From assembly GCA_965371445.1 (NCBI GenBank), contig CBDUYN010000035.1, positions 127 to 64,126 on the forward strand: 64,000 nucleotides of DNA, given 5' to 3'. The first letter of the stretch is position 1; each line of letters starts with the position of its first letter. A program made the position numbers and the translations under genes. The notes under the pieces were generated by a model, which saw nothing but the letters and a program-made list of their open reading frames with translations, was not told where the DNA came from and ran no database searches. This document shows positions 1 to 64,000 of this stretch, in pieces. This DNA comes from an uncultured bacterium (GTDB lineage Bacteria > Acidobacteriota > Thermoanaerobaculia > Multivoradales > J023).

Positions 1-603
1 AAGCAAGTCTCCTATTCTTTGACCTCCCCCAAGGTTCTCTGGCATGCCGACTATAGCATATGGTCGGCGCCCAAGTCCCGTCCGGCAAATCTTCGGGGGG
101 CGGCGGTGCTAAAGAAGCATGCGGAATCGGCAGGCACCAGCCTGCCCCGGAGCGAGCGGCAGGTCCAGGTCGCGGGCGCGTTCGCCGACGCGGCCCTCGA
201 GGCGGGCGGCCCTGGGCCATGGCGGCGCTTTCGGCGACGAGCACCCGCCGCGCCGCCGGCCATCGGCCGAACGCGTCCACAGGGCGAGGTCCCAGGCTTG
301 GGAAGCCTACCATACCGGCAAAGCCATACGACGAGCCCTCTCCCAGCCAAAGGGCCTCACTGCCGCGGCTCAAGCCAGCGGCAGCCGGTAGGCCGCCGCT
401 TCCTCGGCGATGCGGGCCAGGGATGCTCCCAGAGGACATTGCCGGTCGCGACGTCATGACCGACGTTGACGCTCAAGACCTGGAGGACGCCGCCCAGCGT
501 CGCCACGGACGCTGGAAATGGGTGGCAGATCCACAGCGGCAGATCCACAGCGGCCAAGATGTCGTAGACTCCGGAGGGCCGAGCAACTTCCAGGAGACGA
601 GCC

Positions 604-1905
604 ATGGAGCTTCTACGACATCCCCACAACCGCCGCCTGCCGTGTGTCGCGGCGATCTGTCTTGCCCTCCTCGTCCCCCTTGCCGCCGCGGAGAGCGGCG
701 AGGTGGCGATGATCGAGGCCACGGGCGAAGCCGCCGCCTTCTGGCCGCGTTGGCGTGGCCCCTCGGGGCAGGGTCAGGTCCGCGGCGAGGGCTACGTCGA
801 CACCTGGTCCGAGAATGAGAACGTCCTGTGGAAAGTGCCGGTACCGGGGCAGGGCAACTCGTCGCCCATCGTCTGGGGCGACCGGATCTTCCTCACTACG
901 GCCTACGACGGCGGCAATCGCCGCTCGATCCTTTCGTTTCAGCGCAGCGACGGCAAGCTCCTGTGGGAGGCTTTCGCACCCGCCACGGAGCCCGAGGCGG
1001 CCCACGGCAAGAACGGACACGCCTCCTCGACGCCGACGACCGACGGCGAGCGCGTTTACGCCTACCTGGGAAATCACGGCGTCCTGGCGGTCGATCTCGC
1101 CGGCAAGAGCGTGTGGCGCGTCGCTTTCGAGGGCGGTTTTCAGGCCTATCACGGTACGGCCTCCTCGCCGCTCCTCTATCGGGGCAAGCTCATCGTCGCC
1201 CAGGACCACGGCGGGGAGTCGGGGTCGTTCATCGCGGCGCTCGACACGAAGACCGGCCGGCAGCTCTGGCGCACGCCGCGCGACGCCCGGGTGGGGTGGA
1301 GCTCGCCGATCGCCGTCGATGCCGGCGGACGCGACGAGATCGTCCTCTCCGGCCAAAAAGCGGTCGTCGCCTACGACCCGGAGACCGGCAAGGAGCTGTG
1401 GCGGGCCGAGGGCAACACCTTCGAGGCCATCCCGACGCCGGTGGTCGGCCACGGCCACCTCTACGCCTCCTCGGGACGCGCCGGCCCGACGCTCGCCATC
1501 CGTCCCGGCGGCTCGGGCGACGTCACGAAGTCTCACGTCACCTGGCAGACGCCGAAGGGTTCGCCGTTCGTGCCGTCGACCGTCCTCGACGGTCCCTACC
1601 TCTTCATGGTCAACGACATGGCGGCGATCGCCAGCTGCTTCGAGGCCAAGACCGGCGAGACGCTCTGGCAGGGACGCCTTGGCACGGCGCGCCGCGAGGG
1701 ATTTTCAGCTTCCCCCGTGGCCCTGGGCGGCAAGGTCTTCTTTACCAACGACGACGGCGAGACCTTCGTCCTGAAGGCGGGTCCGGAGCTCGAGGTCTTG
1801 AAGGTCAACCGGCTTGGCGAGCGGGTCCTGGCGTCACCGGCCCTGGTGGACGGCCGCTGGTACTTCCGGACGGAGAAGCACCTGTTGGCGATCGGCGCCT
1901 CCTGA
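604..1905 (+). CDS. PQQ-like beta-propeller repeat protein (BamB/PQQ enzyme-repeat family), secreted
   Basis: 433 aa with an N-terminal signal peptide (LALLVPLAAAES). Repeated W-x-G / G-x-x-Y-A-x-D blades typical of PQQ beta-propellers. GGAG Shine-Dalgarno upstream of the ATG. Confidence 0.8.
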   Translation: MELLRHPHNRRLPCVAAICLALLVPLAAAESGEVAMIEATGEAAAFWPRWRGPSGQGQVRGEGYVDTWSENENVLWKVPVPGQGNSSPIVWGDRIFLTTAYDGGNRRSILSFQRSDGKLLWEAFAPATEPEAAHGKNGHASSTPTTDGERVYAYLGNHGVLAVDLAGKSVWRVAFEGGFQAYHGTASSPLLYRGKLIVAQDHGGESGSFIAALDTKTGRQLWRTPRDARVGWSSPIAVDAGGRDEIVLSGQKAVVAYDPETGKELWRAEGNTFEAIPTPVVGHGHLYASSGRAGPTLAIRPGGSGDVTKSHVTWQTPKGSPFVPSTVLDGPYLFMVNDMAAIASCFEAKTGETLWQGRLGTARREGFSASPVALGGKVFFTNDDGETFVLKAGPELEVLKVNRLGERVLASPALVDGRWYFRTEKHLLAIGAS

Positions 1906-1908
1906 GCC

Positions 1909-3015
1909 TTAGAGGAAGGTCTCGACCGGCGCCGGATGGCCCAGGTGGTAGCCCTGGGCGTACTCGAAGCCCATCTCGAGGCAGGCCTGGGCTTCTTCCT
2001 CGCATTCGATCCCTTCGGCGAGGGTGGTGATCCCCATGTCGACGACGAGCTTGACGAGCGTGCGCACCATCTCGCGGCGCTGGGGCTTTGCCTGGTGGAT
2101 GTTGCGGATGAAGGCGATGTCGAACTTGAGGTAGTCGGGGGCGGCGTCGGTGAGCTCGGCCAAGCGCGCCTGCCCGGTGCCGAAGTCGTCGAAGGCGACG
2201 CGGATCGAGAGTCGGTCGAGCTCGTCGCGCAGGCCCTGGAGGGCCGCCACGCTCGCCACCGCGCCCTCGTGGATCTCCAGCACCAGGCTGCGCTCGGGAT
2301 CCGCGTCGCGCAGCGCCCGGATCGAGGCGATGAGCTCGTGCTCGGCCTGCAGCTCCGCGGGATGGGTGTTGAGAAAAATCGCCTGCTCCGCCGGCAGGGC
2401 CTTCGCTTCTTGCATGCCCTTGACCCGGAAAGCGACGCTCAGCTCCTCGGCGAGGCCGATCGACTCCGCCGTCATGAAAAGCTCCCCCGGCGAGGTCTCC
2501 TGGCCGGCCAGGATGCCGCGCCCAAGGACCTCGTGGCCGAGGAGCGTGCGGTCGGAGAGCTTGACGATCGGCTGGAACATGGTGCGGATGTGGCCCTCCT
2601 GGAGCATCTCCCGAAGCTCGCGGTAGCGGGCCACGACACCGCCGGGGGCCATGGCGTCCTTGATCTCGACGGTTCTGGTGGCCGGCATCCACGACGGCTC
2701 GACTTCGTCTTCCACCAGCCGGAACTCCAAGTCCGCGAAGTGGAGGATGTCGCCGGTTTCGATGCGTTGCTCCCCCTTGAGCTGCTTGCCGTTGATGAAG
2801 GTGCCGTTGGTCGATTCCAGGTCCCGCAGGTAGAGGGCTCCCTCGCGGCCGACGATCTCGGCGTGGTGCTGCGAGACCATCTTGGAGCCGAGCGTCAGGT
2901 CGCAGCTCGGACGGCGGCCGACACTGAAGGGGGTCGTCCGCACCGGCGTGCGGATGTCCGGCCGGTTGGAGTCGGAGCCCTCGAAGCCTTCAAGGTACCA
3001 GCTACGTTGTCTCAT
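1909..3015 (-). CDS. FHA domain-EAL domain protein (putative c-di-GMP phosphodiesterase gated by phospho-Thr recognition)
   Basis: N-terminal FHA signature (GRRPSCDLTL...SQHHAEI...LRDLESTNGTFINGKQL). C-terminal EAL-type motifs (DDFGTGQARLAELTDAAPDYLKFDIAFIRNI, LAEGIE). Confidence 0.8.
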   Translation of the reverse strand: MRQRSWYLEGFEGSDSNRPDIRTPVRTTPFSVGRRPSCDLTLGSKMVSQHHAEIVGREGALYLRDLESTNGTFINGKQLKGEQRIETGDILHFADLEFRLVEDEVEPSWMPATRTVEIKDAMAPGGVVARYRELREMLQEGHIRTMFQPIVKLSDRTLLGHEVLGRGILAGQETSPGELFMTAESIGLAEELSVAFRVKGMQEAKALPAEQAIFLNTHPAELQAEHELIASIRALRDADPERSLVLEIHEGAVASVAALQGLRDELDRLSIRVAFDDFGTGQARLAELTDAAPDYLKFDIAFIRNIHQAKPQRREMVRTLVKLVVDMGITTLAEGIECEEEAQACLEMGFEYAQGYHLGHPAPVETFL

Positions 3016-3086
3016 CGGTTCTCGGCCGTTCTCGTCGGTGGCGTCGTGCTGGCGATTCTACACAGGGAGGCGTCCCGCGAACAGGT

Positions 3087-3962
3087 TCAAGTGGATCGGC
3101 GAAGACATTGTAGGTGTAGGTGGTGGCGGGAGGTGCGTTCAGTGAGGTAGGCAGAGACCGCGTGCAGGGGGCGCGACGCCGTGGTGCGGCCGTTCCAGAT
3201 CACCGTCGCCTGGTGGCGCTGGCGGTAGATCGAGCGGACGCAGCCGCGGTTGGGAGCCCAGTAGAGAAAGGCGCCGCCGAGCTCCGGCGTGTCGCTCGTC
3301 AGGCCGTAGAGGATCGCGAAGACGTCCTCTCCGACCCACTCGCGGGGCCAATAGAGGTCGCGGTGCCAGCCGATGCCGCTCGCCTCGAGATCCTGAAGCG
3401 AGAGCGTCAGAGTGTATTCGTCTCGCTCCAAGTCGAAGCCGGTGAGCCGCCGGAAAGGGCCGCTTCCGAGCGCTTGGTCGGCGAGCTCGAAAAGCTCGGG
3501 GACGGCGTCCCGCTCCAACTGGCCCCAGCTCTCCTTCCTCCGGGCGGCGATTTTCTCGACGAGGGCTTCGATCCTCGGCCTCTCGGCCTTGGCGAAAAGG
3601 AAGTCGATCGTGGTGCAGTGCTCCTCGGCGAGGTCTTGGACGGCATCCTCGAGCTCCTCGCAAGTCCGGCACCGGGCCGGCTGGCCGGTCGCCAGCACCG
3701 CGGGGCTCTCGGCCAGGAGCTGAAGGGCGACGAGATCGCCAGCGACGGTGGCGAGCTCCGGCCAGAGGTCCTCGTCGAGCTCGGCGAGGACCTCCTGACC
3801 GGCGAGCCGCGGCAAGCCGGCCGCGACGTCGAGCAGGCGAAAGAGCGTCGGGAGCTCCTGCGGCTCGAACCGTCGCCAGAGCTCGGCGGGATCCGCCCCG
3901 TCGGGCAAGGGTCGCAGCTTTCGGAGGATGTCTTGTCGCCTCGGGCGATCGCTCGTCTGCAA
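3087..3962 (-). CDS. hypothetical protein (possible cupin/2OG-Fe(II) oxygenase-like fold)
   Basis: 291-aa ORF with good codon bias. A GIGWHRD motif plus a C-terminal HAV could form an HxD...H facial triad. No firm family assignment. Confidence 0.45.
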   Translation of the reverse strand: MQTSDRPRRQDILRKLRPLPDGADPAELWRRFEPQELPTLFRLLDVAAGLPRLAGQEVLAELDEDLWPELATVAGDLVALQLLAESPAVLATGQPARCRTCEELEDAVQDLAEEHCTTIDFLFAKAERPRIEALVEKIAARRKESWGQLERDAVPELFELADQALGSGPFRRLTGFDLERDEYTLTLSLQDLEASGIGWHRDLYWPREWVGEDVFAILYGLTSDTPELGGAFLYWAPNRGCVRSIYRQRHQATVIWNGRTTASRPLHAVSAYLTERTSRHHLHLQCLRRST

Positions 3963-4058
3963 GGTCTTTCTCCCAGGTCCGGCGTCAGGGTATCACCAGG
4001 TGGGGCGGAAGCGTTGTTCCAGTTGACGGCCGGGAGGCCACGGCGGTAGCCTCCCGGT

Positions 4059-4319
4059 ATGCAAGACGTCGACCGCGACCTGGAGAAGCTACGACTCCTG
4101 CTCCGGAAGAAGATCGAGGAAAGCGGGTTGACCCAGACCGAGATCCAGCGCCGATGTGGCTGGGACCATGGATCGTTGAGCAAGATGCTGATCAGCAGCA
4201 AGACCATGAAGGTGGGAATGGTGCTGACCTTGCTCGACGTCCTCGGAGTCGAGCCCGGCCGGTTTTTCGGCCAGCTCTACGACATTGCGCGCCGCGAATC
4301 CGGCGAAGAGGTCCACTGA
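4059..4319 (+). CDS. XRE-family helix-turn-helix transcriptional regulator
   Basis: 86 aa. HTH_3-like segment (LRKKIEESGLTQTEIQRRCGWDHGSLSKM). Sits immediately upstream of the VWFA-domain gene. Confidence 0.55.
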   Translation: MQDVDRDLEKLRLLLRKKIEESGLTQTEIQRRCGWDHGSLSKMLISSKTMKVGMVLTLLDVLGVEPGRFFGQLYDIARRESGEEVH

Positions 4320-4333
4320 TCTTGGAGGAGACC

Positions 4334-5425
4334 ATGAAACCCAGATCCGGCACAGGTCGGGAGAAGGCATTCCGGTGGGCGGTGATCGCCTTCGTGGCAT
4401 GGGCCGCGCCGCCCTTGGCCGCGCAGAACAAGCCCTCCGAAGCCTTCGAGGGCCTGGTGGAGGTCTCGGAGGTCCTGATCGACGTCCTGGCTACCGACGG
4501 CGAAGGGCACCTGGTCCGTGGCCTTACGCTCGAAGATTTTGTCGTCGAGGAGGGGGGGCGTCCGGTCGAGCTGACGGGCCTGAGCTACTACACGACCCGC
4601 TACGGCGAGGAGGGCGCGGCGCCGGGCGAGGTCCCCGCGAGCCGCTACTTCGTCCTCTTCTTCCACGACCCGATACCCAACGCGGCCTATCAGGCGCGGC
4701 GCATCCGCCAGAAGCTCGTCGCCGGGCGCGACGCCCAGAGCTGGATCGAGACGGAGATGTCCGGATCCGACTGGGTCGCCGTGGTGAGCTGGGATTCGCG
4801 GCTCAAGGTGCACCAGGACTTCACGCAGGACCGCGACGCGTTGCTCTTCGCCGTCGAGCAGGCGATGAGCCGACGCGATCCCGAGAAGCTGGATCCGAGG
4901 CGCCGGCCGCCGGCCTCGGGGCTGCCTTCGCTGCTGCGCCGCCTGCCGAGCGGCAAAGCCCTGCGCCGGGCGAGCCGCGACATGAACGACGCCCTGAGCT
5001 TGCTCGCCGGAGCCGTGGGCTACATCGTGGGACGCAAGAACCTCCTGCTCTTTACCCACGGCTTCGGTCAGAACGACGCGGAGGCCCGCGAGCGGCGCCG
5101 CTACCCGGGGCGCGATCCCCAGGTGGCCCTAAACGACCACAACGTCGCCGTCTATCCGATCCACCTCGGCGGGCGTGGCTCCGGCCAGCCCCAGAGCGGC
5201 TACCTGGCCGAGCTCGCCGAGTCGACCGGCGGCTTCTACTACGAGAACCTCGACCACTTCCTTGCACCGCTCACCACGATCGGCGCCGAGAGCTTCGGCT
5301 ACTACGTCCTGAGCTTCCAGTCGCAGCATCCGGCGGGGGAGATCGGCTACGAGCAGGTCGAGGTCAAGGCGCGCGACGAGTCGATCCTGATCCGGGCGCG
5401 CCGCGGCTACCGTTACGGTCTTTAG
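4334..5425 (+). CDS. VWFA-related Acidobacterial domain protein (TIGR03436-like), secreted
   Basis: Start chosen at MKPRSG with a GGAGGAG Shine-Dalgarno. Signal peptide present. The N-terminal segment (VLIDVLATDGEGHLVRGLTLEDFVVEEGGRPVELT) matches the VWFA-related Acidobacterial domain pattern; VWA-like remainder. Confidence 0.7.
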   Translation: MKPRSGTGREKAFRWAVIAFVAWAAPPLAAQNKPSEAFEGLVEVSEVLIDVLATDGEGHLVRGLTLEDFVVEEGGRPVELTGLSYYTTRYGEEGAAPGEVPASRYFVLFFHDPIPNAAYQARRIRQKLVAGRDAQSWIETEMSGSDWVAVVSWDSRLKVHQDFTQDRDALLFAVEQAMSRRDPEKLDPRRRPPASGLPSLLRRLPSGKALRRASRDMNDALSLLAGAVGYIVGRKNLLLFTHGFGQNDAEARERRRYPGRDPQVALNDHNVAVYPIHLGGRGSGQPQSGYLAELAESTGGFYYENLDHFLAPLTTIGAESFGYYVLSFQSQHPAGEIGYEQVEVKARDESILIRARRGYRYGL

Positions 5426-5507
5426 CCCTCTAGACAGCGTTTCTCGTTCGTCGTAGATTGGTGGCCACGATCCGGCACGTTCAACCGAAGTCAACAAGGA
5501 GAGATCC

Positions 5508-8504
5508 ATGAGAAAAAGTGCGAGGCTCATCCTGACTACCCTGGTCGTGGCGCTTGTGGCCGCGGCTGCGACGCTCGCCCAGTCGCAGGCCACGACGGGC
5601 GTCATCGAGGGAACTCTGTCCGACGAGAGCGGCGCCGTGCTGCCCGGCGTCACGGTCGTCCTCACCAACACCGCGACCAACTTCGAGAAGGTCACCGTGA
5701 CCAACGAGCGCGGCCGTTTCCGCGCTCTGCTCCTGCCGCTCGGGCCTTACACGGTCACCGCGAGCTTCGAAGGCTTCGCGACGCTGGTCCGCGAAGGCAT
5801 CCAGCTCACCGTCGGCGCGACGGTCAACCTGGCGCTCACCCTCCGGATCTCCGGTACCGAAGACGAAATCGTGGTCACCGGCGAGGCGCCGCTGGTCGAG
5901 ACCACCGAGGCCGCGAGCTCGGTCCGCATCGACCGGGCAACGATCGACGGCATCCCCAACAACGGCCGCAACTTCCTGGAGTTCACGCGCCTGACGCCGG
6001 GGGTCTCGATCGTCCAGGGACCGGACGGCGAGGAGCTCACCGTCAACGGCCAGAAGGGCATCCAGAACAACATCATGGTCGACGGCGCCGACTTCAACAA
6101 CCCGTTTTTTGGCGAGCAGCGGGGCGGCCAGCGTCCGGCCTTCACGTTCAACATCGACTCGGTGCAGGAGTTCGTCGTGGTGGCCGACGGCGCGCCGGCG
6201 GAGTTCGGACGGGCTTCGGCCGGCTTCGTGAGCGTGGTGACGAAGTCGGGGACCAACGACCTCTCCGGCACCGCCCACCTCTTCTACCAGGACGACTCGC
6301 TCTCCACCGAGGCCGAGCGGGCCGACGGCACGAAGGAGCCCAAGTTCGACTTCGAACGGCAGCAGATCGGCTTCACCCTCGGCGGCCCCTTGAAGCAGGA
6401 CAAGACCTTCTTCTTCCTGGCCTTCGACTACCAGGACGGCGAGTCCATCAAGCAGAGGGACCCGACCCGTATCGAGCCGCGTGTCGTCGACGCCCTGGCC
6501 GCTCTGGGCAGCCCCAACGAGAACGCCCCCATCGACCGGACGGACGACTCCATCGCCGGCCTTGCGAAGCTCGACTTCGCCACCTCGTCTTCGGATCTCC
6601 TGACCCTGCGCTTCAGCTACACCGAGGCGGAGCAGGACAACGGCACGTTCGACGTCGACTCCTGGGGTGTGAGCGCGAACGCCGTGGAGAAAGACTCCTC
6701 CTACGCGATCTCGGGCTCTTTCACGTCGGTCTTGAAGGACAACATCTTCAACGAGCTGCGCTTCCAGTTCGCGCGGGAGGACCGTCCGCGGCCCTACGAC
6801 GGGCCGACCTTTCCGGGCACGGACCGCCCTTTGCCAGACACGGCTTTCGACTTCGGCCGCAACTACCGGTTCGGTATGCCGTTCTTCATCCCGGTCGTCT
6901 ACCACGACACCCGCTGGCAGCTCAACGACAACCTCTCGTGGCTGATGGACGCGCACGAGCTCAAGGCCGGTGTCGAGTACAACCAGACGGCGGCGTTCCA
7001 GACCTTCATCGGGTTCGCCAACGGCCGCTTCATCTTCGGCTCGACCGACGGTTTTTTGAGCTACGTCGAGAACCCCAACTACGTCGAGTGCTCCGACGGC
7101 AGCTCCTCGGGCGACGGCACCTGTCCGGAGGGGTCGTCGATCACCGGACCTGTGCTCCTCTACCTCCAGCAGGCCGGTGTCGGCTCGACGACGGTGGAGG
7201 AGGCCGGCACCCAGACCATCATCCAGGAAGAGCCGGCGGTTTTCATCCAGGACACCTGGCAGCCGAGCGCCAACGTGACGGTACAGCTCGGCCTGCGCTG
7301 GGAAGCCCAGATCGAGCCCAACCCGATCACGCCGGCGAGCGAGGTCTTCTACTCCGACTTCATCGGCCGGACCCAGGAGGGGCAGGTCTTTCTCTCGGAC
7401 GGCGAGATCCCGTCGGACTACGACATGTGGCAGCCGCGGTTCGGCCTCGCCTGGGATCCCAAAGGCGACGGCCGGACGGTGATCCGCGTCAACGCGGGCC
7501 TGTTCTACGCGCGCATCCCGGGCCTCGCGCTCGCCTCGAGCCGCTCGACCAACGGCAGCCTCGGCCAGACGCTGTTTCGCAACAGCGAGCTCATCCCCAT
7601 CCTCGGAGCGCCGCCGCCCTACGACCAGATCCTCGGTCCCGCCCAGGTGGGCGACCCCTTCCGTCCCGACGTCTTCATCTTCGACGAGGACTTCTCGAAC
7701 CCCCGGACCACCTCGGCGGCGCTCGCTTTCGAGCACCAGTTGGGCAGCAACTACTCGATGCTCGTGAAGTACAACTACGCCGAGACGGACCACCTGACCC
7801 GCTTCGCCAACCGCAACGACCCGCTCCTCTCCGCGGACCCGAGCGACGGCCTGGGGCCGTGGTCGACGGGGCTCAACGGGGGGCCGAACGGCGTCGGCGT
7901 CCTGACGACGGTCGAGTCAACGGCTTCGAGCCGCTACCAGGGCCTGACCGTGGGTCTCGAGAAGCGGGCGGGCACGATCCAGTTCCAGGCCTACTACACC
8001 TACTCGGAAGACAAGAGCGACGACGACAACGAGCGCGATCCCTTCTCCTTCCGCTATGCGCGGATCACCGACCTCGACGCGGAGTGGGGCTACTCGGACC
8101 GCGACCAGCGCGACCGCTTCAACGGCTGGCTCCTCTGGCAGGCGCCCTGGGGCTTGAACGTCAACGCGCGCTATTCGTACCGTTCGGCGCAGCCGCAGTC
8201 GATCACCGAGACCGGTGCGGTCGCCAACACCCCGCAGGAACGCATCAACGCCGACGGCACGGTGACGCAACGCAACCTCGGGCGCAAGGACAACAAGTTC
8301 TCTTCGCTCGACTTGCGCATCTCGAAATACTTCAACGCCGGCGACGTTCGGATCGAGGGCATCTTCGAGACCTTCAACCTCTTCAACGGGCGCAACGCGC
8401 GCGCCCCCGAGGTGACGAGCCTGATCTTCAACTTCGACGGCACGGTGCAGAGCGGCCTCGGCGATCCGCGCCAGTTCCAGCTCGGGCTGCGTTTCGTCTT
8501 CTAG
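5508..8504 (+). CDS. TonB-dependent outer-membrane receptor with N-terminal carboxypeptidase-regulatory-like (CarbopepD_reg) domain
   Basis: 998 aa. Signal peptide followed by a CarbopepD_reg region (GTLSDESGAVLPGVTVVLTNTATNFEKVTVTNERGRFRALLLPLGPYTVTASFEGF). Plug-domain motifs (IDGIPNN) and a C-terminal beta-barrel ending in an aromatic residue (LRFVF). Confidence 0.85.
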   Translation: MRKSARLILTTLVVALVAAAATLAQSQATTGVIEGTLSDESGAVLPGVTVVLTNTATNFEKVTVTNERGRFRALLLPLGPYTVTASFEGFATLVREGIQLTVGATVNLALTLRISGTEDEIVVTGEAPLVETTEAASSVRIDRATIDGIPNNGRNFLEFTRLTPGVSIVQGPDGEELTVNGQKGIQNNIMVDGADFNNPFFGEQRGGQRPAFTFNIDSVQEFVVVADGAPAEFGRASAGFVSVVTKSGTNDLSGTAHLFYQDDSLSTEAERADGTKEPKFDFERQQIGFTLGGPLKQDKTFFFLAFDYQDGESIKQRDPTRIEPRVVDALAALGSPNENAPIDRTDDSIAGLAKLDFATSSSDLLTLRFSYTEAEQDNGTFDVDSWGVSANAVEKDSSYAISGSFTSVLKDNIFNELRFQFAREDRPRPYDGPTFPGTDRPLPDTAFDFGRNYRFGMPFFIPVVYHDTRWQLNDNLSWLMDAHELKAGVEYNQTAAFQTFIGFANGRFIFGSTDGFLSYVENPNYVECSDGSSSGDGTCPEGSSITGPVLLYLQQAGVGSTTVEEAGTQTIIQEEPAVFIQDTWQPSANVTVQLGLRWEAQIEPNPITPASEVFYSDFIGRTQEGQVFLSDGEIPSDYDMWQPRFGLAWDPKGDGRTVIRVNAGLFYARIPGLALASSRSTNGSLGQTLFRNSELIPILGAPPPYDQILGPAQVGDPFRPDVFIFDEDFSNPRTTSAALAFEHQLGSNYSMLVKYNYAETDHLTRFANRNDPLLSADPSDGLGPWSTGLNGGPNGVGVLTTVESTASSRYQGLTVGLEKRAGTIQFQAYYTYSEDKSDDDNERDPFSFRYARITDLDAEWGYSDRDQRDRFNGWLLWQAPWGLNVNARYSYRSAQPQSITETGAVANTPQERINADGTVTQRNLGRKDNKFSSLDLRISKYFNAGDVRIEGIFETFNLFNGRNARAPEVTSLIFNFDGTVQSGLGDPRQFQLGLRFVF

Positions 8505-8548
8505 GACAGCGGCCATCCCCGCTCTCCCTTCGGAGAGCGGGGCTCCCT

Positions 8549-9106
8549 TCACCTGCGCAACCGGAAGTCCCGTACGCAGTGCCAGACGCCGTCCTCGTCT
8601 TTCGCGAGCGGCCGGATTCCGCCGAACCTTCCCAGCCTTCGAGATCGCTCGACGGTGCTCTCCGAGATCTGCGGATCGCCTTCGAAGTGGAGGTCGTGGC
8701 GTTGCTCGCTCTTGAAGCCGTCGGCGGTGATTACGAAATGGACGTGGGCGGGCACTCCGCCGCCGGGGTAGGCGCCGGGCCGGATGGTGGAGATCTCGTA
8801 GCGGCCCTCGGCGTCGGTTTGAAGCGTCGCCTTGAGGCGCGGGTTGGCCGACGAGGTGGTCTCGCCCGAGTAATAGCCCCGGGCGTCAGTATGGTAGACG
8901 TAGAGCTCGGCTCCGGCCACCGGGGTCTCGCCGTCGTCGGCGAAGACAGTCCCCGCGAGGTGGAGGCGTTCGCCGGGCTCGTCGGTTCCTGCGATGACGA
9001 CCGAGGAGCCGGGCGTCCGGGCGTCCGGCTCCTCGGCGATCGCCGGGGCCGCGGCAAGGAGTAGGGCGAGAGCGGCGAAGGGGACGCTTCTGCGGAAAGA
9101 CATCAT
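8549..9106 (-). CDS. intradiol ring-cleavage dioxygenase-like protein, secreted
   Basis: Start at MMSFRR within the longer ORF. Signal peptide present. Motifs GTVFADDGETPVAGAELYVYHTDARGYY and RPAHVHF are typical of the protocatechuate/catechol intradiol dioxygenase core. Confidence 0.65.
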   Translation of the reverse strand: MMSFRRSVPFAALALLLAAAPAIAEEPDARTPGSSVVIAGTDEPGERLHLAGTVFADDGETPVAGAELYVYHTDARGYYSGETTSSANPRLKATLQTDAEGRYEISTIRPGAYPGGGVPAHVHFVITADGFKSEQRHDLHFEGDPQISESTVERSRRLGRFGGIRPLAKDEDGVWHCVRDFRLRR

Positions 9107-9264
9107 GGCTGAGCTCCTCTGCGGTACCTGGAGACCTCTGTGCCCTTGTACGCAGATTCCGGACGCCGGGTTTGTCAAGACCCTGTAAAGGACGTGGCCG
9201 GCGGCGGGAGAGGGGAGATGTGATACGCTGAGGCCGGAGGGTAGAGAAGAGGATAGAGAAAAGT

Positions 9265-10206
9265 ATGATCAGCGGCCTCAATCAGGAAGTCGACATCCTC
9301 GGCAAGACGTTTCACTTCCAGACGGAGCTCACGGGCGGCGGGATGGGGTCGGCGCGTACCGAGGTCTTCGTCGGCGGGAAGATCGTCGCCACCCGGGAAA
9401 CGTCGCTGGGGCTGGAGGAGGGCGAGAGCGAGGACGAGGAAGCGATCCGCGCTCGTATGAAGGAGGTTCACGGCAAGATCTTGAGCGGCTTCGTGGATCG
9501 TGCCAAGCGCTACCAGGAACGCGAGCAGGAGGGCTCGCTCCCGCCGGTGAGAGAGCCTTCGGGCAACGTCGACACCGCCGAGGCCGTCGATTCTCAAACG
9601 CTCGCCGCGGTCCGGGTCCTGGTGGCGCAGAAAAAGGGCCTCTACAACACCGATTCCGCTCCGCCGGCGTCTCCGCTGATCACCCCGCCGTCACCGGGCG
9701 CCGCTTCCGAATCGCTGCGCATTCGTCACCTCTTCGGCAAGTTCCGCCGCCAGATCGGCGCCGATCCCGCGGTCGACCACGGCCGCGTCGGCGATCGGCT
9801 GGACCGGGCTGCCGCCGGCTTCGAATGGATGGCCGGCTCGCCCAGCTTCGCGGAGATCCGGGTCGACGAGCAGGTGCGCTGCAACCTGCTCAAGGAGCAC
9901 GTCGAGGAGTGGGTCGCCGGCGGTCGCCGGGCCGACGGGGCCGCGAGGATCTGGTCGGGGATCCTGGCCTTCGTCGGCTATCTGGCGGAGATCAACGACC
10001 GCAGCGACCTCGTCAGCTTCGACCAGCAGCTCCTGGTCTGGGGTATCGACACGATCCAGCGCCACGGCGTGACCGCGGAGATCCTCGAGCGCTTCGGGGA
10101 CCTCTATGGCCGCGACCCCGGCCTCGATGTCCTGCTCGACGAGCCCGAAGGCGTGACCGCTGCCATCTGGACGGGTCACCTGCGCCGGGTGCTGACCCAG
10201 ATGTAG
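9265..10206 (+). CDS. hypothetical protein
   Basis: 313-aa ORF with consistent codon usage. No recognisable domain. Confidence 0.5.
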   Translation: MISGLNQEVDILGKTFHFQTELTGGGMGSARTEVFVGGKIVATRETSLGLEEGESEDEEAIRARMKEVHGKILSGFVDRAKRYQEREQEGSLPPVREPSGNVDTAEAVDSQTLAAVRVLVAQKKGLYNTDSAPPASPLITPPSPGAASESLRIRHLFGKFRRQIGADPAVDHGRVGDRLDRAAAGFEWMAGSPSFAEIRVDEQVRCNLLKEHVEEWVAGGRRADGAARIWSGILAFVGYLAEINDRSDLVSFDQQLLVWGIDTIQRHGVTAEILERFGDLYGRDPGLDVLLDEPEGVTAAIWTGHLRRVLTQM

Positions 10207-10221
10207 CGGGAGATCGGTGGA

Positions 10222-11526
<1,305 letters not shown>

Positions 11527-11573
11527 GGCGCGCCACGAGAAGGTTTGGAGCCCACGGCGGGGAATCGCGCAGC

Positions 11574-12107
11574 TCAGCTCCCGCGCCGCATCCGCTTCAC
11601 GACGGAACGGAGCTCGTTGTACTGGGACCGGATCTCGACGTACTCGCGGTGAGAGAACCCCATCTCCTCGGCGATCTGCGAGAGCTGCCGCTCTTCCTCG
11701 CCCGAGATGGTCTCGTCGGCGGCGGAGACGGCGAAGAGGTAGTGGAGCATCTGCCGGCGCTCCTCGCGGCTCGACAGCTCACGGAACTCCCGCGCCACCT
11801 GGAAGTTCTGCGTACCGCCGAAGAGGTGGTTTTCCTCCTTGGCGAGCTCGACCACGAGCTTCGCCTGCTCGGCGGGCAGGCCGCCGAGCTCGGCGACCAT
11901 CTCCTCCATTTTCCGGGTCTCTTCGGCGCTGATCGAAAGGTCCGCGTTGGCGACCCGGCCGAGCAGGTAGGCGAATGTGGCGACGTAGCGGGCGCGTTCC
12001 TCGTCGAGGGCGTCGAGGGCCGCGACGATCTTGCCCACGGTCGAGCTCTGCGCCGCCGCCTTTTCACGGCCCGCCAGCCCGAGTAGCTCGAGGATCGCCT
12101 TTTTCAT
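11574..12107 (-). CDS. TerB-family (tellurite-resistance TerB-like) protein
   Basis: 177 aa, all-helical. TerB-like repeats (YLLGRVANADLSISAEETRKMEEM; LFAVSAADETISGEEERQLSQIAEEMGF). Confidence 0.65.
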   Translation of the reverse strand: MKKAILELLGLAGREKAAAQSSTVGKIVAALDALDEERARYVATFAYLLGRVANADLSISAEETRKMEEMVAELGGLPAEQAKLVVELAKEENHLFGGTQNFQVAREFRELSSREERRQMLHYLFAVSAADETISGEEERQLSQIAEEMGFSHREYVEIRSQYNELRSVVKRMRRGS

Positions 12108-12128
12108 GGACGCGACAGGGAGGTGGGC

Positions 12129-12740
12129 CTAGGCCTGGGCCTCGACAGCGGGGTCTTTTTCGCTCTTGGACTCTTTGGGCTTGGCCGCCGCTTCCTTGGC
12201 GAAGGCCGAAGGGGCGAGGACCATGGTCATCTGACGGCCTTCGAGGCGCGAGCGGGTCTCGACGTCGGCAAGCTCCGCCGTCTTCTCGACGACCTTGTCC
12301 ATGATCTGGACACCGAGCTCCGGCCGGCGCAGCTGCCGGTAGCGGAAAAAGACGGTCACCTTGACCTTTTTGCCTTTTTCGAGGAACTTGATGGCCCGGT
12401 TGAGCTTGATGTTGAAGTCGTTCTCACCGATGGTGGGGCGGAACTTGACTTCCTTGACCTCGATGACCTGGGCTTTTTTGCGGGACTCGCGAGCCTTCTT
12501 GTCGCGGTCGAACTTGACCTTCCCCCAATCCATGATGCGGACGACCGGTGGGTCGGCCTTGGCGTCGACCTCGACCAGGTCGAGCGCGGCTTCGCGGGCC
12601 CTGGTCTTGGCCTGGTCCAGCGGCACGATGCCGTGCTGGGTGCCGTCCTCGCCAATCAGGCGGACCGGGCTCTTGCGGATCCGGTCGTTGACGCGCGGCT
12701 CGTTCTTGTTGGGGGGGATGGGTCGAAATGGCCTTCTAAT
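12129..12740 (-). CDS. infC: translation initiation factor IF-3
   Basis: Strong IF-3 similarity (IMDWGKVKFDRDKKARESRKKAQVIEVKEVKFRPTIGENDFNIKLNRAIKFLEKGKKVKVTVFFRYRQL...EGRQMTMVLAP). The ORF track begins at an internal GTG. The in-frame upstream sequence continues the IF-3 N-domain (...PNKNEPRVNDRIRKSPVRLIGEDGTQHGIV). Proposed start is ATT preceded by GGAGG with a 5-nt spacer; the start coordinate is approximate. Confidence 0.8.
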   Translation of the reverse strand: MRRPFRPIPPNKNEPRVNDRIRKSPVRLIGEDGTQHGIVPLDQAKTRAREAALDLVEVDAKADPPVVRIMDWGKVKFDRDKKARESRKKAQVIEVKEVKFRPTIGENDFNIKLNRAIKFLEKGKKVKVTVFFRYRQLRRPELGVQIMDKVVEKTAELADVETRSRLEGRQMTMVLAPSAFAKEAAAKPKESKSEKDPAVEAQA

Positions 12741-12955
12741 GGGAACCTCCCCTCGTCCTCGGCTGGCGAAGACGAGCTGACGTTGGCGGAAAACGGTTGG
12801 CGTACACCATCACCCAGCCGGTACGTCCGGGCCGGAAGGGAGGAGGGGTCGCCAGCTTCGTCACGTGCATTCGCGGCGTATTCTACAGGAGTGCGGGCGA
12901 TTCGGCCATAGGCAAGCGGCTTTTTTCGCCCGATCCACTCACTCAGCATCGCAGC

Positions 12956-15490
12956 CTAGGGTAGCAGATGGGTCTCGAAGAGCTTGAAGATCCTCCGATA
13001 CTCGTCGAGCCAGCTCGAAGGCTCGCGAAAGCTGTGCGGCTCGACGGGGTAGATGGCCAGCTCCCAGTCCTCCTTGCCGAGCTCGATGAGCCGCTGGACC
13101 AGGCGCACCGTGTCCTGGAAGAGGACGTTGCCGTCCTGCATCCCGGAACACATGAGGAGCGGTTTCTCCAGGCCCTCGGCGAGCTCGATCGGCGAGCTGC
13201 GCTCGTAGGCCTCCGGGTCGATCTCCGGTGTGTTCAGGATGTTCGACGTGTAGCCGGAGTTGTAGTGGGCCCAGTCGGTCACCGGCCGCAGCGCCGCCCC
13301 GCAGGCGAAGAGCTCCGGACGCTTGAAAAGCGCCATGAAGGTCATGAAGCCGCCGTAGGAGCCGCCGTAGACCCCCACTCGCTCCGGGTCCACGTCGTGG
13401 TTCTTGACGAGCCAGGCCACGCCGTCCTCCAGGTCCTCGAGCTCCGGGGTGCCCATCTGCCGGTAGATCGCGGTACGCCAGTCGCGGCCGTAGCCCTGCG
13501 AGGCGCGGTAGTCCATGTCGAGCACCACGTAGCCGTGCCGGGCGAGAAAGGTGTGGAACATGAGCTCCCGGAAGTAGCTGGACCAACCCTGGTGGGCGTT
13601 TTGCAGGTAGCCGGCGCCATGGACGAAGACCACGGCACCGCGTTTGCCGCCGGCACCCCGGGTCCGCGGGCTTTCGCTCGGATAGAACCGCGAGTAGATC
13701 GGCCGGTCGTGGTGCGAGGACGCCACCTCGACGATCTGGGGCTCGACCCAGGGCTGGGAAGCGAAGGCGTCGCTCGTCGTCCAGGTCAGCCGGAGCGCCG
13801 CCGCTCCGGGCCGCGTCTCCTGGAGGTAGAGCTCGGGCGGCGCGGTGGTCCTCGAATGGGTGACGAGGAGCCGCTTGCCGTCCGGGGAGAGCTGCGAGCG
13901 GTTGCGGCCGCCGAGCTGGGTCAGCTGCTCGATCGAGCCGCTATTCGTCTCGACGCGAAAGGTCTCGCAGAGCCCCGGGTGTTGGGGGTTGGCCGTGTAG
14001 TAGAGGTAGCGGCCGTTGGCGCTCGGCTCCGGGGCCTCCACCACATGCTCGCCCTCGGTGAGCCGCCGGGTGTTGCCGTCCTCGAGGTCGTAGAGGTAGA
14101 GCTGCGAGTAGCCGCTTTCCTCCGACAGGAAGTAGAGGTGGCGAGAGCCGGCAAGCCATCCGAAGTCGTTGTGGGACCAGTTGATCCAGGCCTCGTCGAA
14201 GAGGTGGTGGATCACCCGCAGCTCAGGTTGGCCCTCCTCGTCGCGCCCGACGAGGACGATCCACCGGTCCTTGTTGTCGAGGCTGCGCAGCTGCATCGCC
14301 ACGTGTCGGCCGTCGGCGCTCCACTCGAATCCGAGCGGGAAGACCGGCCGCGGCTTTTCCTCGGCGTCGCCCTTCGATTCGCCGGCTTCCTCTTCCGCGT
14401 CCACCGTATCCGCTTCCTGCCCCTCCTCGGTGTCTTCCGTTTCCTCGCCGGCTTTTTCCTCTCGGCGTTGGCGTCGCTCTTCGGCCTGGCGGCGCAGGTC
14501 GGCGAGGGGATCCTCGGTGATTCCGGGGAGATCGGCCAGGTCGAGCTCATGGCGGACGTGCCGTTCGAGGTCGAGGATCGAAAAGCTGACCCCCGAGGGC
14601 TTGCCGGTCCCCACCTTGGGACGGACGTCGCTCAGACTCACATAGCCGTCGTCGGAGATGTAGTTGGACATCTTGTCGCGGCGGCCGCGCTGGCGGTCCT
14701 TTTCCCGCAGGGCGAGGAGCATCCAGTCGCCGGTCGCCGCCAGTTGCTGGGAAAAAATCTCGACGCCGTCGCCGAGGTAGAAGGGGAGCGCGAGTCGGGT
14801 CGGGTCGGCGGCCTGGGCTTCGCGGTCACGTTCGCGGCGTTTCTTCTTCTTCTCCTGCTGCTCGCGGACCCAGTCGATCAGGCGCGGTTGCTGCTCGGCC
14901 AGGTATCCCTTCGGGTTCTCCTCGGCGGGCTCTTCGGCGAGGCGCAGGTCCGCGGCCTGGAGCTCGAGGCCGCTTTCGAGATCACGGATCAGGACGGCGT
15001 CGCCGCGTTCGAAAGCCACACGGCCGTCGAGGAGGAAGCGTGGCCGGCTTTCGGCCGCGGCGGTGCGGGTCAGCTGGCGGATCTCGCCGCCGGCCACGTC
15101 TTTCAGGAAGAGGTCTCCCTGCCGCGAGTAGACCTTGCGCTGACGGTCGCGGCTCCACTCGCCGCCGTCGAAGTCGGCGTCGCCCCGCTCGGCGTCGCCC
15201 ACGACGGCGAGCAGGTCCCCGTCGAGGTCGACGTGGAGGAGGTCTCGCTCCTCTTCGCCCGGACGCTTCCGGGAGTAGTAGACGGAGCCCCCGTCGTCGG
15301 CCCAGTAGGGCGACTCGGGCGCGTTTCCGAGCCAGTCGGGGTGCGACATGATGAGCTCGAGGGTGATCTCGCGGCGAACGTCGTCCTGCTTTGCGGTCTC
15401 TCCCTGGCCGGCGATCGGAGCCGTCGTGGTGAGCAGAGCGAGGAGGGCGAGCGACGTGAGACGTCGCGGGAAAGGCTCGGGGCAACGCAT
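12956..15490 (-). CDS. S9-family serine peptidase (prolyl oligopeptidase / dipeptidyl aminopeptidase-like), secreted
   Basis: 844 aa. Signal peptide, beta-propeller N-domain, and a C-terminal alpha/beta hydrolase with GGSYGG nucleophile motif plus downstream D and H (PVEPHSF). Carries an acidic low-complexity insert (EEEAGESKGDAEE). Confidence 0.85.
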   Translation of the reverse strand: MRCPEPFPRRLTSLALLALLTTTAPIAGQGETAKQDDVRREITLELIMSHPDWLGNAPESPYWADDGGSVYYSRKRPGEEERDLLHVDLDGDLLAVVGDAERGDADFDGGEWSRDRQRKVYSRQGDLFLKDVAGGEIRQLTRTAAAESRPRFLLDGRVAFERGDAVLIRDLESGLELQAADLRLAEEPAEENPKGYLAEQQPRLIDWVREQQEKKKKRRERDREAQAADPTRLALPFYLGDGVEIFSQQLAATGDWMLLALREKDRQRGRRDKMSNYISDDGYVSLSDVRPKVGTGKPSGVSFSILDLERHVRHELDLADLPGITEDPLADLRRQAEERRQRREEKAGEETEDTEEGQEADTVDAEEEAGESKGDAEEKPRPVFPLGFEWSADGRHVAMQLRSLDNKDRWIVLVGRDEEGQPELRVIHHLFDEAWINWSHNDFGWLAGSRHLYFLSEESGYSQLYLYDLEDGNTRRLTEGEHVVEAPEPSANGRYLYYTANPQHPGLCETFRVETNSGSIEQLTQLGGRNRSQLSPDGKRLLVTHSRTTAPPELYLQETRPGAAALRLTWTTSDAFASQPWVEPQIVEVASSHHDRPIYSRFYPSESPRTRGAGGKRGAVVFVHGAGYLQNAHQGWSSYFRELMFHTFLARHGYVVLDMDYRASQGYGRDWRTAIYRQMGTPELEDLEDGVAWLVKNHDVDPERVGVYGGSYGGFMTFMALFKRPELFACGAALRPVTDWAHYNSGYTSNILNTPEIDPEAYERSSPIELAEGLEKPLLMCSGMQDGNVLFQDTVRLVQRLIELGKEDWELAIYPVEPHSFREPSSWLDEYRRIFKLFETHLLP

Positions 15491-15502
15491 TTTCCGTCTC
15501 CG

Positions 15503-16111
15503 TCAGGAACGCGGGCGGCCGCTTTTTAGGAGGTTCATGAAGCTCTCCCGCTCGGCTTCGATCGTCGCGGCCGGACCGGTGGCCTTGAAAAACCAGGGAC
15601 CGCCCTCGCCCTCGACGACGGCGCCGAGCAGGATCGAGCCCGGCTGAGGCTCGGTGGGCCCGCCGCCCATGGTGCTGGGCTTCAGAGTCCCCGCGACCTC
15701 GATCCAGCTGACCTTCCAGGTGCCGAGGACGAAGCTGCCGCGTTGCGGTGCGGCGTCGGCCTCCATCTGCCCGGCCCAGCGGTTGAGGTTCGCTTCCACG
15801 CCGCCGCCGCTGCCGGCACCGAAGAAAAAGACCGCGAGCTGTCCTTCGCCGCCGGGACCCGGGATACGGGCCTGGGCGAGGCGCATCTGCGAGGAGGGGG
15901 GCTCGGGGGCCCAGCTCTCCGGAAGTGGAAAGGTGGCGCCGGGAGCGAGGATCACCCTGCCCTCGCCGGGTGTGGCGGCCGGCGGCGGGCTCGGTGCGGT
16001 GGAGGACGTGGCGGCCGGGGCGGAGGTGGACGCCGTCTCTGCCGGGGGCTCGCTTGGCGAGCATCCGACGAGGAAGGCGAGGAGCAAGAGGGGCGCAGGG
16101 GCGCGTTTCAT
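15503..16111 (-). CDS. putative lipoprotein (hypothetical)
   Basis: Start at MKRAPAPLLLLAFLVGCS (lipobox LVGC) with an AAAGGA Shine-Dalgarno. Pro/Ser/Thr-rich linker, then a globular domain. Confidence 0.55.
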   Translation of the reverse strand: MKRAPAPLLLLAFLVGCSPSEPPAETASTSAPAATSSTAPSPPPAATPGEGRVILAPGATFPLPESWAPEPPSSQMRLAQARIPGPGGEGQLAVFFFGAGSGGGVEANLNRWAGQMEADAAPQRGSFVLGTWKVSWIEVAGTLKPSTMGGGPTEPQPGSILLGAVVEGEGGPWFFKATGPAATIEAERESFMNLLKSGRPRS

Positions 16112-16191
16112 CAATCGTGGATCCTTTCGTTCTCCGGTTTGCTCGACCGAGGTTATCGCCAAATCGACGCCCAGGGTAGGGCGTCGCTCCG

Positions 16192-17181
16192 TCAGGGCTG
16201 AAGGCGGTAAGGAGCGAGCGCTTCGGCGGCTTTCCTCAACGAGTTGGTCATCCGCGAGTACTGCTCGTCGACCTGGCCGAAGCGGCCGGCGGTGCACTGT
16301 CCTCCGAGGAGGCGCATGGAGCGGTAGACCGCGAGGAGCGGTTCTGTGACCACGCCGTCCGGTGCCTGAAAGATCCCGGGCTGGTCGAGGACGGCTTGGA
16401 CATGGGTGAGAAGCTCCCGGCAGGACGCCTGGATGGCTCGGCTGTCGTTGGCCCGGCGAGCTTCGACGTAGCGGCGCAAGGCGAGCTTGGTGGGCGTGAC
16501 CGCCTGGGTGTAGCCCTGGTGCCAGGTCACCATTCGCTCTTGGAGCGTCGGGCCGGTGACTTTCTCGGGCTCGACGGCGAGATCGCGCCGGTTTTTCTCC
16601 TCGGCCCGGTCGGCGGCTTCCTGGAGAGCCGGGAGATAGGGTGCCAGATCGTCCGCGAGGTCCTCGGGGGAGGCCGCGACGAGCCGGCCCAGAGTGCGCT
16701 CGGCGTCTTCGACCTTCTGGCGGATTTCCGCCAGGCGGGCCTCGAAATCGGCACGGGGTGGAGCCGGTTGGGCGACGGCGTTGCAGAGCCCGGTGGCCGC
16801 CTCGTAAAGGCGTAGGAGCGCCGAGCCGGTGTCGGCGTCGCTCTCCCGCGTCGTCGTCGCCAGGAACCGGCGGGCGACGTCGAGAGCCTCGCGGGCGGCC
16901 GACATGTCGGCGGTCGTACGCCGGAGCACGTAGCGGTCCAGAGCGTTGCGCTGCCGTTCGGTCGATCCCGAGAGGGTCCCCCAGTGCTGCAGGATCCCTT
17001 CACCGATCCCGGCGCAGCGCTCCTGACTGTGACCGAGCAGCGCCAGGGAGGTTCGTGCCCAGAGGCCGGAGGGGGGATCGGGAACCGTCGCACCGGCCGC
17101 GCTGGTGACCTCAAGGGCCAGGGCAACGAGACAAGCCAGGCCGACGAGGACAGGACGAGGAATGTTCCTTGCTCGGGACAT
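16192..17181 (-). CDS. hypothetical secreted protein
   Basis: Start at MSRARNIPRPVLVGLACLVALALE (signal peptide). Helical; no recognisable domain. Confidence 0.5.
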   Translation of the reverse strand: MSRARNIPRPVLVGLACLVALALEVTSAAGATVPDPPSGLWARTSLALLGHSQERCAGIGEGILQHWGTLSGSTERQRNALDRYVLRRTTADMSAAREALDVARRFLATTTRESDADTGSALLRLYEAATGLCNAVAQPAPPRADFEARLAEIRQKVEDAERTLGRLVAASPEDLADDLAPYLPALQEAADRAEEKNRRDLAVEPEKVTGPTLQERMVTWHQGYTQAVTPTKLALRRYVEARRANDSRAIQASCRELLTHVQAVLDQPGIFQAPDGVVTEPLLAVYRSMRLLGGQCTAGRFGQVDEQYSRMTNSLRKAAEALAPYRLQP

Positions 17182-17312
17182 GGGTCGATTATACTGCCAA
17201 TGTGCTGGTGTCGAATGCCCTCCGGCGCCTCGCTCGGATAGACTGAGGAATCGAAGAGGCCGGAACCTGGCTCGGAGACTCAAGTCGTGATTCCAGAAGA
17301 TTCGCCCCCGCG

Positions 17313-19115
17313 GTGGGTGCTCTGCAGGAGGAGGACCCTGTGAGGGATCCTGTCGTGGCGCCTTCCGGCGGGCACGGCGGCTTGCCGCTGCCGGAGTCGC
17401 TGGACGAGATCCGTGCCGTGACGAGCGGCAAGCGTTGGCGAGTCTTCGAAGTCGTCGAGGAGGTGCTCGCCGAGATCGAGGCCAAGGTCGACTGGGAGGG
17501 GATCTACGACGGCGACGCGGAGCTCGCCGAATACGTCACGTGCGGTCTTTTCGTCGAAGAGGCCATCCCGGTCGCGACCCGGCGGATTCGGGAGATCGTC
17601 GACGAGCCCGACCTCCACGGCGCCCCGAGCGAGGCGACGCCGGAGGAGCTGGAGGACCACCTTTTCTGGGGCAGCAAGCAGATCGAAAACGGCATGCAGC
17701 AGACGCTCACCGTCTTGAGCCGTCGTTTGGTCAGCTCTCTGACCGAGGAGGAGGAGGCGGGACGCAAGCTGCCCGCAGAGCGCGGGAAAGCGCGCCGAAG
17801 CGAGCTCTGTATGGTGATCGCCGAGGCCGTCGGGAAGCTACGTAGCGACCTGCGCCGCTTCGCCGCTTTTGTCGTCGCCAGCAAGGCGTTCGACGCCAAT
17901 GCGGTCGAGGTCGTTCTCTTCCCGCGCAAGAACCAGGAGCTGGCGGACAGCCAGCGCTTGAAGGATCGCCTGGTCGAGACCATGGAGAGCTTCCAGGGAT
18001 CGGAACGGCGGATGCCCATCGCCGAAGTGATCCGTCAGTGGCGTTGCGGCGAGGTCTGGGGATCCTCGGCCCTGGCCGAGATCGACATGCTGATCCGCTC
18101 CCTCGCCAGCATGCTCGAGCGCGACTACCGCAAGGCCCTCTACGTCGACAGCTACTACCGGCTTTCCGACTGGATCTCCCATCTCCGGGGTTGCAGCGAG
18201 GGCCTGCGCGAGCGCCTGGGCAACGAGCTCGTCGAGGACACCTTGACCAAGGAGGTTGCCGCCGTGCTCGACAGCGACATGCTGGCCGAGATCCTCGGGC
18301 ACGAGATGTTGTTCGGCGTCGATCGGCGCGACCTCCTGGCGCTGCTGCGCTCGATCAACGAACGTGAGATCACGAAGCTCGAGATCTCGCGGGCCGAGCA
18401 AAATGAGCTCCTGGAGCTCAGGGCGGCGGCGGTCGAGGACGTGCCCCTGCCAGAGCTCGACGACCGGAAAGAGATGCTCGTCCGCTCGGCCGTCGAGGTG
18501 ATCAAGGGACGGCGCCTGGTCGACCAGCTCCGAATCCGAGCCCCCTTGCCGGAGACGTACGCCCATCTCGAGCACGTCCATCCTCTCGTCGTCGATTCGG
18601 AGGAGGGCCTAAAGACCTATCTGATGCTCCTCTACGGCCAGATCCAGAACCGCGACCTGCAGCTGCTCGAGGTCGACCAGAGAGAGGTCTCGACGGCGGA
18701 GAAGCGCCTTGCCGTCCTCGAGCTCGAGTATCAGCTCTCCCGCCTCGGCTCCATGCGGCGCTATCAGGCCTTCGAGGCCGTGCGCTGCCGCATCGCCGCG
18801 CTCGAGGCCATCGAGGTCGAGGAGTGGACGGGGCTGGACGGCTTCCTCGAGTTCCTCACCCGCGAGATCGCGCCTCGCCTCGAGCGGATCTCGACCTATG
18901 CCGAGGTCGAGGGCATTCCCGCCGACAGCGCCGCGAGGCTTCGCCAGGCCTGCCAGGAAATCCAGGCGCTCGACGAGGCGGCGGAATTCGCCGAGCTCGA
19001 AGGTCACCTCGAAACGCTCGTCGACGTCCTGGGCAGCTTGAAGAGCATCCGGGTCGTGCTCGCGCCGCCTCAGACCGAGGCCGAGATCGAGGATTTCCTC
19101 AACATGATGGGCTGA
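17313..19115 (+). CDS. hypothetical protein (large, helical/coiled-coil)
   Basis: 600-aa ORF with native codon usage. No recognisable catalytic motif. Confidence 0.55.
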   Translation: MGALQEEDPVRDPVVAPSGGHGGLPLPESLDEIRAVTSGKRWRVFEVVEEVLAEIEAKVDWEGIYDGDAELAEYVTCGLFVEEAIPVATRRIREIVDEPDLHGAPSEATPEELEDHLFWGSKQIENGMQQTLTVLSRRLVSSLTEEEEAGRKLPAERGKARRSELCMVIAEAVGKLRSDLRRFAAFVVASKAFDANAVEVVLFPRKNQELADSQRLKDRLVETMESFQGSERRMPIAEVIRQWRCGEVWGSSALAEIDMLIRSLASMLERDYRKALYVDSYYRLSDWISHLRGCSEGLRERLGNELVEDTLTKEVAAVLDSDMLAEILGHEMLFGVDRRDLLALLRSINEREITKLEISRAEQNELLELRAAAVEDVPLPELDDRKEMLVRSAVEVIKGRRLVDQLRIRAPLPETYAHLEHVHPLVVDSEEGLKTYLMLLYGQIQNRDLQLLEVDQREVSTAEKRLAVLELEYQLSRLGSMRRYQAFEAVRCRIAALEAIEVEEWTGLDGFLEFLTREIAPRLERISTYAEVEGIPADSAARLRQACQEIQALDEAAEFAELEGHLETLVDVLGSLKSIRVVLAPPQTEAEIEDFLNMMG

Positions 19116-19136
19116 CGTAGCTTGAATCTGGGTGGC

Positions 19137-19727
19137 CTAGCCGAGCTGGCCCTCCCGGAGGATTCGGCTCATGGCCTTGAACTGCGGGTGGTTCTTGTCG
19201 CGGGCCCACTCAAAGCCCACCGACTCGAGGTTGGTCAGGACGGCGCCCGCCTGCTGCATGCGCTCCAGGGCCCATTGCCGGTGCTCGGCGCCGCGGCCGC
19301 TGACCGCCTCCCAGCAGACGTGGACGGCGCTTCCGGCTTCGAGCGCCGCGAGGACCGTCTGCATCACGCAGACATGGGTCTCGAGGCCACCGACGACGAG
19401 CTGTCGCTCGGCGGGCCCGAGGCCCGGACGAACCTCCTGCAAGGCCCGCTCGAAGCCCGGATCGCCACAACAACCGAAGCTGGTCTTGGTCACCCGCCGT
19501 TTTTCGGTGGTGAGAGCTTCGAAGTCGGCCAGAAGGTCCGGGTGGGTCGGCCCCAGCCCCTTGGGGTACTGCTCGGTCAGGACGACCGGGACCTGGAAAA
19601 GCTCGGCGAATCTCAGCAGCCGCTGGTTGGCCGCCTTCATGAGCTCGGGCCGGTAGACCATGTCCACGAGCTTGCCCTGAAGGTCGACGACGACCAGGAT
19701 CGACCGGTCCACGTCCGCAAGTAGCAT
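19137..19727 (-). CDS. isochorismatase-family cysteine hydrolase
   Basis: Start at MLLADVDRSILVVVDLQ, the typical isochorismatase N-terminus. Catalytic-Cys region present (GLETHVCV). Confidence 0.8.
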   Translation of the reverse strand: MLLADVDRSILVVVDLQGKLVDMVYRPELMKAANQRLLRFAELFQVPVVLTEQYPKGLGPTHPDLLADFEALTTEKRRVTKTSFGCCGDPGFERALQEVRPGLGPAERQLVVGGLETHVCVMQTVLAALEAGSAVHVCWEAVSGRGAEHRQWALERMQQAGAVLTNLESVGFEWARDKNHPQFKAMSRILREGQLG

Positions 19728-19905
19728 CGGAAGGCCTCCTCGATGGGATTCTCTTCGGAAGACGCGGCCCACGGCGACGCCGCCGGGACCTTACGTTTAG
19801 CACCGAGGTTATCACGGCGGGCGCTCGTCGTTCTCGTCCTCGCTTCGCGGCCGGCGTTCGTCGACGCCTTGCTGACGGCGCTCGAGCACCTGCGGAGAGC
19901 TTCGG

Positions 19906-20457
19906 CTACTCGATGGGACCGTTCCTCGCGGTGGCTGCCGGAGCGGCGGCGAGCAGCGCCGGCTGAGGTGCGCCGGCGTCTTCGCCGTAGTCGACCCACT
20001 TGCTGACCGCGTGACCCTCGGCGTCGACTCCGGCCACCAGGATGCGGCCGATCTGGGGGTAGTGGGTCATCGTCTCGACCAGCTGGGTGTTGATCCAGTG
20101 GAAAAGACGCACCCGTCCGCCGGCGTATTCGATGCGGATCGTGTTCTCCTTGCGGTCCCAGTCTTCTCGAACCTCGCAGGTGCGGAAGCTCGGCGTGCTG
20201 GTCATGACGATTCGGTCTTCTCGGCCGTCGCCGTCGACGTCGCGCAGGATCTCGGCGGAGCTTCTCTTCATCATCCAGGCAAGCTGCTCGGTCTCGAGCT
20301 TGGCGGCCTTGCGAGCCCACTTCTTGCCGCAGGCCTTGTAGACCTGGTTGGCCCCGGCGACGCTCGCCATGGCGAGCGCCCCGGCCACGACTCCCACGGC
20401 TACGAGCACCTTCGGTCGAACGGGGAAGGGGAGACGGCTCGTCGCTGGGCGGGTCAT
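19906..20457 (-). CDS. hypothetical membrane-anchored protein
   Basis: Start at MTRPATSRL followed by a TM/signal segment (VLVAVGVVAGALAMASVAGA). No known domain. Confidence 0.45.
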   Translation of the reverse strand: MTRPATSRLPFPVRPKVLVAVGVVAGALAMASVAGANQVYKACGKKWARKAAKLETEQLAWMMKRSSAEILRDVDGDGREDRIVMTSTPSFRTCEVREDWDRKENTIRIEYAGGRVRLFHWINTQLVETMTHYPQIGRILVAGVDAEGHAVSKWVDYGEDAGAPQPALLAAAPAATARNGPIE

Positions 20458-20713
20458 GGCTGGCCTCCTTTCGGCGCGAAGCGATCGGCTGCATTGCCGG
20501 GCGCCTCTACCAGGGCAATCGCAATCGGGCGCCATTTCCGATCGCCCTCACTTGATTACGCGAAAAAACCGAGCCTTTCCTGTCATCTGCGGCGCGCTTT
20601 TTCCAGAGAATTCCTGCGCCGGCGGGGGGGATCGCCCAGGAGGCCGGGTTGCGGGTGAACCTCGGCGTGGTTTCGGCGTAAGATACGCCAAACCACCGAC
20701 GAGGCGAGCCCGT

Positions 20714-21532
20714 ATGCCCGATGCAATGACCGAGACAGCCCTGGACCGTGGGACCCTGACCTACCCGACCTTTGCCGAGCTGCTACCGGAGCAGACCCTC
20801 ACCGAGGGCCGCTACGAGCTGCGCTTTGCGCGCACCTCGGAGGGGCTCGACGAGCTTCAGCGGCTGCGCTTCGAGGTCTTCAACCTGGAGATGGGGGAGG
20901 GGCTTGAGGCCTCCTACGAAACGGGCCGCGACGCTGACGAATTCGATCCTGTTTGCCACCACCTGATCGTCTGCGAGCGAGCCGGGGGCGCCATCATCGG
21001 CACCTACCGCTTGCAGACGAACGCCATGGCCGAGGCCCACGTGGGTTTCTACTCGTCGGGAGAGTTCGACCTCGCCGCTTTCGGCAAGGACGTGCTCCGG
21101 CAGTCCGTCGAGCTCGGACGGGCCTGTGTGGCCCACGAGCACCGCAACACCCAGGTGCTTTTCTTGCTGTGGAAGGGGTTGGCCCTCTACGTCGCCTACA
21201 ACCAGAAGCGGTACTTCTTCGGCTGCTGCTCGCTGACCAGCCAGGATCCCGTGGAGGGACGCGCGGTGACGGCTTACCTGGAGAAGCACGGTCACCTCCA
21301 CCCGGAGCTTCGCCTGGAGCCGCAGCCGGGGCTGCGGTGCTATCCTGCCGACGCGGAGCCCGACCCCCGGTTTCGCGTCAAGATCCCGAAGCTGTTCCGG
21401 ATCTACCTGCGCCACGGCGCCAAGGTCTGCGGAGCGCCGGCCATCGACCGGCAGTTCAAGACCATCGACTACCTGGTGCTCTTTGACGTCGAGGCGATGA
21501 GCGAGCGCCAAGTGCGGACCTTCTTCGGCTGA
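20714..21532 (+). CDS. GNAT-family N-acyltransferase of the OlsB / N-acyl amino acid synthase (FeeM-like, Acetyltransf_5) type
   Basis: Start at MPDAMTET within the longer ORF. Motifs typical of OlsB/NAS enzymes are present (DEFDPVCHHLIV, GTYRL, FKTIDYLVLFDVEAM). Confidence 0.8.
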   Translation: MPDAMTETALDRGTLTYPTFAELLPEQTLTEGRYELRFARTSEGLDELQRLRFEVFNLEMGEGLEASYETGRDADEFDPVCHHLIVCERAGGAIIGTYRLQTNAMAEAHVGFYSSGEFDLAAFGKDVLRQSVELGRACVAHEHRNTQVLFLLWKGLALYVAYNQKRYFFGCCSLTSQDPVEGRAVTAYLEKHGHLHPELRLEPQPGLRCYPADAEPDPRFRVKIPKLFRIYLRHGAKVCGAPAIDRQFKTIDYLVLFDVEAMSERQVRTFFG

Positions 21533-21560
21533 GCCACAAGCCTACGAGGAGTAAGACCTC

Positions 21561-22058
21561 TTGACCCCGAATCGAAACATCCACTTCCTACTCCAGGGGC
21601 TGGAGCTCTTGGCCTCTCTGGATGCGGAGACCTACTCCACCCCGAGCGCTGGACGGTCGCCGATCGGCGCTCACCTGCGCCACGTGGTCGACTATTACCG
21701 CTGTTTCCTGCGGGGCCTCGAAGACGGACGCGTCGACTACGACGGCCGCGAGCGCGACCCCGGGATCGAGACCGATCCGAAGCAGGCGTCGACGGCGCTC
21801 CAAGACCTCGTGGAACGCTTCAAGGGCCTCGACCGCGACGGCGGCGGACGTCCCTTGGAGATCAAGGTCGACACCCGGGAAGACGAAGGCGACGTCTGGA
21901 GCCGCTCGACGGTGGCCCGCGAGCTCCAGTTCCTGATCAGTCACACCGTGCATCACTACGCGCTCATCGCGATCCAGCTGCGCCAGCACGGTATCGATCC
22001 CGGGGAAGCCTTTGGTGTCGCGCCGTCGACGCTCGACTACCGGCGTCGGAAGTCCTGA
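21561..22058 (+). CDS. DinB/YfiT-like (DinB_2) putative metal-dependent hydrolase
   Basis: 165 aa. His-rich DinB_2 signature (GAHLRHVVDYY ... ISHTVHHYALI). Confidence 0.7.
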   Translation: MTPNRNIHFLLQGLELLASLDAETYSTPSAGRSPIGAHLRHVVDYYRCFLRGLEDGRVDYDGRERDPGIETDPKQASTALQDLVERFKGLDRDGGGRPLEIKVDTREDEGDVWSRSTVARELQFLISHTVHHYALIAIQLRQHGIDPGEAFGVAPSTLDYRRRKS

Positions 22059-22819
22059 TGTGTACGGTGAGCTGGCTCTACGGCGCCGGCGGCTACGAGC
22101 TCCTGATGAACCGTGACGAGCTCCGCCGCCGGAGCTGGGCGGTCGCGCCGCGGCGCTTCGAGCGCCAAGGCGTGGCCTACCTGGCCCCCGAGGACGGCGA
22201 CGCCGGAGGCACCTGGATCGCCGTCAACGAGCTCGGAATGACCGTGGCGCTGCTCAATCGCTATCCCGACCGCGGCGGAGTTTTCGTCAGCCGTGGTCTC
22301 CTGACCAAGGAGCTGGCGACCTCGACGAGCGTCGAGGAGGCCGTCGAGCGCTTGACCGAGCGCGGGCACGACGCCCTCAACTACCGGCCTTTCACTCTCC
22401 TGCTCCTGGAGCCCGAGAGCGAGCCGACCGTCCTCCTCTGGGACGGGGAGCTCCTCGCCCAGGTCACCGAGGCCGTGGCGCCGCCGCTGTCGTCGTCGTC
22501 GCTTCATCCGCAGGAGGTCGCTCCGGTGCGGCGGCGGTTGTGGCGCCGGTTGGTGGGGGAGGCGCCGTCGTCCTCCGTGCTGGTGGGCTTCCACCGCAGC
22601 CACGAGCCGGAGCGCGGAGCGTACTCGCCTTGCATGCACCGCGACGACGCACGCACGGTGAGCCTCACCCACGTCCGGGTGACGCCGGCGGCGGTCGCCG
22701 TGAGCTACGCCGACGGTCCGCCGTGCTCGGCCGAGCTTTCGCACCCGCTGACCCTGATGCGCCGGGCCGCGCCGTCGCGCTGGGCCCTGCCAACGCATCA
22801 TGCCGCGCCCGTCGGCTGA
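22058..22819 (+). CDS. NRDE-family (TANGO2-like) protein
   Basis: N-terminus MCTVSW...LLMNRDE is the hallmark of PF05742. The ATG overlaps the stop of the upstream gene (TGATG). Confidence 0.8.
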   Translation: MCTVSWLYGAGGYELLMNRDELRRRSWAVAPRRFERQGVAYLAPEDGDAGGTWIAVNELGMTVALLNRYPDRGGVFVSRGLLTKELATSTSVEEAVERLTERGHDALNYRPFTLLLLEPESEPTVLLWDGELLAQVTEAVAPPLSSSSLHPQEVAPVRRRLWRRLVGEAPSSSVLVGFHRSHEPERGAYSPCMHRDDARTVSLTHVRVTPAAVAVSYADGPPCSAELSHPLTLMRRAAPSRWALPTHHAAPVG

Positions 22820-25430
22820 GGCGCCCCCGGCTGAGGCGCCCCCGGCTGAGGCGTCGCCGCGGCGAAGGTGGCTACGGCTCCTCGCCGTCCTCTACCTGGC
22901 GCTGCTGGCCACCTCGCACCTCGTCCGCTGGTGGACGGCGGACGACGCCGAGCTGCCACCCGGTGCCCGGGAGATGGAGCTTCCGGCCTTCGTGGGTGAC
23001 CGTGAGGTCGAGGGCGAAAAGGTTCGCCTCGCCTACTACGAGTGGGACGACGGTACGCCGCGGCCGCAGGCGGCACCCCCGGTGGTCCTTTTGCTCCACG
23101 GCAGCCCGGGAAGGGGAGGGAGCTTCGCGCGCCTGGCGCCGCTTCTTGCCGAGCGCTTTCGCGTCCTCGGACCCGACCTGCCGGGCTTTGCGTCGTCCGA
23201 ACGCCGGATCCCCGACTACTCGATCCGCGCCCACGCCCGCTACGTCGAGGCCTTTCTCGACGAGCTCGGGATCGACGAGGTCCACGTCGTGGGCTTCAGC
23301 ATGGGGGGCGGCGTGGCCCTGGAGATGGCCGCCCGGCAGCCGGAGCGTCTGCGTTCCCTGACGCTACTCTCGTCGATCGGCGTCCAGGAGCTCGAGCTCC
23401 TGGGGAGCTACCACCTGAACCATGCGGTCCACGGCCTGCAGCTGGGCGCCCTGTGGCTCCTCCGCGAGACGGTGCCTCACTTCGGCGTCTTCGACGTCGG
23501 CGCGGTCGCCTACGCCCGGAACTTCTACGACACCGACCAGCGTCCTCTCGAGGGGATCTTGAAGACCCTGGAGATGCCGGTCCTGATCGTCCACGGCGAA
23601 GACGACGTCTTGGTGGGCGTGGAGGCGGCGTACGAGCATCATCGATTGGTACCGCAAAGCGAGCTGGAGCTGTTTGACGCGAGCCACTTCATGGTCTTCC
23701 TCCAACCCGAGGAGCTCGCCGAAGCCCTCGCCGCGTTCGTCGAGCGGGTGGAACGGGGGGAGGGACGCAGGCGGGCTGCGGCCGATCCCGAACGAGTGGC
23801 CGCGGCCGCCGCGGAGCGCGTCGCTCTGCCCGAGATCCACGGCTTCGGCCTCGTGGTCTGGATGGCGCTCGCCGCGGCGGCGACGCTGGTGAGCGAGGAC
23901 TTGACCTGTATCGGAGCGGGTCTCTTGATCGCCAAGGGGCGGGTGGCTTTTTTCCCCGCGGCCCTGGCCTGCTTTCTGGGCATTTTCCTGGGTGACCTCA
24001 TGCTCTATTTCGCGGGCCGGCTCGGACGAGGGTGGCTCGGCCGGGCACCGCTGCGCTGGATCGTGCGTCCGGCCGACGTCGAGCGCAGCCGGGCGTGGTT
24101 CGAGCGCCGTGGTGGGCTCGTCATCTTCCTCAGCCGCTTCCTGCCGGGGACTCGCCTGCCCACCTACGTGACGGCGGGCCTCCTGCGGATGAACGCTTTT
24201 TGGTTCACCCTCCAGCTGCTGGTCCCGGTCGCCCTCTGGACGCCGCTCCTGGTGGGCGCCGCGCAGCTCCTGGGCGAGCAGGCCTTCGCGTCGCTCGACC
24301 TCTTCGAGCGCTACGCCCTGCCGGGTTTCGTCGGCCTCCTGCTCGGGGTCTGGACCGTCCTGACCCTGGGCCGTTCACTCGCCACCCACCGCGGCCGGCG
24401 GCTCTTGCGCGGTTGGTGGCGGCGCAAAGTGGAGTGGAAGCTCTGGCCGGTCTGGCTCTTCTATCTGCCCGTCGTGGCTCGGGTCCTGGGGCTCGGCATC
24501 CGGTACCGGGGGCTGACGCTCTTCACGGCGGCGAACCCGGGGATACCGGCGGGGGGCGGCTTCATCGGCGAGTCCAAGGCGGAGATCTTGTCGCGGCTCG
24601 ATCCGCGCTGGGTGGCAACGTTTCGTCCGGTACCGGGAGAGCTGGCCCTCGCCGAGCGGCTGGCGGCGGTGCGTGCCTTCCGGAAAAGGAATGGCTTCGG
24701 CTTCCCGGTGGTCCTCAAGGTCGACCAGGGACAGCGCGGCGCCGGGGTGAGGATCGCCCGCTCCGAGGAGGACGTCGTCCACTTCTTCAGGACGACGCCG
24801 CAGGACGCGATCGTCCAGGAGTACGTCCCGGGGCCGGAGCTCGGGGTCTTCTACGTGCGGCTGCCGGGCGAGGAGCAGGGACGGATCTTCTCCGTCACCG
24901 ACAAGCGGCTGCCGTCGGTCGTGGGCGACGCTCGCTCGACCCTGGAGGAGCTCGTCCTGGACGACGAGCGCGCGGTGGCGATGGCACCGGTCTACCTGAA
25001 GGCATTGGGGGAGCGGAGCGCGGAGGTGCCTGCGGCGGGGGAAGAGGTGCGGCTCACCGAGCTCGGCACGCACTGCCGCGGCGCCGTCTTCCTCGACGGC
25101 GCGCGCTTCGCCACGCCGCGGCTCACCGAGGCCGTCGAGCGGATCAGCCGCAGCTTCGACGGCTTCTACTTCGGGCGCTACGACCTGAAGGCGCCGTCCT
25201 ACGAGGCCTTCGAAGCCGGACGTGACCTGAAGGTCCTGGAGCTGAACGGCGTGACCTCGGAAGCGACCCACGTCTACGATCCGCAGGTTCGTCTCGTCGA
25301 CGCCTACCGGGTGCTCTTCGAGCAGTGGCGCCTGGCCTTCGAGGCGGGGGCTCGAAATCGCGACCGCGGAGTGGAACCGGTGGGGCTCCTCGAGCTCCTC
25401 CGTATGCTGGTCGCGTTCCGGATGCTATGA
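22800..25430 (+). CDS. three-domain fusion protein: alpha/beta-hydrolase fold + DedA/VTT (SNARE-associated) membrane domain + RimK-like ATP-grasp ligase domain
   Basis: 876 aa.
- N-terminal alpha/beta hydrolase: HGSPG oxyanion region, GFSMGG nucleophile elbow, and a downstream D...H.
- Central polytopic VTT/DedA segment (GGLVIFLSRFLPGTRLPTYVTAGLLRMNAFWF).
- C-terminal ATP-grasp (FPVVLKVDQGQRGAGVRIARSEEDV; IVQEYVPGPELGVFYV; LKVLELNGVTSEA).
- An N-terminal AEAPP tandem repeat is present. Confidence 0.8.
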   Translation: MPRPSAEAPPAEAPPAEASPRRRWLRLLAVLYLALLATSHLVRWWTADDAELPPGAREMELPAFVGDREVEGEKVRLAYYEWDDGTPRPQAAPPVVLLLHGSPGRGGSFARLAPLLAERFRVLGPDLPGFASSERRIPDYSIRAHARYVEAFLDELGIDEVHVVGFSMGGGVALEMAARQPERLRSLTLLSSIGVQELELLGSYHLNHAVHGLQLGALWLLRETVPHFGVFDVGAVAYARNFYDTDQRPLEGILKTLEMPVLIVHGEDDVLVGVEAAYEHHRLVPQSELELFDASHFMVFLQPEELAEALAAFVERVERGEGRRRAAADPERVAAAAAERVALPEIHGFGLVVWMALAAAATLVSEDLTCIGAGLLIAKGRVAFFPAALACFLGIFLGDLMLYFAGRLGRGWLGRAPLRWIVRPADVERSRAWFERRGGLVIFLSRFLPGTRLPTYVTAGLLRMNAFWFTLQLLVPVALWTPLLVGAAQLLGEQAFASLDLFERYALPGFVGLLLGVWTVLTLGRSLATHRGRRLLRGWWRRKVEWKLWPVWLFYLPVVARVLGLGIRYRGLTLFTAANPGIPAGGGFIGESKAEILSRLDPRWVATFRPVPGELALAERLAAVRAFRKRNGFGFPVVLKVDQGQRGAGVRIARSEEDVVHFFRTTPQDAIVQEYVPGPELGVFYVRLPGEEQGRIFSVTDKRLPSVVGDARSTLEELVLDDERAVAMAPVYLKALGERSAEVPAAGEEVRLTELGTHCRGAVFLDGARFATPRLTEAVERISRSFDGFYFGRYDLKAPSYEAFEAGRDLKVLELNGVTSEATHVYDPQVRLVDAYRVLFEQWRLAFEAGARNRDRGVEPVGLLELLRMLVAFRML
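22816..22850 (+). repeat. 15-bp direct tandem repeat (ggctgaggcgccccc, about 2.3 copies) encoding AEAPP peptide repeats at the N-terminus of the fusion protein
   Basis: gaggcgcccccggctgaggcgcccccggctgaggcg, seen directly in sequence. Confidence 0.5.
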
Positions 25431-25459
25431 TCGTGCCGATCATAATCCGGAGACCAGCC

Positions 25460-26056
25460 ATGCGACTCGACGAAACCTACGTTCCCTTCGCGAATCCTGC
25501 CGACCAGATGGAAAAAGGCCTGGAGCTCTGCCGCCGGGGCAACTGGGAGGACGGCCTGGAGCAACTGCGGATGGCGGCCGAGAGGATGCCGTCGGGCGAC
25601 GCCAAGCCGAGCCGCTACTACTCCTACCTGGGCTACGCCATCGCGCTGCGGGAGAAGAAGCTCCGTGAGGGAATCAAGCTCTGCCGATACGCCATCAAGC
25701 AGGAGTTCTACCAGCCTGAGAACTACTGCAACCTGGCGCAGACCTACCTCCTGGCGGGGAACCGGTCCGGGGCCATGAAGGCGGTGGCCAAAGGGCTCAA
25801 GGTCGACGCCAACTTTCCGCTGCTGCTGCAGCTTCACGCCAAGCTGGGCGCCCGGCGTCCGGCGGCGGTCCCGTTCCTCTCGCGGAACAATTTCCTCAAT
25901 CAGATGCTCGGGCGGATACGTCATTCGATGAAGTCTTCGAAGGAGAAGGCGGCGAAGGCGAAAATCGCGGCGCAGGCGAGGAAAGCGGCGGGAGCGAAGA
26001 AGAAAATGGCGGCGAAGAGGCCGCCGAACCGTGCGCCGAGAAAGTCGGCCCCTTAG
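25460..26056 (+). CDS. TPR-like repeat protein with Lys/Ala-rich basic C-terminal tail
   Basis: Start at MRLDETYV with a GGAGA Shine-Dalgarno. TPR-like helices (YYSYLGYAIAL, NYCNLAQTYLLAG). C-terminus KEKAAKAKIAAQARKAAGAKKKMAAKRPP. Confidence 0.5.
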   Translation: MRLDETYVPFANPADQMEKGLELCRRGNWEDGLEQLRMAAERMPSGDAKPSRYYSYLGYAIALREKKLREGIKLCRYAIKQEFYQPENYCNLAQTYLLAGNRSGAMKAVAKGLKVDANFPLLLQLHAKLGARRPAAVPFLSRNNFLNQMLGRIRHSMKSSKEKAAKAKIAAQARKAAGAKKKMAAKRPPNRAPRKSAP

Positions 26057-26361
26057 GTTGGCCTTGGAGTCCTGGGACATAAAGACCCATGGGTGGCAAG
26101 GTCAAGGGACACAAACCGTGGCCCGCATTGATCACGCATCATGGGCGATGGCGACTCGAACGTGCCTCACCTTGGCCTTGTCTTCGGCCCTCCGCTTCTC
26201 TCATCCCTCGTGCCGCAATCGAAACCGGACGGCCGCGACGGTTCCACCGTCCTGCGCTACGAGGGCGATATCCGCGTCGGCGGACCCTTTCCCACGAGCT
26301 TTTTCCGGGACCGTCCCCACCTCGACGTTACGTGCCAGCCCACGGACGAGGTAGTTGACGA

Positions 26362-27405
26362 ATGGGAGAGGCGCAGAACGGCGTCAACGTCGTCGTCCTC
26401 GACGCTTGCCGCGACAATCCCTTCCGCGGCTTCCGGACCTTGAGCCGCGGCTTGGCGCAGACCCGTGCGCCGAAAGGGACGCTGATCGCCTACGCCACCG
26501 CGCCGGGCGACGTGGCGGCCGACGGCGACGGCCGGAACGGCATCTTCACGGGGCATCTGCTCCAGGCGTTCCGCGAACCGGGCCTCCAGATCGAGCAGGT
26601 CTTCAAGAAGGCGCGCGAGGCCGTCGATGCGGCGACCGGCGGACGGCAAGTGCCTTGGACGTCCTCGTCGCTGGTCGGAGAGCTGGTGCTCGCGAAGAAG
26701 GAGCCCGCACCCGCGTCGCCTCCGCCACCCGTCGTGCAGGAAGGCGCGCTCGAGCTTGCCCTGTGGGAAGAAGTCAAGGACAGCGAAGCCGTCGCAGAGT
26801 TACGGGCCTACCTGAGGAGCTATCCCGAGGGCACTTTCTCGGAGCTTGCGCGCCTGCGGGTTCTTAAGCTTGAGATTTTGCCGCCGAGGCAGCCGCGGCC
26901 CGGACAGGAGTGGACGGATCCCGGAACCGGAATGACCCTGCGATACATTCCGGCTGGAAAGTTCATGATGGGAAGCCCCAAAGACGAAGTCGATCGCGAG
27001 GAGGATGAAATCCGGCACGAGGTAGAGCTGACCCGAGGCTACTGGATGGGAGAGACGGAGGTGACCCACGGACAGTGGCTGGAGCTGATGGGAAACAACC
27101 CTTCCGCTTTCTCAAGCTGCGGAGATGACTGTCCGGTGGAAACCGTAAGCTGGTACGACGCGGTGACGTTCGCGAACCGGCTGTCGGAAAAGGCCGAACT
27201 GCCCGGTTGCTATGAGCTGACCTGCGAGGGATCCCCGGGTGAGAAGGGATACGTCTGCTCCACGGTAGAGTTGAAGGATCTGACCTGCGAAGGATATCGG
27301 CTGCCCACGGAGGCTGAATGGGAGCACGCGTCCGGAGCGGAGGGCGAAGGAGCCTCGGGTGCGCTCTGGCTCCTTCTCAGTCCGTCCCGGATGCGAAGAG
27401 GCTGA
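26362..27405 (+). pseudogene. gene remnant: caspase-like (peptidase C14) C-terminal portion fused to a formylglycine-generating-enzyme (FGE/SUMF1)-like domain; truncated at both ends
   Basis: - The ORF begins directly at the C14 catalytic-Cys region (VVVLDACRDNPF). The upstream His-containing half is absent, and an in-frame stop lies 2 codons upstream.
- The FGE-sulfatase-like domain (YIPAGKFMMGSP...RHEVELTRGYWMGETEVT...YRLPTEAEWEHA) stops about 100 aa short of a complete FGE fold.
- The region is lower-GC than its flanks. Confidence 0.55.
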
Positions 27406-27495
27406 CCGGCTCGGAGTCGTCTTGAGCGCCAGGACTTGTCCGAACGCCCGAGAGTAGCTACAATCGTCCTGCACAAGATTGGCGAAACCCACCAG

Positions 27496-27690
27496 ATGCC
27501 GAGGAAAGTCAGAGAGCTGGTCAGGGACTTGACGAAGGCGGGGTTCGTCGAGTCAGGAGGCAAGGGCAGCCACAGGAGATTCAAGCACACCGGTGGAGCC
27601 AAGGTGACGGTCAGCGGAAATCTGGGCGCAGACGCCAAAGCCTACCAGGAGCTGGAAGTGACCCGCGCGATTCAGGAGTCTCAGCGATGA
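27496..27690 (+). CDS. hicA: HicA-family mRNA interferase toxin
   Basis: Start at MPRKVRELVRDL. HicA/YcfA signature (GGKGSHRRFKH). The stop overlaps the hicB start (ATGA). Confidence 0.7.
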   Translation: MPRKVRELVRDLTKAGFVESGGKGSHRRFKHTGGAKVTVSGNLGADAKAYQELEVTRAIQESQR

Positions 27691-28238
27691 AGGAACGTGA
27701 CCAGTATCTCAAAGTCGTCCAGTGGTCTGAAGTGGACCAGTGCTATGTCGGCACTTGCCCTGGCTTCGTCCTGGGTGGCGTTCACGGCGACGACGAGGTG
27801 GAGGTGTATCGGGAGCTTTGCGAGGTCGTCGACGGATGGATTCAGACCTTCCACGAGGACGGAGAGCCTTTGCCCCCCGCCACCGCGGCGCCGGAGCCTT
27901 CCGAGACGGAAGCCTGGCTTTTGAGTGGGAGGCCGAGATCTGCCTCCAAACTCGTAGATCCGCGCCTCTACCGGCTGCTCGACGATCAGGGCACAGGCAG
28001 TGAAGTGGCAGAGCCTCGGACCCCCTACGGCGACGAAATCGACGAGCCTCGTGCCGAGCTCGCTTCTCTCATCCAAGAAGCCGTCCTGCCCTGGACCCGA
28101 ATCGCCAGTTGGACGGATGCCGAAAAAATCCGCTCCGAGGTGGAACGGAGGATCCGTCGACATCTCAAGGCAGCCCGCTATTCCCGCGAAGCCGCCACGA
28201 GTCTCGTCCCGAAGATCGTCGGACTTCTTCGTGACTAG
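27687..28238 (+). CDS. hicB: HicB-family antitoxin (UPF0150 N-domain) with extended C-terminus
   Basis: N-terminal HicB fold pattern (YLKVVQWSEVDQCYVGTCPGFVLGGVHGDDEVEVYRELCEVVDGWI). Translationally coupled to hicA. The 3' end overlaps the convergent kinase gene by about 70 nt, so the true stop may lie earlier. Confidence 0.6.
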   Translation: MKERDQYLKVVQWSEVDQCYVGTCPGFVLGGVHGDDEVEVYRELCEVVDGWIQTFHEDGEPLPPATAAPEPSETEAWLLSGRPRSASKLVDPRLYRLLDDQGTGSEVAEPRTPYGDEIDEPRAELASLIQEAVLPWTRIASWTDAEKIRSEVERRIRRHLKAARYSREAATSLVPKIVGLLRD

Positions 28239-31200
28239 CGAGCCCGCTTGAATCGTCCAGGGAGGAGAGCGCTTCCGCCGCCTGGTCGGCGAAGCGTGGA
28301 AAGCCCAGGGCGCGTGCCTCCTCGGCGAGCGGCGTGAGCAGATCTCTGCCCGCCTCCTCGTCGCCGGTCTCCAGCAGCATCCGTCCGAGCGCGAGGCGGG
28401 GACGGAACCGAAGAGCCGGAAAATGTCGCGTGACGTCGCCTTCGGCGACCAGGGCTTCCAGGGTCTGCCGCGCGGCTTCCACGTTGCCGCCGGCCAGGTC
28501 GATCCGGGCAGAGACCCCGAGCCGGTCCAGCCGGACGGGGAAGGCTTCCTGGGAGAGCCCTGGTTGCTCGAGTAGCGGTGCCAAAACCTGCCGGGCCTCT
28601 TGGGGCTTCCCTTGGTCCAGGAGGACCTGGGCCAGCGCTCTCCGTGCAAGCGGGGGAGGAAGCTCCGGGCTCGCTGCCGTCAGCTCACGTATCCGTGCCT
28701 CGGCCTGTGACGGGCTCCCCAGGAGAGTCGCTGCCGTGAGGTCGAGCTGGGTCTGCATCCAGGCGTTCCCGGTGGCGCCCCAGTGCTGGGCCGCGGTTTC
28801 AAAGAGGCGGCGGGCTTCGCGATCCTCCCCACGGTAATAGTAGACGTAGGCCAAGGTTTCCGACGCCATGGCCAGGATGAGCTCGGCTTCCATCTCTCGG
28901 CCCGCGGCGAGCGCTTCTCTGGCTCTTCGCTCGGCCCGTTCGAGCTGCCCTAGCTCGACGAGGAGCCTCGCCGACTTGCTCGCGGACATGCCGACGGCGA
29001 AGAGGTGGCCTCCCTGCCGGGCGTTGAGCAGCGCTTCCTCGAACAGCTCCGCGGAGCGCGGCGGATCTTCGGTCGAGATCTGGCCGGCCAGGTTGGAGAG
29101 GAAGCCGGCCGTCATGGTGAGGTTTCCCGCCTCCCGAGCCTTTTGTGCCGCCTCTTCAAAGAGCTCGACGCTGCGGGCCGGATCGGAAAGGTGGAGCCGG
29201 GCCCCCTGGAGGCTCAAGGCCTCGGCTTCCGTCTGGCGGTCGCCGGTCTTTCGAGCGAGCTCCAGAGCTTCGGCGAGCATCTCCTGGGCCGGGCGCTCTT
29301 CGTCCGATTCCCTTGCCAGCCAGACGAGCGCCAGGGCCGTACCTCGCAGGTCGCCGACTTCGCGGAACGTCTCCAGGGCGTCCCAGTACGTCAAGGCGAG
29401 CCCCGCCCGCTCGGCGGGGAGGTGCCGCAAGACGACGGCGAGGTGGAGCAGAGCCCGTGCCAGGGCGAGGCGGTCACCGCGCTCCTCGAAGATCTCGCGG
29501 GCCTGGGCGAGAGCGCTCCTCGCCTCCTCGCCCCGTCCCAGGCCGAACAGGGCCTCGGCCTCGTGAAGCCGGGCCTCGGCGAGGAGCGCTTCGGCGTCCA
29601 GGGCCTCGGCGGCCTCCGCGGCCCGTCCGGCGGCCCGGCGTTGACGCTCCAGCACGCCGCGCTTGCGGGCCGCCGCCGCTTCGGCGAGGTCCATGCGCGC
29701 CTCGACGTACGGGCCGCCGCCCATCCGCCGGTTGTGGCGCCGGAGCTCCACCACCGTCGCAAGAGCCGCCAGGGGATCGCCGGAAGCCGTCTCCACCGCC
29801 GCCAGGCGCAGGCCGTGCTCGACCTCTTCGGGGTGCTCGTGCCACAGCTCCTCGTAGATCCGCCGCGCCGGCTGCCAGTCTCGCGCCAGCTCCCGGTAGA
29901 GTCCCTCGATCAGCAGCCGTTCTTCCCGCGGCAACGGCTCCGTCATCTCGAACGCCCGGCGAGCCGCCGCCGTGGCCCGGGTCTCCCAGCCGATCTCCGA
30001 CCAGCAACTCGCCAGCGCCGAGTGGACCTTCACCGCTTCGGGCTCGGCGGCGGCCGCCGCCGTCAGCAACTCGCTGGCTTCCCGGAGGTCGTAGCGGCGC
30101 AGCCTCTCCAATCCCCAGGTGTAGAGCCGCTTTCCCTCGGCGCTCACCGGCAGGCCGGCTTGAGCCGTCCGGGGCTCGCCGGCCGCCGGGGCGAGGACCT
30201 GAGAGGCGGAATCGGAGGGGCGGGTCTCGACGGTTGGGCGCCTGAGGAAGAGCGCCGCAACGAGGAGGACGGCGAGGAGCGCCGCCGCGCCGCCCACGGC
30301 GCCGAAAGTCCTCGGGGACAGTGCTCTCTCCTCCGCCAGTTGCGCGGCGAGCTCACCGGCGTGCCGGAAGCGCTCGTCGGGGCGCCGTCGCAGACAACGC
30401 AGCACGGCCGCTTCCCACCGGCGATCGAGCTCTGGCCGATGCATCGTGAGAGCCGGCGGATCCTCCGTGAGACGAAGCCGCGCGGTCTCTTGCGGCGTTG
30501 TGCCGCGAAAGGGCAGGACGCCGGTCAGCATCTCGTAGATCACCACCCCGAACGAGTAGACGTCGGCAGCCGGCGTCGCCGCCGCACCCGCTACCATTTC
30601 GGGAGCCGCGTAGGCCGGCGTCCCGCCGCCGGAGGCCGTCGTGTCGGATCGGCCGCGGGGTCCCCCGAGCATCTCCTGAGCGACGCCGAAGTCGGTCACC
30701 ACGACGCGGATCCCCGCGTCGGATTCGACCAGCAGGACGTTGGAGCTCTTGAAGTCGCGATGGATCACGCCGGCCTGATGGGCCGCGTCGAGCGCCGCGG
30801 CCATCTCCCGGATCAGGGGAAAGGCCTCCTCAAGCTCGAACGGTCCTTCGCGGCGAAGTCGCTCGGCCATGGTCTCGCCCCGCACGAGCTCCATGGTGAG
30901 GAAAAGGATCGACGGGCTCTCCTGGCCCCAGGCCAAGCGGTCCCGGTGTTGGAAGAGGTCGAAGATCCGGCAGACGTTGGGATGGGTCACCTGGCGGGCG
31001 AGGTGGATCTCGCGCTTGAAGCGCTCGGCCGATCCCTTCTGCCGGACGAGGTCGGGACGGATCACCTTCAAAGCCACCGCGGTGCCGAGCTCCAGGTCCT
31101 CGGCCTCGAAGACCTGTCCCATCCCCCCCTGGCCCAGCAGCCGGACGATGCGGAAGCGCTCGCCGACCTCCTCGCCCGGCGCGAAGGTCGCGACCGTCGG

Positions 31201-31272
31201 CGCGCCGCCGGAGGCGATCCCGGCCTCCGGCGTGGTCAGCGTCTGGGTAGGCTCGTGCAGGTCGTCTTTCAT
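28165..31272 (-). CDS. Hanks-type serine/threonine protein kinase with single TM helix and extensive C-terminal TPR repeats
   Basis: 1035 aa.
- Kinase subdomains: GQGGMGQVF, AVALKVI, HRDFKSSNVLL, DFGVA, GTPAYAAPE.
- Followed by a TM segment (ALLAVLLVAALFL).
- About 650 aa of TPR-like helical repeats. Confidence 0.85.
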   Translation of the reverse strand: MKDDLHEPTQTLTTPEAGIASGGAPTVATFAPGEEVGERFRIVRLLGQGGMGQVFEAEDLELGTAVALKVIRPDLVRQKGSAERFKREIHLARQVTHPNVCRIFDLFQHRDRLAWGQESPSILFLTMELVRGETMAERLRREGPFELEEAFPLIREMAAALDAAHQAGVIHRDFKSSNVLLVESDAGIRVVVTDFGVAQEMLGGPRGRSDTTASGGGTPAYAAPEMVAGAAATPAADVYSFGVVIYEMLTGVLPFRGTTPQETARLRLTEDPPALTMHRPELDRRWEAAVLRCLRRRPDERFRHAGELAAQLAEERALSPRTFGAVGGAAALLAVLLVAALFLRRPTVETRPSDSASQVLAPAAGEPRTAQAGLPVSAEGKRLYTWGLERLRRYDLREASELLTAAAAAEPEAVKVHSALASCWSEIGWETRATAAARRAFEMTEPLPREERLLIEGLYRELARDWQPARRIYEELWHEHPEEVEHGLRLAAVETASGDPLAALATVVELRRHNRRMGGGPYVEARMDLAEAAAARKRGVLERQRRAAGRAAEAAEALDAEALLAEARLHEAEALFGLGRGEEARSALAQAREIFEERGDRLALARALLHLAVVLRHLPAERAGLALTYWDALETFREVGDLRGTALALVWLARESDEERPAQEMLAEALELARKTGDRQTEAEALSLQGARLHLSDPARSVELFEEAAQKAREAGNLTMTAGFLSNLAGQISTEDPPRSAELFEEALLNARQGGHLFAVGMSASKSARLLVELGQLERAERRAREALAAGREMEAELILAMASETLAYVYYYRGEDREARRLFETAAQHWGATGNAWMQTQLDLTAATLLGSPSQAEARIRELTAASPELPPPLARRALAQVLLDQGKPQEARQVLAPLLEQPGLSQEAFPVRLDRLGVSARIDLAGGNVEAARQTLEALVAEGDVTRHFPALRFRPRLALGRMLLETGDEEAGRDLLTPLAEEARALGFPRFADQAAEALSSLDDSSGLASHEEVRRSSGRDSWRLRGNSGLP

Positions 31273-31517
31273 CCTTCCTCCCGATCGCCTGCGCCCTGGC
31301 CGCGAAACGTCCGCGGATCGATCCCGAGCCGCTTGAGCTTTTCGGCCAGGCCGTTGCGCGACAGGCCCAGCAGCCGGGCGGCCCGCACCTGCCGGCCTTC
31401 GGTGCCGACGCGGTTCTCGCCGTCGGCGAGCTCAAAGGTGCGCTCGACGCCGTCGAGCTGACCGCGCAGCCGGTAGAAGAGCTTCGTCTCGGTGGGTTTC
31501 ATCCAGTCCTGCCGCAA
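31269..31517 (-). CDS. small Fis-type (HTH_8) DNA-binding protein, orphan sigma-54-activator C-terminal-like domain
   Basis: 82 aa. C-terminal HTH (AARLLGLSRNGLAEKLKRLGI). The stop overlaps the kinase start by 4 nt. Confidence 0.55.
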   Translation of the reverse strand: MRQDWMKPTETKLFYRLRGQLDGVERTFELADGENRVGTEGRQVRAARLLGLSRNGLAEKLKRLGIDPRTFRGQGAGDREEG

Positions 31518-31819
31518 GAGTCGCGGGAAGTCAGAGCAGCCCTCTCATCATAGGCCAGATCCCTCCGTTTGCCACTACCTGGCGGATGGTCTGGCTGCGC
31601 ACGGACTGGGCGTTTTCTGCCCAGGAAGTGGGCACGGCGAGACGTCGGCCGGGAGCTCGGCGGGGTTTGCCAGGCCGAGAAGGAGCCCTCGCTGCGTTGC
31701 TGGAAGTACGGCGAGACGGGCTTGGCGACGAATCCGTGCGGCTCGGGACTGCGCTGCGGTCTTCCCTGGCATGCGGCTTGCTTTGAGAGGAATCATTCAT
31801 ACGAAAGGAGGTGAAGACC

Positions 31820-31876
31820 ATGAATCTCAAGACGAACGTCAAGGCCGGAAGAAGGCCCATCGGGCGCTGTAGCTAG
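31820..31876 (+). CDS. putative 18-codon small ORF / leader peptide (MNLKTNVKAGRRPIGRCS)
   Basis: Near-consensus Shine-Dalgarno (AAAGGAGGTGA) 7 nt before the ATG. Sits in a roughly 500-bp intergenic gap and is followed by a perfect 6-bp stem hairpin (gccctg-N10-cagggc). Not in the ORF track because it is below the length cutoff. Confidence 0.25.
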   Translation: MNLKTNVKAGRRPIGRCS

Positions 31877-32028
31877 CGAGCCCTCGTTGCCCTGGGTTGA
31901 AACACAGGGCTGGACGCTGTCGTTCCTTCGGGACGAAGAGGGGCCCCGGAGGCGACAGCGGAGACTTCCTGGGTGCACCGGCGGCTCCGATCGGCTACCA
32001 TCAGCCGGCCGAGCGAAGAAACGCCGCC

Positions 32029-32703
32029 ATGAGCCACCCCGACACGCCCTTCCGCCTGCTGGTCTTCGACTGGGACGGGACGCTGATCGACTCGACCGAC
32101 GGCATCGTCGGCGCGACCCTGGCGGCGCTTGCGGAGCTCCGGCTCGACGGTCCGTCGCAGCAGGAGATCCGCGACGCCATCGGCCTCTCGCCCCAAGAGT
32201 CGTTGGCGCGTCTCTTCCCTGGAGCCTCGGCCGAGGAGGAGCGCAGGATCCGCGAGCGCATCCGCCATCACTGGCTCGAGACCTACAGCTTCCAGGGACG
32301 CCTCTTCGACGGCGCCGCCAGGACGATCGTCGAGCTCGCGAACGGCGACTATTACCTGGCCGTCGCCACCGGCAAGAGCCGCGTCGGGCTTGACCGTGAC
32401 CTGGAGACGACGGGGCTCCGCAGCCGCTTCCTCGCCAGCCGTACGGCCGACGAGTCGGCCTCGAAGCCCCATCCGCAGATGCTTCTCGAGCTGATGGAGG
32501 AGCTGGGTACAACGCCCGAGGAGACACTGATGATCGGCGACACGACGTTCGACCTCGAGATGGCCGGCAACGCCGGCGTCGCCTCGGTCGGCGTCCTGAC
32601 CGGCGCCCACGACCGCGAGAGGCTGGCTACCTGTGGGCCCCGCACGGTCCTCGACAGCGTCGCCGAGCTGCCGCGATGGCTCGCCGCGACCGCGGGAGCC
32701 TGA
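32029..32703 (+). CDS. HAD-superfamily hydrolase (phosphoglycolate phosphatase-like)
   Basis: Start at MSHPDTPFRLLVFDWDGTLIDS (HAD motif I DxDGT). Motif II/III present (ATGKS..., IGDTTFDLEMAGNAG). Confidence 0.8.
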   Translation: MSHPDTPFRLLVFDWDGTLIDSTDGIVGATLAALAELRLDGPSQQEIRDAIGLSPQESLARLFPGASAEEERRIRERIRHHWLETYSFQGRLFDGAARTIVELANGDYYLAVATGKSRVGLDRDLETTGLRSRFLASRTADESASKPHPQMLLELMEELGTTPEETLMIGDTTFDLEMAGNAGVASVGVLTGAHDRERLATCGPRTVLDSVAELPRWLAATAGA

Positions 32704-33020
32704 TCTGCTGCTTCGGCCCCAAAGACCGAGAAGGGGTCAACGACCCAGGTTGTCCTCGGCGGTGAGCTCCCCGCCGTGGAGGTCGGCACAGGGAGGACGG
32801 GGAGTGGCCGGGTGAGGGCTCCGAAAAGAAGTCCCGCTCAGGGGACCGCCGAGCAGGTCGCGAAGGCCTGCCGCTGTCAAGACATATTTCGAGAATTTTC
32901 GGCACCGGAGGGGCACCGGGACGAACCTCCGCCGGAGCGATAGAAGCCTACGGTCGAGCCGTTCCACAAGGCGTTGCAGGTGTGTCCCCAGGAGCATGCT
33001 TCCTGGTAGAATGCCTCGCG

Positions 33021-33902
33021 ATGACGATCTTTCTGCGAATTCCCGTCCTGATCTTGGCCCTCGTGGCCGTGGCCCACGCCGCCGCCGCGCAGGCTCCGGC
33101 GCCTGGCGGCGTCGAGGTGACCTACCTGGCCAACGAGGGCTTCCTGCTCGCCGCCGGGGAGACGTGTGTCCTCGTCGACGCGCTCTTCACCGACGGCCTC
33201 GGCGGTTATCAGGTGCTCCCCTCGGAGAAGCTTGGCCGCCTTGAGGCCGGCGAAGGGCCCTTTGCCGGCGTCGACCTCGTGCTGGCCACCCACTACCACG
33301 GCGATCACTTCGACCCGCGCTCCGTCGGCCGTCACCTGGCGAGGAACCCGGGGGCCAGGTTCGTCTCGACCGGGCAGGCCGTCGAACGGCTGCGCGAGAC
33401 CCTGGGCGAGGACTTCGCCGCGGTGGCCGAGCGGGTGACCGCGTTTTCTCCGGCGGTGGGGGAGCGCGAGTCGTTCGTCCATGCCGGAATCCGTCTGACC
33501 GTGCTGAACCTCCACCACGGGCACGGCCGCCGGCCGGCGGTGCAGCACCTCGGCTTCGTGATCGCGATCGGAGGGTGGAAGCTCCTCCACATCGGCGACA
33601 CGGAGGTGACCCGCGACGAATTGGGTGCCTACGACTTGGCGGAGGAGGGAATCGATTTCGCCTTCCTGCCCTACTGGCGCCTTCTGGGCGGCCAGGACGA
33701 CATGGAGGAGATCCGTCCGCGCCTTGTCGTCGCCATGCACGTCCCGCACCGGGGCGCGCCGCCGGACTACTTCTCGCCAGCCTCAAACCGCGACGGCCTC
33801 CTGCGGGTCCTGGGCGAGAGCGTCCCCGGGGTCTGGGTGGCGTCGAAGCCGATGGCGTCGCAGCGGTATCCGCCGGCGGAGAGCCTTGAGGCCGGGGAGT
33901 GA
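33021..33902 (+). CDS. MBL-fold metallo-hydrolase, secreted
   Basis: Start at MTIFLRIPVLILALVAVAHA (signal peptide). Metallo-beta-lactamase His motif (ATHYHGDHF) and later H/D ligands. Confidence 0.7.
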   Translation: MTIFLRIPVLILALVAVAHAAAAQAPAPGGVEVTYLANEGFLLAAGETCVLVDALFTDGLGGYQVLPSEKLGRLEAGEGPFAGVDLVLATHYHGDHFDPRSVGRHLARNPGARFVSTGQAVERLRETLGEDFAAVAERVTAFSPAVGERESFVHAGIRLTVLNLHHGHGRRPAVQHLGFVIAIGGWKLLHIGDTEVTRDELGAYDLAEEGIDFAFLPYWRLLGGQDDMEEIRPRLVVAMHVPHRGAPPDYFSPASNRDGLLRVLGESVPGVWVASKPMASQRYPPAESLEAGE

Positions 33903-33923
33903 GGATCTGCTAGGATCGATCTC

Positions 33924-34952
33924 ATGATCAACTCCGTCGAGATCGAGAACTTCCGCGGGATTCGCCGGGGAGCCTTGAAGGACCTGGGCGCGTTGACGAT
34001 CCTTACCGGGCCCAACGGCTGCGGCAAGAGCACGATCGTCGATGCTCTGTTGATCGCGGCGAGCCCGAAGCCCTGGGAGGGTGTCGGGCAAGCCGTGGAG
34101 CGTCATCGGGCGACCCACGACGGCGCTCGTTGGCTCATCGGGCGCGAGGGTGAGGCGGCAAGGATCTTCGTGAAAACACAACGCACAAGAGGCAGCGAGT
34201 TGAAATGGGAACGGATTCCGATTGCCGAGGCATCTGGCGGCATTCCGCCTCACAGCCGGATATGGATTACCGTGGTTGATTACGTCGGGGACTTGCAGGA
34301 GAATACATTCTTCGCCGCCGGCTACAAGGAGATAGTGTTCTCCGGGGATGGTTCCTATACACCGGGGCAGAGTGGTGGCATTCCCATTCCCTCTTCTCCT
34401 CTGGGTCACGTCCGGCTAGTGGATTCCTCTACACCCGTCCCCCTCGACGAGGCGTTTTCCGGAACTTTCCGGCAAGGCCGCAAGAAGGACGTATTGGCGC
34501 TTCTGGAAGCTCTCGTCTCGGATCTGGACGGAGTCGAGATCCTCGTCGAGGACGACAGGACACCGATGGTGTACGTCGATGACGGTCGGAACCGCGTTCC
34601 CGCCAGTCTCTCAGGAGACGGCATATACGCTTTTCTTCAGCTGGCTCTGGAGCTCGCTGCAAGCCCCGGAGGTCTCGTCCTCGTCGAGGAGCCTGAAGTC
34701 TTTCAGCATTTGCGCGCCATCCGACAGTCTGCCCGAGCTCTGGTCGCGGCCGTTCGCCGCGGTGTCCAGATCGTCGTTACGACTCACAGCCTGGAACTGA
34801 TCGACGCCATACTCGGCGAATCTGAGGAGGAGGACCGCGAACGACTCGTGCTGTTCAATCTCCTGCTCAGCGACGGCGAGCTCAAATCCAGCCGTTTTCC
34901 CGGGCCGGATGTCGCCTTTGCTCGCGAATCCATGGAGAAGGATCTGCGATGA
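33924..34952 (+). CDS. ABC-type AAA ATPase (AAA_15/AAA_21, OLD/AriA-like) - ATPase component of a two-gene putative defence module
   Basis: N-terminus IENFRGIRRGALKDLGALTILTGPNGCGKSTIVDAL (Walker A). Also ABC signature-like LSGDG, Walker B (LVLVEEPEVFQH) and H-loop (VVTTHSLELID). Region GC is about 58% versus about 69% in the flanks. Confidence 0.75.
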   Translation: MINSVEIENFRGIRRGALKDLGALTILTGPNGCGKSTIVDALLIAASPKPWEGVGQAVERHRATHDGARWLIGREGEAARIFVKTQRTRGSELKWERIPIAEASGGIPPHSRIWITVVDYVGDLQENTFFAAGYKEIVFSGDGSYTPGQSGGIPIPSSPLGHVRLVDSSTPVPLDEAFSGTFRQGRKKDVLALLEALVSDLDGVEILVEDDRTPMVYVDDGRNRVPASLSGDGIYAFLQLALELAASPGGLVLVEEPEVFQHLRAIRQSARALVAAVRRGVQIVVTTHSLELIDAILGESEEEDRERLVLFNLLLSDGELKSSRFPGPDVAFARESMEKDLR

Positions 34953-35689
34953 CGCGTCAGCACGTCATCCTTTGCGAAGGCTTCGACGATCGAGCGTTCT
35001 GGGCCGGTTGGCTTATCTACCTCGGGTGCCAGGATCAAGGACGGCGTCGCCCCGTATACGACGCTTGGGGCGAAGAGGTCAAGAACGGAAAGTATCTCTT
35101 CACGACGCGTGGCGCCTCGAACGTCTTAGTCGACCCGGTCCATGGAGGGAGCGAGGTCCGGGCAACGGCGATGACCTACTTCCGTCAGCACAATACCAAA
35201 CCGATCGGTCGAATGATTGTCAACATTGACTCGGACGCCGAAGGAGAGGGCCGTACGTCGAGCGCGCGTGAGGTCATCGCGGGTATCGTCCGCGACTACG
35301 ACGGAGGAGCCGTCGGTGATCTGGATGGCCCCCATTCCATCGACGATGTTGAGGTTTGGCCTGTCGTCTGGGAATGTCTCGACTCTGGCGAGATTCCTGG
35401 GATCCCCCGCCAGCAAACACTCGAACGGCTTGCAGCTGCCGCAATCGTAGCTGCTTATGCGGAACGAGGTGAACCGGTCCAGCGTTGGCTCGAGGCTGAG
35501 CCAGTCGAGGAGAACACGAATCACAAGAACTACGGCATGTCCTATTTCGCCAAGTGGTATGCTCAACGCCACGGTCACGGTGACTTCTATCGAGCCCTGT
35601 GGCGCGACGAGGCCGTCGCTGAGCAGCTCAAGGCCAGGTTGACGGCGACCGGCGCCTGGCAGCTGGTAGAAGAGTTGGTGGCGGATTAA
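34949..35689 (+). CDS. Toprim-like (DUF4435/DUF4276/OLD-C-terminal-like) putative nuclease partner of the upstream ABC ATPase
   Basis: ATGA start/stop overlap with the ATPase gene. N-terminal HVILCEGFDDRAFW (a Toprim-like conserved Glu) and a later IVNIDSDAEGEG (DxD). Low-GC composition. Family assignment is by motif only. Confidence 0.55.
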   Translation: MTRQHVILCEGFDDRAFWAGWLIYLGCQDQGRRRPVYDAWGEEVKNGKYLFTTRGASNVLVDPVHGGSEVRATAMTYFRQHNTKPIGRMIVNIDSDAEGEGRTSSAREVIAGIVRDYDGGAVGDLDGPHSIDDVEVWPVVWECLDSGEIPGIPRQQTLERLAAAAIVAAYAERGEPVQRWLEAEPVEENTNHKNYGMSYFAKWYAQRHGHGDFYRALWRDEAVAEQLKARLTATGAWQLVEELVAD

Positions 35690-35716
35690 ACCAGCCTGTC
35701 ATTCAAAAGGAAGAAG

Positions 35717-35971
35717 ATGCTTTTCATCAAATCATTCAAAGGCTACGAGGACCGCATCAGCGAGATCGACAGCGAGGTCAACGCCTGGGTCCTGGCGCAG
35801 GGCGCCACTATCCAGGTCATGGACGTCAAGATCGCCTTGGCTCACGAGCCGGGTTCAAGCTCCGGCATGGGCGACCTGATCTACGTCGTGGTCTACCGCG
35901 CCGACTTGCCCGCGCCGGAAATGCCGCCGGCCGGAGCGGTTGGCGGCAGGCCGGAAGGATTCGAATACTGA
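35717..35971 (+). CDS. small hypothetical protein (84 aa)
   Basis: ORF with a lower-GC 5' half. Its stop overlaps the ATG of the downstream TPR-like gene (TGATG). Confidence 0.4.
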   Translation: MLFIKSFKGYEDRISEIDSEVNAWVLAQGATIQVMDVKIALAHEPGSSSGMGDLIYVVVYRADLPAPEMPPAGAVGGRPEGFEY

Positions 35972-37263
35972 TGGGACTTTTTGACCTCTTCAAGAAAGAC
36001 CCGGAGAAGCTCCTCGAGCGCGCCGGGAAACTCCTCGAACGCGGCGATCCGGCCCAGGCGCTGCGGCTGGCCCGCCAGGCGGGAGCAGACCCGCGCGCTG
36101 GCGAGATCGTGCGCCGTGCCCGCGAAGCCCTGGTCGAGGCCGGTCTCGAACGCGCCAAGAAGGCCGAGGAGTCGGATTACCTCGACGACGCCGTGGAATG
36201 GATCCGCAACGCCGCCGAGAACGTCGACGGCGCGCGCCGCGAGGAGCTCTTGGCCCGTGCCGAGGCGCTGCTCAAGCGGGCCGAGTCCGAGGCCGAGCGC
36301 CGCGCCGCGCAGGCGCTCGCCGCGTCCGAGCCCGTCGCTGATGCCGCCGAGGACGGCGGCATCAGCAAGGTCGACGTCGCCTACGACGCCCTCGTCGGCA
36401 TGCTCGACGACGACCTCGCCGATCGCTACGACGAGCAGCCGGAGGCCTTTCGGCGCGCTTTCGTCGATCTGAACGAAGGCCGTGCCGAGGCGGCGCGTCC
36501 GGTCCTCGAAGAGCTCGCCGACGAGGGCCCCGGGGACACCGTAAGGCGCTTTGAGCGCGGCCGTTGCCGGCTCCACGACGGCGAATACCAGGGGGCCCGC
36601 GAGGATTTCGAAGCGGTGTGGCAGAGCTTCGGCGACGAGCCAATCGACCGCGTAGGGACCCTCTCGGTGCCCGGCCTCTGGGCCGAGGCCATGCTGGGAC
36701 TGAGCAAGACCGCCGAGCTTCTCGAACGCCTCGACGGCGTCGCCGACCCGAGCCACGGCGACCCCAACCTCTGCCGCCGCTACGCGGCCGCCCTCGTCCA
36801 GGAGGAAAAGCTCGACGACGCCGAGCGCTTTCTCGTCCAGGCGACCGGCACGTTCTCCCAGGATTCGGACTTCCCGTTCCAACTGGCAGTGGTCCTGAAG
36901 CGCCAAGGCCGTACAGACGAGGCCATCGACTGCCTGGAAGGGTCGGTCGCCCCAAGCTGTGCGCCGGCCACCTGCGGCCGGGTGCCGAAGCACTTGCCGT
37001 CGCTGCGTGCCCTCGCGCGCCTCTACCTCAACGAGCGTCGCGCTCCGGATCGGGTCCATGTTTTGCTCGACCACATCGCCCAGGCGCTCGCCGGACAGCT
37101 CGGACGCGAGGACTACGTCCTGATGGCCGAATACCACGAGCAGGTCGGCGACGTGGAAGGCGCCCGCGAGGCCCGTGCCGCGGCTCAGCACGCGGGCGAG
37201 AGCACCGCGGAGCCGGCGGCCGGCGCGTCTCCGAGCCTGACCTCGGGTCGGCGCGTCCTCTAG
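35971..37263 (+). CDS. TPR-like helical repeat protein (hypothetical)
   Basis: 430 aa, all-helical with TPR-like segments. Native high GC. Confidence 0.55.
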   Translation: MGLFDLFKKDPEKLLERAGKLLERGDPAQALRLARQAGADPRAGEIVRRAREALVEAGLERAKKAEESDYLDDAVEWIRNAAENVDGARREELLARAEALLKRAESEAERRAAQALAASEPVADAAEDGGISKVDVAYDALVGMLDDDLADRYDEQPEAFRRAFVDLNEGRAEAARPVLEELADEGPGDTVRRFERGRCRLHDGEYQGAREDFEAVWQSFGDEPIDRVGTLSVPGLWAEAMLGLSKTAELLERLDGVADPSHGDPNLCRRYAAALVQEEKLDDAERFLVQATGTFSQDSDFPFQLAVVLKRQGRTDEAIDCLEGSVAPSCAPATCGRVPKHLPSLRALARLYLNERRAPDRVHVLLDHIAQALAGQLGREDYVLMAEYHEQVGDVEGAREARAAAQHAGESTAEPAAGASPSLTSGRRVL

Positions 37264-39266
37264 CCGGCGCCACGCCGCCGCCGGATCCACCGTACGGCGA
37301 GGATGGCCAGAAGGGCGGCGAGGAGGAGGGCGAGCATCGCCGTCCACGTGACGGCGGTGGCGTTGCGAAAGTAGACCGCCGGGTTCAGGCTCGCCACCGC
37401 GGTCCGCCTCGCCTCCGGGACGCGGTAGCGTTCCGGCACGTCGGCGACGCTGTCGCCGTCCGTGTCCGGGAGCTGGTCGAGATAGTCGACCAGAGCGAGC
37501 CATTCCTTGGCCTCCTGGACTCCCGGCGTGGTGGGGTCGGCGTCGACGAGCGCCGACTCGACGCTCGGGATCGGTCGTCCTGTGGCGTCCCTGGGAGCGA
37601 GAGAAAAGAGACCGGCGCTGAGCTCGCTCGCATAATGCATGTAGCTCAGGAAATAGGCGCTCATGCCGAAGCTGAAGAGCCGTTCCTCGTCGTCGAGGTC
37701 GATCGTCTCGTAGCCGCGGCGCTCGTCGCCCAATTCGATTTCGAAAACCTGGTCGAGCGGCGGACGGTACGGGTTGTAACGGAAGCGCAGGCCTGAGAAG
37801 AAGGGAAAATAACTCTTTCCTTTGAGGCGAGTGCCGATCAGGAGCACCTCGACGATGCTCTTGAGCTCCGGTGCCGTGAAATAGACCCGGGAAAGCGGGT
37901 AGCCTGGGCTCGACTCGACGGTGCCGATGCCGAGCGGCATCACCCGGAAAAGGTCCGAGGTCTGCTGGCGGCCGGTCTCACCGCGGCGGACGTTGTCGCG
38001 GATCATACCCGCGGTGGTCAGGACGACATCGGTGGGCTCGTCGAAGTAGCGGTCGATCGACCAGCGGACGGCGTCGGCCACCAGGGGGCCGAGGTTGCCG
38101 CCGGCCGGGTCGGCCGGGTCGTCGACGAGGTCGAAGCCGGTTTCGACGACGACGTCGCGAAAGCCGCGGCCGTAGGGTGCGAGGACCTCTTCGTCGATCC
38201 TCTCCACGTAGGCCGCGACCGTCTCCTCGATGTCGGGAGCGCTCGCGATCGAGTCGTCGATCGTCACGAGCTCGTAGTCGAGCACCCGGCTTCGCCCGTC
38301 GCGGACCTCAAGCTCCAGGACGCCGACGAACCGGGCCTCCGAGCCTGCCTGGACGACCGGCCGGCCATCGACGAGAGGTGGAACGGGGACCGGCTGGTGG
38401 GTGTGGCCGCTGACCACGACGTCGATGCCCGGGAGCTCACGTAAAAGCTCGATGCTGTCACCGACCCAGCGCGGTCCGACCTTGCGGAGCGCGCCGTGGT
38501 AGAGGCAGACGACGAGGTCGGCGCCCTCCTGCTCGCGCAGCACCGCGACCATCCTACGTGCTGTCTCCACGGGGTCGTCGAAGCTTGCCGGGCGGGCGTA
38601 GGCCGAGACTTCCGAAGCGTGGTACCCCAGGAGGCCGAAGAGGGCGATCCTCAAGCCGCCGCGCTCGACGAGGGTGAAGCGGCGCAGGACGCCGCGCTCG
38701 TAAAGCGCCGCCAGCTCGTCGTCGCCCTCGTCGTCGGGGTCGAAGCGGATGTTGGCGAGGAGAAGCTGCGGAAACGCTCCCTGGCGGCCCGCGGCTTCGA
38801 CGATGCGTGCCAGGCCGTCCGAATGGAAGTCGAAGTCGTGGTTGCCGAGGGTGGCGGCGTCGTAGCCGATGGCCTGCATCAGCCGGAGCTCCACAGCGTG
38901 TTGCTCGGCCAGTGTCTGGAAGAGGGTCCCCATCATGATGTCCCCGGCGTCGACGACGAGCGTGCGCTCGGGAGCGCGGGCACGGACCTCGCGGATCACC
39001 GTGGCGACGCGCGAGATGCCGCCGAGGGTCGCGTCGTCGTTCAAGGTCTCCGGGGTGTAGTCGCGATTGGGGGCAAAGCCCAGGAGGCGCGACTGGAGGT
39101 CGTTGGTGTGGACGATCGTCAGACGCTTCCCGTCCTCGGCGTGGGCCGTGGGGGCCACGGCAAGGAGGAGCAGGACGGCCGCGGCGGGAAGGCGATTCGC
39201 TGGGAGCGCAGGCGTCTCGCCTGCTTTCTTCCTTCGCTGGGATGCTCTCTGCTGATCCATCGTCAT
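37260..39266 (-). CDS. bifunctional metallophosphatase / 5'-nucleotidase (UshA-like), C-terminally membrane-anchored
   Basis: Start at MTMDQQ with a signal peptide. Calcineurin-like motifs (VHTNDLQS, DAGD, GNHDFD, GHTH) and a 5'-nucleotidase C-domain. C-terminal TM helix (AMLALLLAALLAILAV). Confidence 0.8.
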   Translation of the reverse strand: MTMDQQRASQRRKKAGETPALPANRLPAAAVLLLLAVAPTAHAEDGKRLTIVHTNDLQSRLLGFAPNRDYTPETLNDDATLGGISRVATVIREVRARAPERTLVVDAGDIMMGTLFQTLAEQHAVELRLMQAIGYDAATLGNHDFDFHSDGLARIVEAAGRQGAFPQLLLANIRFDPDDEGDDELAALYERGVLRRFTLVERGGLRIALFGLLGYHASEVSAYARPASFDDPVETARRMVAVLREQEGADLVVCLYHGALRKVGPRWVGDSIELLRELPGIDVVVSGHTHQPVPVPPLVDGRPVVQAGSEARFVGVLELEVRDGRSRVLDYELVTIDDSIASAPDIEETVAAYVERIDEEVLAPYGRGFRDVVVETGFDLVDDPADPAGGNLGPLVADAVRWSIDRYFDEPTDVVLTTAGMIRDNVRRGETGRQQTSDLFRVMPLGIGTVESSPGYPLSRVYFTAPELKSIVEVLLIGTRLKGKSYFPFFSGLRFRYNPYRPPLDQVFEIELGDERRGYETIDLDDEERLFSFGMSAYFLSYMHYASELSAGLFSLAPRDATGRPIPSVESALVDADPTTPGVQEAKEWLALVDYLDQLPDTDGDSVADVPERYRVPEARRTAVASLNPAVYFRNATAVTWTAMLALLLAALLAILAVRWIRRRRGAG

Positions 39267-39358
39267 GGCTCTCCTCATGAAGCGGCGATGGTACAGGAAG
39301 CGTCCCTGGCGGGGCAAAGGGCCGAGAGGAGAGTGGAGCGACATGCTAGCTTCTCGGT

Positions 39359-41281
39359 ATGCGCTCGATCGCAAGGCTCACGGCTACGCTTTTCTTCACT
39401 CTCCTTGCCACGGCGCCCTCAGGCGCGCTGCCACGCGCCAAAGAGCGCTGGATCGAGCTGCGCACGCCGCACTTCACCATCTTGAGCGCCGCTGGCGAGG
39501 CGACCGCCCAGAAAGTCGCGATTCATCTCGAACAGATGCGCGCCGTCTTCGGCCAGATTACCCGCTTCGACCTCGATTCGCCGGTCCCGACCTGGGTCTA
39601 CGTCTTCGCCACCGACCGCCAGTTCACGCCCTACAAGCCTCTCCACGACGGCCGGCCCCTGCAGGCCGGCGGCTACTTCCTGCGCCACGAAGGCGGAAGC
39701 TACATCGCCATCAACGGAGACTTCGTCACCGATCCGGTGTCGACCGTCTACCACGAATACACTCACTTCGTCGTTCGCAAGAATCTCCCCGACCTGCCGC
39801 TCTGGCTCAACGAAGGCCTGGCCGAGTACTTCAGCAGCTTTCGGATAAGGGGTGGGAAGGCCGAGGTTGGCCGGGCCATTGAGGAGCACGTGCTCTGGCT
39901 CCGCCAGAACCGGCTGATTCCTCTTCCCGAGCTCTTCGCCATGGACTCCGACTCGCCCGGCTTCCAGGAAGGCAAGCGGCGCGGGGTCTTCTACGCTCAG
40001 TCCTGGGCCCTCGTCCATTACTTCCTGGTCGGCCGGAAGGAGAAAAGCGACGAGTTCCTGCGCTTCTTGGAGCTGAGCTCGGAAAACGAGGGCGTCGAGG
40101 AGGCTTTCGCCGGGGCCTTTGGGATCGGGACCTCACGGCTGGAGACCGAGATCGCGGGATACGTTCGGCGGCCGTCCTTGGGATGGGTGACGGTGCCGAT
40201 CGACGAGGTGGAGATCCCTGCCTTCAAGGTTCGTCCGCTGGAGCGTTACGAGGTCCTCGGCCGGCTCGGGGACCTGCTTGTCCGAGTCGAGGACCACGAA
40301 GCGGAAGCCACCGATCATTTTCAGGCGGCGCTCGCCGAGCGTCCGGGCGATCCGGCGGCCGGCGATCCGGTGGCCATGGCCGGGCTGGGCTACCTGGCGG
40401 AGCTCGACGAGCGCTTCGAGGAAGCACTCGACCTCTACAAAGCGGTGACGGCGTCGGCCGAGGCCGATTTCATGACCCTCTATCGCCACGCCTGGCTGCT
40501 CGTCGATCAGGGGACGGCCCAGGCGTCCGAGGCACGAGAGCTCCTGCGACGAAGCGTCGCCAAAAATCCCTCTTTTCCGCCGGCATGGTCGCTTCTGGCC
40601 TACGTCTACACCTTGGAGGGCGAGCCGCCTCCGGAGGCGGTGGAGGCAGCGGAGACCGCCCGCCGGCTTCTTCCGGAAAGCGACGAGGCCGTGGAGAACC
40701 TGCTCGCCATCTACGCCGGACGCGGCGACAGCCAGGCGATCGAGGAGCTGATGCAGCGCGACCTTGTAGGTCGAAGCGCACCGCAGCTCTACGAGCGGGC
40801 GCGGACCTTTCTCCTGGAGGCGAAGCTCCGGGAGTCTCAGGCTTTCGTCCGCGAGGGACGGCGCGAGGAGGTCCGGGCCTCCCTGGAGCAGTTGCCTGGG
40901 GAGACCGAAGACTGGGAAGGTTTCGGGGCGAGCTCTTTCGCCGCGCGCTACAACAAGGCTCTGGCGCTCATGGGCTCTGGCGACTTCGCACCGGCGCGGA
41001 CTCTTCTCCAGGAATTGGCCGCGGCAAGCGACGGTGCCGAAGCCGAGCGGGCTCGCGAGCTTCTGGCTCAGGTGGAAGCGGCGGCCGGTGTCGAGCTCCA
41101 CAACCGTTTCGCCGAAGTCTACAACCGGGCCGTCGCGCGCTTCAACGCCCGCGACTACGCGGCGGGCGCTCGAATCTTGGAGGAGCTCCTGGCGACTCTT
41201 CCCGAGGTGAGCCGTGAGGCGAAGAAGGCCCGTGACTTGCTCGAACGTCTCAGATCCGAGCTCTTGCGCCGCGACGGATAG
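39359..41281 (+). CDS. DUF1570-like putative zinc-metallopeptidase-fold protein with C-terminal TPR region, secreted
   Basis: Signal peptide. HEYTH motif in a DUF1570-like context (VYHEYTHFVVRKNLPDLPLWLNEGLAEYF). TPR-like C-terminal half. Confidence 0.6.
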   Translation: MRSIARLTATLFFTLLATAPSGALPRAKERWIELRTPHFTILSAAGEATAQKVAIHLEQMRAVFGQITRFDLDSPVPTWVYVFATDRQFTPYKPLHDGRPLQAGGYFLRHEGGSYIAINGDFVTDPVSTVYHEYTHFVVRKNLPDLPLWLNEGLAEYFSSFRIRGGKAEVGRAIEEHVLWLRQNRLIPLPELFAMDSDSPGFQEGKRRGVFYAQSWALVHYFLVGRKEKSDEFLRFLELSSENEGVEEAFAGAFGIGTSRLETEIAGYVRRPSLGWVTVPIDEVEIPAFKVRPLERYEVLGRLGDLLVRVEDHEAEATDHFQAALAERPGDPAAGDPVAMAGLGYLAELDERFEEALDLYKAVTASAEADFMTLYRHAWLLVDQGTAQASEARELLRRSVAKNPSFPPAWSLLAYVYTLEGEPPPEAVEAAETARRLLPESDEAVENLLAIYAGRGDSQAIEELMQRDLVGRSAPQLYERARTFLLEAKLRESQAFVREGRREEVRASLEQLPGETEDWEGFGASSFAARYNKALALMGSGDFAPARTLLQELAAASDGAEAERARELLAQVEAAAGVELHNRFAEVYNRAVARFNARDYAAGARILEELLATLPEVSREAKKARDLLERLRSELLRRDG

Positions 41282-41297
41282 AGTCTGGAAAGGTGCT

Positions 41298-43310
41298 CTA
41301 CGGCGAGGCGTGCGAAGGACGAAAGCTCGAGGTACTCGACGGTTCGGCCGCCACGACGACCCGGTCGCGTCCGGAGCGTTTGGCCTCGTAGAGGGCGTGA
41401 TCGGCGTGTTCCAAAACGTCGCGCCAACTGGCGCCGTGGAGAGGCCAGAGGGCAGCGCCAAAAGAGGCGGTGATCGCGCCCAGGGTCTGGCCGTCGGAGC
41501 GCGGTTTGAGTCCCCGGACGCCGTGGCGCATCTCGTCGGCGCGGCGGCGGACGACCTCGAGCGGAGCGCCCGGCAGGACGACGACGAACTCCTCGCCGCC
41601 GTAGCGGCAGACCACGTCGCCTTGACGCGCCGCGGTTTCCAGGAACCTGGCGACCTCGCGCAGGACGACGTCTCCCGCCTCGTGTCCCCAGGTGTCGTTG
41701 AAGCGTTTGAAGTGGTCGATGTCGAGGATGAGGAGCCCGATCGTCGAGGCGTCGCGCGATGCTCGGGCGACCTCGAGCCCCAACTGCTCGTTCAAGTACC
41801 GGCGGTTGACGAGCCCTGTCAGGGCGTCGCGGATCGATTGTTCCTTGAGCTCCTGATGGGCGCGGATGTTGCCGAGGGAAAGCGACATCGTTCGCGCCAA
41901 GGTGCGCAAGAAAGCTCCGTCGGGCTCTTCCGTGGCGAGGTAGAGGACGCCGACCGCCTCTCCCTGGGCGATGAGAGGCAGGCAGATATAGGCCTCGGCT
42001 CCTTCGACATGAGCGCAGACGGCGGGCTCTTCGGCATTGGAGACTTGATGGACCCGGCCGCGGCGCAGCGCCCAGCAATCCTCAACGGTGAACGCTCTTC
42101 CAGGCCGGGGCGGCTCGCCCCAGGTGACGACTTCCTTGAGGATGGTCCCGTCCTTGAGCTCGAACAGAGCCCCGGGCGTTGTCGGCAGCAGCTGCGCCAT
42201 CTCCGCCGCGATGATCTTGTAGGCTTCCTCGGAGCTGACCGCGACCTGGAGCAATTCGCTCATTCGGTCGCGGCGGTGCATCTGGTGGCGGAGCCGGACC
42301 TCGATTTCGCGTCCGGCACCGAGGACCACCGCGGCCAGGAAGAAGACGACCATCTCGGCGTAGAGCCCGACGGAGTAGATGTCGGCGTTGTCCGGCAGGT
42401 AGTCGCCGTCGGTGTAGGTCCGGGCCGCGAGGTAGAGGATGCTGGCGAGCGAAGCCGAGAGGAGCCCGCCGCGCAGCCCGTAGGAAAGCGCCGACCAGAG
42501 GATGAGGCCCAGGTACGTCAGCAGCGGCCAGTTGCCGGCCTCGGGGTTCGACCGGATGACGATGACGAGAGCCGTGCTGGCCAGCAGGCCCAGGGCGAGG
42601 AGCATCAACTGACCTGCGATCGGGACTTCCGATTTCGAAGGTTGGATCTGCAGGTTCTCGGGAAACCGCTTCGCTGGCGAGAGCTCCCTGGGCATCGGGA
42701 CGAGCAGCGGTTGTGTGAAGCGTCCGGCGAGGAGCATCAACGGGGGGGCGAAAAAAAGGACCGAGGCCAGGTTGCTGGCGGCGTGGGTCATCAACCCGCT
42801 CAGGCTGAGCTCGACGGGAAAGAGCAACTGGGTCGCGGCCGCGGTCAAGACGCCTCCGACCGCCGCGGCGGCGGCGAGGGCGAGGACCGAGCGCGCGTCG
42901 GGGAAGCCTCTGCCGATTCGGCCGACGTGGCGGAAGACCAGGTAGCCAACGATCCCGAGCAGGGCGTAGGAGATCGGTACGGCCACCCAAAGGCTGACGG
43001 CGTTCGACTCTGCAAAGACTGCCTGCCCCAGGGCGTCACCTCTGAGGGCGAGGGCGTTTTCCGTTTCGGTTAGCGTCGCAACTTGGAGAAGACGGACGTA
43101 GTGGCTCGTCGCCAGACCCGCGGACCAGCCGACGATCCCTGGCCAGCCCCACAGGACCCCTGCGAGGAAGGCGCCGGCCGGTACGGCCTCCAGGGCGGTG
43201 AGCAAGATCTTCTGGTCGAGCGCGTAGTTGCCCCACTCGATGCCGACGGCGGCGAGCCACGCCAGGAGGAATCGTAGGACGTTGAGGAGGGCTGGTCTGT
43301 GCTTCGACAT
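41298..43310 (-). CDS. membrane sensor diguanylate cyclase (polytopic N-domain + GAF + GGDEF)
   Basis: 670 aa. Several TM helices, a GAF-like middle region and a C-terminal GGDEF domain (RYGGEEFVVVL, GDVVLREVA). Confidence 0.85.
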   Translation of the reverse strand: MSKHRPALLNVLRFLLAWLAAVGIEWGNYALDQKILLTALEAVPAGAFLAGVLWGWPGIVGWSAGLATSHYVRLLQVATLTETENALALRGDALGQAVFAESNAVSLWVAVPISYALLGIVGYLVFRHVGRIGRGFPDARSVLALAAAAAVGGVLTAAATQLLFPVELSLSGLMTHAASNLASVLFFAPPLMLLAGRFTQPLLVPMPRELSPAKRFPENLQIQPSKSEVPIAGQLMLLALGLLASTALVIVIRSNPEAGNWPLLTYLGLILWSALSYGLRGGLLSASLASILYLAARTYTDGDYLPDNADIYSVGLYAEMVVFFLAAVVLGAGREIEVRLRHQMHRRDRMSELLQVAVSSEEAYKIIAAEMAQLLPTTPGALFELKDGTILKEVVTWGEPPRPGRAFTVEDCWALRRGRVHQVSNAEEPAVCAHVEGAEAYICLPLIAQGEAVGVLYLATEEPDGAFLRTLARTMSLSLGNIRAHQELKEQSIRDALTGLVNRRYLNEQLGLEVARASRDASTIGLLILDIDHFKRFNDTWGHEAGDVVLREVARFLETAARQGDVVCRYGGEEFVVVLPGAPLEVVRRRADEMRHGVRGLKPRSDGQTLGAITASFGAALWPLHGASWRDVLEHADHALYEAKRSGRDRVVVAAEPSSTSSFRPSHASP

Positions 43311-43469
43311 AGAATCAGGGTCCGGAGGCTCGGAGGCCTAGTATAACCCGTCGATGGGCTCTTGGGCCGACGTTGTGCGCCGAGCCTTCCTGGCAACATT
43401 TCCCTGGACAACCTCGGGTGTCCCTGAGATGCTCGGCGCACGATTACGCCGAGCGTAAAGGACGGTGCC

Positions 43470-46400
43470 GTGCGCTACCACGCCGACCTGCACATTCATT
43501 CGAAGCATTCCCGCGCCACCAGCCGCGACTGCGACTTGGAGCACCTGGCCTGGTGGGCCCGTCGCAAGGGCCTGACGGTCGTCGCCACCGGCGACTTCAC
43601 CCACCCGGCCTGGTTCGAGGAGATCCGGGAGAAGCTCGTCCCCGCCGAGCCGGGGCTCTTCCGGCTGCGCGGCGACATCGAGCGCGAGGTCCTCTCGACG
43701 CTGCCGGCCGCCTGCCAGGGGCCGGTGCGCTTCCTGCTCGAAGTCGAGATTTCGACCATCTACAAGAAAGACGACCGGACCCGCAAGGTCCATCACCTGA
43801 TCTACGCGGCGACGATCGACACCGCGTCGCGCTTCCGCGACCGCCTGGCCACGGTGGGCAACATCGCTTCCGACGGCCGCCCGATCCTCGGCCTCGACTC
43901 ACGTCACCTCTTGGAGATCACCCTCGAGAGCGGCGAGGACGCCTACCTCGTCCCGGCCCACGTCTGGACGCCTTGGTTCGCCGTCCTGGGTTCGAAGTCG
44001 GGTTTCGACTCGGTCACCGACTGCTATGGCGACTTGGCGGAGCACATCTTCGCGGTGGAGACGGGCCTGTCGTCGGATCCGCCGATGAACTGGCGCGTTT
44101 CGGACCTCGACCGCTACACCCTGGTCTCGAATTCCGACGCCCACTCGCCGCCGATGCTCGGCCGCGAGGCCTGCGTTTTTGACACCGAGCTCGACTACTT
44201 CGCCATGCGCCGGGCTTTGGAGACCCGCGAGGGCTTCGGTGGCACCGTGGAGTTTTTTCCCGAAGAGGGGAAGTATCACCTCGACGGCCACCGCGCCTGC
44301 GCCGTGCGTCTCGAACCGGAGGAAACGCGCCGTCGCGGCGGGCTCTGCCCGTCCTGCGGCAAGGCCGTGACAATCGGGGTGCTTCACCGGGTGGAGACTC
44401 TCGCGGACCGTCCGGAGGGAGCCCGGCCTGAGACCGCGGCGCCCTTCCGCAGCCTCGTCCAACTGCCGGAGATCCTCTCGGAGCTCCACGGCGTGGGGCC
44501 GAAGTCGAAGACGGTCGAGCGCGCGGTCTCGGCCCTCGTCTCCCGCCTCGGACCGGAGATGGAGATCCTCGAAGAGGTGCCGCTGGAGGATGTCGAGCGC
44601 ACCGCCGATCCGCTCCTCGCGGAGGCCCTCCGGCGGCTTCGCCGCGGCCAGGTGCGTTGCGAGGGAGGCTACGACGGAGAGTACGGCACGATCCGTCTCT
44701 TCGAGCCCGAGGAAGTGACGTCGCAGCTGCGGCTGTTCGCGTTGCGAGAGCCTCCCAAGCCGGAGCCGACGCCGGAACCGGTACCGGCGCCCGAGCCCGT
44801 GGCCTCGGAGCTTGCCGCGGTCCATACCGTCCAAGAGAGCCTCCCTCTTGCGTCCGGACCGCCCCTGCTCGCGGCGCTCGACCCCGACCAGCGAGCCGCC
44901 GCCGAGGTCCTCGACGGGGCGCTCCTGATCGTTGCCGGCCCCGGTACCGGCAAGACCCGGACCCTGACGCACCGCATCGCCCATCTCATCGCCCGGGGTA
45001 CGCCGGCCTCGAGGTGTCTGGCGCTGACCTTCACCCGCCGCGCCGCGACGGAGATGCGCGAGCGGCTCGACGCGTTGCTGCCGGCCGCGGGCCGAATCCT
45101 CGTGACCACGTTTCACGGTCTGGGGCTTCGCATCCTGCGCGAGCAGCACGCCGAAGTCGGGCTCGACCGCGCCTTCCGCGTCGCCGACGAGGCGATGCGC
45201 CTGGAGGTCGCGGCGCAGGTTTTTGCCTTGTCCCGTTCGGAGGCGGTCCGGCTCATCGCCGATCTCGCCGCGGCGCGGCGCGACGGGGAGGCCCACGAAC
45301 GCCTGCCTGCCTACCGCCTGGCGCTCTGGGAACGGGAGCTCGTCGATTTCGACGATCTGCTCGCCCTGCCGGTGGAGCTCTTCGCCGAGCGTCCCGAGGT
45401 CCTGGAGGGCTACCGGCAGCGCTTTCGCCACCTCTCGATCGACGAGTACCAGGACATCGACGCGCTCCAGTACCGCCTCATCCGCCTGCTGGCTGGCGAG
45501 GGCGGCAACCTCTGCGCGATCGGCGACCCGGACCAGTCGATCTACCGCTTCCGTGGCGCCGACGTGGGCTTCTTCCTGCGTTTCCAGGAGGACTTCGCGC
45601 CGGCTCGGCTCGTCGAGCTGCGGCGTAACTACCGTTCGCAGCCGACGGTGCTTCGGGCGGCCCTCCAGGCCATCGCGCCGTCGAGCCTTGTGGCCGGCCG
45701 TCAGCTGGAGCCGGTGGGGGAGCACAAGGCAGAGCCGGTCGTCGTCCTCGAGGCGGCGAGTGAGCGGGCCGAGGCGGAGCTCGTGGTCCGCACGATCGAG
45801 GAGCAGCTGGGGGGGACCTCCTACTTCTCGATCGACAGCGGACGCGTCCGCTCCGAGGACGCGGCGCTCATGGGCGAGCTCTCCTTCGACGACTTCGCGA
45901 TCCTCTATCGGACCCACGCCCAGGCGGAGGCGCTCGTCGAGGCCCTGGAGCGGGCCGGCATGCCCTACCAGAAGCGCTCCCACGAACGGCTGATGGAGCG
46001 CGACGAGGTTCGCCTCCTCGTCCACGTCCTGGAGTCCCAGGCGTCGGCGGACGAGACGAGCGTCCTCGAGAGACTCCGCCAAGCGCGGCAGGAAGCCGGT
46101 GGGGTCGGCGATTGTGCCCTCGACCAGGCCCTGGAGCTTGTCGCGCCGCTCGCCGAGCGGCACGGTAGCGACCTCGCCGCCTTCCTCGCCGAGATCGCCC
46201 TGGGAGCCGAGGTCGACACCTGGGACCCGCGGGCGGAACGCTTGTCGCTTTTGACGCTCCACGCGGCGAAGGGCCTGGAGTTCCCCGTGGTCTTCCTCGT
46301 CGGCTGTGAGGAGGGACTGATGCCCTTTTCGCCACCGTGGGAGGACGCCGACGTCGACGTGGCCGAGGAGCGAAGGCTCTTTTTCGTCGGCATGACCCGG

Positions 46401-46580
46401 GCACGTTCGCGCCTCTATCTTTCGTGGGCGCGCCGCCGCCGGCTGCGCTCCGAGGTGGTGAAGAGGCGGCCCTCGCCTTTCCTGTGCGACATTGAGGAGA
46501 CCCTCCTGAGCCGTCGCCGCAATGAGCCGGTGCGACGGCGTCGCCGCGGCGAAGACGTCCGGCAGCTACGGCTGCTTTGA
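43470..46580 (+). CDS. PHP-domain/Zn-ribbon (COG1379-like) phosphoesterase fused to UvrD/PcrA-family superfamily-1 DNA helicase
   Basis: 1036 aa.
- N-terminal PHP domain: MRYHADLHIHSKHSRATSRD...TGDFTHPAWF, ...VSNSDAHSPPMLG.
- Cys ribbon: CPSCGKAVTIGVLHRV.
- UvrD-like motifs: IVAGPGTGKTRTL (Walker A), LALTFTRRAATEM, DEYQDID, and C-terminal helicase motifs (LTLHAAKGLEFPVVFLVG, FFVGMTRAR). Confidence 0.8.
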   Translation: MRYHADLHIHSKHSRATSRDCDLEHLAWWARRKGLTVVATGDFTHPAWFEEIREKLVPAEPGLFRLRGDIEREVLSTLPAACQGPVRFLLEVEISTIYKKDDRTRKVHHLIYAATIDTASRFRDRLATVGNIASDGRPILGLDSRHLLEITLESGEDAYLVPAHVWTPWFAVLGSKSGFDSVTDCYGDLAEHIFAVETGLSSDPPMNWRVSDLDRYTLVSNSDAHSPPMLGREACVFDTELDYFAMRRALETREGFGGTVEFFPEEGKYHLDGHRACAVRLEPEETRRRGGLCPSCGKAVTIGVLHRVETLADRPEGARPETAAPFRSLVQLPEILSELHGVGPKSKTVERAVSALVSRLGPEMEILEEVPLEDVERTADPLLAEALRRLRRGQVRCEGGYDGEYGTIRLFEPEEVTSQLRLFALREPPKPEPTPEPVPAPEPVASELAAVHTVQESLPLASGPPLLAALDPDQRAAAEVLDGALLIVAGPGTGKTRTLTHRIAHLIARGTPASRCLALTFTRRAATEMRERLDALLPAAGRILVTTFHGLGLRILREQHAEVGLDRAFRVADEAMRLEVAAQVFALSRSEAVRLIADLAAARRDGEAHERLPAYRLALWERELVDFDDLLALPVELFAERPEVLEGYRQRFRHLSIDEYQDIDALQYRLIRLLAGEGGNLCAIGDPDQSIYRFRGADVGFFLRFQEDFAPARLVELRRNYRSQPTVLRAALQAIAPSSLVAGRQLEPVGEHKAEPVVVLEAASERAEAELVVRTIEEQLGGTSYFSIDSGRVRSEDAALMGELSFDDFAILYRTHAQAEALVEALERAGMPYQKRSHERLMERDEVRLLVHVLESQASADETSVLERLRQARQEAGGVGDCALDQALELVAPLAERHGSDLAAFLAEIALGAEVDTWDPRAERLSLLTLHAAKGLEFPVVFLVGCEEGLMPFSPPWEDADVDVAEERRLFFVGMTRARSRLYLSWARRRRLRSEVVKRRPSPFLCDIEETLLSRRRNEPVRRRRRGEDVRQLRLL

Positions 46581-46778
46581 TCGGACCGGTGGGTGTCCCG
46601 TTGTGCGATCGACGGGTAAATCTTTACGTTTTCCTAGTGGTTGAAGTCAAATTCTTTGCCCGGTGTCTTCGCAGGCATCGGCGAGAAGTGCCAGACACCC
46701 CTTCCACGCGGTCCATTGGTGTGCTACACTCTCTCTTTGCCATCTCACGATGACAGGGCTGGATAGGAGGGTGCAGTC

Positions 46779-48626
46779 ATGAACCGATTCCATTGGCCGT
46801 TGGCATTGACCCTTGCGGCAGCGCTTTGTGTCGTCGGCCTCCTGAGTCTCATCTACGTCCCTGCCGCCGACGATCCGGCGTCGCCCGTCGCCGCGATACG
46901 GTGGGTCACGGCCTCGATCCTGATGGCCGGGGCAGGAGGGATTGTCCTTCTGGCGCGGGAGCTTGCGAGGCGCCAGCGCTCGGAGGCGACGCTCGGCGAA
47001 CGCTGCAGCGAGCTTGTCAGGGCCGAGGAGGCCGCCGAAGTGGAGAAGAAGGCGGCCGAGGCCGCCACTCAAGCCAAGTCGGCGTTCCTGTCGAGCATGA
47101 GCCACGAGATCCGTACGCCGCTCAACGGTGTGTTCGGGATGACGAACCTCCTGCTGCGCAGCGACCTCGACGAACGCCAGCACGAATGGGTCGAGACCCT
47201 GCGCCGTAGCTGCGACAACCTGCAGGTCATCGTCAACGACATCCTCGACCTCTCGAAGATCGAGGCTGGAGCCCTGCAGCTCGAGCGCCGGTCCTTTGAC
47301 CTCCCGCAGCTCCTCGAACAGTTGCTGGAGCCCTTTGCGGTCGAGGCGGAGCGCCGAGGGCTCCGGCTCGTCTCTTCCTTCGACCCCAAAACGCCGCGCT
47401 GGCTCGTCGGTGACGCGACGCGGCTCGGCCAGGTGCTCACGAACCTCGTCAGCAACGCGCTCAAATTCACCTACCACGGCGAGATCACCGTCACCGCCGC
47501 ACCGCGCTACGAGCGCGACGGCGAGGTGGAGATGCTCTTCCACGTCCGCGACACCGGGGTGGGGATTCCAGCCGAAAAGCAGGGGAAGCTCTTCCAGGCG
47601 TTTGCCCAGGCCGAGGCGTCGACCGCCCGCCGGTTCGGTGGCAGCGGACTGGGCCTGATGATCTCGCGCAACCTCGTAGAGCTGATGGGCGGCAAGATCT
47701 GGGTCGAGAGCGAGGCGGGGCAGGGGAGCTCCTTTTATTTCACGATCGTCGCAACGGTGGCCGAGGGCGGAACGGTCATCGAGACGGGAGGCGAGGCCGC
47801 GGTGGAGCTTTCTCCGGACTTCGCCCGCTTCTTTCCGTTGTCGATCCTGGTAGCGGAAGACGACGCCATCAACCGCCAGGTGATCGGCGAGACGCTTCAC
47901 ACGCTGGGCTACGAGCCGCGCTTCGCCACCGACGGTGCCGAGGCGCTCGCCGAGCTCGCGGCACGGAGCTTCGACCTGCTCTTGCTCGACCTCCACATGC
48001 CGGTGCTCGACGGCTTCGAGGTCGCGAACCGCCTCAAGGTGAACCCTCCGGCCACCGGAAGGCCTCGCATCGTCGCCCTGACCGCCAGGGCCACCCGCGA
48101 TGTCCGGGAGAAGTGCTTCGAGGCGGGCATGGACGACTACCTGACGAAACCCTTCCCGCTCCACGAGCTCCAACGGCTCTTGCGAGGCGAGGAAGGCATG
48201 GCGTCGGGTGCCATCTGGACGGCGCAGATCGAGACCGGAATGCCCACCCTCGAGGTGCGCGCCGTAGAGAAGCTGAAAAAGCTCAAGGCCGGCAAGCGGC
48301 ACGAGGTCTTACGAGAGCTGGTCGAGATGTTTCGCGAGATGACCCCGGAACGGCTGGCGTCGATGCGGGAGTCCTTTGACCGCGGCGACACCCGTGGCGT
48401 GCAGGAGATGGCCCACATGCTCAAGTCGAACGCCGGGAACCTGGGGGCGCGAAAGATGGCGTTCGTCTGCGCGACGATCGAGGAAGCGGCTGCCGAAGGA
48501 GACCTGAGCGAGGTCAAAGAGCTCCTGGGCCCCCTTGAGGTCCTCTTCAACCGCTCGATTCGGGCCTTGTCCGCGACAGTGGCGAAACCACCTGCCGAGA
48601 CCCAGCCCGTGGCCCCTGGGCCGTAG
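46779..48626 (+). CDS. hybrid sensor histidine kinase (HisKA-HATPase_c-REC-HPt)
   Basis: - TM N-terminus.
- H-box SHEIRTPLNGV, plus N, G1 and G2 boxes (GGSGLGL).
- Receiver domain (LVAEDDAINRQV ... LLLLDLHMPVLDG ... KP).
- C-terminal HPt (HMLKSNAGNLGA).
- GGAGGG Shine-Dalgarno. Confidence 0.85.
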   Translation: MNRFHWPLALTLAAALCVVGLLSLIYVPAADDPASPVAAIRWVTASILMAGAGGIVLLARELARRQRSEATLGERCSELVRAEEAAEVEKKAAEAATQAKSAFLSSMSHEIRTPLNGVFGMTNLLLRSDLDERQHEWVETLRRSCDNLQVIVNDILDLSKIEAGALQLERRSFDLPQLLEQLLEPFAVEAERRGLRLVSSFDPKTPRWLVGDATRLGQVLTNLVSNALKFTYHGEITVTAAPRYERDGEVEMLFHVRDTGVGIPAEKQGKLFQAFAQAEASTARRFGGSGLGLMISRNLVELMGGKIWVESEAGQGSSFYFTIVATVAEGGTVIETGGEAAVELSPDFARFFPLSILVAEDDAINRQVIGETLHTLGYEPRFATDGAEALAELAARSFDLLLLDLHMPVLDGFEVANRLKVNPPATGRPRIVALTARATRDVREKCFEAGMDDYLTKPFPLHELQRLLRGEEGMASGAIWTAQIETGMPTLEVRAVEKLKKLKAGKRHEVLRELVEMFREMTPERLASMRESFDRGDTRGVQEMAHMLKSNAGNLGARKMAFVCATIEEAAAEGDLSEVKELLGPLEVLFNRSIRALSATVAKPPAETQPVAPGP

Positions 48627-48629
48627 CGG

Positions 48630-50477
48630 CTACCGCGCCTCCAGGATCAGCAACCGGTAGCCCCCGCCTCCGCCCGGACCCTCGACCAGGGTCCCCCAGC
48701 CGGCGAGGCGGACTTCTTGGCCCCGCCGGTCGAGGTGGACGAGCTGGCCCTGCCAGTGGCCAAGGCCGTCGATTTCGTCGAGGGTGTCGTCGAGAGCCGT
48801 CGTTCCTGGCGGCGACAGGGTCGCGGCCGCCGAGCGTCCTCGGATCTCGGCGGGGGAAAACCCGAGCAGGTCCTCGGCGGCGCGGTTCCAGTGACGTACC
48901 CGGCCCTGGCCGTCGACGGCGTAGACCGCCGCACGCAGGTGGTCGACGAGCCCCGCCGGCCGCCGCAGCGCTTCGACTTTTTCCCACTGCGAAGTCTCAC
49001 GCGAGATCGACAGCACCGCCTGGACGCCACGGATCGCCATCTTCTGCAAGGACAGGAGCATGATCGCCGGCGCGCCGGAGCCCGTGCGCAGGATGAGCAG
49101 GAAACGCCGAAGGGTGTCGGAGACCTCCAGCCGGCGACAGAGCCGGATGCGGTCGCCTGGGTTCGACCACAGGTCGAGCTCTTCCGGAGTCCGTCCGACG
49201 ATTTCGTCGCGGCGGCGGGCGAGGGCCTTTTCAAAGGCCGGATTGACTTCGATGAAGGTGGCGTCGTCGAGGCGGTTGATCGAGATCGCGTAAGGGCAGG
49301 CCTGGAAAGCGATCTCGAATTTCTCGTGCGCGAGTCGTTGCGCCTCCTCGGCCTTGTAACGCTCGAGGATCAGCCGCAGGTCTTGCTGGCTGTCCGAGAG
49401 CTTTTCTTCGAACCTCTTACGTTCGAGCCAGAGCTCCTCGGCCCGCCGCTCGAGCAGGCGGTGCTGAAAAACGGCCATCGCGCCGAGCAGCAGCAGCCAG
49501 GTGAGGACCACGAGCTCTCTGAGCGGCTCGCTAGGGCCGTCGAAGAGCTTGGAGCCGTAGCCGGCGAAATGCAGCAGGGGGAAAGCGAGGGCAAAAGACA
49601 GCGTCCGGGAGGTCAGGGCAAGAGCCGCGTCCTCGCCGCGCGGCCCGCTGAGCGAACCTTCCGAGGGGAGCGGAGACGGCTGCTGCAGCCGCGCCGCGAT
49701 CACCAGGAAGACGAAGGCGAGCTCCAGCAAGGCGCGGGGGGCGTGGGCGATCGGCCAGTCCGGGTGGAAACGCAGGAGCTCAGCGACGGTGTAGGAAACG
49801 ACCAACGTGGCAGGGACCCAGGCCAGCAGGCCGTAGCTCACCCGCCAGCGAAGCGACGGCGCCGCCCCCGCCAGGATGAGAAGTCGCAGGGCCAGCATGC
49901 CGTTCAACACGATCAGCAGATAGGAACCGCTCGGTTCTCCTGGGCGCTCTTCCGGATAGTAGAGCGGGACGAGCGGCAAGTAAAGCACCAGGCCGAGCAC
50001 AAAAAAGCTCACCGCCGGCCACGTGTAGAGGCGCTCCAGGGCCGTCAGGGGACGATCGACGAAACGGCGATGGGGCTGCCGGTCGACCGCGAGGACGAGC
50101 AAGACGTAGGCGGCGGCGAACATCACCTGCGGAGCCACCTTGGCCACCGCCGAGAGCTGGTGGGGGACTTGGACGAGCCTCAGGAGGTCCGGAACGAGCC
50201 AGCAGCCGAAGGCCAGAGAAAGCTCGTTCCAGAATCGCCGTTCCGGGCCTCGCGCATGGTGGAGCGTCAGGCGTATCGCGACGATCGCCAGCAGTGGGTA
50301 GAGGAAGGGGACGGCGTCGATTCTCAGGGGTTCCGGGAGGGCGATCCCCAGATCCTGGGCCGCGTAGAGGCTACTCGTGGCGACGAAGGCCAAGGCCGCC
50401 GCCTGGGAGAGGCGCTCGTGGCTCACGCTCGCCGCGGCGGCGCTCAGGATGCGTACCAAATCGCCGTGGCCGAGCAT
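48630..50477 (-). CDS. polytopic membrane sensor with two C-terminal PAS domains and no output domain (paralog 1)
   Basis: Start at MLGHGDLV. About 8 TM helices, then a coiled-coil and two PAS folds (FEIAFQACPYAISINRLDDATFIEVNPAFEKALARRRDEIVGRT; LRAAVYAVDGQGRVRHWNRAAEDLLGF). Convergent with the hybrid histidine kinase, with 3 nt between the stops. Confidence 0.7.
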   Translation of the reverse strand: MLGHGDLVRILSAAAASVSHERLSQAAALAFVATSSLYAAQDLGIALPEPLRIDAVPFLYPLLAIVAIRLTLHHARGPERRFWNELSLAFGCWLVPDLLRLVQVPHQLSAVAKVAPQVMFAAAYVLLVLAVDRQPHRRFVDRPLTALERLYTWPAVSFFVLGLVLYLPLVPLYYPEERPGEPSGSYLLIVLNGMLALRLLILAGAAPSLRWRVSYGLLAWVPATLVVSYTVAELLRFHPDWPIAHAPRALLELAFVFLVIAARLQQPSPLPSEGSLSGPRGEDAALALTSRTLSFALAFPLLHFAGYGSKLFDGPSEPLRELVVLTWLLLLGAMAVFQHRLLERRAEELWLERKRFEEKLSDSQQDLRLILERYKAEEAQRLAHEKFEIAFQACPYAISINRLDDATFIEVNPAFEKALARRRDEIVGRTPEELDLWSNPGDRIRLCRRLEVSDTLRRFLLILRTGSGAPAIMLLSLQKMAIRGVQAVLSISRETSQWEKVEALRRPAGLVDHLRAAVYAVDGQGRVRHWNRAAEDLLGFSPAEIRGRSAAATLSPPGTTALDDTLDEIDGLGHWQGQLVHLDRRGQEVRLAGWGTLVEGPGGGGGYRLLILEAR

Positions 50478-50479
50478 GC

Positions 50480-52321
50480 TTAGCTCCCGGACTCCGTGGC
50501 CGGCGCCGACGCCGGAGCCCGGACCGCGACGATGAGCCGCCATTCGCCGCGCGCTTCGGCCACCGGGAAAGTGCGGCTCAGGATGCGGTGACCGTTTGGC
50601 AGGGTGGCCGCCGCCGTGGCGGCGCCGTCGTCGTCCTTGGCTGCCGCCAACCATTCGCCGCAGCCCGGCAGGTCGCTCGCGTCACGGCCCAGGGCGTCTC
50701 CGGCCTCGAGACCGAAAAGCCGCTCCGCGGCCTCGTTCCAATAGTGGATCCGGCCCGCGGCGTCGAGGGCGCAGACCGCGCTCCGGGCGCTGTCGAGAAG
50801 CATCGCACGGCGTTCGAGGCCTTTGTCACGGTGCCGGTTGCCGGTGACGTCGTGGACGACGGAAAAGACGTGAGGTACGCCGCTTAGGTCGATCCTCTCC
50901 GCCGAGAAAAGCCCTACCCCGAGCTTGCCCGACTTCCTGCGGAAGAGGCTCTCGATTTCTCGTACCGAAGGGTTCTCCGAGAACCAGCTCTCAAGAGTGG
51001 TCCGGTCACGGGGCCGCGCCCAGATCTCGAGCTCTTTTAAGCTGCGGCCCACGAGCTCTTGCGGAGCGAAGCCGAAGATCTCGCCGGAGCTGGCGTTTAT
51101 GTCGATCAGCCGGCCGTCGTCGAGACGGGTGATCGCCATCACGTCGGGGGAGGCCTGAAACGCCTGGGCGAAGATCTCGTTGGCGGCGGCGCGCTTGGCC
51201 TCGACACCCTGGAGCTGTTTGCGTAGCCGCAGGTCGTCCTCGATCCGCCGCAAAGCCCGCTCGGTGCGTCCTCGTTCCGTCCGCAAATCGGCCGTGGTGC
51301 GGGCCAGGCGGCGGTGCTGATAAAAAGCCACCATGCCGAGCAGCAGGAGCCACACAAGGACCACCCACGAGCGCGGCGCTTTGCTCGCCGCGTTCATCCA
51401 TTCCGCCTGGTAGCCCGTGAAGTGGACCAGCGGGAAGAGCAGCGCGAAGATCATGGTCTGACCCAGAGGGCCCGGAAAGCTGTCGTCGCCCTGATAGCCG
51501 GCGTAGGTCGCCGGGGTCTCCATCGGGAAGGGATGGTGGCGTGTCCTGGCGCCGAGCAGAAGGAAGACGGCCGGAAGCTTCCAACTCACGTCGAAGAAGC
51601 GCTCCCAGGGCCAGTCGGCGACGAGCGAGCTCCGGTGGAGGCTTCCCAGGAGGTCGTTGCCAAGCACCGCCAGCGTCGTGGCCGCCAGGAACGAGTAGAC
51701 CAGCCGCCAGCGAGGCGAGCGTACGGTGCGGCTCAGGTGGAGCAGCCGACCCGAGAAATAGGCGTCGAGGATGAGGAAGAGGCCGGTCGCAGACCGGCGG
51801 CTGTCGTAGGAAGCCGGGTCGACGAAGACGGGCACCAGGAAGTACAGGAAAAGCCCTGTGACGGCCACCGTGACCGTCGCCCAGGTCAGAGATCGTTCCA
51901 GCGCCACAGGCCGCCAGCGGTGCCGGTGGTGGGGCCGGACCGAGAGCGCGAGATAGAGGCCTCCGTAAAAGAGGGCGTAGAGGACGTCCGCGGTCCAACT
52001 CGTCCACAACGGAGCTTGCGGATAGACCAGGTAAAGGACGGGAGCCGCCAGCCAGCACACCGTGGCCCGGCTCAGGTCGTTCCAGAAGGCCCGGTCCTCA
52101 GGGGCCCGGATTTGCGACAACTTGAAGCGTAGCGCCAGGAAGGTCAGGGCCACGAAGAAGACCGCGGCGGCGTTGCGGATCCGAGACGGCAGGTCGACGC
52201 CAGCTACCACCAGGCCCGCATAGGCAAGCAAGGCGAAGAGGTTCACCTGGACGAGCCGGTCGTCCAGCAGGGTTCGCCAGAGGGGTTGGCTGTTCGGTAG
52301 GGGGCTGGAAGTCGAGCTCAT
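50480..52321 (-). CDS. polytopic membrane sensor with two C-terminal PAS domains and no output domain (paralog 2)
   Basis: Start at MSSTSSPL. Same architecture as the adjacent gene, and clearly paralogous to it (FAQAFQASPDVMAITRLDDGRLIDINASSGEIFGF; AVCALDAAGRIHYWNEAAERLFGL). Confidence 0.7.
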   Translation of the reverse strand: MSSTSSPLPNSQPLWRTLLDDRLVQVNLFALLAYAGLVVAGVDLPSRIRNAAAVFFVALTFLALRFKLSQIRAPEDRAFWNDLSRATVCWLAAPVLYLVYPQAPLWTSWTADVLYALFYGGLYLALSVRPHHRHRWRPVALERSLTWATVTVAVTGLFLYFLVPVFVDPASYDSRRSATGLFLILDAYFSGRLLHLSRTVRSPRWRLVYSFLAATTLAVLGNDLLGSLHRSSLVADWPWERFFDVSWKLPAVFLLLGARTRHHPFPMETPATYAGYQGDDSFPGPLGQTMIFALLFPLVHFTGYQAEWMNAASKAPRSWVVLVWLLLLGMVAFYQHRRLARTTADLRTERGRTERALRRIEDDLRLRKQLQGVEAKRAAANEIFAQAFQASPDVMAITRLDDGRLIDINASSGEIFGFAPQELVGRSLKELEIWARPRDRTTLESWFSENPSVREIESLFRRKSGKLGVGLFSAERIDLSGVPHVFSVVHDVTGNRHRDKGLERRAMLLDSARSAVCALDAAGRIHYWNEAAERLFGLEAGDALGRDASDLPGCGEWLAAAKDDDGAATAAATLPNGHRILSRTFPVAEARGEWRLIVAVRAPASAPATESGS

Positions 52322-52486
52322 GACATCTCGGGATCCTATACGGTGGCGCCCACGCCCAGGAAGGGCCACACTGGCACCGAACGTCTTTCGACCACCAAGA
52401 TTCTGGCACCGCAGAGAGAAACGGAGGGGGAAGCGGCCCCAAGGACCGAGGCCCGCCCTGCGTCGGGGAGATCGAGCCTTCTCTCC

Positions 52487-53188
52487 CTACCTGCGCGGCT
52501 GCGGCGTCTTGTCGCGGATCTCGACGGGATAGAAGAGGTAGGCGTAGGGAAACATCGTCTGGGTGATGTGAAACGAGTCGTACTCGAAGAGTCGCCGGCT
52601 CCAGAAGGCGAAGCGATAGTAAGGCGCCTCGGGAGCCAGGACGTCGACGACCGTGTTGACCTGGAAGCTCCGGTAGCCGGGGCCGCTGCCGGTGTAGTGG
52701 AGGGTGGCGATGGGGAAGTCGCAGAGGTTTCGAAACGTCGTCTTCTCGAAGATCTCGAGGCTTGAGAGCGCTTCCCGGGAGACGTCGTCGCCGACGATGA
52801 AGCGACGTACGGCTCCGAGGCGAAGCGGCAAGCTCTCCTCCCATTCCATCGCCTCGCAACGGGAGAAGGTCTCCTCGTAGAGGGCGGAGTACTCGGCGAC
52901 CTTGGCGGCCACCGGGACCGGCCCGACACCCTTGTTTCCCGTGTTGAACGGGAACGCAGCGCCACGATTCCAGGTGACGACGACTGGCAGGTGGGTGCCG
53001 AAAAAAGACGCCGCCCCTTTGCCTTCGAGCCGGTCGTACATCGCCCGCCGCCCTTCGGTCAGCCACCCGAGGAAGCTCTCCGGGAGGTGGATACGCGCAA
53101 AGGTGTGGCGCTCGCCGCTGGCGGTGAAGGCTACCTGCGAGGGTGTTACGTCGATGGCTCTGGGCTGGGGTTTGCAGGGCTTGACCAT
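52487..53188 (-). CDS. hypothetical protein
   Basis: 233-aa ORF with native codon usage. No recognisable domain. Confidence 0.45.
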   Translation of the reverse strand: MVKPCKPQPRAIDVTPSQVAFTASGERHTFARIHLPESFLGWLTEGRRAMYDRLEGKGAASFFGTHLPVVVTWNRGAAFPFNTGNKGVGPVPVAAKVAEYSALYEETFSRCEAMEWEESLPLRLGAVRRFIVGDDVSREALSSLEIFEKTTFRNLCDFPIATLHYTGSGPGYRSFQVNTVVDVLAPEAPYYRFAFWSRRLFEYDSFHITQTMFPYAYLFYPVEIRDKTPQPRR

Positions 53189-53397
53189 AGATGCTGACCT
53201 CCGGTGTTCTCGCCGCTACCGTAACAGGGGCGCGGATCCTCCCCCTATGACCGCAGTCATACCCTGGAGGTGCCGTCCTCTACCGCGGCCGTCGATGCCG
53301 CGCCGCCCTGGAGAAAACTCGCCCCATCCCTGGACGAATCGCGACGGGTGCTCGTATCGATTGTCGAAGAACCTCTTTCGACAAGGAGATCCGAAAG

Positions 53398-54786
53398 ATG
53401 AATCCCAGAAGCTTGACCCCCGTCCTTGTTCTCGTCCTCGTCTTCCTCTTGGCGTTTCCGGCCTTCGCTGCCGGGGCCGGAGAGCGGCCCCGCGTCTCGG
53501 CCGATACGGCCCGATTGCCCCAGTTGAAGGCGTATTCCGACCAGGTAATCGACCTGAGCTTCCCCGCAGCGACCTCCGTTTTGGACGTTTACCGCGCTCT
53601 CGCCAAGGCTTGCAGCTTCAACGTCCAGCTCGACGCCAGGTTGAAGGACATGAAAGTCGACGTCGAGCTCGAAGCGGTCACGCCGCGCGAGGCTCTCGAC
53701 ACCGTGATGCACGTGGCGAGCCACTTCTACAAGGTGCTCGACGGCAACACCATCCTGATCCTCGACGATACGCCCCGGAATCGGCGAACCTACGAAGACC
53801 AGGTGGTTCGGACCTTCTACCTCGAAAACGTCGAGGTCAAGGACATGATGACGGCCGTTCGGAGCCTGCTGGGGGCGAAAAACGTATCTGCCAACGAGAC
53901 GTTGAGCTCTTTGACTCTGCGTGACACGGCCGACAAGGTGGCCGTGGCCGAAAAGCTCGTCGACATGCACGACCGTCCGCGCGGCGAGGTGGCGATCGAC
54001 GTCGAGCTCCTACGGCTCGACTCAGAAGCTCTGCGCAAGGTCCTGGAGCGCCGCAAGAGCGAAGAGCGGGAGGGCACGAAAGTGTTGCGCCTGACGGCAC
54101 CGGAGCTCGCTGAGCTCAAGCAGGCCGCTTCGCCGCGGACTCTGGCGGACCTTCAATTGAGCGTCCTCCACGGTGAGCAGGCGCGGCTGCGCGCCACGGA
54201 TCGGGTCCCGCTCCTCGTTTCCGCCGGCGAGGAAAGCTACCAGTACCAGGACGTTGGTCTCGATGTCCGGATAGGCGCCCAGGTCCATCCCAGACACCGG
54301 GAGGTGACTCTCCATTTGCAGCTCGAGCTCAGCCACCCTGCCTACGACCTGGCTACGACGGGTGGCTCGCTACCCGTCTTCACGAGCCGGGGGGTGGAGC
54401 TCAGCGCCCGCCTGGGCGACGGCGAGACCTATCTCCTGACGGGCCTCAAGGCGGGCGACGACGTTTCCGGTGCGAAGGCGTCCCGTGGCGCCACCGCGGC
54501 GCGCGCGTACCTTCGCGATCCGTTCGCGGACCCGGGGGAGGATGCCGGCAGCGAAGTCGTCCTGACGGTGACGCCGTGGATCGTTCGAGGCCTCGATGCC
54601 GAGGAAGAGGCGCTCCGGGTGGGAACCGAGACACACATCACCCTGCGCGGCGGCAGCCGGGCCCTCTCGGAGCTCGCCGGTCCCTTCGACCCACCCCGCG
54701 CTGCGGACGAGGCGTCGCTCCATGACGAGCGCCCTCGCAAGCCGCCGCGCGGAGAAAGGCAAGAGCGCGACGGCTCCGGCAACTGA
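53398..54786 (+). CDS. secretin-family outer-membrane channel protein (short CpaC/RcpA/GspD-like)
   Basis: Signal peptide. Secretin_N-like module (YEDQVVRTFYLENVEVKDMMTAVRSLLG) and a secretin C-domain (VVLTVTPWIV). AAGGAGA Shine-Dalgarno. Confidence 0.7.
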   Translation: MNPRSLTPVLVLVLVFLLAFPAFAAGAGERPRVSADTARLPQLKAYSDQVIDLSFPAATSVLDVYRALAKACSFNVQLDARLKDMKVDVELEAVTPREALDTVMHVASHFYKVLDGNTILILDDTPRNRRTYEDQVVRTFYLENVEVKDMMTAVRSLLGAKNVSANETLSSLTLRDTADKVAVAEKLVDMHDRPRGEVAIDVELLRLDSEALRKVLERRKSEEREGTKVLRLTAPELAELKQAASPRTLADLQLSVLHGEQARLRATDRVPLLVSAGEESYQYQDVGLDVRIGAQVHPRHREVTLHLQLELSHPAYDLATTGGSLPVFTSRGVELSARLGDGETYLLTGLKAGDDVSGAKASRGATAARAYLRDPFADPGEDAGSEVVLTVTPWIVRGLDAEEEALRVGTETHITLRGGSRALSELAGPFDPPRAADEASLHDERPRKPPRGERQERDGSGN

Positions 54787-54830
54787 ACGCCCTCACCCCC
54801 GGTGACGCACAGAATTCTGGGCGTTTTTTC
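54787..54830 (+). terminator. possible Rho-independent terminator after the secretin gene
   Basis: acgccc...gggcgt inverted repeat followed by a T6 run (gggcgttttttc). Long loop, so weak. Confidence 0.3.
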
Positions 54831-54906
54831 ATTTCGTAATGCCGGCTGTAATGTCCGGCCCCTAGGCTTACTGAGTCAACGGGCGCGGTCTACCGCCGGA
54901 GGTCAG

Positions 54907-55257
54907 ATGAGCGTACACTGGGGTTTCTACTGCAAAGACTGCAACGCCGAAAGCAATCGCTGGTTCGAAGATCCGCGCCAACTGCGCCAGATCTACGCGC
55001 AAGCGGGGCAGAACTTCCAAAAGGTTTGGGGTGATCTGCCCCTGCGCTTGCCGAAGATGGAGATCGAGCCGCTGTTTTTCCTTGCCCAGCATTACGGGCA
55101 CGAGCTGTGGGTGCAGTGTGAGCTGGCACAGCTGAAGCTGGGCTCGGTCGCCGAGGCGGCGAGCGCCGAAGACGAGGAGGAATGTCGCCCGCCCGACTTG
55201 CCGCTGCCTGCCGCGACATCGGGCCCTCCGTCCTCGTTCGAGCTCGCCGAGACCTGA
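54907..55257 (+). CDS. small hypothetical protein
   Basis: Start at MSVHWGFYCKDCNAESNRWFEDP. Cys pair near the N-terminus. No known domain. Confidence 0.4.
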   Translation: MSVHWGFYCKDCNAESNRWFEDPRQLRQIYAQAGQNFQKVWGDLPLRLPKMEIEPLFFLAQHYGHELWVQCELAQLKLGSVAEAASAEDEEECRPPDLPLPAATSGPPSSFELAET

Positions 55258-55343
55258 CAGGGGCCCGCCGGCTCCGGCTTCCCTCCCCGCGGTTCCTCCT
55301 GACCGTTTGACGCGCTCCTTGGTCCCGTCCGTCTGGGCAAGTC

Positions 55344-56285
55344 TTGTCCAGATCTCCACACCCTGACGAACACGATTCACGTTCGAAGGGCCAGTCCTTC
55401 CCGACGCCCGCTGGGCCTGCTAGGCTTGCGGACGATGGGAGCAGGCGATTGAGCCGAAGCAAAGAGCTGGACTACCTCCGGGAACCTCCCCAGGGGCTGG
55501 CGCGCGTGTCGGTCGAGCGGACCGGGCGCGGGGTCGAGCCGGACTGGGTGGTGGTCGAGGAGCCTCTCCAGATCCGTGTCGAGGGCGAGGCCCTGGCGGT
55601 GACCATGCGCACCCCGGGCCACGACCGGGAGCTGGCGGCAGGCTTCGTCTTCACCGAGGGTCTCGTCGACGCCCCCGAAGATTTTCTCTCCGTCGAGATG
55701 GCGTCGGACGTCTTTGAAGCGCCGCATCCCGAGAACACGGTCAACGTCTTCGTCACGGAACGAGCGTCGATGCGGCTCCCGGAACGCCGTAAGAGCGCCG
55801 GCCGCGATTTCCGGGCGGTCAGCGCCTGCGGCGTTTGCGGGAAAAAAACGATCGCCAGCCTGCGCCAGAATCTGCCGTCGATCGTTCCGGTGGCGCCAGA
55901 GCGCCAGCTCGTCCACGAGCTCCCGGATCGAATGCGGGAGCACCAGCGCCTTTTTCGGCTGAGCGGTGGTATCCATGCCGCGGCGCTTTTCGACCTGTCG
56001 GGGGAGTTGCTCGTCCTCTACGAGGACATCGGACGCCACAACGCCGTCGACAAGCTGGTCGGCCATGCGCTGCTCGCCGAGCCTGGGCGCTGGCCCCTGG
56101 GAGAGCGCATCCTTGTCCTGAGCGGCCGGGTGGGGTTCGAGGTGGTGCAAAAGGCGCTGCGAGCCGGCGTGCCGGCGATCGTCGCCGTCGGCGCGGCGTC
56201 GAGCCTGGCGGTGGAGCTTGTCGAAGAGGCCGGGGCGGCGCTGTATTCCTTCGTCGGTCCGGGACGCGGGAACCGGCATGTCTGA
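55344..56285 (+). CDS. fdhD: formate dehydrogenase accessory sulfurtransferase FdhD
   Basis: FdhD hallmarks: VTMRTPGHDRELAAGFVFTEGLV and the catalytic Cys loop (SACGVCGKKTI). The N-terminal 45 aa are low-complexity, so the true start may be downstream. Confidence 0.75.
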   Translation: MSRSPHPDEHDSRSKGQSFPTPAGPARLADDGSRRLSRSKELDYLREPPQGLARVSVERTGRGVEPDWVVVEEPLQIRVEGEALAVTMRTPGHDRELAAGFVFTEGLVDAPEDFLSVEMASDVFEAPHPENTVNVFVTERASMRLPERRKSAGRDFRAVSACGVCGKKTIASLRQNLPSIVPVAPERQLVHELPDRMREHQRLFRLSGGIHAAALFDLSGELLVLYEDIGRHNAVDKLVGHALLAEPGRWPLGERILVLSGRVGFEVVQKALRAGVPAIVAVGAASSLAVELVEEAGAALYSFVGPGRGNRHV

Positions 56286-56346
56286 GGCCCGGTGATCGGG
56301 AGCTCAAAGCCTGGACCCGAGCCTGACGGAGAGGGAATCGGACCTC

Positions 56347-59300
56347 CTAGGTGAGCCGCAGGACGACGACGGTCATGTCGTCCTGTGGCTCGTGTCCGCC
56401 GGCAAAACCGTCGCAAGCGGCGAGGAGACGCTCGGCCACGGCGGCCGCGTCGCGCTCCTCCCGGCAGATTTCGAGAAGCGCCGCTTCGACACCGTCGTAG
56501 CCCCACAGCTCGTCGGACGCGTCGAGGCGCTCCGCCAGGCCGTCGCTCAAGAGGACGAGGGTGTCGCCGTGTTTGAGCATGGTCTGTTCGGAGGCAACCG
56601 CGACGGCCTCCCGCAGGCCCAGCGGCAGGCCATGCATCTCGACGCTGACGAGCCGTTCCTGCCGCGCGGTGTAGACGTAGACCGGCGGCATGGCGCTCGC
56701 CGCCAGCTCCACCACCGCCCCGTCCCCGGTGGGGGAGAGCCGCACCAGGACGAGCCCCATGCCGGACTGACGATCGGCGATCGCGGAGCACAGGGTGGCG
56801 TTCACGGCGACGAGCACGTCCTGGAGCTCCGGCCGGCCGCGCAGCAACTCGTGGCGTAACGCCGCCTTGGCCATCCCCACGACCAGCCCCGCCGCCGTGC
56901 CGTGGCCGAGGGCGTCGCCGCAGGCGACGACCAGGCCGCCGGACGGTGTATTCCCCCCTTGATCCCCCCAGGGGGACAGCGTCTCGCCGCTCAAGGTGCC
57001 GCTCGGCAACATGAAGTCGTAGTAGTCGCCGCCGACCTCGACGGCGGTGACCATGCGGCCCACGGCCTGCAAGCTCGTCCCCCGGCCTCCGAACCGAAGC
57101 TCCAGGTCGCGGCGCGGCAGCATGGCGAGCTGCACCCGGCGCGCGGTCTCCAGCTCTTCGGTCTTTCTCTGGTGGTCGAGTCGTCGGATCTCCTCGCGCT
57201 GCGCCGTCTCGAGACGGCGGCGTTGGTAGAGGAAAGCCAGTCCGAGCCCCGCGACGAGGGCGAGGGCGAGCAGCGTCCGGAACCATAGAGTCGCCCAGAA
57301 GGGGGGCAGGATACGTACCCTCAAGGAAAGGCCCTCGTCGTTCCAGACGCCGTCGTTGTTCGACGCCCGGACCTGGAAGACGTAGGGTCCCGGATCGATG
57401 TTGGTATACGTCGCGGCAGCCTCGCCGCCGCCGTCGATCCACTCCTCGTCGAAGCCCGCGAGGCGGTATTGGTAACGGATGCGTTCCGGTTGGGCGTAGT
57501 CGAGCGCCGCGAACGTCAGCTCGAAGACGCGGTCGCCGTGATCGAGCTCCACCTCCTCGGCCTCCTCCAGGGGACGGTCGTAGCGCACCCTCCTTCCACC
57601 CCTGGAAAAACCCGTCAGCACCACCGGTGGATCGTGTGGATTGGTCACCAGAGCGTCGCTGCGAAAGCGGACGAGGCCGCCGGGGCCGCCGAAGTAGATC
57701 TCCCCGTCGGCGGTGCGCAGGCCGGCCCGCGGGGAGAGCTCGGCGTGGAGGAGGCCGTCGGCGCGGTCGTAGGTGCGTAGGAGATGGGCTTGCTCTCGGA
57801 CGTCGAGCTGCACCAGGCCTTGTCCGGTACCGAGCCACATCTGCCCGCCGTCCTCGACGATGCCGGTCACCCGGTTCGACGGCAGGCCGTCGTGGATCGT
57901 GAAGTGCTCGAAAACGGCGGCGGCCTCGTCGAAGCGGTCGAGCCCGCCGCTGAATGTGCCGATCCACAGCCGGCGCGCGGCGTCGCGGTGCAGGGCGTAG
58001 ACAGTTCGGTTGTTGAGCGTCGCCGGGTCTTCGGGATCCCAGGTGAACCGTTCGAGCTCCCGGGTCCGCGGATCGAGGCGTAGCAGGCCGAGCCCGGCGG
58101 TACCGAGCCAGATCCGGCCATCGTCGTCGGGGAGCACCGTCCAGACGTTGACCGGCGCGGCGAGGTGGATGGGGAATCGCTCGACCTCGCCGGTGACGGG
58201 GTCGAGTCGGCTGAGGGGCGAGTACCCTGAGGTCGCCCAGAGGTTGCCTGCGGAATCGAGGGCCAGGGAGCCGACGAAGTCGGAGGAGAGGGTCGCCGGG
58301 TCGTCGCTGTCGTGGCGGTAGTGGGCGAAGGAGCCGTCGCCTCGTCGTCGGTCGAGGCCGCGGCCCGCGGTCGCCACCCAGAGGTTGCCGTCGTGGTCGA
58401 GCGCCAGGTCATTTAGAAAGTCGCTCGCCAGGCTCGACGGCCGCTCGCGGTCGTGGCGCTCGGCGCGAAACGTTTCCGAGCGCGGGTTGAAAAAGCTCAG
58501 ACCGCCGCCGTGGGTCGCCACCCAGAGCCCCCTTGCATCGGGGGCCTCGACGAGTGCCGTCACCTCGTCATGGACGAGGCTCGCTTCGTCGAGCGGGTCG
58601 TGGCGGTAGGTGAGGAACTTCCACCGCGAACGCGCGAAACGGCTGACGCCCTGGCCGCGGGTGCCCAACCAGAGGGTGCCGGAACGGTCCTCAAAAATCC
58701 AATCGATAGGATCGCTCCCCAGGCTGTACCGGTCCGTCGGCGAGTGTCGGTAGATCTCGAAATAGCCGGCGGCGCGATGAAGGCGCCGCAGCCCCCGCTC
58801 GGTGGCGATCCAGACCACTTGGCGGTGGTCGACGAGCAGATCGTTCACCCGGCCGGGACGCGTCTCAGGGGTGTCCGAAGAGTAGAGGTAAAGGCGGAAG
58901 CGCTCGGTCGTGGGATCGAGCGAAAGGATGCGCCCGGAGGCCACGGCCCAGAGGGTGCCGTCGGCTTCGAAGGCCACTTTAGTGATCCTCTGTCCCGGTA
59001 AGCGGCGCTCGAACGTAAAGCCCCCGGCGCCGTCGTCGACGAGGCCGTTCAAGCCCTTGCTGGTCGCCGCCCAGAGACGGCCGTCCGGGGCGATCAAGAG
59101 GTTGCGGACGCAGTCGCTGGCGAGGCTCGTCAAGTCGCCCTCGTCGTGGCGCAGGGCGGTGAAGCTCTCGCTCGACGCGTCGTAGAGGTTCAGCCCACCG
59201 CCGCAGGTGGCGACCCAGAGACGAGCGTCGCGGTCCTCGGCGAGGGCCGTGACCTGGGAATGGCTGAGGCTTCCCGGTGCGTCGCCGGGGAGGAAGTGAC

Positions 59301-59814
59301 GGATCTCCCCGCCGGAGATCCGATTGAGCCCGGCGGCGACGGTGCCGATCCAGCGGTTGCCGGCGGCGTCTTCGAGAAAGGTCGAGACGGCCGAGCTGCT
59401 CAAGCCGTTTTGTCCCTGCCCGTAGTGGACGAAACGCTCTCTGGCGCGGTCGAAGCGGTCGATGCCGCCGACCCCGAGAAGGATCCACAGATCGCCGTCG
59501 CGGGTCTCGAAGATCTTGGAGATCCAGCTGCCGCCGACCGAGTCGGGATCCGCCGGGTCGTGGACGTAGGTGGTGAAATGCCGGCCGTCGAAGCGCGCCA
59601 GGCCGTCGCGCGTGCCGAGCCAGATGTAGCCGTAGCGGTCCTGGTGGATCGTCCGGACGTGACGGTTCGGCAGGCCGTCGTCCACCGTCAGGCGTTCGAA
59701 GTGGACGTTGTCGGGCGGCGGACCGAGCTCCTCCACCTCGCGGACGTCCTGACCGGCCGCCGGAGAGGCCGCAAGGGCAAGCAGCGCCGTGATCAGGAGT
59801 CGGAGGCATCGCAT
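56347..59814 (-). CDS. two-component-regulator-propeller (Y_Y_Y / Reg_prop) periplasmic sensor fused via a TM helix to a PP2C/SpoIIE-family Ser/Thr phosphatase
   Basis: Start at MRCLRLLITALLALAASPAAGQ (signal peptide).
- About 700 aa of repeated Reg_prop blades (IWLGTRDGLARFD, LWVATHGGGLSFF, and so on) plus a Y_Y_Y-like region.
- TM helix (TLLALALVAGLGLAFLY).
- Coiled coil.
- C-terminal PP2C motifs (GGDYYD; DALGHGTAAG; LLSDGLAE). Confidence 0.8.
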   Translation of the reverse strand: MRCLRLLITALLALAASPAAGQDVREVEELGPPPDNVHFERLTVDDGLPNRHVRTIHQDRYGYIWLGTRDGLARFDGRHFTTYVHDPADPDSVGGSWISKIFETRDGDLWILLGVGGIDRFDRARERFVHYGQGQNGLSSSAVSTFLEDAAGNRWIGTVAAGLNRISGGEIRHFLPGDAPGSLSHSQVTALAEDRDARLWVATCGGGLNLYDASSESFTALRHDEGDLTSLASDCVRNLLIAPDGRLWAATSKGLNGLVDDGAGGFTFERRLPGQRITKVAFEADGTLWAVASGRILSLDPTTERFRLYLYSSDTPETRPGRVNDLLVDHRQVVWIATERGLRRLHRAAGYFEIYRHSPTDRYSLGSDPIDWIFEDRSGTLWLGTRGQGVSRFARSRWKFLTYRHDPLDEASLVHDEVTALVEAPDARGLWVATHGGGLSFFNPRSETFRAERHDRERPSSLASDFLNDLALDHDGNLWVATAGRGLDRRRGDGSFAHYRHDSDDPATLSSDFVGSLALDSAGNLWATSGYSPLSRLDPVTGEVERFPIHLAAPVNVWTVLPDDDGRIWLGTAGLGLLRLDPRTRELERFTWDPEDPATLNNRTVYALHRDAARRLWIGTFSGGLDRFDEAAAVFEHFTIHDGLPSNRVTGIVEDGGQMWLGTGQGLVQLDVREQAHLLRTYDRADGLLHAELSPRAGLRTADGEIYFGGPGGLVRFRSDALVTNPHDPPVVLTGFSRGGRRVRYDRPLEEAEEVELDHGDRVFELTFAALDYAQPERIRYQYRLAGFDEEWIDGGGEAAATYTNIDPGPYVFQVRASNNDGVWNDEGLSLRVRILPPFWATLWFRTLLALALVAGLGLAFLYQRRRLETAQREEIRRLDHQRKTEELETARRVQLAMLPRRDLELRFGGRGTSLQAVGRMVTAVEVGGDYYDFMLPSGTLSGETLSPWGDQGGNTPSGGLVVACGDALGHGTAAGLVVGMAKAALRHELLRGRPELQDVLVAVNATLCSAIADRQSGMGLVLVRLSPTGDGAVVELAASAMPPVYVYTARQERLVSVEMHGLPLGLREAVAVASEQTMLKHGDTLVLLSDGLAERLDASDELWGYDGVEAALLEICREERDAAAVAERLLAACDGFAGGHEPQDDMTVVVLRLT

Positions 59815-59993
59815 CTCCCTAAGGTATCTCAGCTGGTCCCTTTGAGAAGCGCGACTCGCCCGGCCCGAGGCCTCGCGTGTCCCGGAGCTCCAGGTCGTGC
59901 TGGCCCATCTCCTGGCCCGGGCGGACGCTGACGGCCTGATCACCGTACCCGACGACCCTGGCGACGTTGTCGAAGCAGGCTCTGGCAACCTTA

Positions 59994-62417
59994 CTACTCG
60001 GCCCGCAGCGCCGACGCCGGATCGATCCGGGTGGCGCGCCGCGCCGGCAGGGCGCAGGCTACGACGGCAGCCCCCGCCAGCAGAACCGCGACCCCCGCGT
60101 AGATCGACAAGTCCTGGGGCGAGACGCCGTAAAGCAACGCGGCGACGAAGCGCGACGCGGCAAGCGCCACGGCCAGCCCGGCCGCGATGCCGGCGCCAGC
60201 CAAGACCAGGCCTTCCCGCAGCACCATCCGCATCACCCGCGAACGCGACGCCCCGAGCGCCATGCGCAACCCCACCTCGCGGTGGCGCAGGGTCACGACG
60301 TAGCTGATGACGCCGTGGATCCCGAGCAGCGCCAGCCCCAGGGCCAGGATCGCAAAAACGCTGAGAAGCAGCGACGCAAAGCTCTCGCGGGCGAGCGATT
60401 CGGCGAGCGTCTCGTCCATCGTCGCGACGTTGTAGACGGCGAGCTCGCGGTCGATCGCCCAGACCGCCTCGCGCAGCGCCGGTACGAGCTGCAGAGGGTC
60501 GCCGCTGGCGCGGACCATGAGTGTCACGGCCCCTCTCGGCGGTGCCTGGGCCAGCGGCGCGTACATCGCCGGGGGCGTCGCTTCCTTCAGGCCGTGCATG
60601 CGTTCGTCGGCGACGATTCCCACCACCTCACGCTCGATGCCCCAGAAACGGACGCGCTGGCCGATCGCGGGACTGTCGGGGAAATAGCGTTCCTGAGCGG
60701 TCCGGTTCAAGAGAAGGACCCCTGGCGCGTCGGCGGTGTCGCGGTCGGTGAAGACGCGTCCCTCGAGGAGCGCCACGCCCGCCGTCCGAAAATAACCGTC
60801 GCTCACCAGGCGGGTCTTGAGCTCGCCCTGGTCGGCGGCCTCCGACTCGCGGCCGACGATCACGAAGCTGTTGGTGAAGCCGGGGTCCAGGGGGTGGCTG
60901 ATGGCGAGCGCCGCCGAGCCGACGCCCGGAAGGGCCCGGAGGCGTTGCATGAGCTCGTTGTTGAAGCCGTGGACCTCCGTCCAGTGGGGCCAGACGCTGA
61001 AGTCGCGCGGGTAACGTGCCGCGGGCAGTCGGAAATCGAGGCGCACGACGTTCGCGGTGCGGAACCCGGGGTCCACCTGCCGGAGCTTCCAGAGGCTGGT
61101 GAGCAGAAGCCCCGCGCCGACGAGGAGGACCACCGCCAGGAACGTCTGCGCGACCACCAGCAGACGGCGCAGGCGTAGCTTCGCCGCGCTGTCGCCGGCC
61201 GAGCCCCGGCCGTCCTTGAGGGAGCTCTGAAGGTCGAGGCGAAGCGTCTGCAGGAGCGGGACCAACGAGAAGCCGACGGCGATCAGGACGCTGGTCGTCA
61301 GAGTGAAAAGAAGGACGCGGACATCGAGGCTCACGTCCCCCAGGTCGCGGACGGCGGCCGGCGCCAGGGCCAGGAGCCCCCGGAGGCCGAGGACGGCGAC
61401 GCCGACACCGCAGACCGCAGCGAAACCGGTGAGAAGGAGGCTCTCCACCAGGAAGCGCCGGGCCAATGCCCACGTGCCGGCCCCGAGGGCGACGCGCACC
61501 GCCATCTCCTGCGAACGCGCGACGCCGCGCACCAGGAGAAGGTTGGCGACGTTGGCGCAGGCGATGAGAAGAACCGCCACGACGGCACCGACGAGCAACA
61601 GGAGCACCGGACGGGCCTCGCCTCGAAGCACGTCGGTCAGGGACTCGACGAAGACGCCCCTGCCGCGGTTTTCCGGATACTCCGCCTCCAGCCGCGTGGC
61701 GATCGCGGTCATGTCCGACTGCGCCGCCTCGATCGTCGTCGCGGGGGAGAGCCGTGCGATCACCTGGATCGGATGGGTGTGCCGCGGCAACGTCGCCGGG
61801 CTCTGTTGGAGCGGCACCCAGAGGTCGGCGTCCGCCGGGAAGTCGAGTCCGGAGGGCAGCACCCCGACGACGGTGTAGTCGACGTCGTCGAGCTTCAGGA
61901 CGCGGTCGAGGACCGCCGGATCGCGGCCGAAGCCGCGCGCCCAGAAGGCGTCGCTCAAAAGCGCGACCCGCGGACCTCCGGGCTGGTCCTCGTCCGCCTG
62001 GATCGTCCTCCCCATTTGTACCGCGACACCGAGCACCGCCGCCATGTCGTAGGTCACGGCGGCCTGCGTCACGCGTCGGGGCTCGCTGTCGTCGCGGCTC
62101 AGGTTCACCTCACGGGTGAGATAGGCGGCCATCCCCTCGAAGGAGCGGTTCTGCTCTTCGAAGTCGAGGAAGTCGGGCAGCGAGGCGGCCTCCCGCAGGG
62201 TACCGGTCAGCCGGTCGTCTTCCCACACCATGACCAGCTGCTCGGCTTCGGCGAAGGGGAGCGGCGTGAGCAGCACGGCGTCGACGACGCTGAAGATCGC
62301 GGTCGTGGCGCCGATGCCCAGCGCCAGGGTGAGGGTGGTGACCAGCACAAATCCCGGGCTCCTGCCGAGCGTTCGGCCCGCCTGGCGTATGTCCCCGGCC
62401 AGCGTGTCCATGCTCAT
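59994..62417 (-). CDS. ADOP-family duplicated FtsX-like ABC transporter permease (MacB-like)
   Basis: Start at MSMDTLAGDIRQAGRTLGRSPGFVLVTTLTLALGIGATTAIFSVVDAVLL, the canonical ADOP N-terminus. Two FtsX permease modules, each with a MacB_PCD-like periplasmic domain. Ends ...RIDPASALRAE. Confidence 0.8.
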   Translation of the reverse strand: MSMDTLAGDIRQAGRTLGRSPGFVLVTTLTLALGIGATTAIFSVVDAVLLTPLPFAEAEQLVMVWEDDRLTGTLREAASLPDFLDFEEQNRSFEGMAAYLTREVNLSRDDSEPRRVTQAAVTYDMAAVLGVAVQMGRTIQADEDQPGGPRVALLSDAFWARGFGRDPAVLDRVLKLDDVDYTVVGVLPSGLDFPADADLWVPLQQSPATLPRHTHPIQVIARLSPATTIEAAQSDMTAIATRLEAEYPENRGRGVFVESLTDVLRGEARPVLLLLVGAVVAVLLIACANVANLLLVRGVARSQEMAVRVALGAGTWALARRFLVESLLLTGFAAVCGVGVAVLGLRGLLALAPAAVRDLGDVSLDVRVLLFTLTTSVLIAVGFSLVPLLQTLRLDLQSSLKDGRGSAGDSAAKLRLRRLLVVAQTFLAVVLLVGAGLLLTSLWKLRQVDPGFRTANVVRLDFRLPAARYPRDFSVWPHWTEVHGFNNELMQRLRALPGVGSAALAISHPLDPGFTNSFVIVGRESEAADQGELKTRLVSDGYFRTAGVALLEGRVFTDRDTADAPGVLLLNRTAQERYFPDSPAIGQRVRFWGIEREVVGIVADERMHGLKEATPPAMYAPLAQAPPRGAVTLMVRASGDPLQLVPALREAVWAIDRELAVYNVATMDETLAESLARESFASLLLSVFAILALGLALLGIHGVISYVVTLRHREVGLRMALGASRSRVMRMVLREGLVLAGAGIAAGLAVALAASRFVAALLYGVSPQDLSIYAGVAVLLAGAAVVACALPARRATRIDPASALRAE

Positions 62418-62604
62418 GGCTCGATCCTCCTCGGTGGCGTTGGCGGTTCGCGCTTCTACGTCACTAATACTCCTCGCGCGGGCAAAAGTTATCGGTCCGA
62501 CGGCGTCCCGATTTCGACTCGCCAAGCGCCGCGGCCTGGCGCGGCTCGAGCTCTTCGGGGGTTGAAGTGATGAAAACGCGCATGCAACCTTCCAAGCGGA
62601 AAGC

Positions 62605-63192
62605 TCAGGCTGGCTGATCGTCTTCCAGTGCCAGGGCGCGGTCGAGGAGATCGTCGATTTCCAGCTCCCCGGCCCAATACCGCAGGTAGTCGTCGTCGAG
62701 CTTCCCCTTTTGGGTTCGGACGATTCCGAGAATGTCTTTCCATTGCTGATCTGAGACCATCCTGCCTTCTCTGTACCACTGGATTTTTCGGAGCAGCGTA
62801 TCCTCAGCGGATTTGACGACCACCTCGCGCCGATTCTCTTCAACCAGCTGCTGTCGATGATGCCTCCGAAACTCACTGCGATCGAACGGGGAAGGCCGGT
62901 GAATGAAGAGATCGATCTTGAATCCCGTTTCCAAATGGACCAGGTTGGTGCTTCCCTGGCGCCGAATCGCGCCATGGATCATCTCGGAGTCGACGTAGAA
63001 ACGGTCCTGTAACTTGAGGACGAAAAGAGCCACCTTGGCAGGCTTTAAATCAACGACCAGATCCAAGTCGTGGGTCTGGCGCGGAATGCCGTGAATCGAG
63101 CTGGCAAAAGATCCCCCCACGTGATACGCCACGTCCAGCTCTTCGAGGACGTCGATCACTTCGAGGGCTACGGAGACCGGTCCGTCGTTCAT
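62605..63192 (-). CDS. Pol-beta-superfamily nucleotidyltransferase domain protein (putative toxin/antitoxin-system NTase)
   Basis: Start at MNDGPV. NTase motif (HVGGSFASSIHGIPRQTHDLDLVVDL). Its ATG overlaps the stop of an upstream small ORF (ATGA). Confidence 0.6.
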   Translation of the reverse strand: MNDGPVSVALEVIDVLEELDVAYHVGGSFASSIHGIPRQTHDLDLVVDLKPAKVALFVLKLQDRFYVDSEMIHGAIRRQGSTNLVHLETGFKIDLFIHRPSPFDRSEFRRHHRQQLVEENRREVVVKSAEDTLLRKIQWYREGRMVSDQQWKDILGIVRTQKGKLDDDYLRYWAGELEIDDLLDRALALEDDQPA

Positions 63193-63395
63193 GGCGGTTT
63201 GGAGCGGTCGACGAAGTCCTCCAGAGGTCCCCAGATCCTGGTTGCCAGCTCTTCGCCGTGGAGTAGCCTCATGAGGCGGTGGTGCAGCTCTTCCGGGCCG
63301 GCTTCCGGATGGCGCGACCGGAGGCCTGCCAAAGCCAGCCGCCGCGATGTCAGGATGGCGTCCTGTACGATCCGGACCTTCCTCCATGACGGCAT
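63189..63395 (-). CDS. small ORF translationally coupled to the nucleotidyltransferase gene (possible TA partner)
   Basis: 68 aa from MPSWRKVRIVQDAILTSRRLALAGLR.... The same frame is open back to an upstream ATG giving 110 aa. Weak Shine-Dalgarno. Confidence 0.35.
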   Translation of the reverse strand: MPSWRKVRIVQDAILTSRRLALAGLRSRHPEAGPEELHHRLMRLLHGEELATRIWGPLEDFVDRSKPP

Positions 63396-63609
63396 CCGCC
63401 GGAAAATCTCAAGCTGGACGGCCTCAGCCCGCGGATCGGTGTCGCGGGAGAGGGTCGTGCGGCGTACCTCGTGCGGCCTGAGGTAGCCTTCTTGTCGCGG
63501 GGGTGACGGTGGAGCGGCCATTGAGGAGTAGCCTACCACGGCTGCAACACGGCTTGGTGTCGTTAGAGAGGAGGGGGTGCCGACGATTCTGACTCGAAGA
63601 GAGGACCCA

Positions 63610-64000
63610 TGAGCTCGAACGCCTACGTGACCAGGAGTCTTGCCCTGCTGCTCGCCGCGGGGATCGCTGTCCTGCCGGCGGCCGGCGAACCGGCGGCCGG
63701 CGATCCGGTGGCTGAACAGGAGACGCCGCTCAGGGTCGTCCGCGCCGGCGGCGACATCGTCATCGACGGCGAGCTCTCGGAGGCCGCCTGGCGCGAAGCG
63801 CCGATGGTCGAGGTCTGGTACGAGACCAACCGCGGCGACAACGTCGAGCCCCAGGTGGTCAACAAGGCCTACCTGCTCTACGACGACAGCTACTTCTACG
63901 CCGGCTTCGAACTCGAAGATCCGGAACCAGACCGGATCCGGGCGCCCCTGGGCGACCACGACAACTTGCCGGGCTACACCGACTACGCCGGCATCCTGCT
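63610..64000 (+). CDS. secreted hypothetical protein, 5' partial at window end (CBM9-like/DUF5916-like N-terminus)
   Basis: Start at MSSNAYVTRSLALLLAAGIAVLPAAG (signal peptide). Followed by IDGELSEAAWREAPMVEVWYE...LLYDDSYFYAGFELEDPEP, typical of the carbohydrate-binding family 9-like domain that heads DUF5916 proteins. The ORF runs off the end of the window. Confidence 0.5.

What the first reader, a model, noticed from the sequence alone, without database searches (positions are those of the whole stretch)
43470..46580. PHP/Zn-ribbon (COG1379-type) phosphoesterase domain fused N-terminally to a UvrD/PcrA-like helicase
The first 400 aa or so carry PHP His/Asp metal-ligand motifs (HADLHIHSKHS, TGDFTHP, SNSDAHSP) and a CPSC...H Zn-ribbon. 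They are followed by a complete SF1 UvrD-type helicase with motifs I-VI.

Standalone COG1379 PHP proteins are poorly characterised, and UvrD helicases normally lack an intrinsic nuclease or phosphoesterase. The fusion implies a helicase-coupled end-processing activity, analogous in concept to AddAB / AdnAB or a PolX-type PHP 3'-5' exonuclease (inference).

The gene sits alone, divergent from a GGDEF gene, and is not in a uvr context.
Basis: partly seen in the sequence, partly recalled or inferred. Interest (0 to 1): 0.55.

Follow-up and report, generated by a model that had tools for sequence, protein, structure and literature searches.

The report
Endonuclease Q fused to UvrD-type helicase
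This gene encodes a DNA-repair enzyme that joins a nuclease known to nick DNA next to deaminated bases (Endonuclease Q) to a UvrD-like unwinding motor and a sliding-clamp docking tail; the fusion is real and very widespread in bacteria, was already catalogued in 2016, but has never been studied biochemically.

Summary
Window 43470-46580 (+) is one intact 1036-aa ORF: a PHP/Zn-binding module (aa 1-424), a disordered Pro-rich linker, and a complete SF1A UvrD/PcrA-type helicase.

The interpretation needs updating. COG1379/TIGR00375 is Endonuclease Q (EndoQ), which nicks DNA immediately 5' of uracil, hypoxanthine, xanthine and AP sites. It has been characterised since 2015 and has crystal structures. 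The N-terminal module matches PfuEndoQ (E 3e-45, model TM 0.77). Every catalytic and lesion-pocket residue is invariant in 120 homologs. An AddAB-like end-processing or PolX-like exonuclease role is not supported.

The fusion is no artefact. 71 of 80 species genomes examined, across about 12 phyla, encode it as a single ORF. The 150 closest 50%-identity clusters are almost all about 1000-1250 aa.

The protein ends in QLRLL, a beta-clamp-binding motif conserved family-wide (QLxLF/L). Shiraishi et al. 2016 had already listed such long bacterial EndoQ homologs with this motif, including WP_015906045, which aligns end-to-end with this protein.

Most likely mechanism (inferred): clamp-tethered nicking 5' of a deaminated base, then ATP-driven displacement of the lesion strand.

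It is a new member of a catalogued but biochemically uncharacterised family. Interest is moderate to low.

The parts
43458..43462 (+). Shine-Dalgarno-like AAGGA, 7 nt upstream of the GTG start
   Evidence: Read directly from the sequence. The start is supported by alignment of aa 4 onward to PfuEndoQ residue 4 onward and by homologs starting at the same position.
43470..46580 (+). Complete ORF (1036 aa + stop): EndoQ-UvrD-type helicase fusion
   Evidence: An identical protein, P0001, is in public collections. 120 full-length homolog clusters were found.
43470..44258 (+). EndoQ PHP catalytic domain (aa 1-263). Metal ligands H8, H10, E93, H108, H164, D223. Essential R137 and H225. Lesion pocket H164/T167/E197/T198/G199/L200/S201/N221. 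Wedge W169.
   Evidence: Alignment to PfuEndoQ 5zb8. These residues are invariant in 120/120 homologs (N221 in 114/120). Residue roles are taken from PMC5961232 and PMC8307549.
44259..44456 (+). EndoQ Zn-binding domain (aa 264-329). Zn ligands H274, C277, C293, C296 (His-Cys3, where PfuEndoQ has Cys4). Conserved K268 and Y269.
   Evidence: invariant in 120/120 homologs. Pfu and Brevibacillus EndoQ have Cys at the first position.
44457..44741 (+). EndoQ C-terminal helical domain (aa 330-424; Pfam PF27218 MJ0043_C in homologs)
   Evidence: The alignment to PfuEndoQ runs through residue 386. Precomputed Pfam MJ0043_C is recorded on homologs. The model shows helices at 332-391.
44742..44861 (+). 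Pro-rich disordered linker (aa 425-464; 27.5% Pro)
   Evidence: pLDDT is below 50 over aa 425-464. Composition. The region is variable in length and sequence in alignment A2.
44862..46514 (+). SF1A UvrD/PcrA-type helicase core (aa 465-1015). Motifs: Q (470-479), I AGPGTGKT (489-496), Ia (518-529), II DEYQD (658-662), III GDPDQSIYRFRGA (685-697), IV NYRS (720-723), V TLHAAKGLEF (929-938), VI VGMTRAR (973-979).
   Evidence: Pfam and NCBIfam matches. PcrA 1pjr E 1e-85. Foldseek TM 0.72-0.75 to UvrD/PcrA-DNA complexes. Motif residues are invariant in alignment A2.
45990..46241 (+). Shortened helicase 2B subdomain (aa ~841-924; four helices)
   Evidence: The PcrA alignment jumps from PcrA 435 to 529 while the query advances only from 892 to 900. 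DSSP on the model shows helices 845-856, 865-876, 881-898 and 902-910. NYRS-to-motif-V spacing is 209 aa here, median 214 in the family, and 278 in PcrA.
46515..46562 (+). Basic, disordered C-terminal tail (aa 1016-1031, RRNEPVRRRRRGEDVR)
   Evidence: pLDDT is below 50 from aa 1020.
46563..46577 (+). C-terminal pentapeptide QLRLL (aa 1032-1036): putative beta-sliding-clamp-binding motif
   Evidence: Q1032 and L1035 are invariant in A2. 92 of 125 full-length 50%-cluster representatives, and nearly all complete fusions across phyla, end in Q[LM]x[L][F/L]. The same motif was tabulated for long bacterial EndoQ homologs in PMC4858679 Suppl. Fig. S1.

Best explanation
The gene encodes a bacterial 'long-form' Endonuclease Q: a lesion-specific nickase fused in cis to a UvrD/PcrA-type 3'-5' helicase, ending in a beta-sliding-clamp-binding peptide.

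**Shown by sequence and structure comparison**
- The N-terminal 424 aa are an EndoQ module with intact metal ligands, lesion pocket and Zn domain.
- The C-terminal 550 aa are an SF1A helicase with all ATPase and translocation motifs intact.
- The two modules are joined by a disordered 40-aa linker.
- The protein ends in a basic tail followed by QLRLL.

**Inferred mechanism**
1. The C-terminal QLxL(F/L) peptide docks the protein on the beta clamp. This parallels the way the C-terminal PIP box of archaeal EndoQ docks on and is stimulated by PCNA.
2. The EndoQ module flips a deaminated or missing base (dU, dI, dX, AP) into its pocket and cuts the phosphodiester bond immediately 5' of it. This leaves a 3'-OH, with the lesion at the 5' end of the downstream strand.
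3. The tethered helicase loads at this nick. By translocating 3'-5' on the intact complementary strand, it peels off the lesion-bearing downstream strand. It probably also evicts the otherwise product-bound EndoQ module.
4. A 5' flap or single-strand exonuclease, a clamp-bound polymerase and ligase finish a long-patch repair.

Functionally this resembles MutH/MutL-directed UvrD excision in mismatch repair, with the nickase, helicase and clamp adaptor in one polypeptide. It supplies in cis the strand-displacement step that archaea are proposed to obtain from PolB plus Fen1.
For: **EndoQ identity**
- phmmer against the PDB gives E 3e-45 to 5zb8/7k30 over aa 4-416.
- TIGR00375 is covered end to end.
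- Foldseek gives TM 0.77-0.78 to 5zb8.
- Identity to PfuEndoQ is 31%.
- All published catalytic residues (H8, H10, E76, H84, R114, H139, D193, H195), pocket residues and the wedge Trp are conserved in 120/120 homologs, N221 in 114/120. Their roles come from PMC5961232 and PMC8307549.

**Helicase identity**
-. Motif residues are invariant in alignment A2.

**Real and ancient fusion**
- 120 full-length homolog clusters.
- 125 of the 150 nearest 50%-identity clusters are at least 950 aa.
- 71 of 80 species genomes carry a single-ORF fusion. They span Acidobacteriota, Actinomycetota, Myxococcota, Planctomycetota, Binatia, Gemmatimonadota, Verrucomicrobiota, Alphaproteobacteria, Chloroflexi, Melainabacteria and Desulfobacterota.
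- Identities of the two modules co-vary across loci (rho 0.59, p 5e-7).

**Clamp motif**
-, and independently PMC4858679 text and Suppl. Fig. S1.
- The archaeal precedent for clamp binding and stimulation is in PMC4858679.
- The tail is disordered in the model, as expected for a clamp-binding peptide.

**Why a helicase would be needed**
- PfuEndoQ stays bound to its nicked product, giving single turnover (PMC5961232).
- The archaeal model requires displacement of the lesion strand by PolB/Fen1 (PMC4858679).

**Housekeeping rather than mobile**
- The chromosomal contexts are variable and are not defence islands.
- The module is absent from 50,697 phage records and present in 1 of 72,556 plasmid records.
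Against: - No activity of any long-form EndoQ has been measured in the literature I could reach. Nicking specificity, helicase polarity, the loading strand and clamp binding are all inferred by homology.
- Three PfuEndoQ DNA-backbone contacts shown by mutagenesis to matter (R201, R251, K276) are not conserved; here they are M229, A276 and T301. The first Zn ligand is His rather than Cys. DNA binding may therefore differ.
- The whole-protein score against TIGR00375 (146 bits) is below its curated cut-off (326.6). Scores against the PcrA/UvrD equivalogs are far below theirs.
- Bacterial Pol I can remove a 5' lesion nucleotide by nick translation without a helicase, so the need for unwinding is not self-evident.
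- The relative orientation of the two modules is not defined by the model (pTM 0.56, disordered linker). The strand on which the helicase loads is therefore a guess.
- There is no conserved operon partner to corroborate a pathway.
Confidence: 0.6

Rival explanations
1. Same two activities, but the helicase is not an excision motor. It would act mainly as a translocase that scans DNA for lesions, for example ssDNA at replication forks behind the clamp. Alternatively it would act as an ATP-driven release factor that recycles the product-bound EndoQ module, as UvrD does for UvrBC after incision. Lesion removal would then be left to Pol I nick translation.
For: - PfuEndoQ is single-turnover and stays on its nicked product (PMC5961232).
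- EndoQ also acts on ssDNA (PMC8307549).
- The clamp motif suggests association with replication.
- The shortened 2B subdomain and the absence of the PcrA/UvrD C-terminal partner-binding region indicate regulation different from canonical UvrD.
Against: - Nothing in the sequence distinguishes this reading from strand excision.
- Cutting ssDNA at forks would create double-strand breaks.
- The helicase keeps every unwinding-relevant motif, including a GVG counterpart of the duplex-binding GIG motif.
Confidence: 0.22
2. An anti-phage or anti-foreign-DNA nuclease-helicase. It would restrict invading DNA that contains uracil, hypoxanthine or other non-canonical bases, or DNA deaminated by deaminase toxins, by nicking it and unwinding it for degradation.
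For: - Nuclease-helicase fusions are common in defence systems, and the helicase part matches PADLOC GajB (UvrD-like) models.
- A defence role against U-DNA phage has been suggested for B. subtilis EndoQ (PMC8307549).
- Genomic context is not conserved.
- The architecture has occasionally been lost or split.
Against: - The PADLOC hits are generic to UvrD helicases. No model matches the EndoQ part, and no GajA-like partner gene is adjacent.
- There is no PHROGs hit.
- The EndoQ module is absent from phage records and essentially absent from plasmids.
- Neighbours are signalling and housekeeping genes, not defence islands.
- Strong conservation (58-79% identity in the EndoQ domain) across phyla and a conserved beta-clamp motif point to integration with host replication and repair.
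Confidence: 0.1
3. One reading: a helicase-coupled DNA-end processing enzyme, either AddAB/AdnAB-like or carrying a PolX-type PHP 3'-5' exonuclease or phosphatase.
For: - PHP domains in PolX and Pol III alpha are 3'-5' exonucleases (cited in PMC3820547).
- AddA, AdnB and RecB appear as weaker helicase-only matches.
Against: - The PHP module is specifically an EndoQ. [quoted passage not shown]
- EndoQ lacks the third metal site of PHP phosphoesterases (PMC5961232).
- There is no RecB-family nuclease domain and no second-subunit gene.
- AddA and RecB equivalog scores are far below their cut-offs.
Confidence: 0.05
4. Artefact: two adjacent genes (an EndoQ and a UvrD-like helicase) joined by a sequencing or assembly frameshift.
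For: In a few MAGs the two parts are in different frames (L004, L065, L070) or the helicase part is frameshifted (L027, L042, L049, L060, L069).
Against: - 71 of 80 independent species genomes have one continuous ORF. These include complete chromosomes of cultured strains: Sorangium So ce1078 and Actinoplanes CA-015351.
- 120 full-length clusters exist.
- The linker is in frame and conserved in position.
- The split cases are the exceptions and look like assembly errors or pseudogenes.
Confidence: 0.01

Closest known systems
Endonuclease Q of Pyrococcus furiosus / Thermococcus kodakarensis (PDB 5zb8, 7k30; 'family 1' archaeal EndoQ)
   Same: - The three-domain EndoQ module is the same: PHP catalytic domain, Zn-binding domain and C-terminal helical domain.
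- All metal ligands, R114/H195 equivalents, lesion-pocket residues and the wedge Trp are conserved.
- A clamp-binding peptide sits at the extreme C-terminus (PIP box in archaea, QLxLF/L here).
   Different: - Identity is 31%.
- The Zn site is His-Cys3 rather than Cys4.
- Three basic DNA-contact residues are not conserved.
- About 610 extra residues (linker, UvrD-type helicase, basic tail) lie between the EndoQ module and the clamp motif.
- The partner clamp is bacterial beta rather than PCNA.
Short bacterial EndoQ (Bacillus pumilus / B. subtilis type; e.g. the 393-aa Brevibacillus 'endonuclease Q family protein' WP_031414379)
   Same: - It is a bacterial EndoQ with the same catalytic and pocket residues.
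- The Bacillus enzymes cleave dU, dI and AP DNA like PfuEndoQ (PMC5961232, PMC6202378).
   Different: - Identity is only 28%.
- It is standalone, with no adjacent helicase gene and no C-terminal QLxLF in the Brevibacillus example.
- Its Zn site is Cys4, and Arg137 and Trp169 are replaced by Gln and His.
Long bacterial EndoQ homologs tabulated by Shiraishi et al. 2016 (PMC4858679 Suppl. Fig. S1), e.g. Desulforapulum autotrophicum 'PcrA2' WP_015906045 (1157 aa), Sorangium cellulosum WP_012236160, Saccharopolyspora spinosa WP_029535017
   Same: - It is the same family. WP_015906045 (P0288) aligns with the window protein from residue 1 through the helicase C-terminal region (45% identity) and ends in QLDLF.
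- Sorangium and Saccharopolyspora relatives were recovered here as single-ORF fusions.
   Different: - The window protein is a new acidobacterial (Thermoanaerobaculia-like) member with a QLRLL variant of the motif and a shorter 2B insert than the D. autotrophicum protein.
- That paper never mentions a helicase (0 occurrences), and no member has been characterised.
UvrD / PcrA / Rep (SF1A 3'-5' helicases)
   Same: - All SF1A motifs are present, with a 1A/1B/2A/2B architecture.
- Identity is 30-33%, and TM is 0.72-0.75 to the DNA-bound closed forms.
   Different: - It is not an ortholog: PcrA, UvrD and Rep equivalog scores are 322-397 bits against cut-offs of 911-1144.
- The 2B subdomain is about 70 residues shorter.
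- The C-terminal ~75 residues of PcrA beyond residue 648 are not matched. They are replaced by a basic tail plus a clamp motif.
- An N-terminal nuclease module is present.
MutH/MutL-UvrD (mismatch repair excision) and UvrABC-UvrD (NER) - nick-directed unwinding
   Same: The logic is the same (by inference): a damage-directed nick followed by UvrD-type unwinding of the nicked strand, with involvement of the beta clamp.
   Different: - Here the nickase and the helicase are one polypeptide.
- The nick is placed directly at the lesion by an unrelated (PHP) nuclease.
- No MutS/MutL or UvrAB-type sensor is involved.
AddAB / AdnAB / RecBCD helicase-nucleases
   Same: They contain an SF1A helicase domain related at the superfamily level, combined with a nuclease.
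   Different: - Their nuclease is a C-terminal RecB-family PD-(D/E)xK domain, not an N-terminal PHP domain.
- They are hetero-oligomers acting on double-strand ends. No partner gene is present here.

Membership tests
Endonuclease Q (COG1379 / TIGR00375 / 'endonuclease Q family protein') | PHP-fold catalytic domain with the two-metal ligand set His8, His10, Glu76, His84, His139, Asp193 (Pfu numbering) | tested here: met
   The equivalents are H8, H10, E93, H108, H164 and D223, invariant in 120/120 homologs. The ligand list comes from PMC5961232. Fold TM is 0.77-0.78 to 5zb8.
Endonuclease Q (COG1379 / TIGR00375 / 'endonuclease Q family protein') | Additional essential residues Arg114 and His195 | tested here: met
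   R137 and H225 are invariant. Their essentiality is reported in PMC5961232.
Endonuclease Q (COG1379 / TIGR00375 / 'endonuclease Q family protein') | Deaminated-base recognition pocket (His139, Thr142, Glu167, Leu168, Gly169, Leu170, Ser171, Asn191, Asp193) and the Trp144 loop | tested here: met
   The equivalents are H164, T167, E197, G199, L200, S201, N221, D223 and W169, all conserved. Leu168 is replaced by Thr198, a position reported as a main-chain contact (PMC5961232; PMC8307549).
Endonuclease Q (COG1379 / TIGR00375 / 'endonuclease Q family protein') | Zn-binding domain with four Zn ligands (Cys249, Cys252, Cys268, Cys271 in Pfu) | tested here: met
   Four ligand positions are occupied by H274, C277, C293 and C296, invariant in 120/120 homologs. 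This is a His-Cys3 variant. Zn binding itself was not tested.
Endonuclease Q (COG1379 / TIGR00375 / 'endonuclease Q family protein') | C-terminal helical domain (PF27218 MJ0043_C) | tested here: met
   The alignment to PfuEndoQ continues to Pfu residue 386, which is query residue 416. MJ0043_C is precomputed on homologs. The model shows helices in this region.
Endonuclease Q (COG1379 / TIGR00375 / 'endonuclease Q family protein') | Score above the curated NCBIfam TIGR00375 cut-off (326.6 bits) | tested here: not met
   The score is 146.2 bits, although the profile is covered over positions 2-374 of 374. The model is a 'hypothetical equivalog' for the short archaeal-type proteins. The miss therefore argues against equivalog status, not against membership of the EndoQ superfamily.
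Endonuclease Q (COG1379 / TIGR00375 / 'endonuclease Q family protein') | C-terminal sliding-clamp-binding motif (PIP box in archaea; QL[D/S]LF reported for bacterial homologs) | tested here: met
   The protein ends in QLRLL. The motif is conserved at the terminus across the family and was reported for long bacterial homologs in PMC4858679 Fig. S1. Binding was not tested.
Endonuclease Q (COG1379 / TIGR00375 / 'endonuclease Q family protein') | Endonucleolytic cleavage immediately 5' of dU, dI, dX or AP sites | not testable with these tools
   This requires a biochemical assay.
SF1A UvrD/PcrA/Rep helicases | Conserved motifs Q, I, Ia, II, III, IV, V and VI, with Walker A Lys, the DE of motif II and the Arg fingers | tested here: met
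   K495, D658/E659, Q689, R722 and R977 are invariant in A2. Pfam UvrD-helicase scores E 1e-66 and UvrD_C scores E 1e-38.
SF1A UvrD/PcrA/Rep helicases | Orthology to PcrA, UvrD or Rep (NCBIfam equivalog cut-offs) | tested here: not met
   PcrA scores 397 against a cut-off of 911. UvrD scores 322-336 against 965-1144. Rep scores 322 against 951. This is a distinct subfamily, not the housekeeping UvrD/PcrA.
SF1A UvrD/PcrA/Rep helicases | Full-size regulatory 2B subdomain and C-terminal partner-binding region | tested here: not met
   The 2B subdomain is reduced to four helices (aa ~841-924). PcrA residues 436-528 have no counterpart. The alignment ends at PcrA 648 of 724.
AddAB / AdnAB / RecBCD helicase-nuclease complexes | RecB-family (PD-(D/E)xK) nuclease domain C-terminal to the helicase, and a partner subunit encoded alongside | tested here: not met
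   No such domain appears in the Pfam or NCBIfam scans. Only the helicase segments match, far below cut-off. The neighbours are a GGDEF cyclase and a histidine kinase.
Gabija (GajA/GajB) defence system | UvrD-like GajB encoded next to an OLD-family ATPase-nuclease GajA | tested here: not met
   GajB models match only as generic UvrD. There is no GajA-like neighbour.

The most novel reading that the evidence does not exclude
The long-form EndoQ is a self-contained, beta-clamp-tethered 'nick-and-unwind' excision machine. It would define a widespread bacterial long-patch repair route for deaminated and abasic bases that needs no glycosylase. The family is present in at least ~600 species across a dozen phyla, including Actinomycetota, Myxococcota, Acidobacteriota and Planctomycetota. 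Such a route would be mechanistically parallel to mismatch-repair excision, but with sensor/nickase, helicase and clamp adaptor in a single polypeptide. The truncated 2B subdomain might make the helicase constitutively active once the EndoQ module has nicked.
Probability: 0.45. Interest if true: 0.55.

Novelty: new member of a known kind. Interest (0 to 1): 0.35.

Why it matters
EndoQ-initiated repair is usually presented as an archaeal speciality with 'a few' bacterial examples. The survey here shows that the EndoQ domain is common in bacteria: 3831 clusters at 50% identity, and at least 596 species genomes. In this large clade it almost always comes welded to a UvrD-type helicase and a beta-clamp motif.

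If the inferred mechanism is right, many soil and sediment bacteria, including antibiotic-producing actinomycetes and myxobacteria, have a glycosylase-independent, clamp-coupled pathway for uracil, hypoxanthine and AP-site repair that nobody has tested. The protein would also be a natural single-chain model for how a nick is handed from a nuclease to a helicase.

For this particular window the finding is an ordinary, intact member of that family. It is useful mainly for correcting the generic database label 'UvrD-helicase domain-containing protein'.

Tried and rejected
1. **Assembly or frameshift artefact: rejected.** The few split or frameshifted copies are exceptions.
2. **Defence system: disfavoured.** PADLOC gives only generic GajB/UvrD hits on the helicase part. 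PHROGs gives nothing for the EndoQ part. No phage record matches, and only one chromosome-like megaplasmid does.
3. **Conserved operon partners: none found.** The contexts of two distant homologs on 9.3 and 12.2 Mb replicons share nothing with each other or with the window. The look-up of encoding contigs had no record for the window protein itself.
4. **SOS regulation: no evidence.** There is no GTTC-N7-GTTC, CTGT-N8-ACAG or GAAC-N4-GTTC LexA-type box in the 159-nt upstream spacer. The scan found no sigma-70-like promoter and no convincing terminator.
5. **Literature on the fusion.**
   - Searches for EndoQ or 'endonuclease Q' combined with helicase, UvrD, fusion or fused, for TIGR00375 or COG1379, and for 'PHP domain' with UvrD found no paper describing a helicase-fused EndoQ.
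   - Three key papers are not in the held library: Shiraishi 2017 (Biosci Biotechnol Biochem 81:931), Shiraishi & Iwai 2020, and Shi 2021 PNAS.
   - Whether the 2017 'three families based on domain organization' explicitly names the helicase could therefore not be verified.
6. **Interdomain geometry: not obtainable.** Model coordinates are not exposed, and pTM is 0.56 with a disordered linker. No inference was drawn about a fixed EndoQ-helicase interface.

Full report

Yes. Window 43470-46580 (+) is one uninterrupted ORF of 1036 codons with a GTG start. An AAGGA Shine-Dalgarno-like element lies 7 nt upstream.

- HADLHIHSKHS at aa 4-14
- TGDFTHP at aa 40-46
- SNSDAHSP at aa 220-227
- CPSC at aa 293-296

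Pfam finds UvrD-helicase (aa 470-709, E 1e-66), UvrD_C and AAA_19. The PDB sequence search finds PcrA 1pjr over aa 465-1015 (E 1e-85).

The gene is flanked by a divergent GAF-GGDEF cyclase (41298-43310, -) and a hybrid histidine kinase (46779-48626, +). The remaining large ORFs of the window are TonB-receptor, Ser/Thr-kinase, PAS-sensor and ABC-permease genes. None is a repair or defence gene.

**2. What is the N-terminal module?**

It is not merely 'a poorly characterised COG1379 PHP protein'. It is an Endonuclease Q (EndoQ) module.
- Residues 4-416 align with the crystallised P. furiosus EndoQ (5zb8, 7k30-7k33) at E 3e-45 and 31% identity.
- They cover NCBIfam TIGR00375 end to end.
- In an AlphaFold2 model (mean pLDDT 78.7) the module superposes on 5zb8 with TM 0.77-0.78.

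What is known about EndoQ:
- It cuts the phosphodiester bond immediately 5' of uracil, hypoxanthine, xanthine and AP sites (PMC4357722 abstract; PMC8307549).
- Structure and mutagenesis define the metal ligands as H8, H10, E76, H84, H139 and D193.
- R114 and H195 are additional essential residues.
- The lesion pocket is H139/T142/E167/L168/G169/L170/N191/D193, plus S171.
- W144 is the wedge residue.
- The Zn site is Cys4 (PMC5961232; PMC8307549).

Mapping these onto the window protein and 120 full-length homologs shows that every one is conserved: H8, H10, E93, H108, R137, H164, T167, W169, E197, G199, L200, S201, N221, D223, H225.

The differences are:
- The first Zn ligand is His274 rather than Cys. 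It is invariant in the fusion clade, while both Pfu and Brevibacillus EndoQ have Cys.
- Three basic DNA-backbone contacts of PfuEndoQ (R201, R251, K276) are M229, A276 and T301 here.

**3. The helicase module**

All SF1A motifs are present and invariant in a 55-sequence alignment: Q, I AGPGTGKT, Ia, II DEYQD, III GDPDQSIYRFRGA, IV NYRS, V TLHAAKGLEF, VI VGMTRAR.

The model matches DNA-bound UvrD/PcrA structures with TM 0.72-0.75.

It is not the housekeeping UvrD/PcrA/Rep. The equivalog scores are 322-397 bits against cut-offs of 911-1144.

Two features differ from PcrA.
- *The 2B subdomain is reduced.* PcrA residues 436-528 have no counterpart. Only four helices lie between aa 841 and 924. The NYRS-to-motif-V spacing is 209 aa here and has a median of 214 in 241 family members, against 278 in PcrA.
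- *The C-terminal region is replaced.* The part of PcrA beyond residue 648 is replaced by a basic, disordered tail.

A 40-residue Pro-rich linker (aa 425-464, pLDDT below 50) joins the two modules.

**4. Is the fusion genuine, and how common is it?**

- A search with the full protein returned 120 clusters of full-length homologs. They are 1008-1187 aa, 60-84% identical, with ~100% coverage. Several lie on 7-12 Mb replicons. The named ones are mostly Thermoanaerobaculia/Acidobacteriota, which is probably the source lineage of the window.
- An exhaustive HMMER scan with only the EndoQ domain found 3831 clusters at 50% identity, 1123 of them at E <= 1e-30. Of the 150 nearest, 125 are at least 950 aa.
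- The best 80 loci come from Acidobacteriota, Actinomycetota (Micromonospora, Salinispora, Saccharopolyspora, Actinoplanes and others), Myxococcota (Sorangium), Planctomycetota, Binatia, Gemmatimonadota, Verrucomicrobiota, Alphaproteobacteria, Chloroflexi, Melainabacteria, Endomicrobia and Desulfobacterota.
- In 71 of those 80 loci the EndoQ ORF continues into the helicase.

Of the remaining nine loci:
- Three have the helicase directly downstream in another frame.
- One runs off its contig.
- Five are genuinely short.

Identities of the two modules co-vary across loci (Spearman 0.59, p 5e-7). This is consistent with one ancient fusion evolving as a unit. The artefact hypothesis is refuted.

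**5. The C-terminal clamp motif**

The protein ends in ...RRRRRGEDVRQLRLL. Q1032 and L1035 are invariant in the alignment.
- Across the family the last residues are QLSLF, QLDLF, QLELF, QLKLF, QMSLF, QLRLL and similar.
- 92 of 125 full-length representatives fit Q[LIVMF]x[LIVMF][LFIMW] within the last 10 residues. By a rough residue-frequency estimate (not a tool result) about 0.5% would do so by chance.
- Nearly every complete fusion from every phylum has the motif. The five short relatives do not.

This is the bacterial beta-clamp-binding consensus QL[D/S]LF.

The point is not new. Shiraishi et al. 2016 showed that archaeal EndoQ binds PCNA and is stimulated by it through a C-terminal PIP box. 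They also noted beta-clamp motifs at the C-termini of bacterial homologs (PMC4858679).

Their Suppl. Fig. S1 lists about 35 homologs of 945-1244 aa (Desulfobacterium autotrophicum WP_015906045, Sorangium cellulosum, Saccharopolyspora spinosa, Geobacter metallireducens, Rhodothermus marinus, Zymomonas mobilis and others) beside ten short ones.

WP_015906045 turned up here as P0288, annotated 'PcrA2 / DNA 3'-5' helicase'. It aligns with the window protein from residue 1 through the helicase C-terminal region at 45% identity.

That paper never uses the word helicase. A later paper says the same group classified EndoQ into three families 'based on the domain organization' in 2017 (PMC5961232). That 2017 paper is not held in the library. 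No accessible paper describes or tests the helicase fusion.

**6. Most likely mechanism**

*Shown:* there is an intact EndoQ active site and lesion pocket, an intact SF1A motor, a flexible tether, and a terminal clamp-binding-type peptide. All are under strong purifying selection across phyla.

*Inferred:*
1. The beta clamp recruits and possibly stimulates the enzyme, as PCNA does for archaeal EndoQ.
2. The EndoQ module nicks 5' of dU, dI, dX or an AP site.
3. The lesion now sits at the 5' end of the downstream strand. A 3'-5' helicase translocating on the intact complementary strand would therefore displace the lesion-bearing strand.
4. This supplies in cis the strand-displacement step that the archaeal model assigns to PolB plus Fen1 (PMC4858679).
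5. The motor probably also frees the EndoQ module, which in Pyrococcus stays on its product (PMC5961232).
6. A flap or 5' exonuclease, a polymerase and ligase complete the repair.

This works like MutH/MutL-UvrD excision, but it is not a member of that system.

The main rival keeps both activities but casts the motor as a scanning or turnover device. A defence role is disfavoured: the EndoQ part has no PADLOC or PHROGs match, the module is absent from phage records and nearly absent from plasmids, the context is housekeeping, and the clamp motif is conserved.

**7. Novelty and verdict**

The protein is a new, intact acidobacterial member of a family that was already catalogued as 'bacterial EndoQ homologs' with a clamp motif. 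Databases label it only as 'UvrD-helicase domain-containing protein' or 'TIGR00375 family'.

What remains open is the biochemistry of the long form, which to my knowledge and in the accessible literature has not been tested. The breadth of the family documented here makes that a worthwhile experiment. The finding itself is neither surprising to a DNA-repair specialist nor unknown.

Interest 0.35; novelty: new member of a known kind.

Noticed in passing
window 44289-44291 (His274) with Cys277/293/296; homologs P0001-P0120: The first Zn ligand of the EndoQ Zn-binding domain is His in all 120 helicase-fused homologs. PfuEndoQ and the short Brevibacillus EndoQ have Cys (a Cys4 site). This is a clade-specific His-Cys3 variant of unknown consequence.
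   Followed up: partly
window 45990-46241 (aa ~841-924) and 46515-46577: The helicase 2B subdomain is about 70 residues shorter than in PcrA. In the family the NYRS-to-motif-V spacing has a median of 214 and ranges from 132 to 347, against 278 in PcrA. The PcrA/UvrD C-terminal region is replaced by a basic tail. 2B is autoinhibitory in Rep/UvrD (own knowledge), so the motor may be regulated differently.
   Followed up: partly
loci L004, L065, L070 (split between modules); L027, L042, L049, L060, L069 (frameshift inside the helicase): Several MAG copies of the fusion are broken by frameshifts. Five of the eight (L004, L027, L042, L049, L065) are in 'MFD...' assemblies. They may be assembly errors or real pseudogenes; this was not resolved.
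   Followed up: partly
loci L037, L046, L052 (Luteolibacter), L055 (Rhodospirillaceae), L081 (Endomicrobia): These are short (414-453 aa) standalone EndoQ genes that are 59-68% identical to the fused EndoQ domain. They lack both the helicase and the C-terminal clamp motif. This suggests secondary loss of the helicase rather than an ancestral short form.
   Followed up: partly
L002 11242-11820 (12.2-Mb chromosome OZ375331.1): In this distant homolog's locus, a LigT / 2',5'-RNA-ligase-type (2H phosphoesterase) gene starts 2 nt after the fusion gene's annotated end. It is not seen in the window or in L001, so it may be coincidence.
   Followed up: no
L001 7174-7817: A PIN-domain gene and a small upstream ORF (a toxin-antitoxin-like pair) lie about 180 nt upstream of the fusion gene on the opposite strand, in a 9.3-Mb contig.
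   Followed up: no
window 9825-12086 (+, 753 aa), 12968-15529 (+, 853 aa), 35893-37503 (-, 536 aa): These large ORFs have no Pfam match at E <= 1e-5. It was not checked whether they are real genes in this 65-70% GC sequence.
   Followed up: no
window 48630-50654 (-) and 50480-52369 (-): Two long PAS-domain sensor ORFs on the minus strand overlap by about 175 nt. The start of the downstream ORF (48630-50654, whose start lies at the 50654 end) is probably later than the first in-frame start codon.
   Followed up: no
L083 5423-7170 (Brevibacillus laterosporus NZ_CP011075.1): The short Bacillus-type EndoQ gene sits immediately downstream of a NUDIX hydrolase gene and next to spoIIM, fur and xerD, on a 733-kb replicon labelled a plasmid. 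The region looks chromosomal.
   Followed up: no
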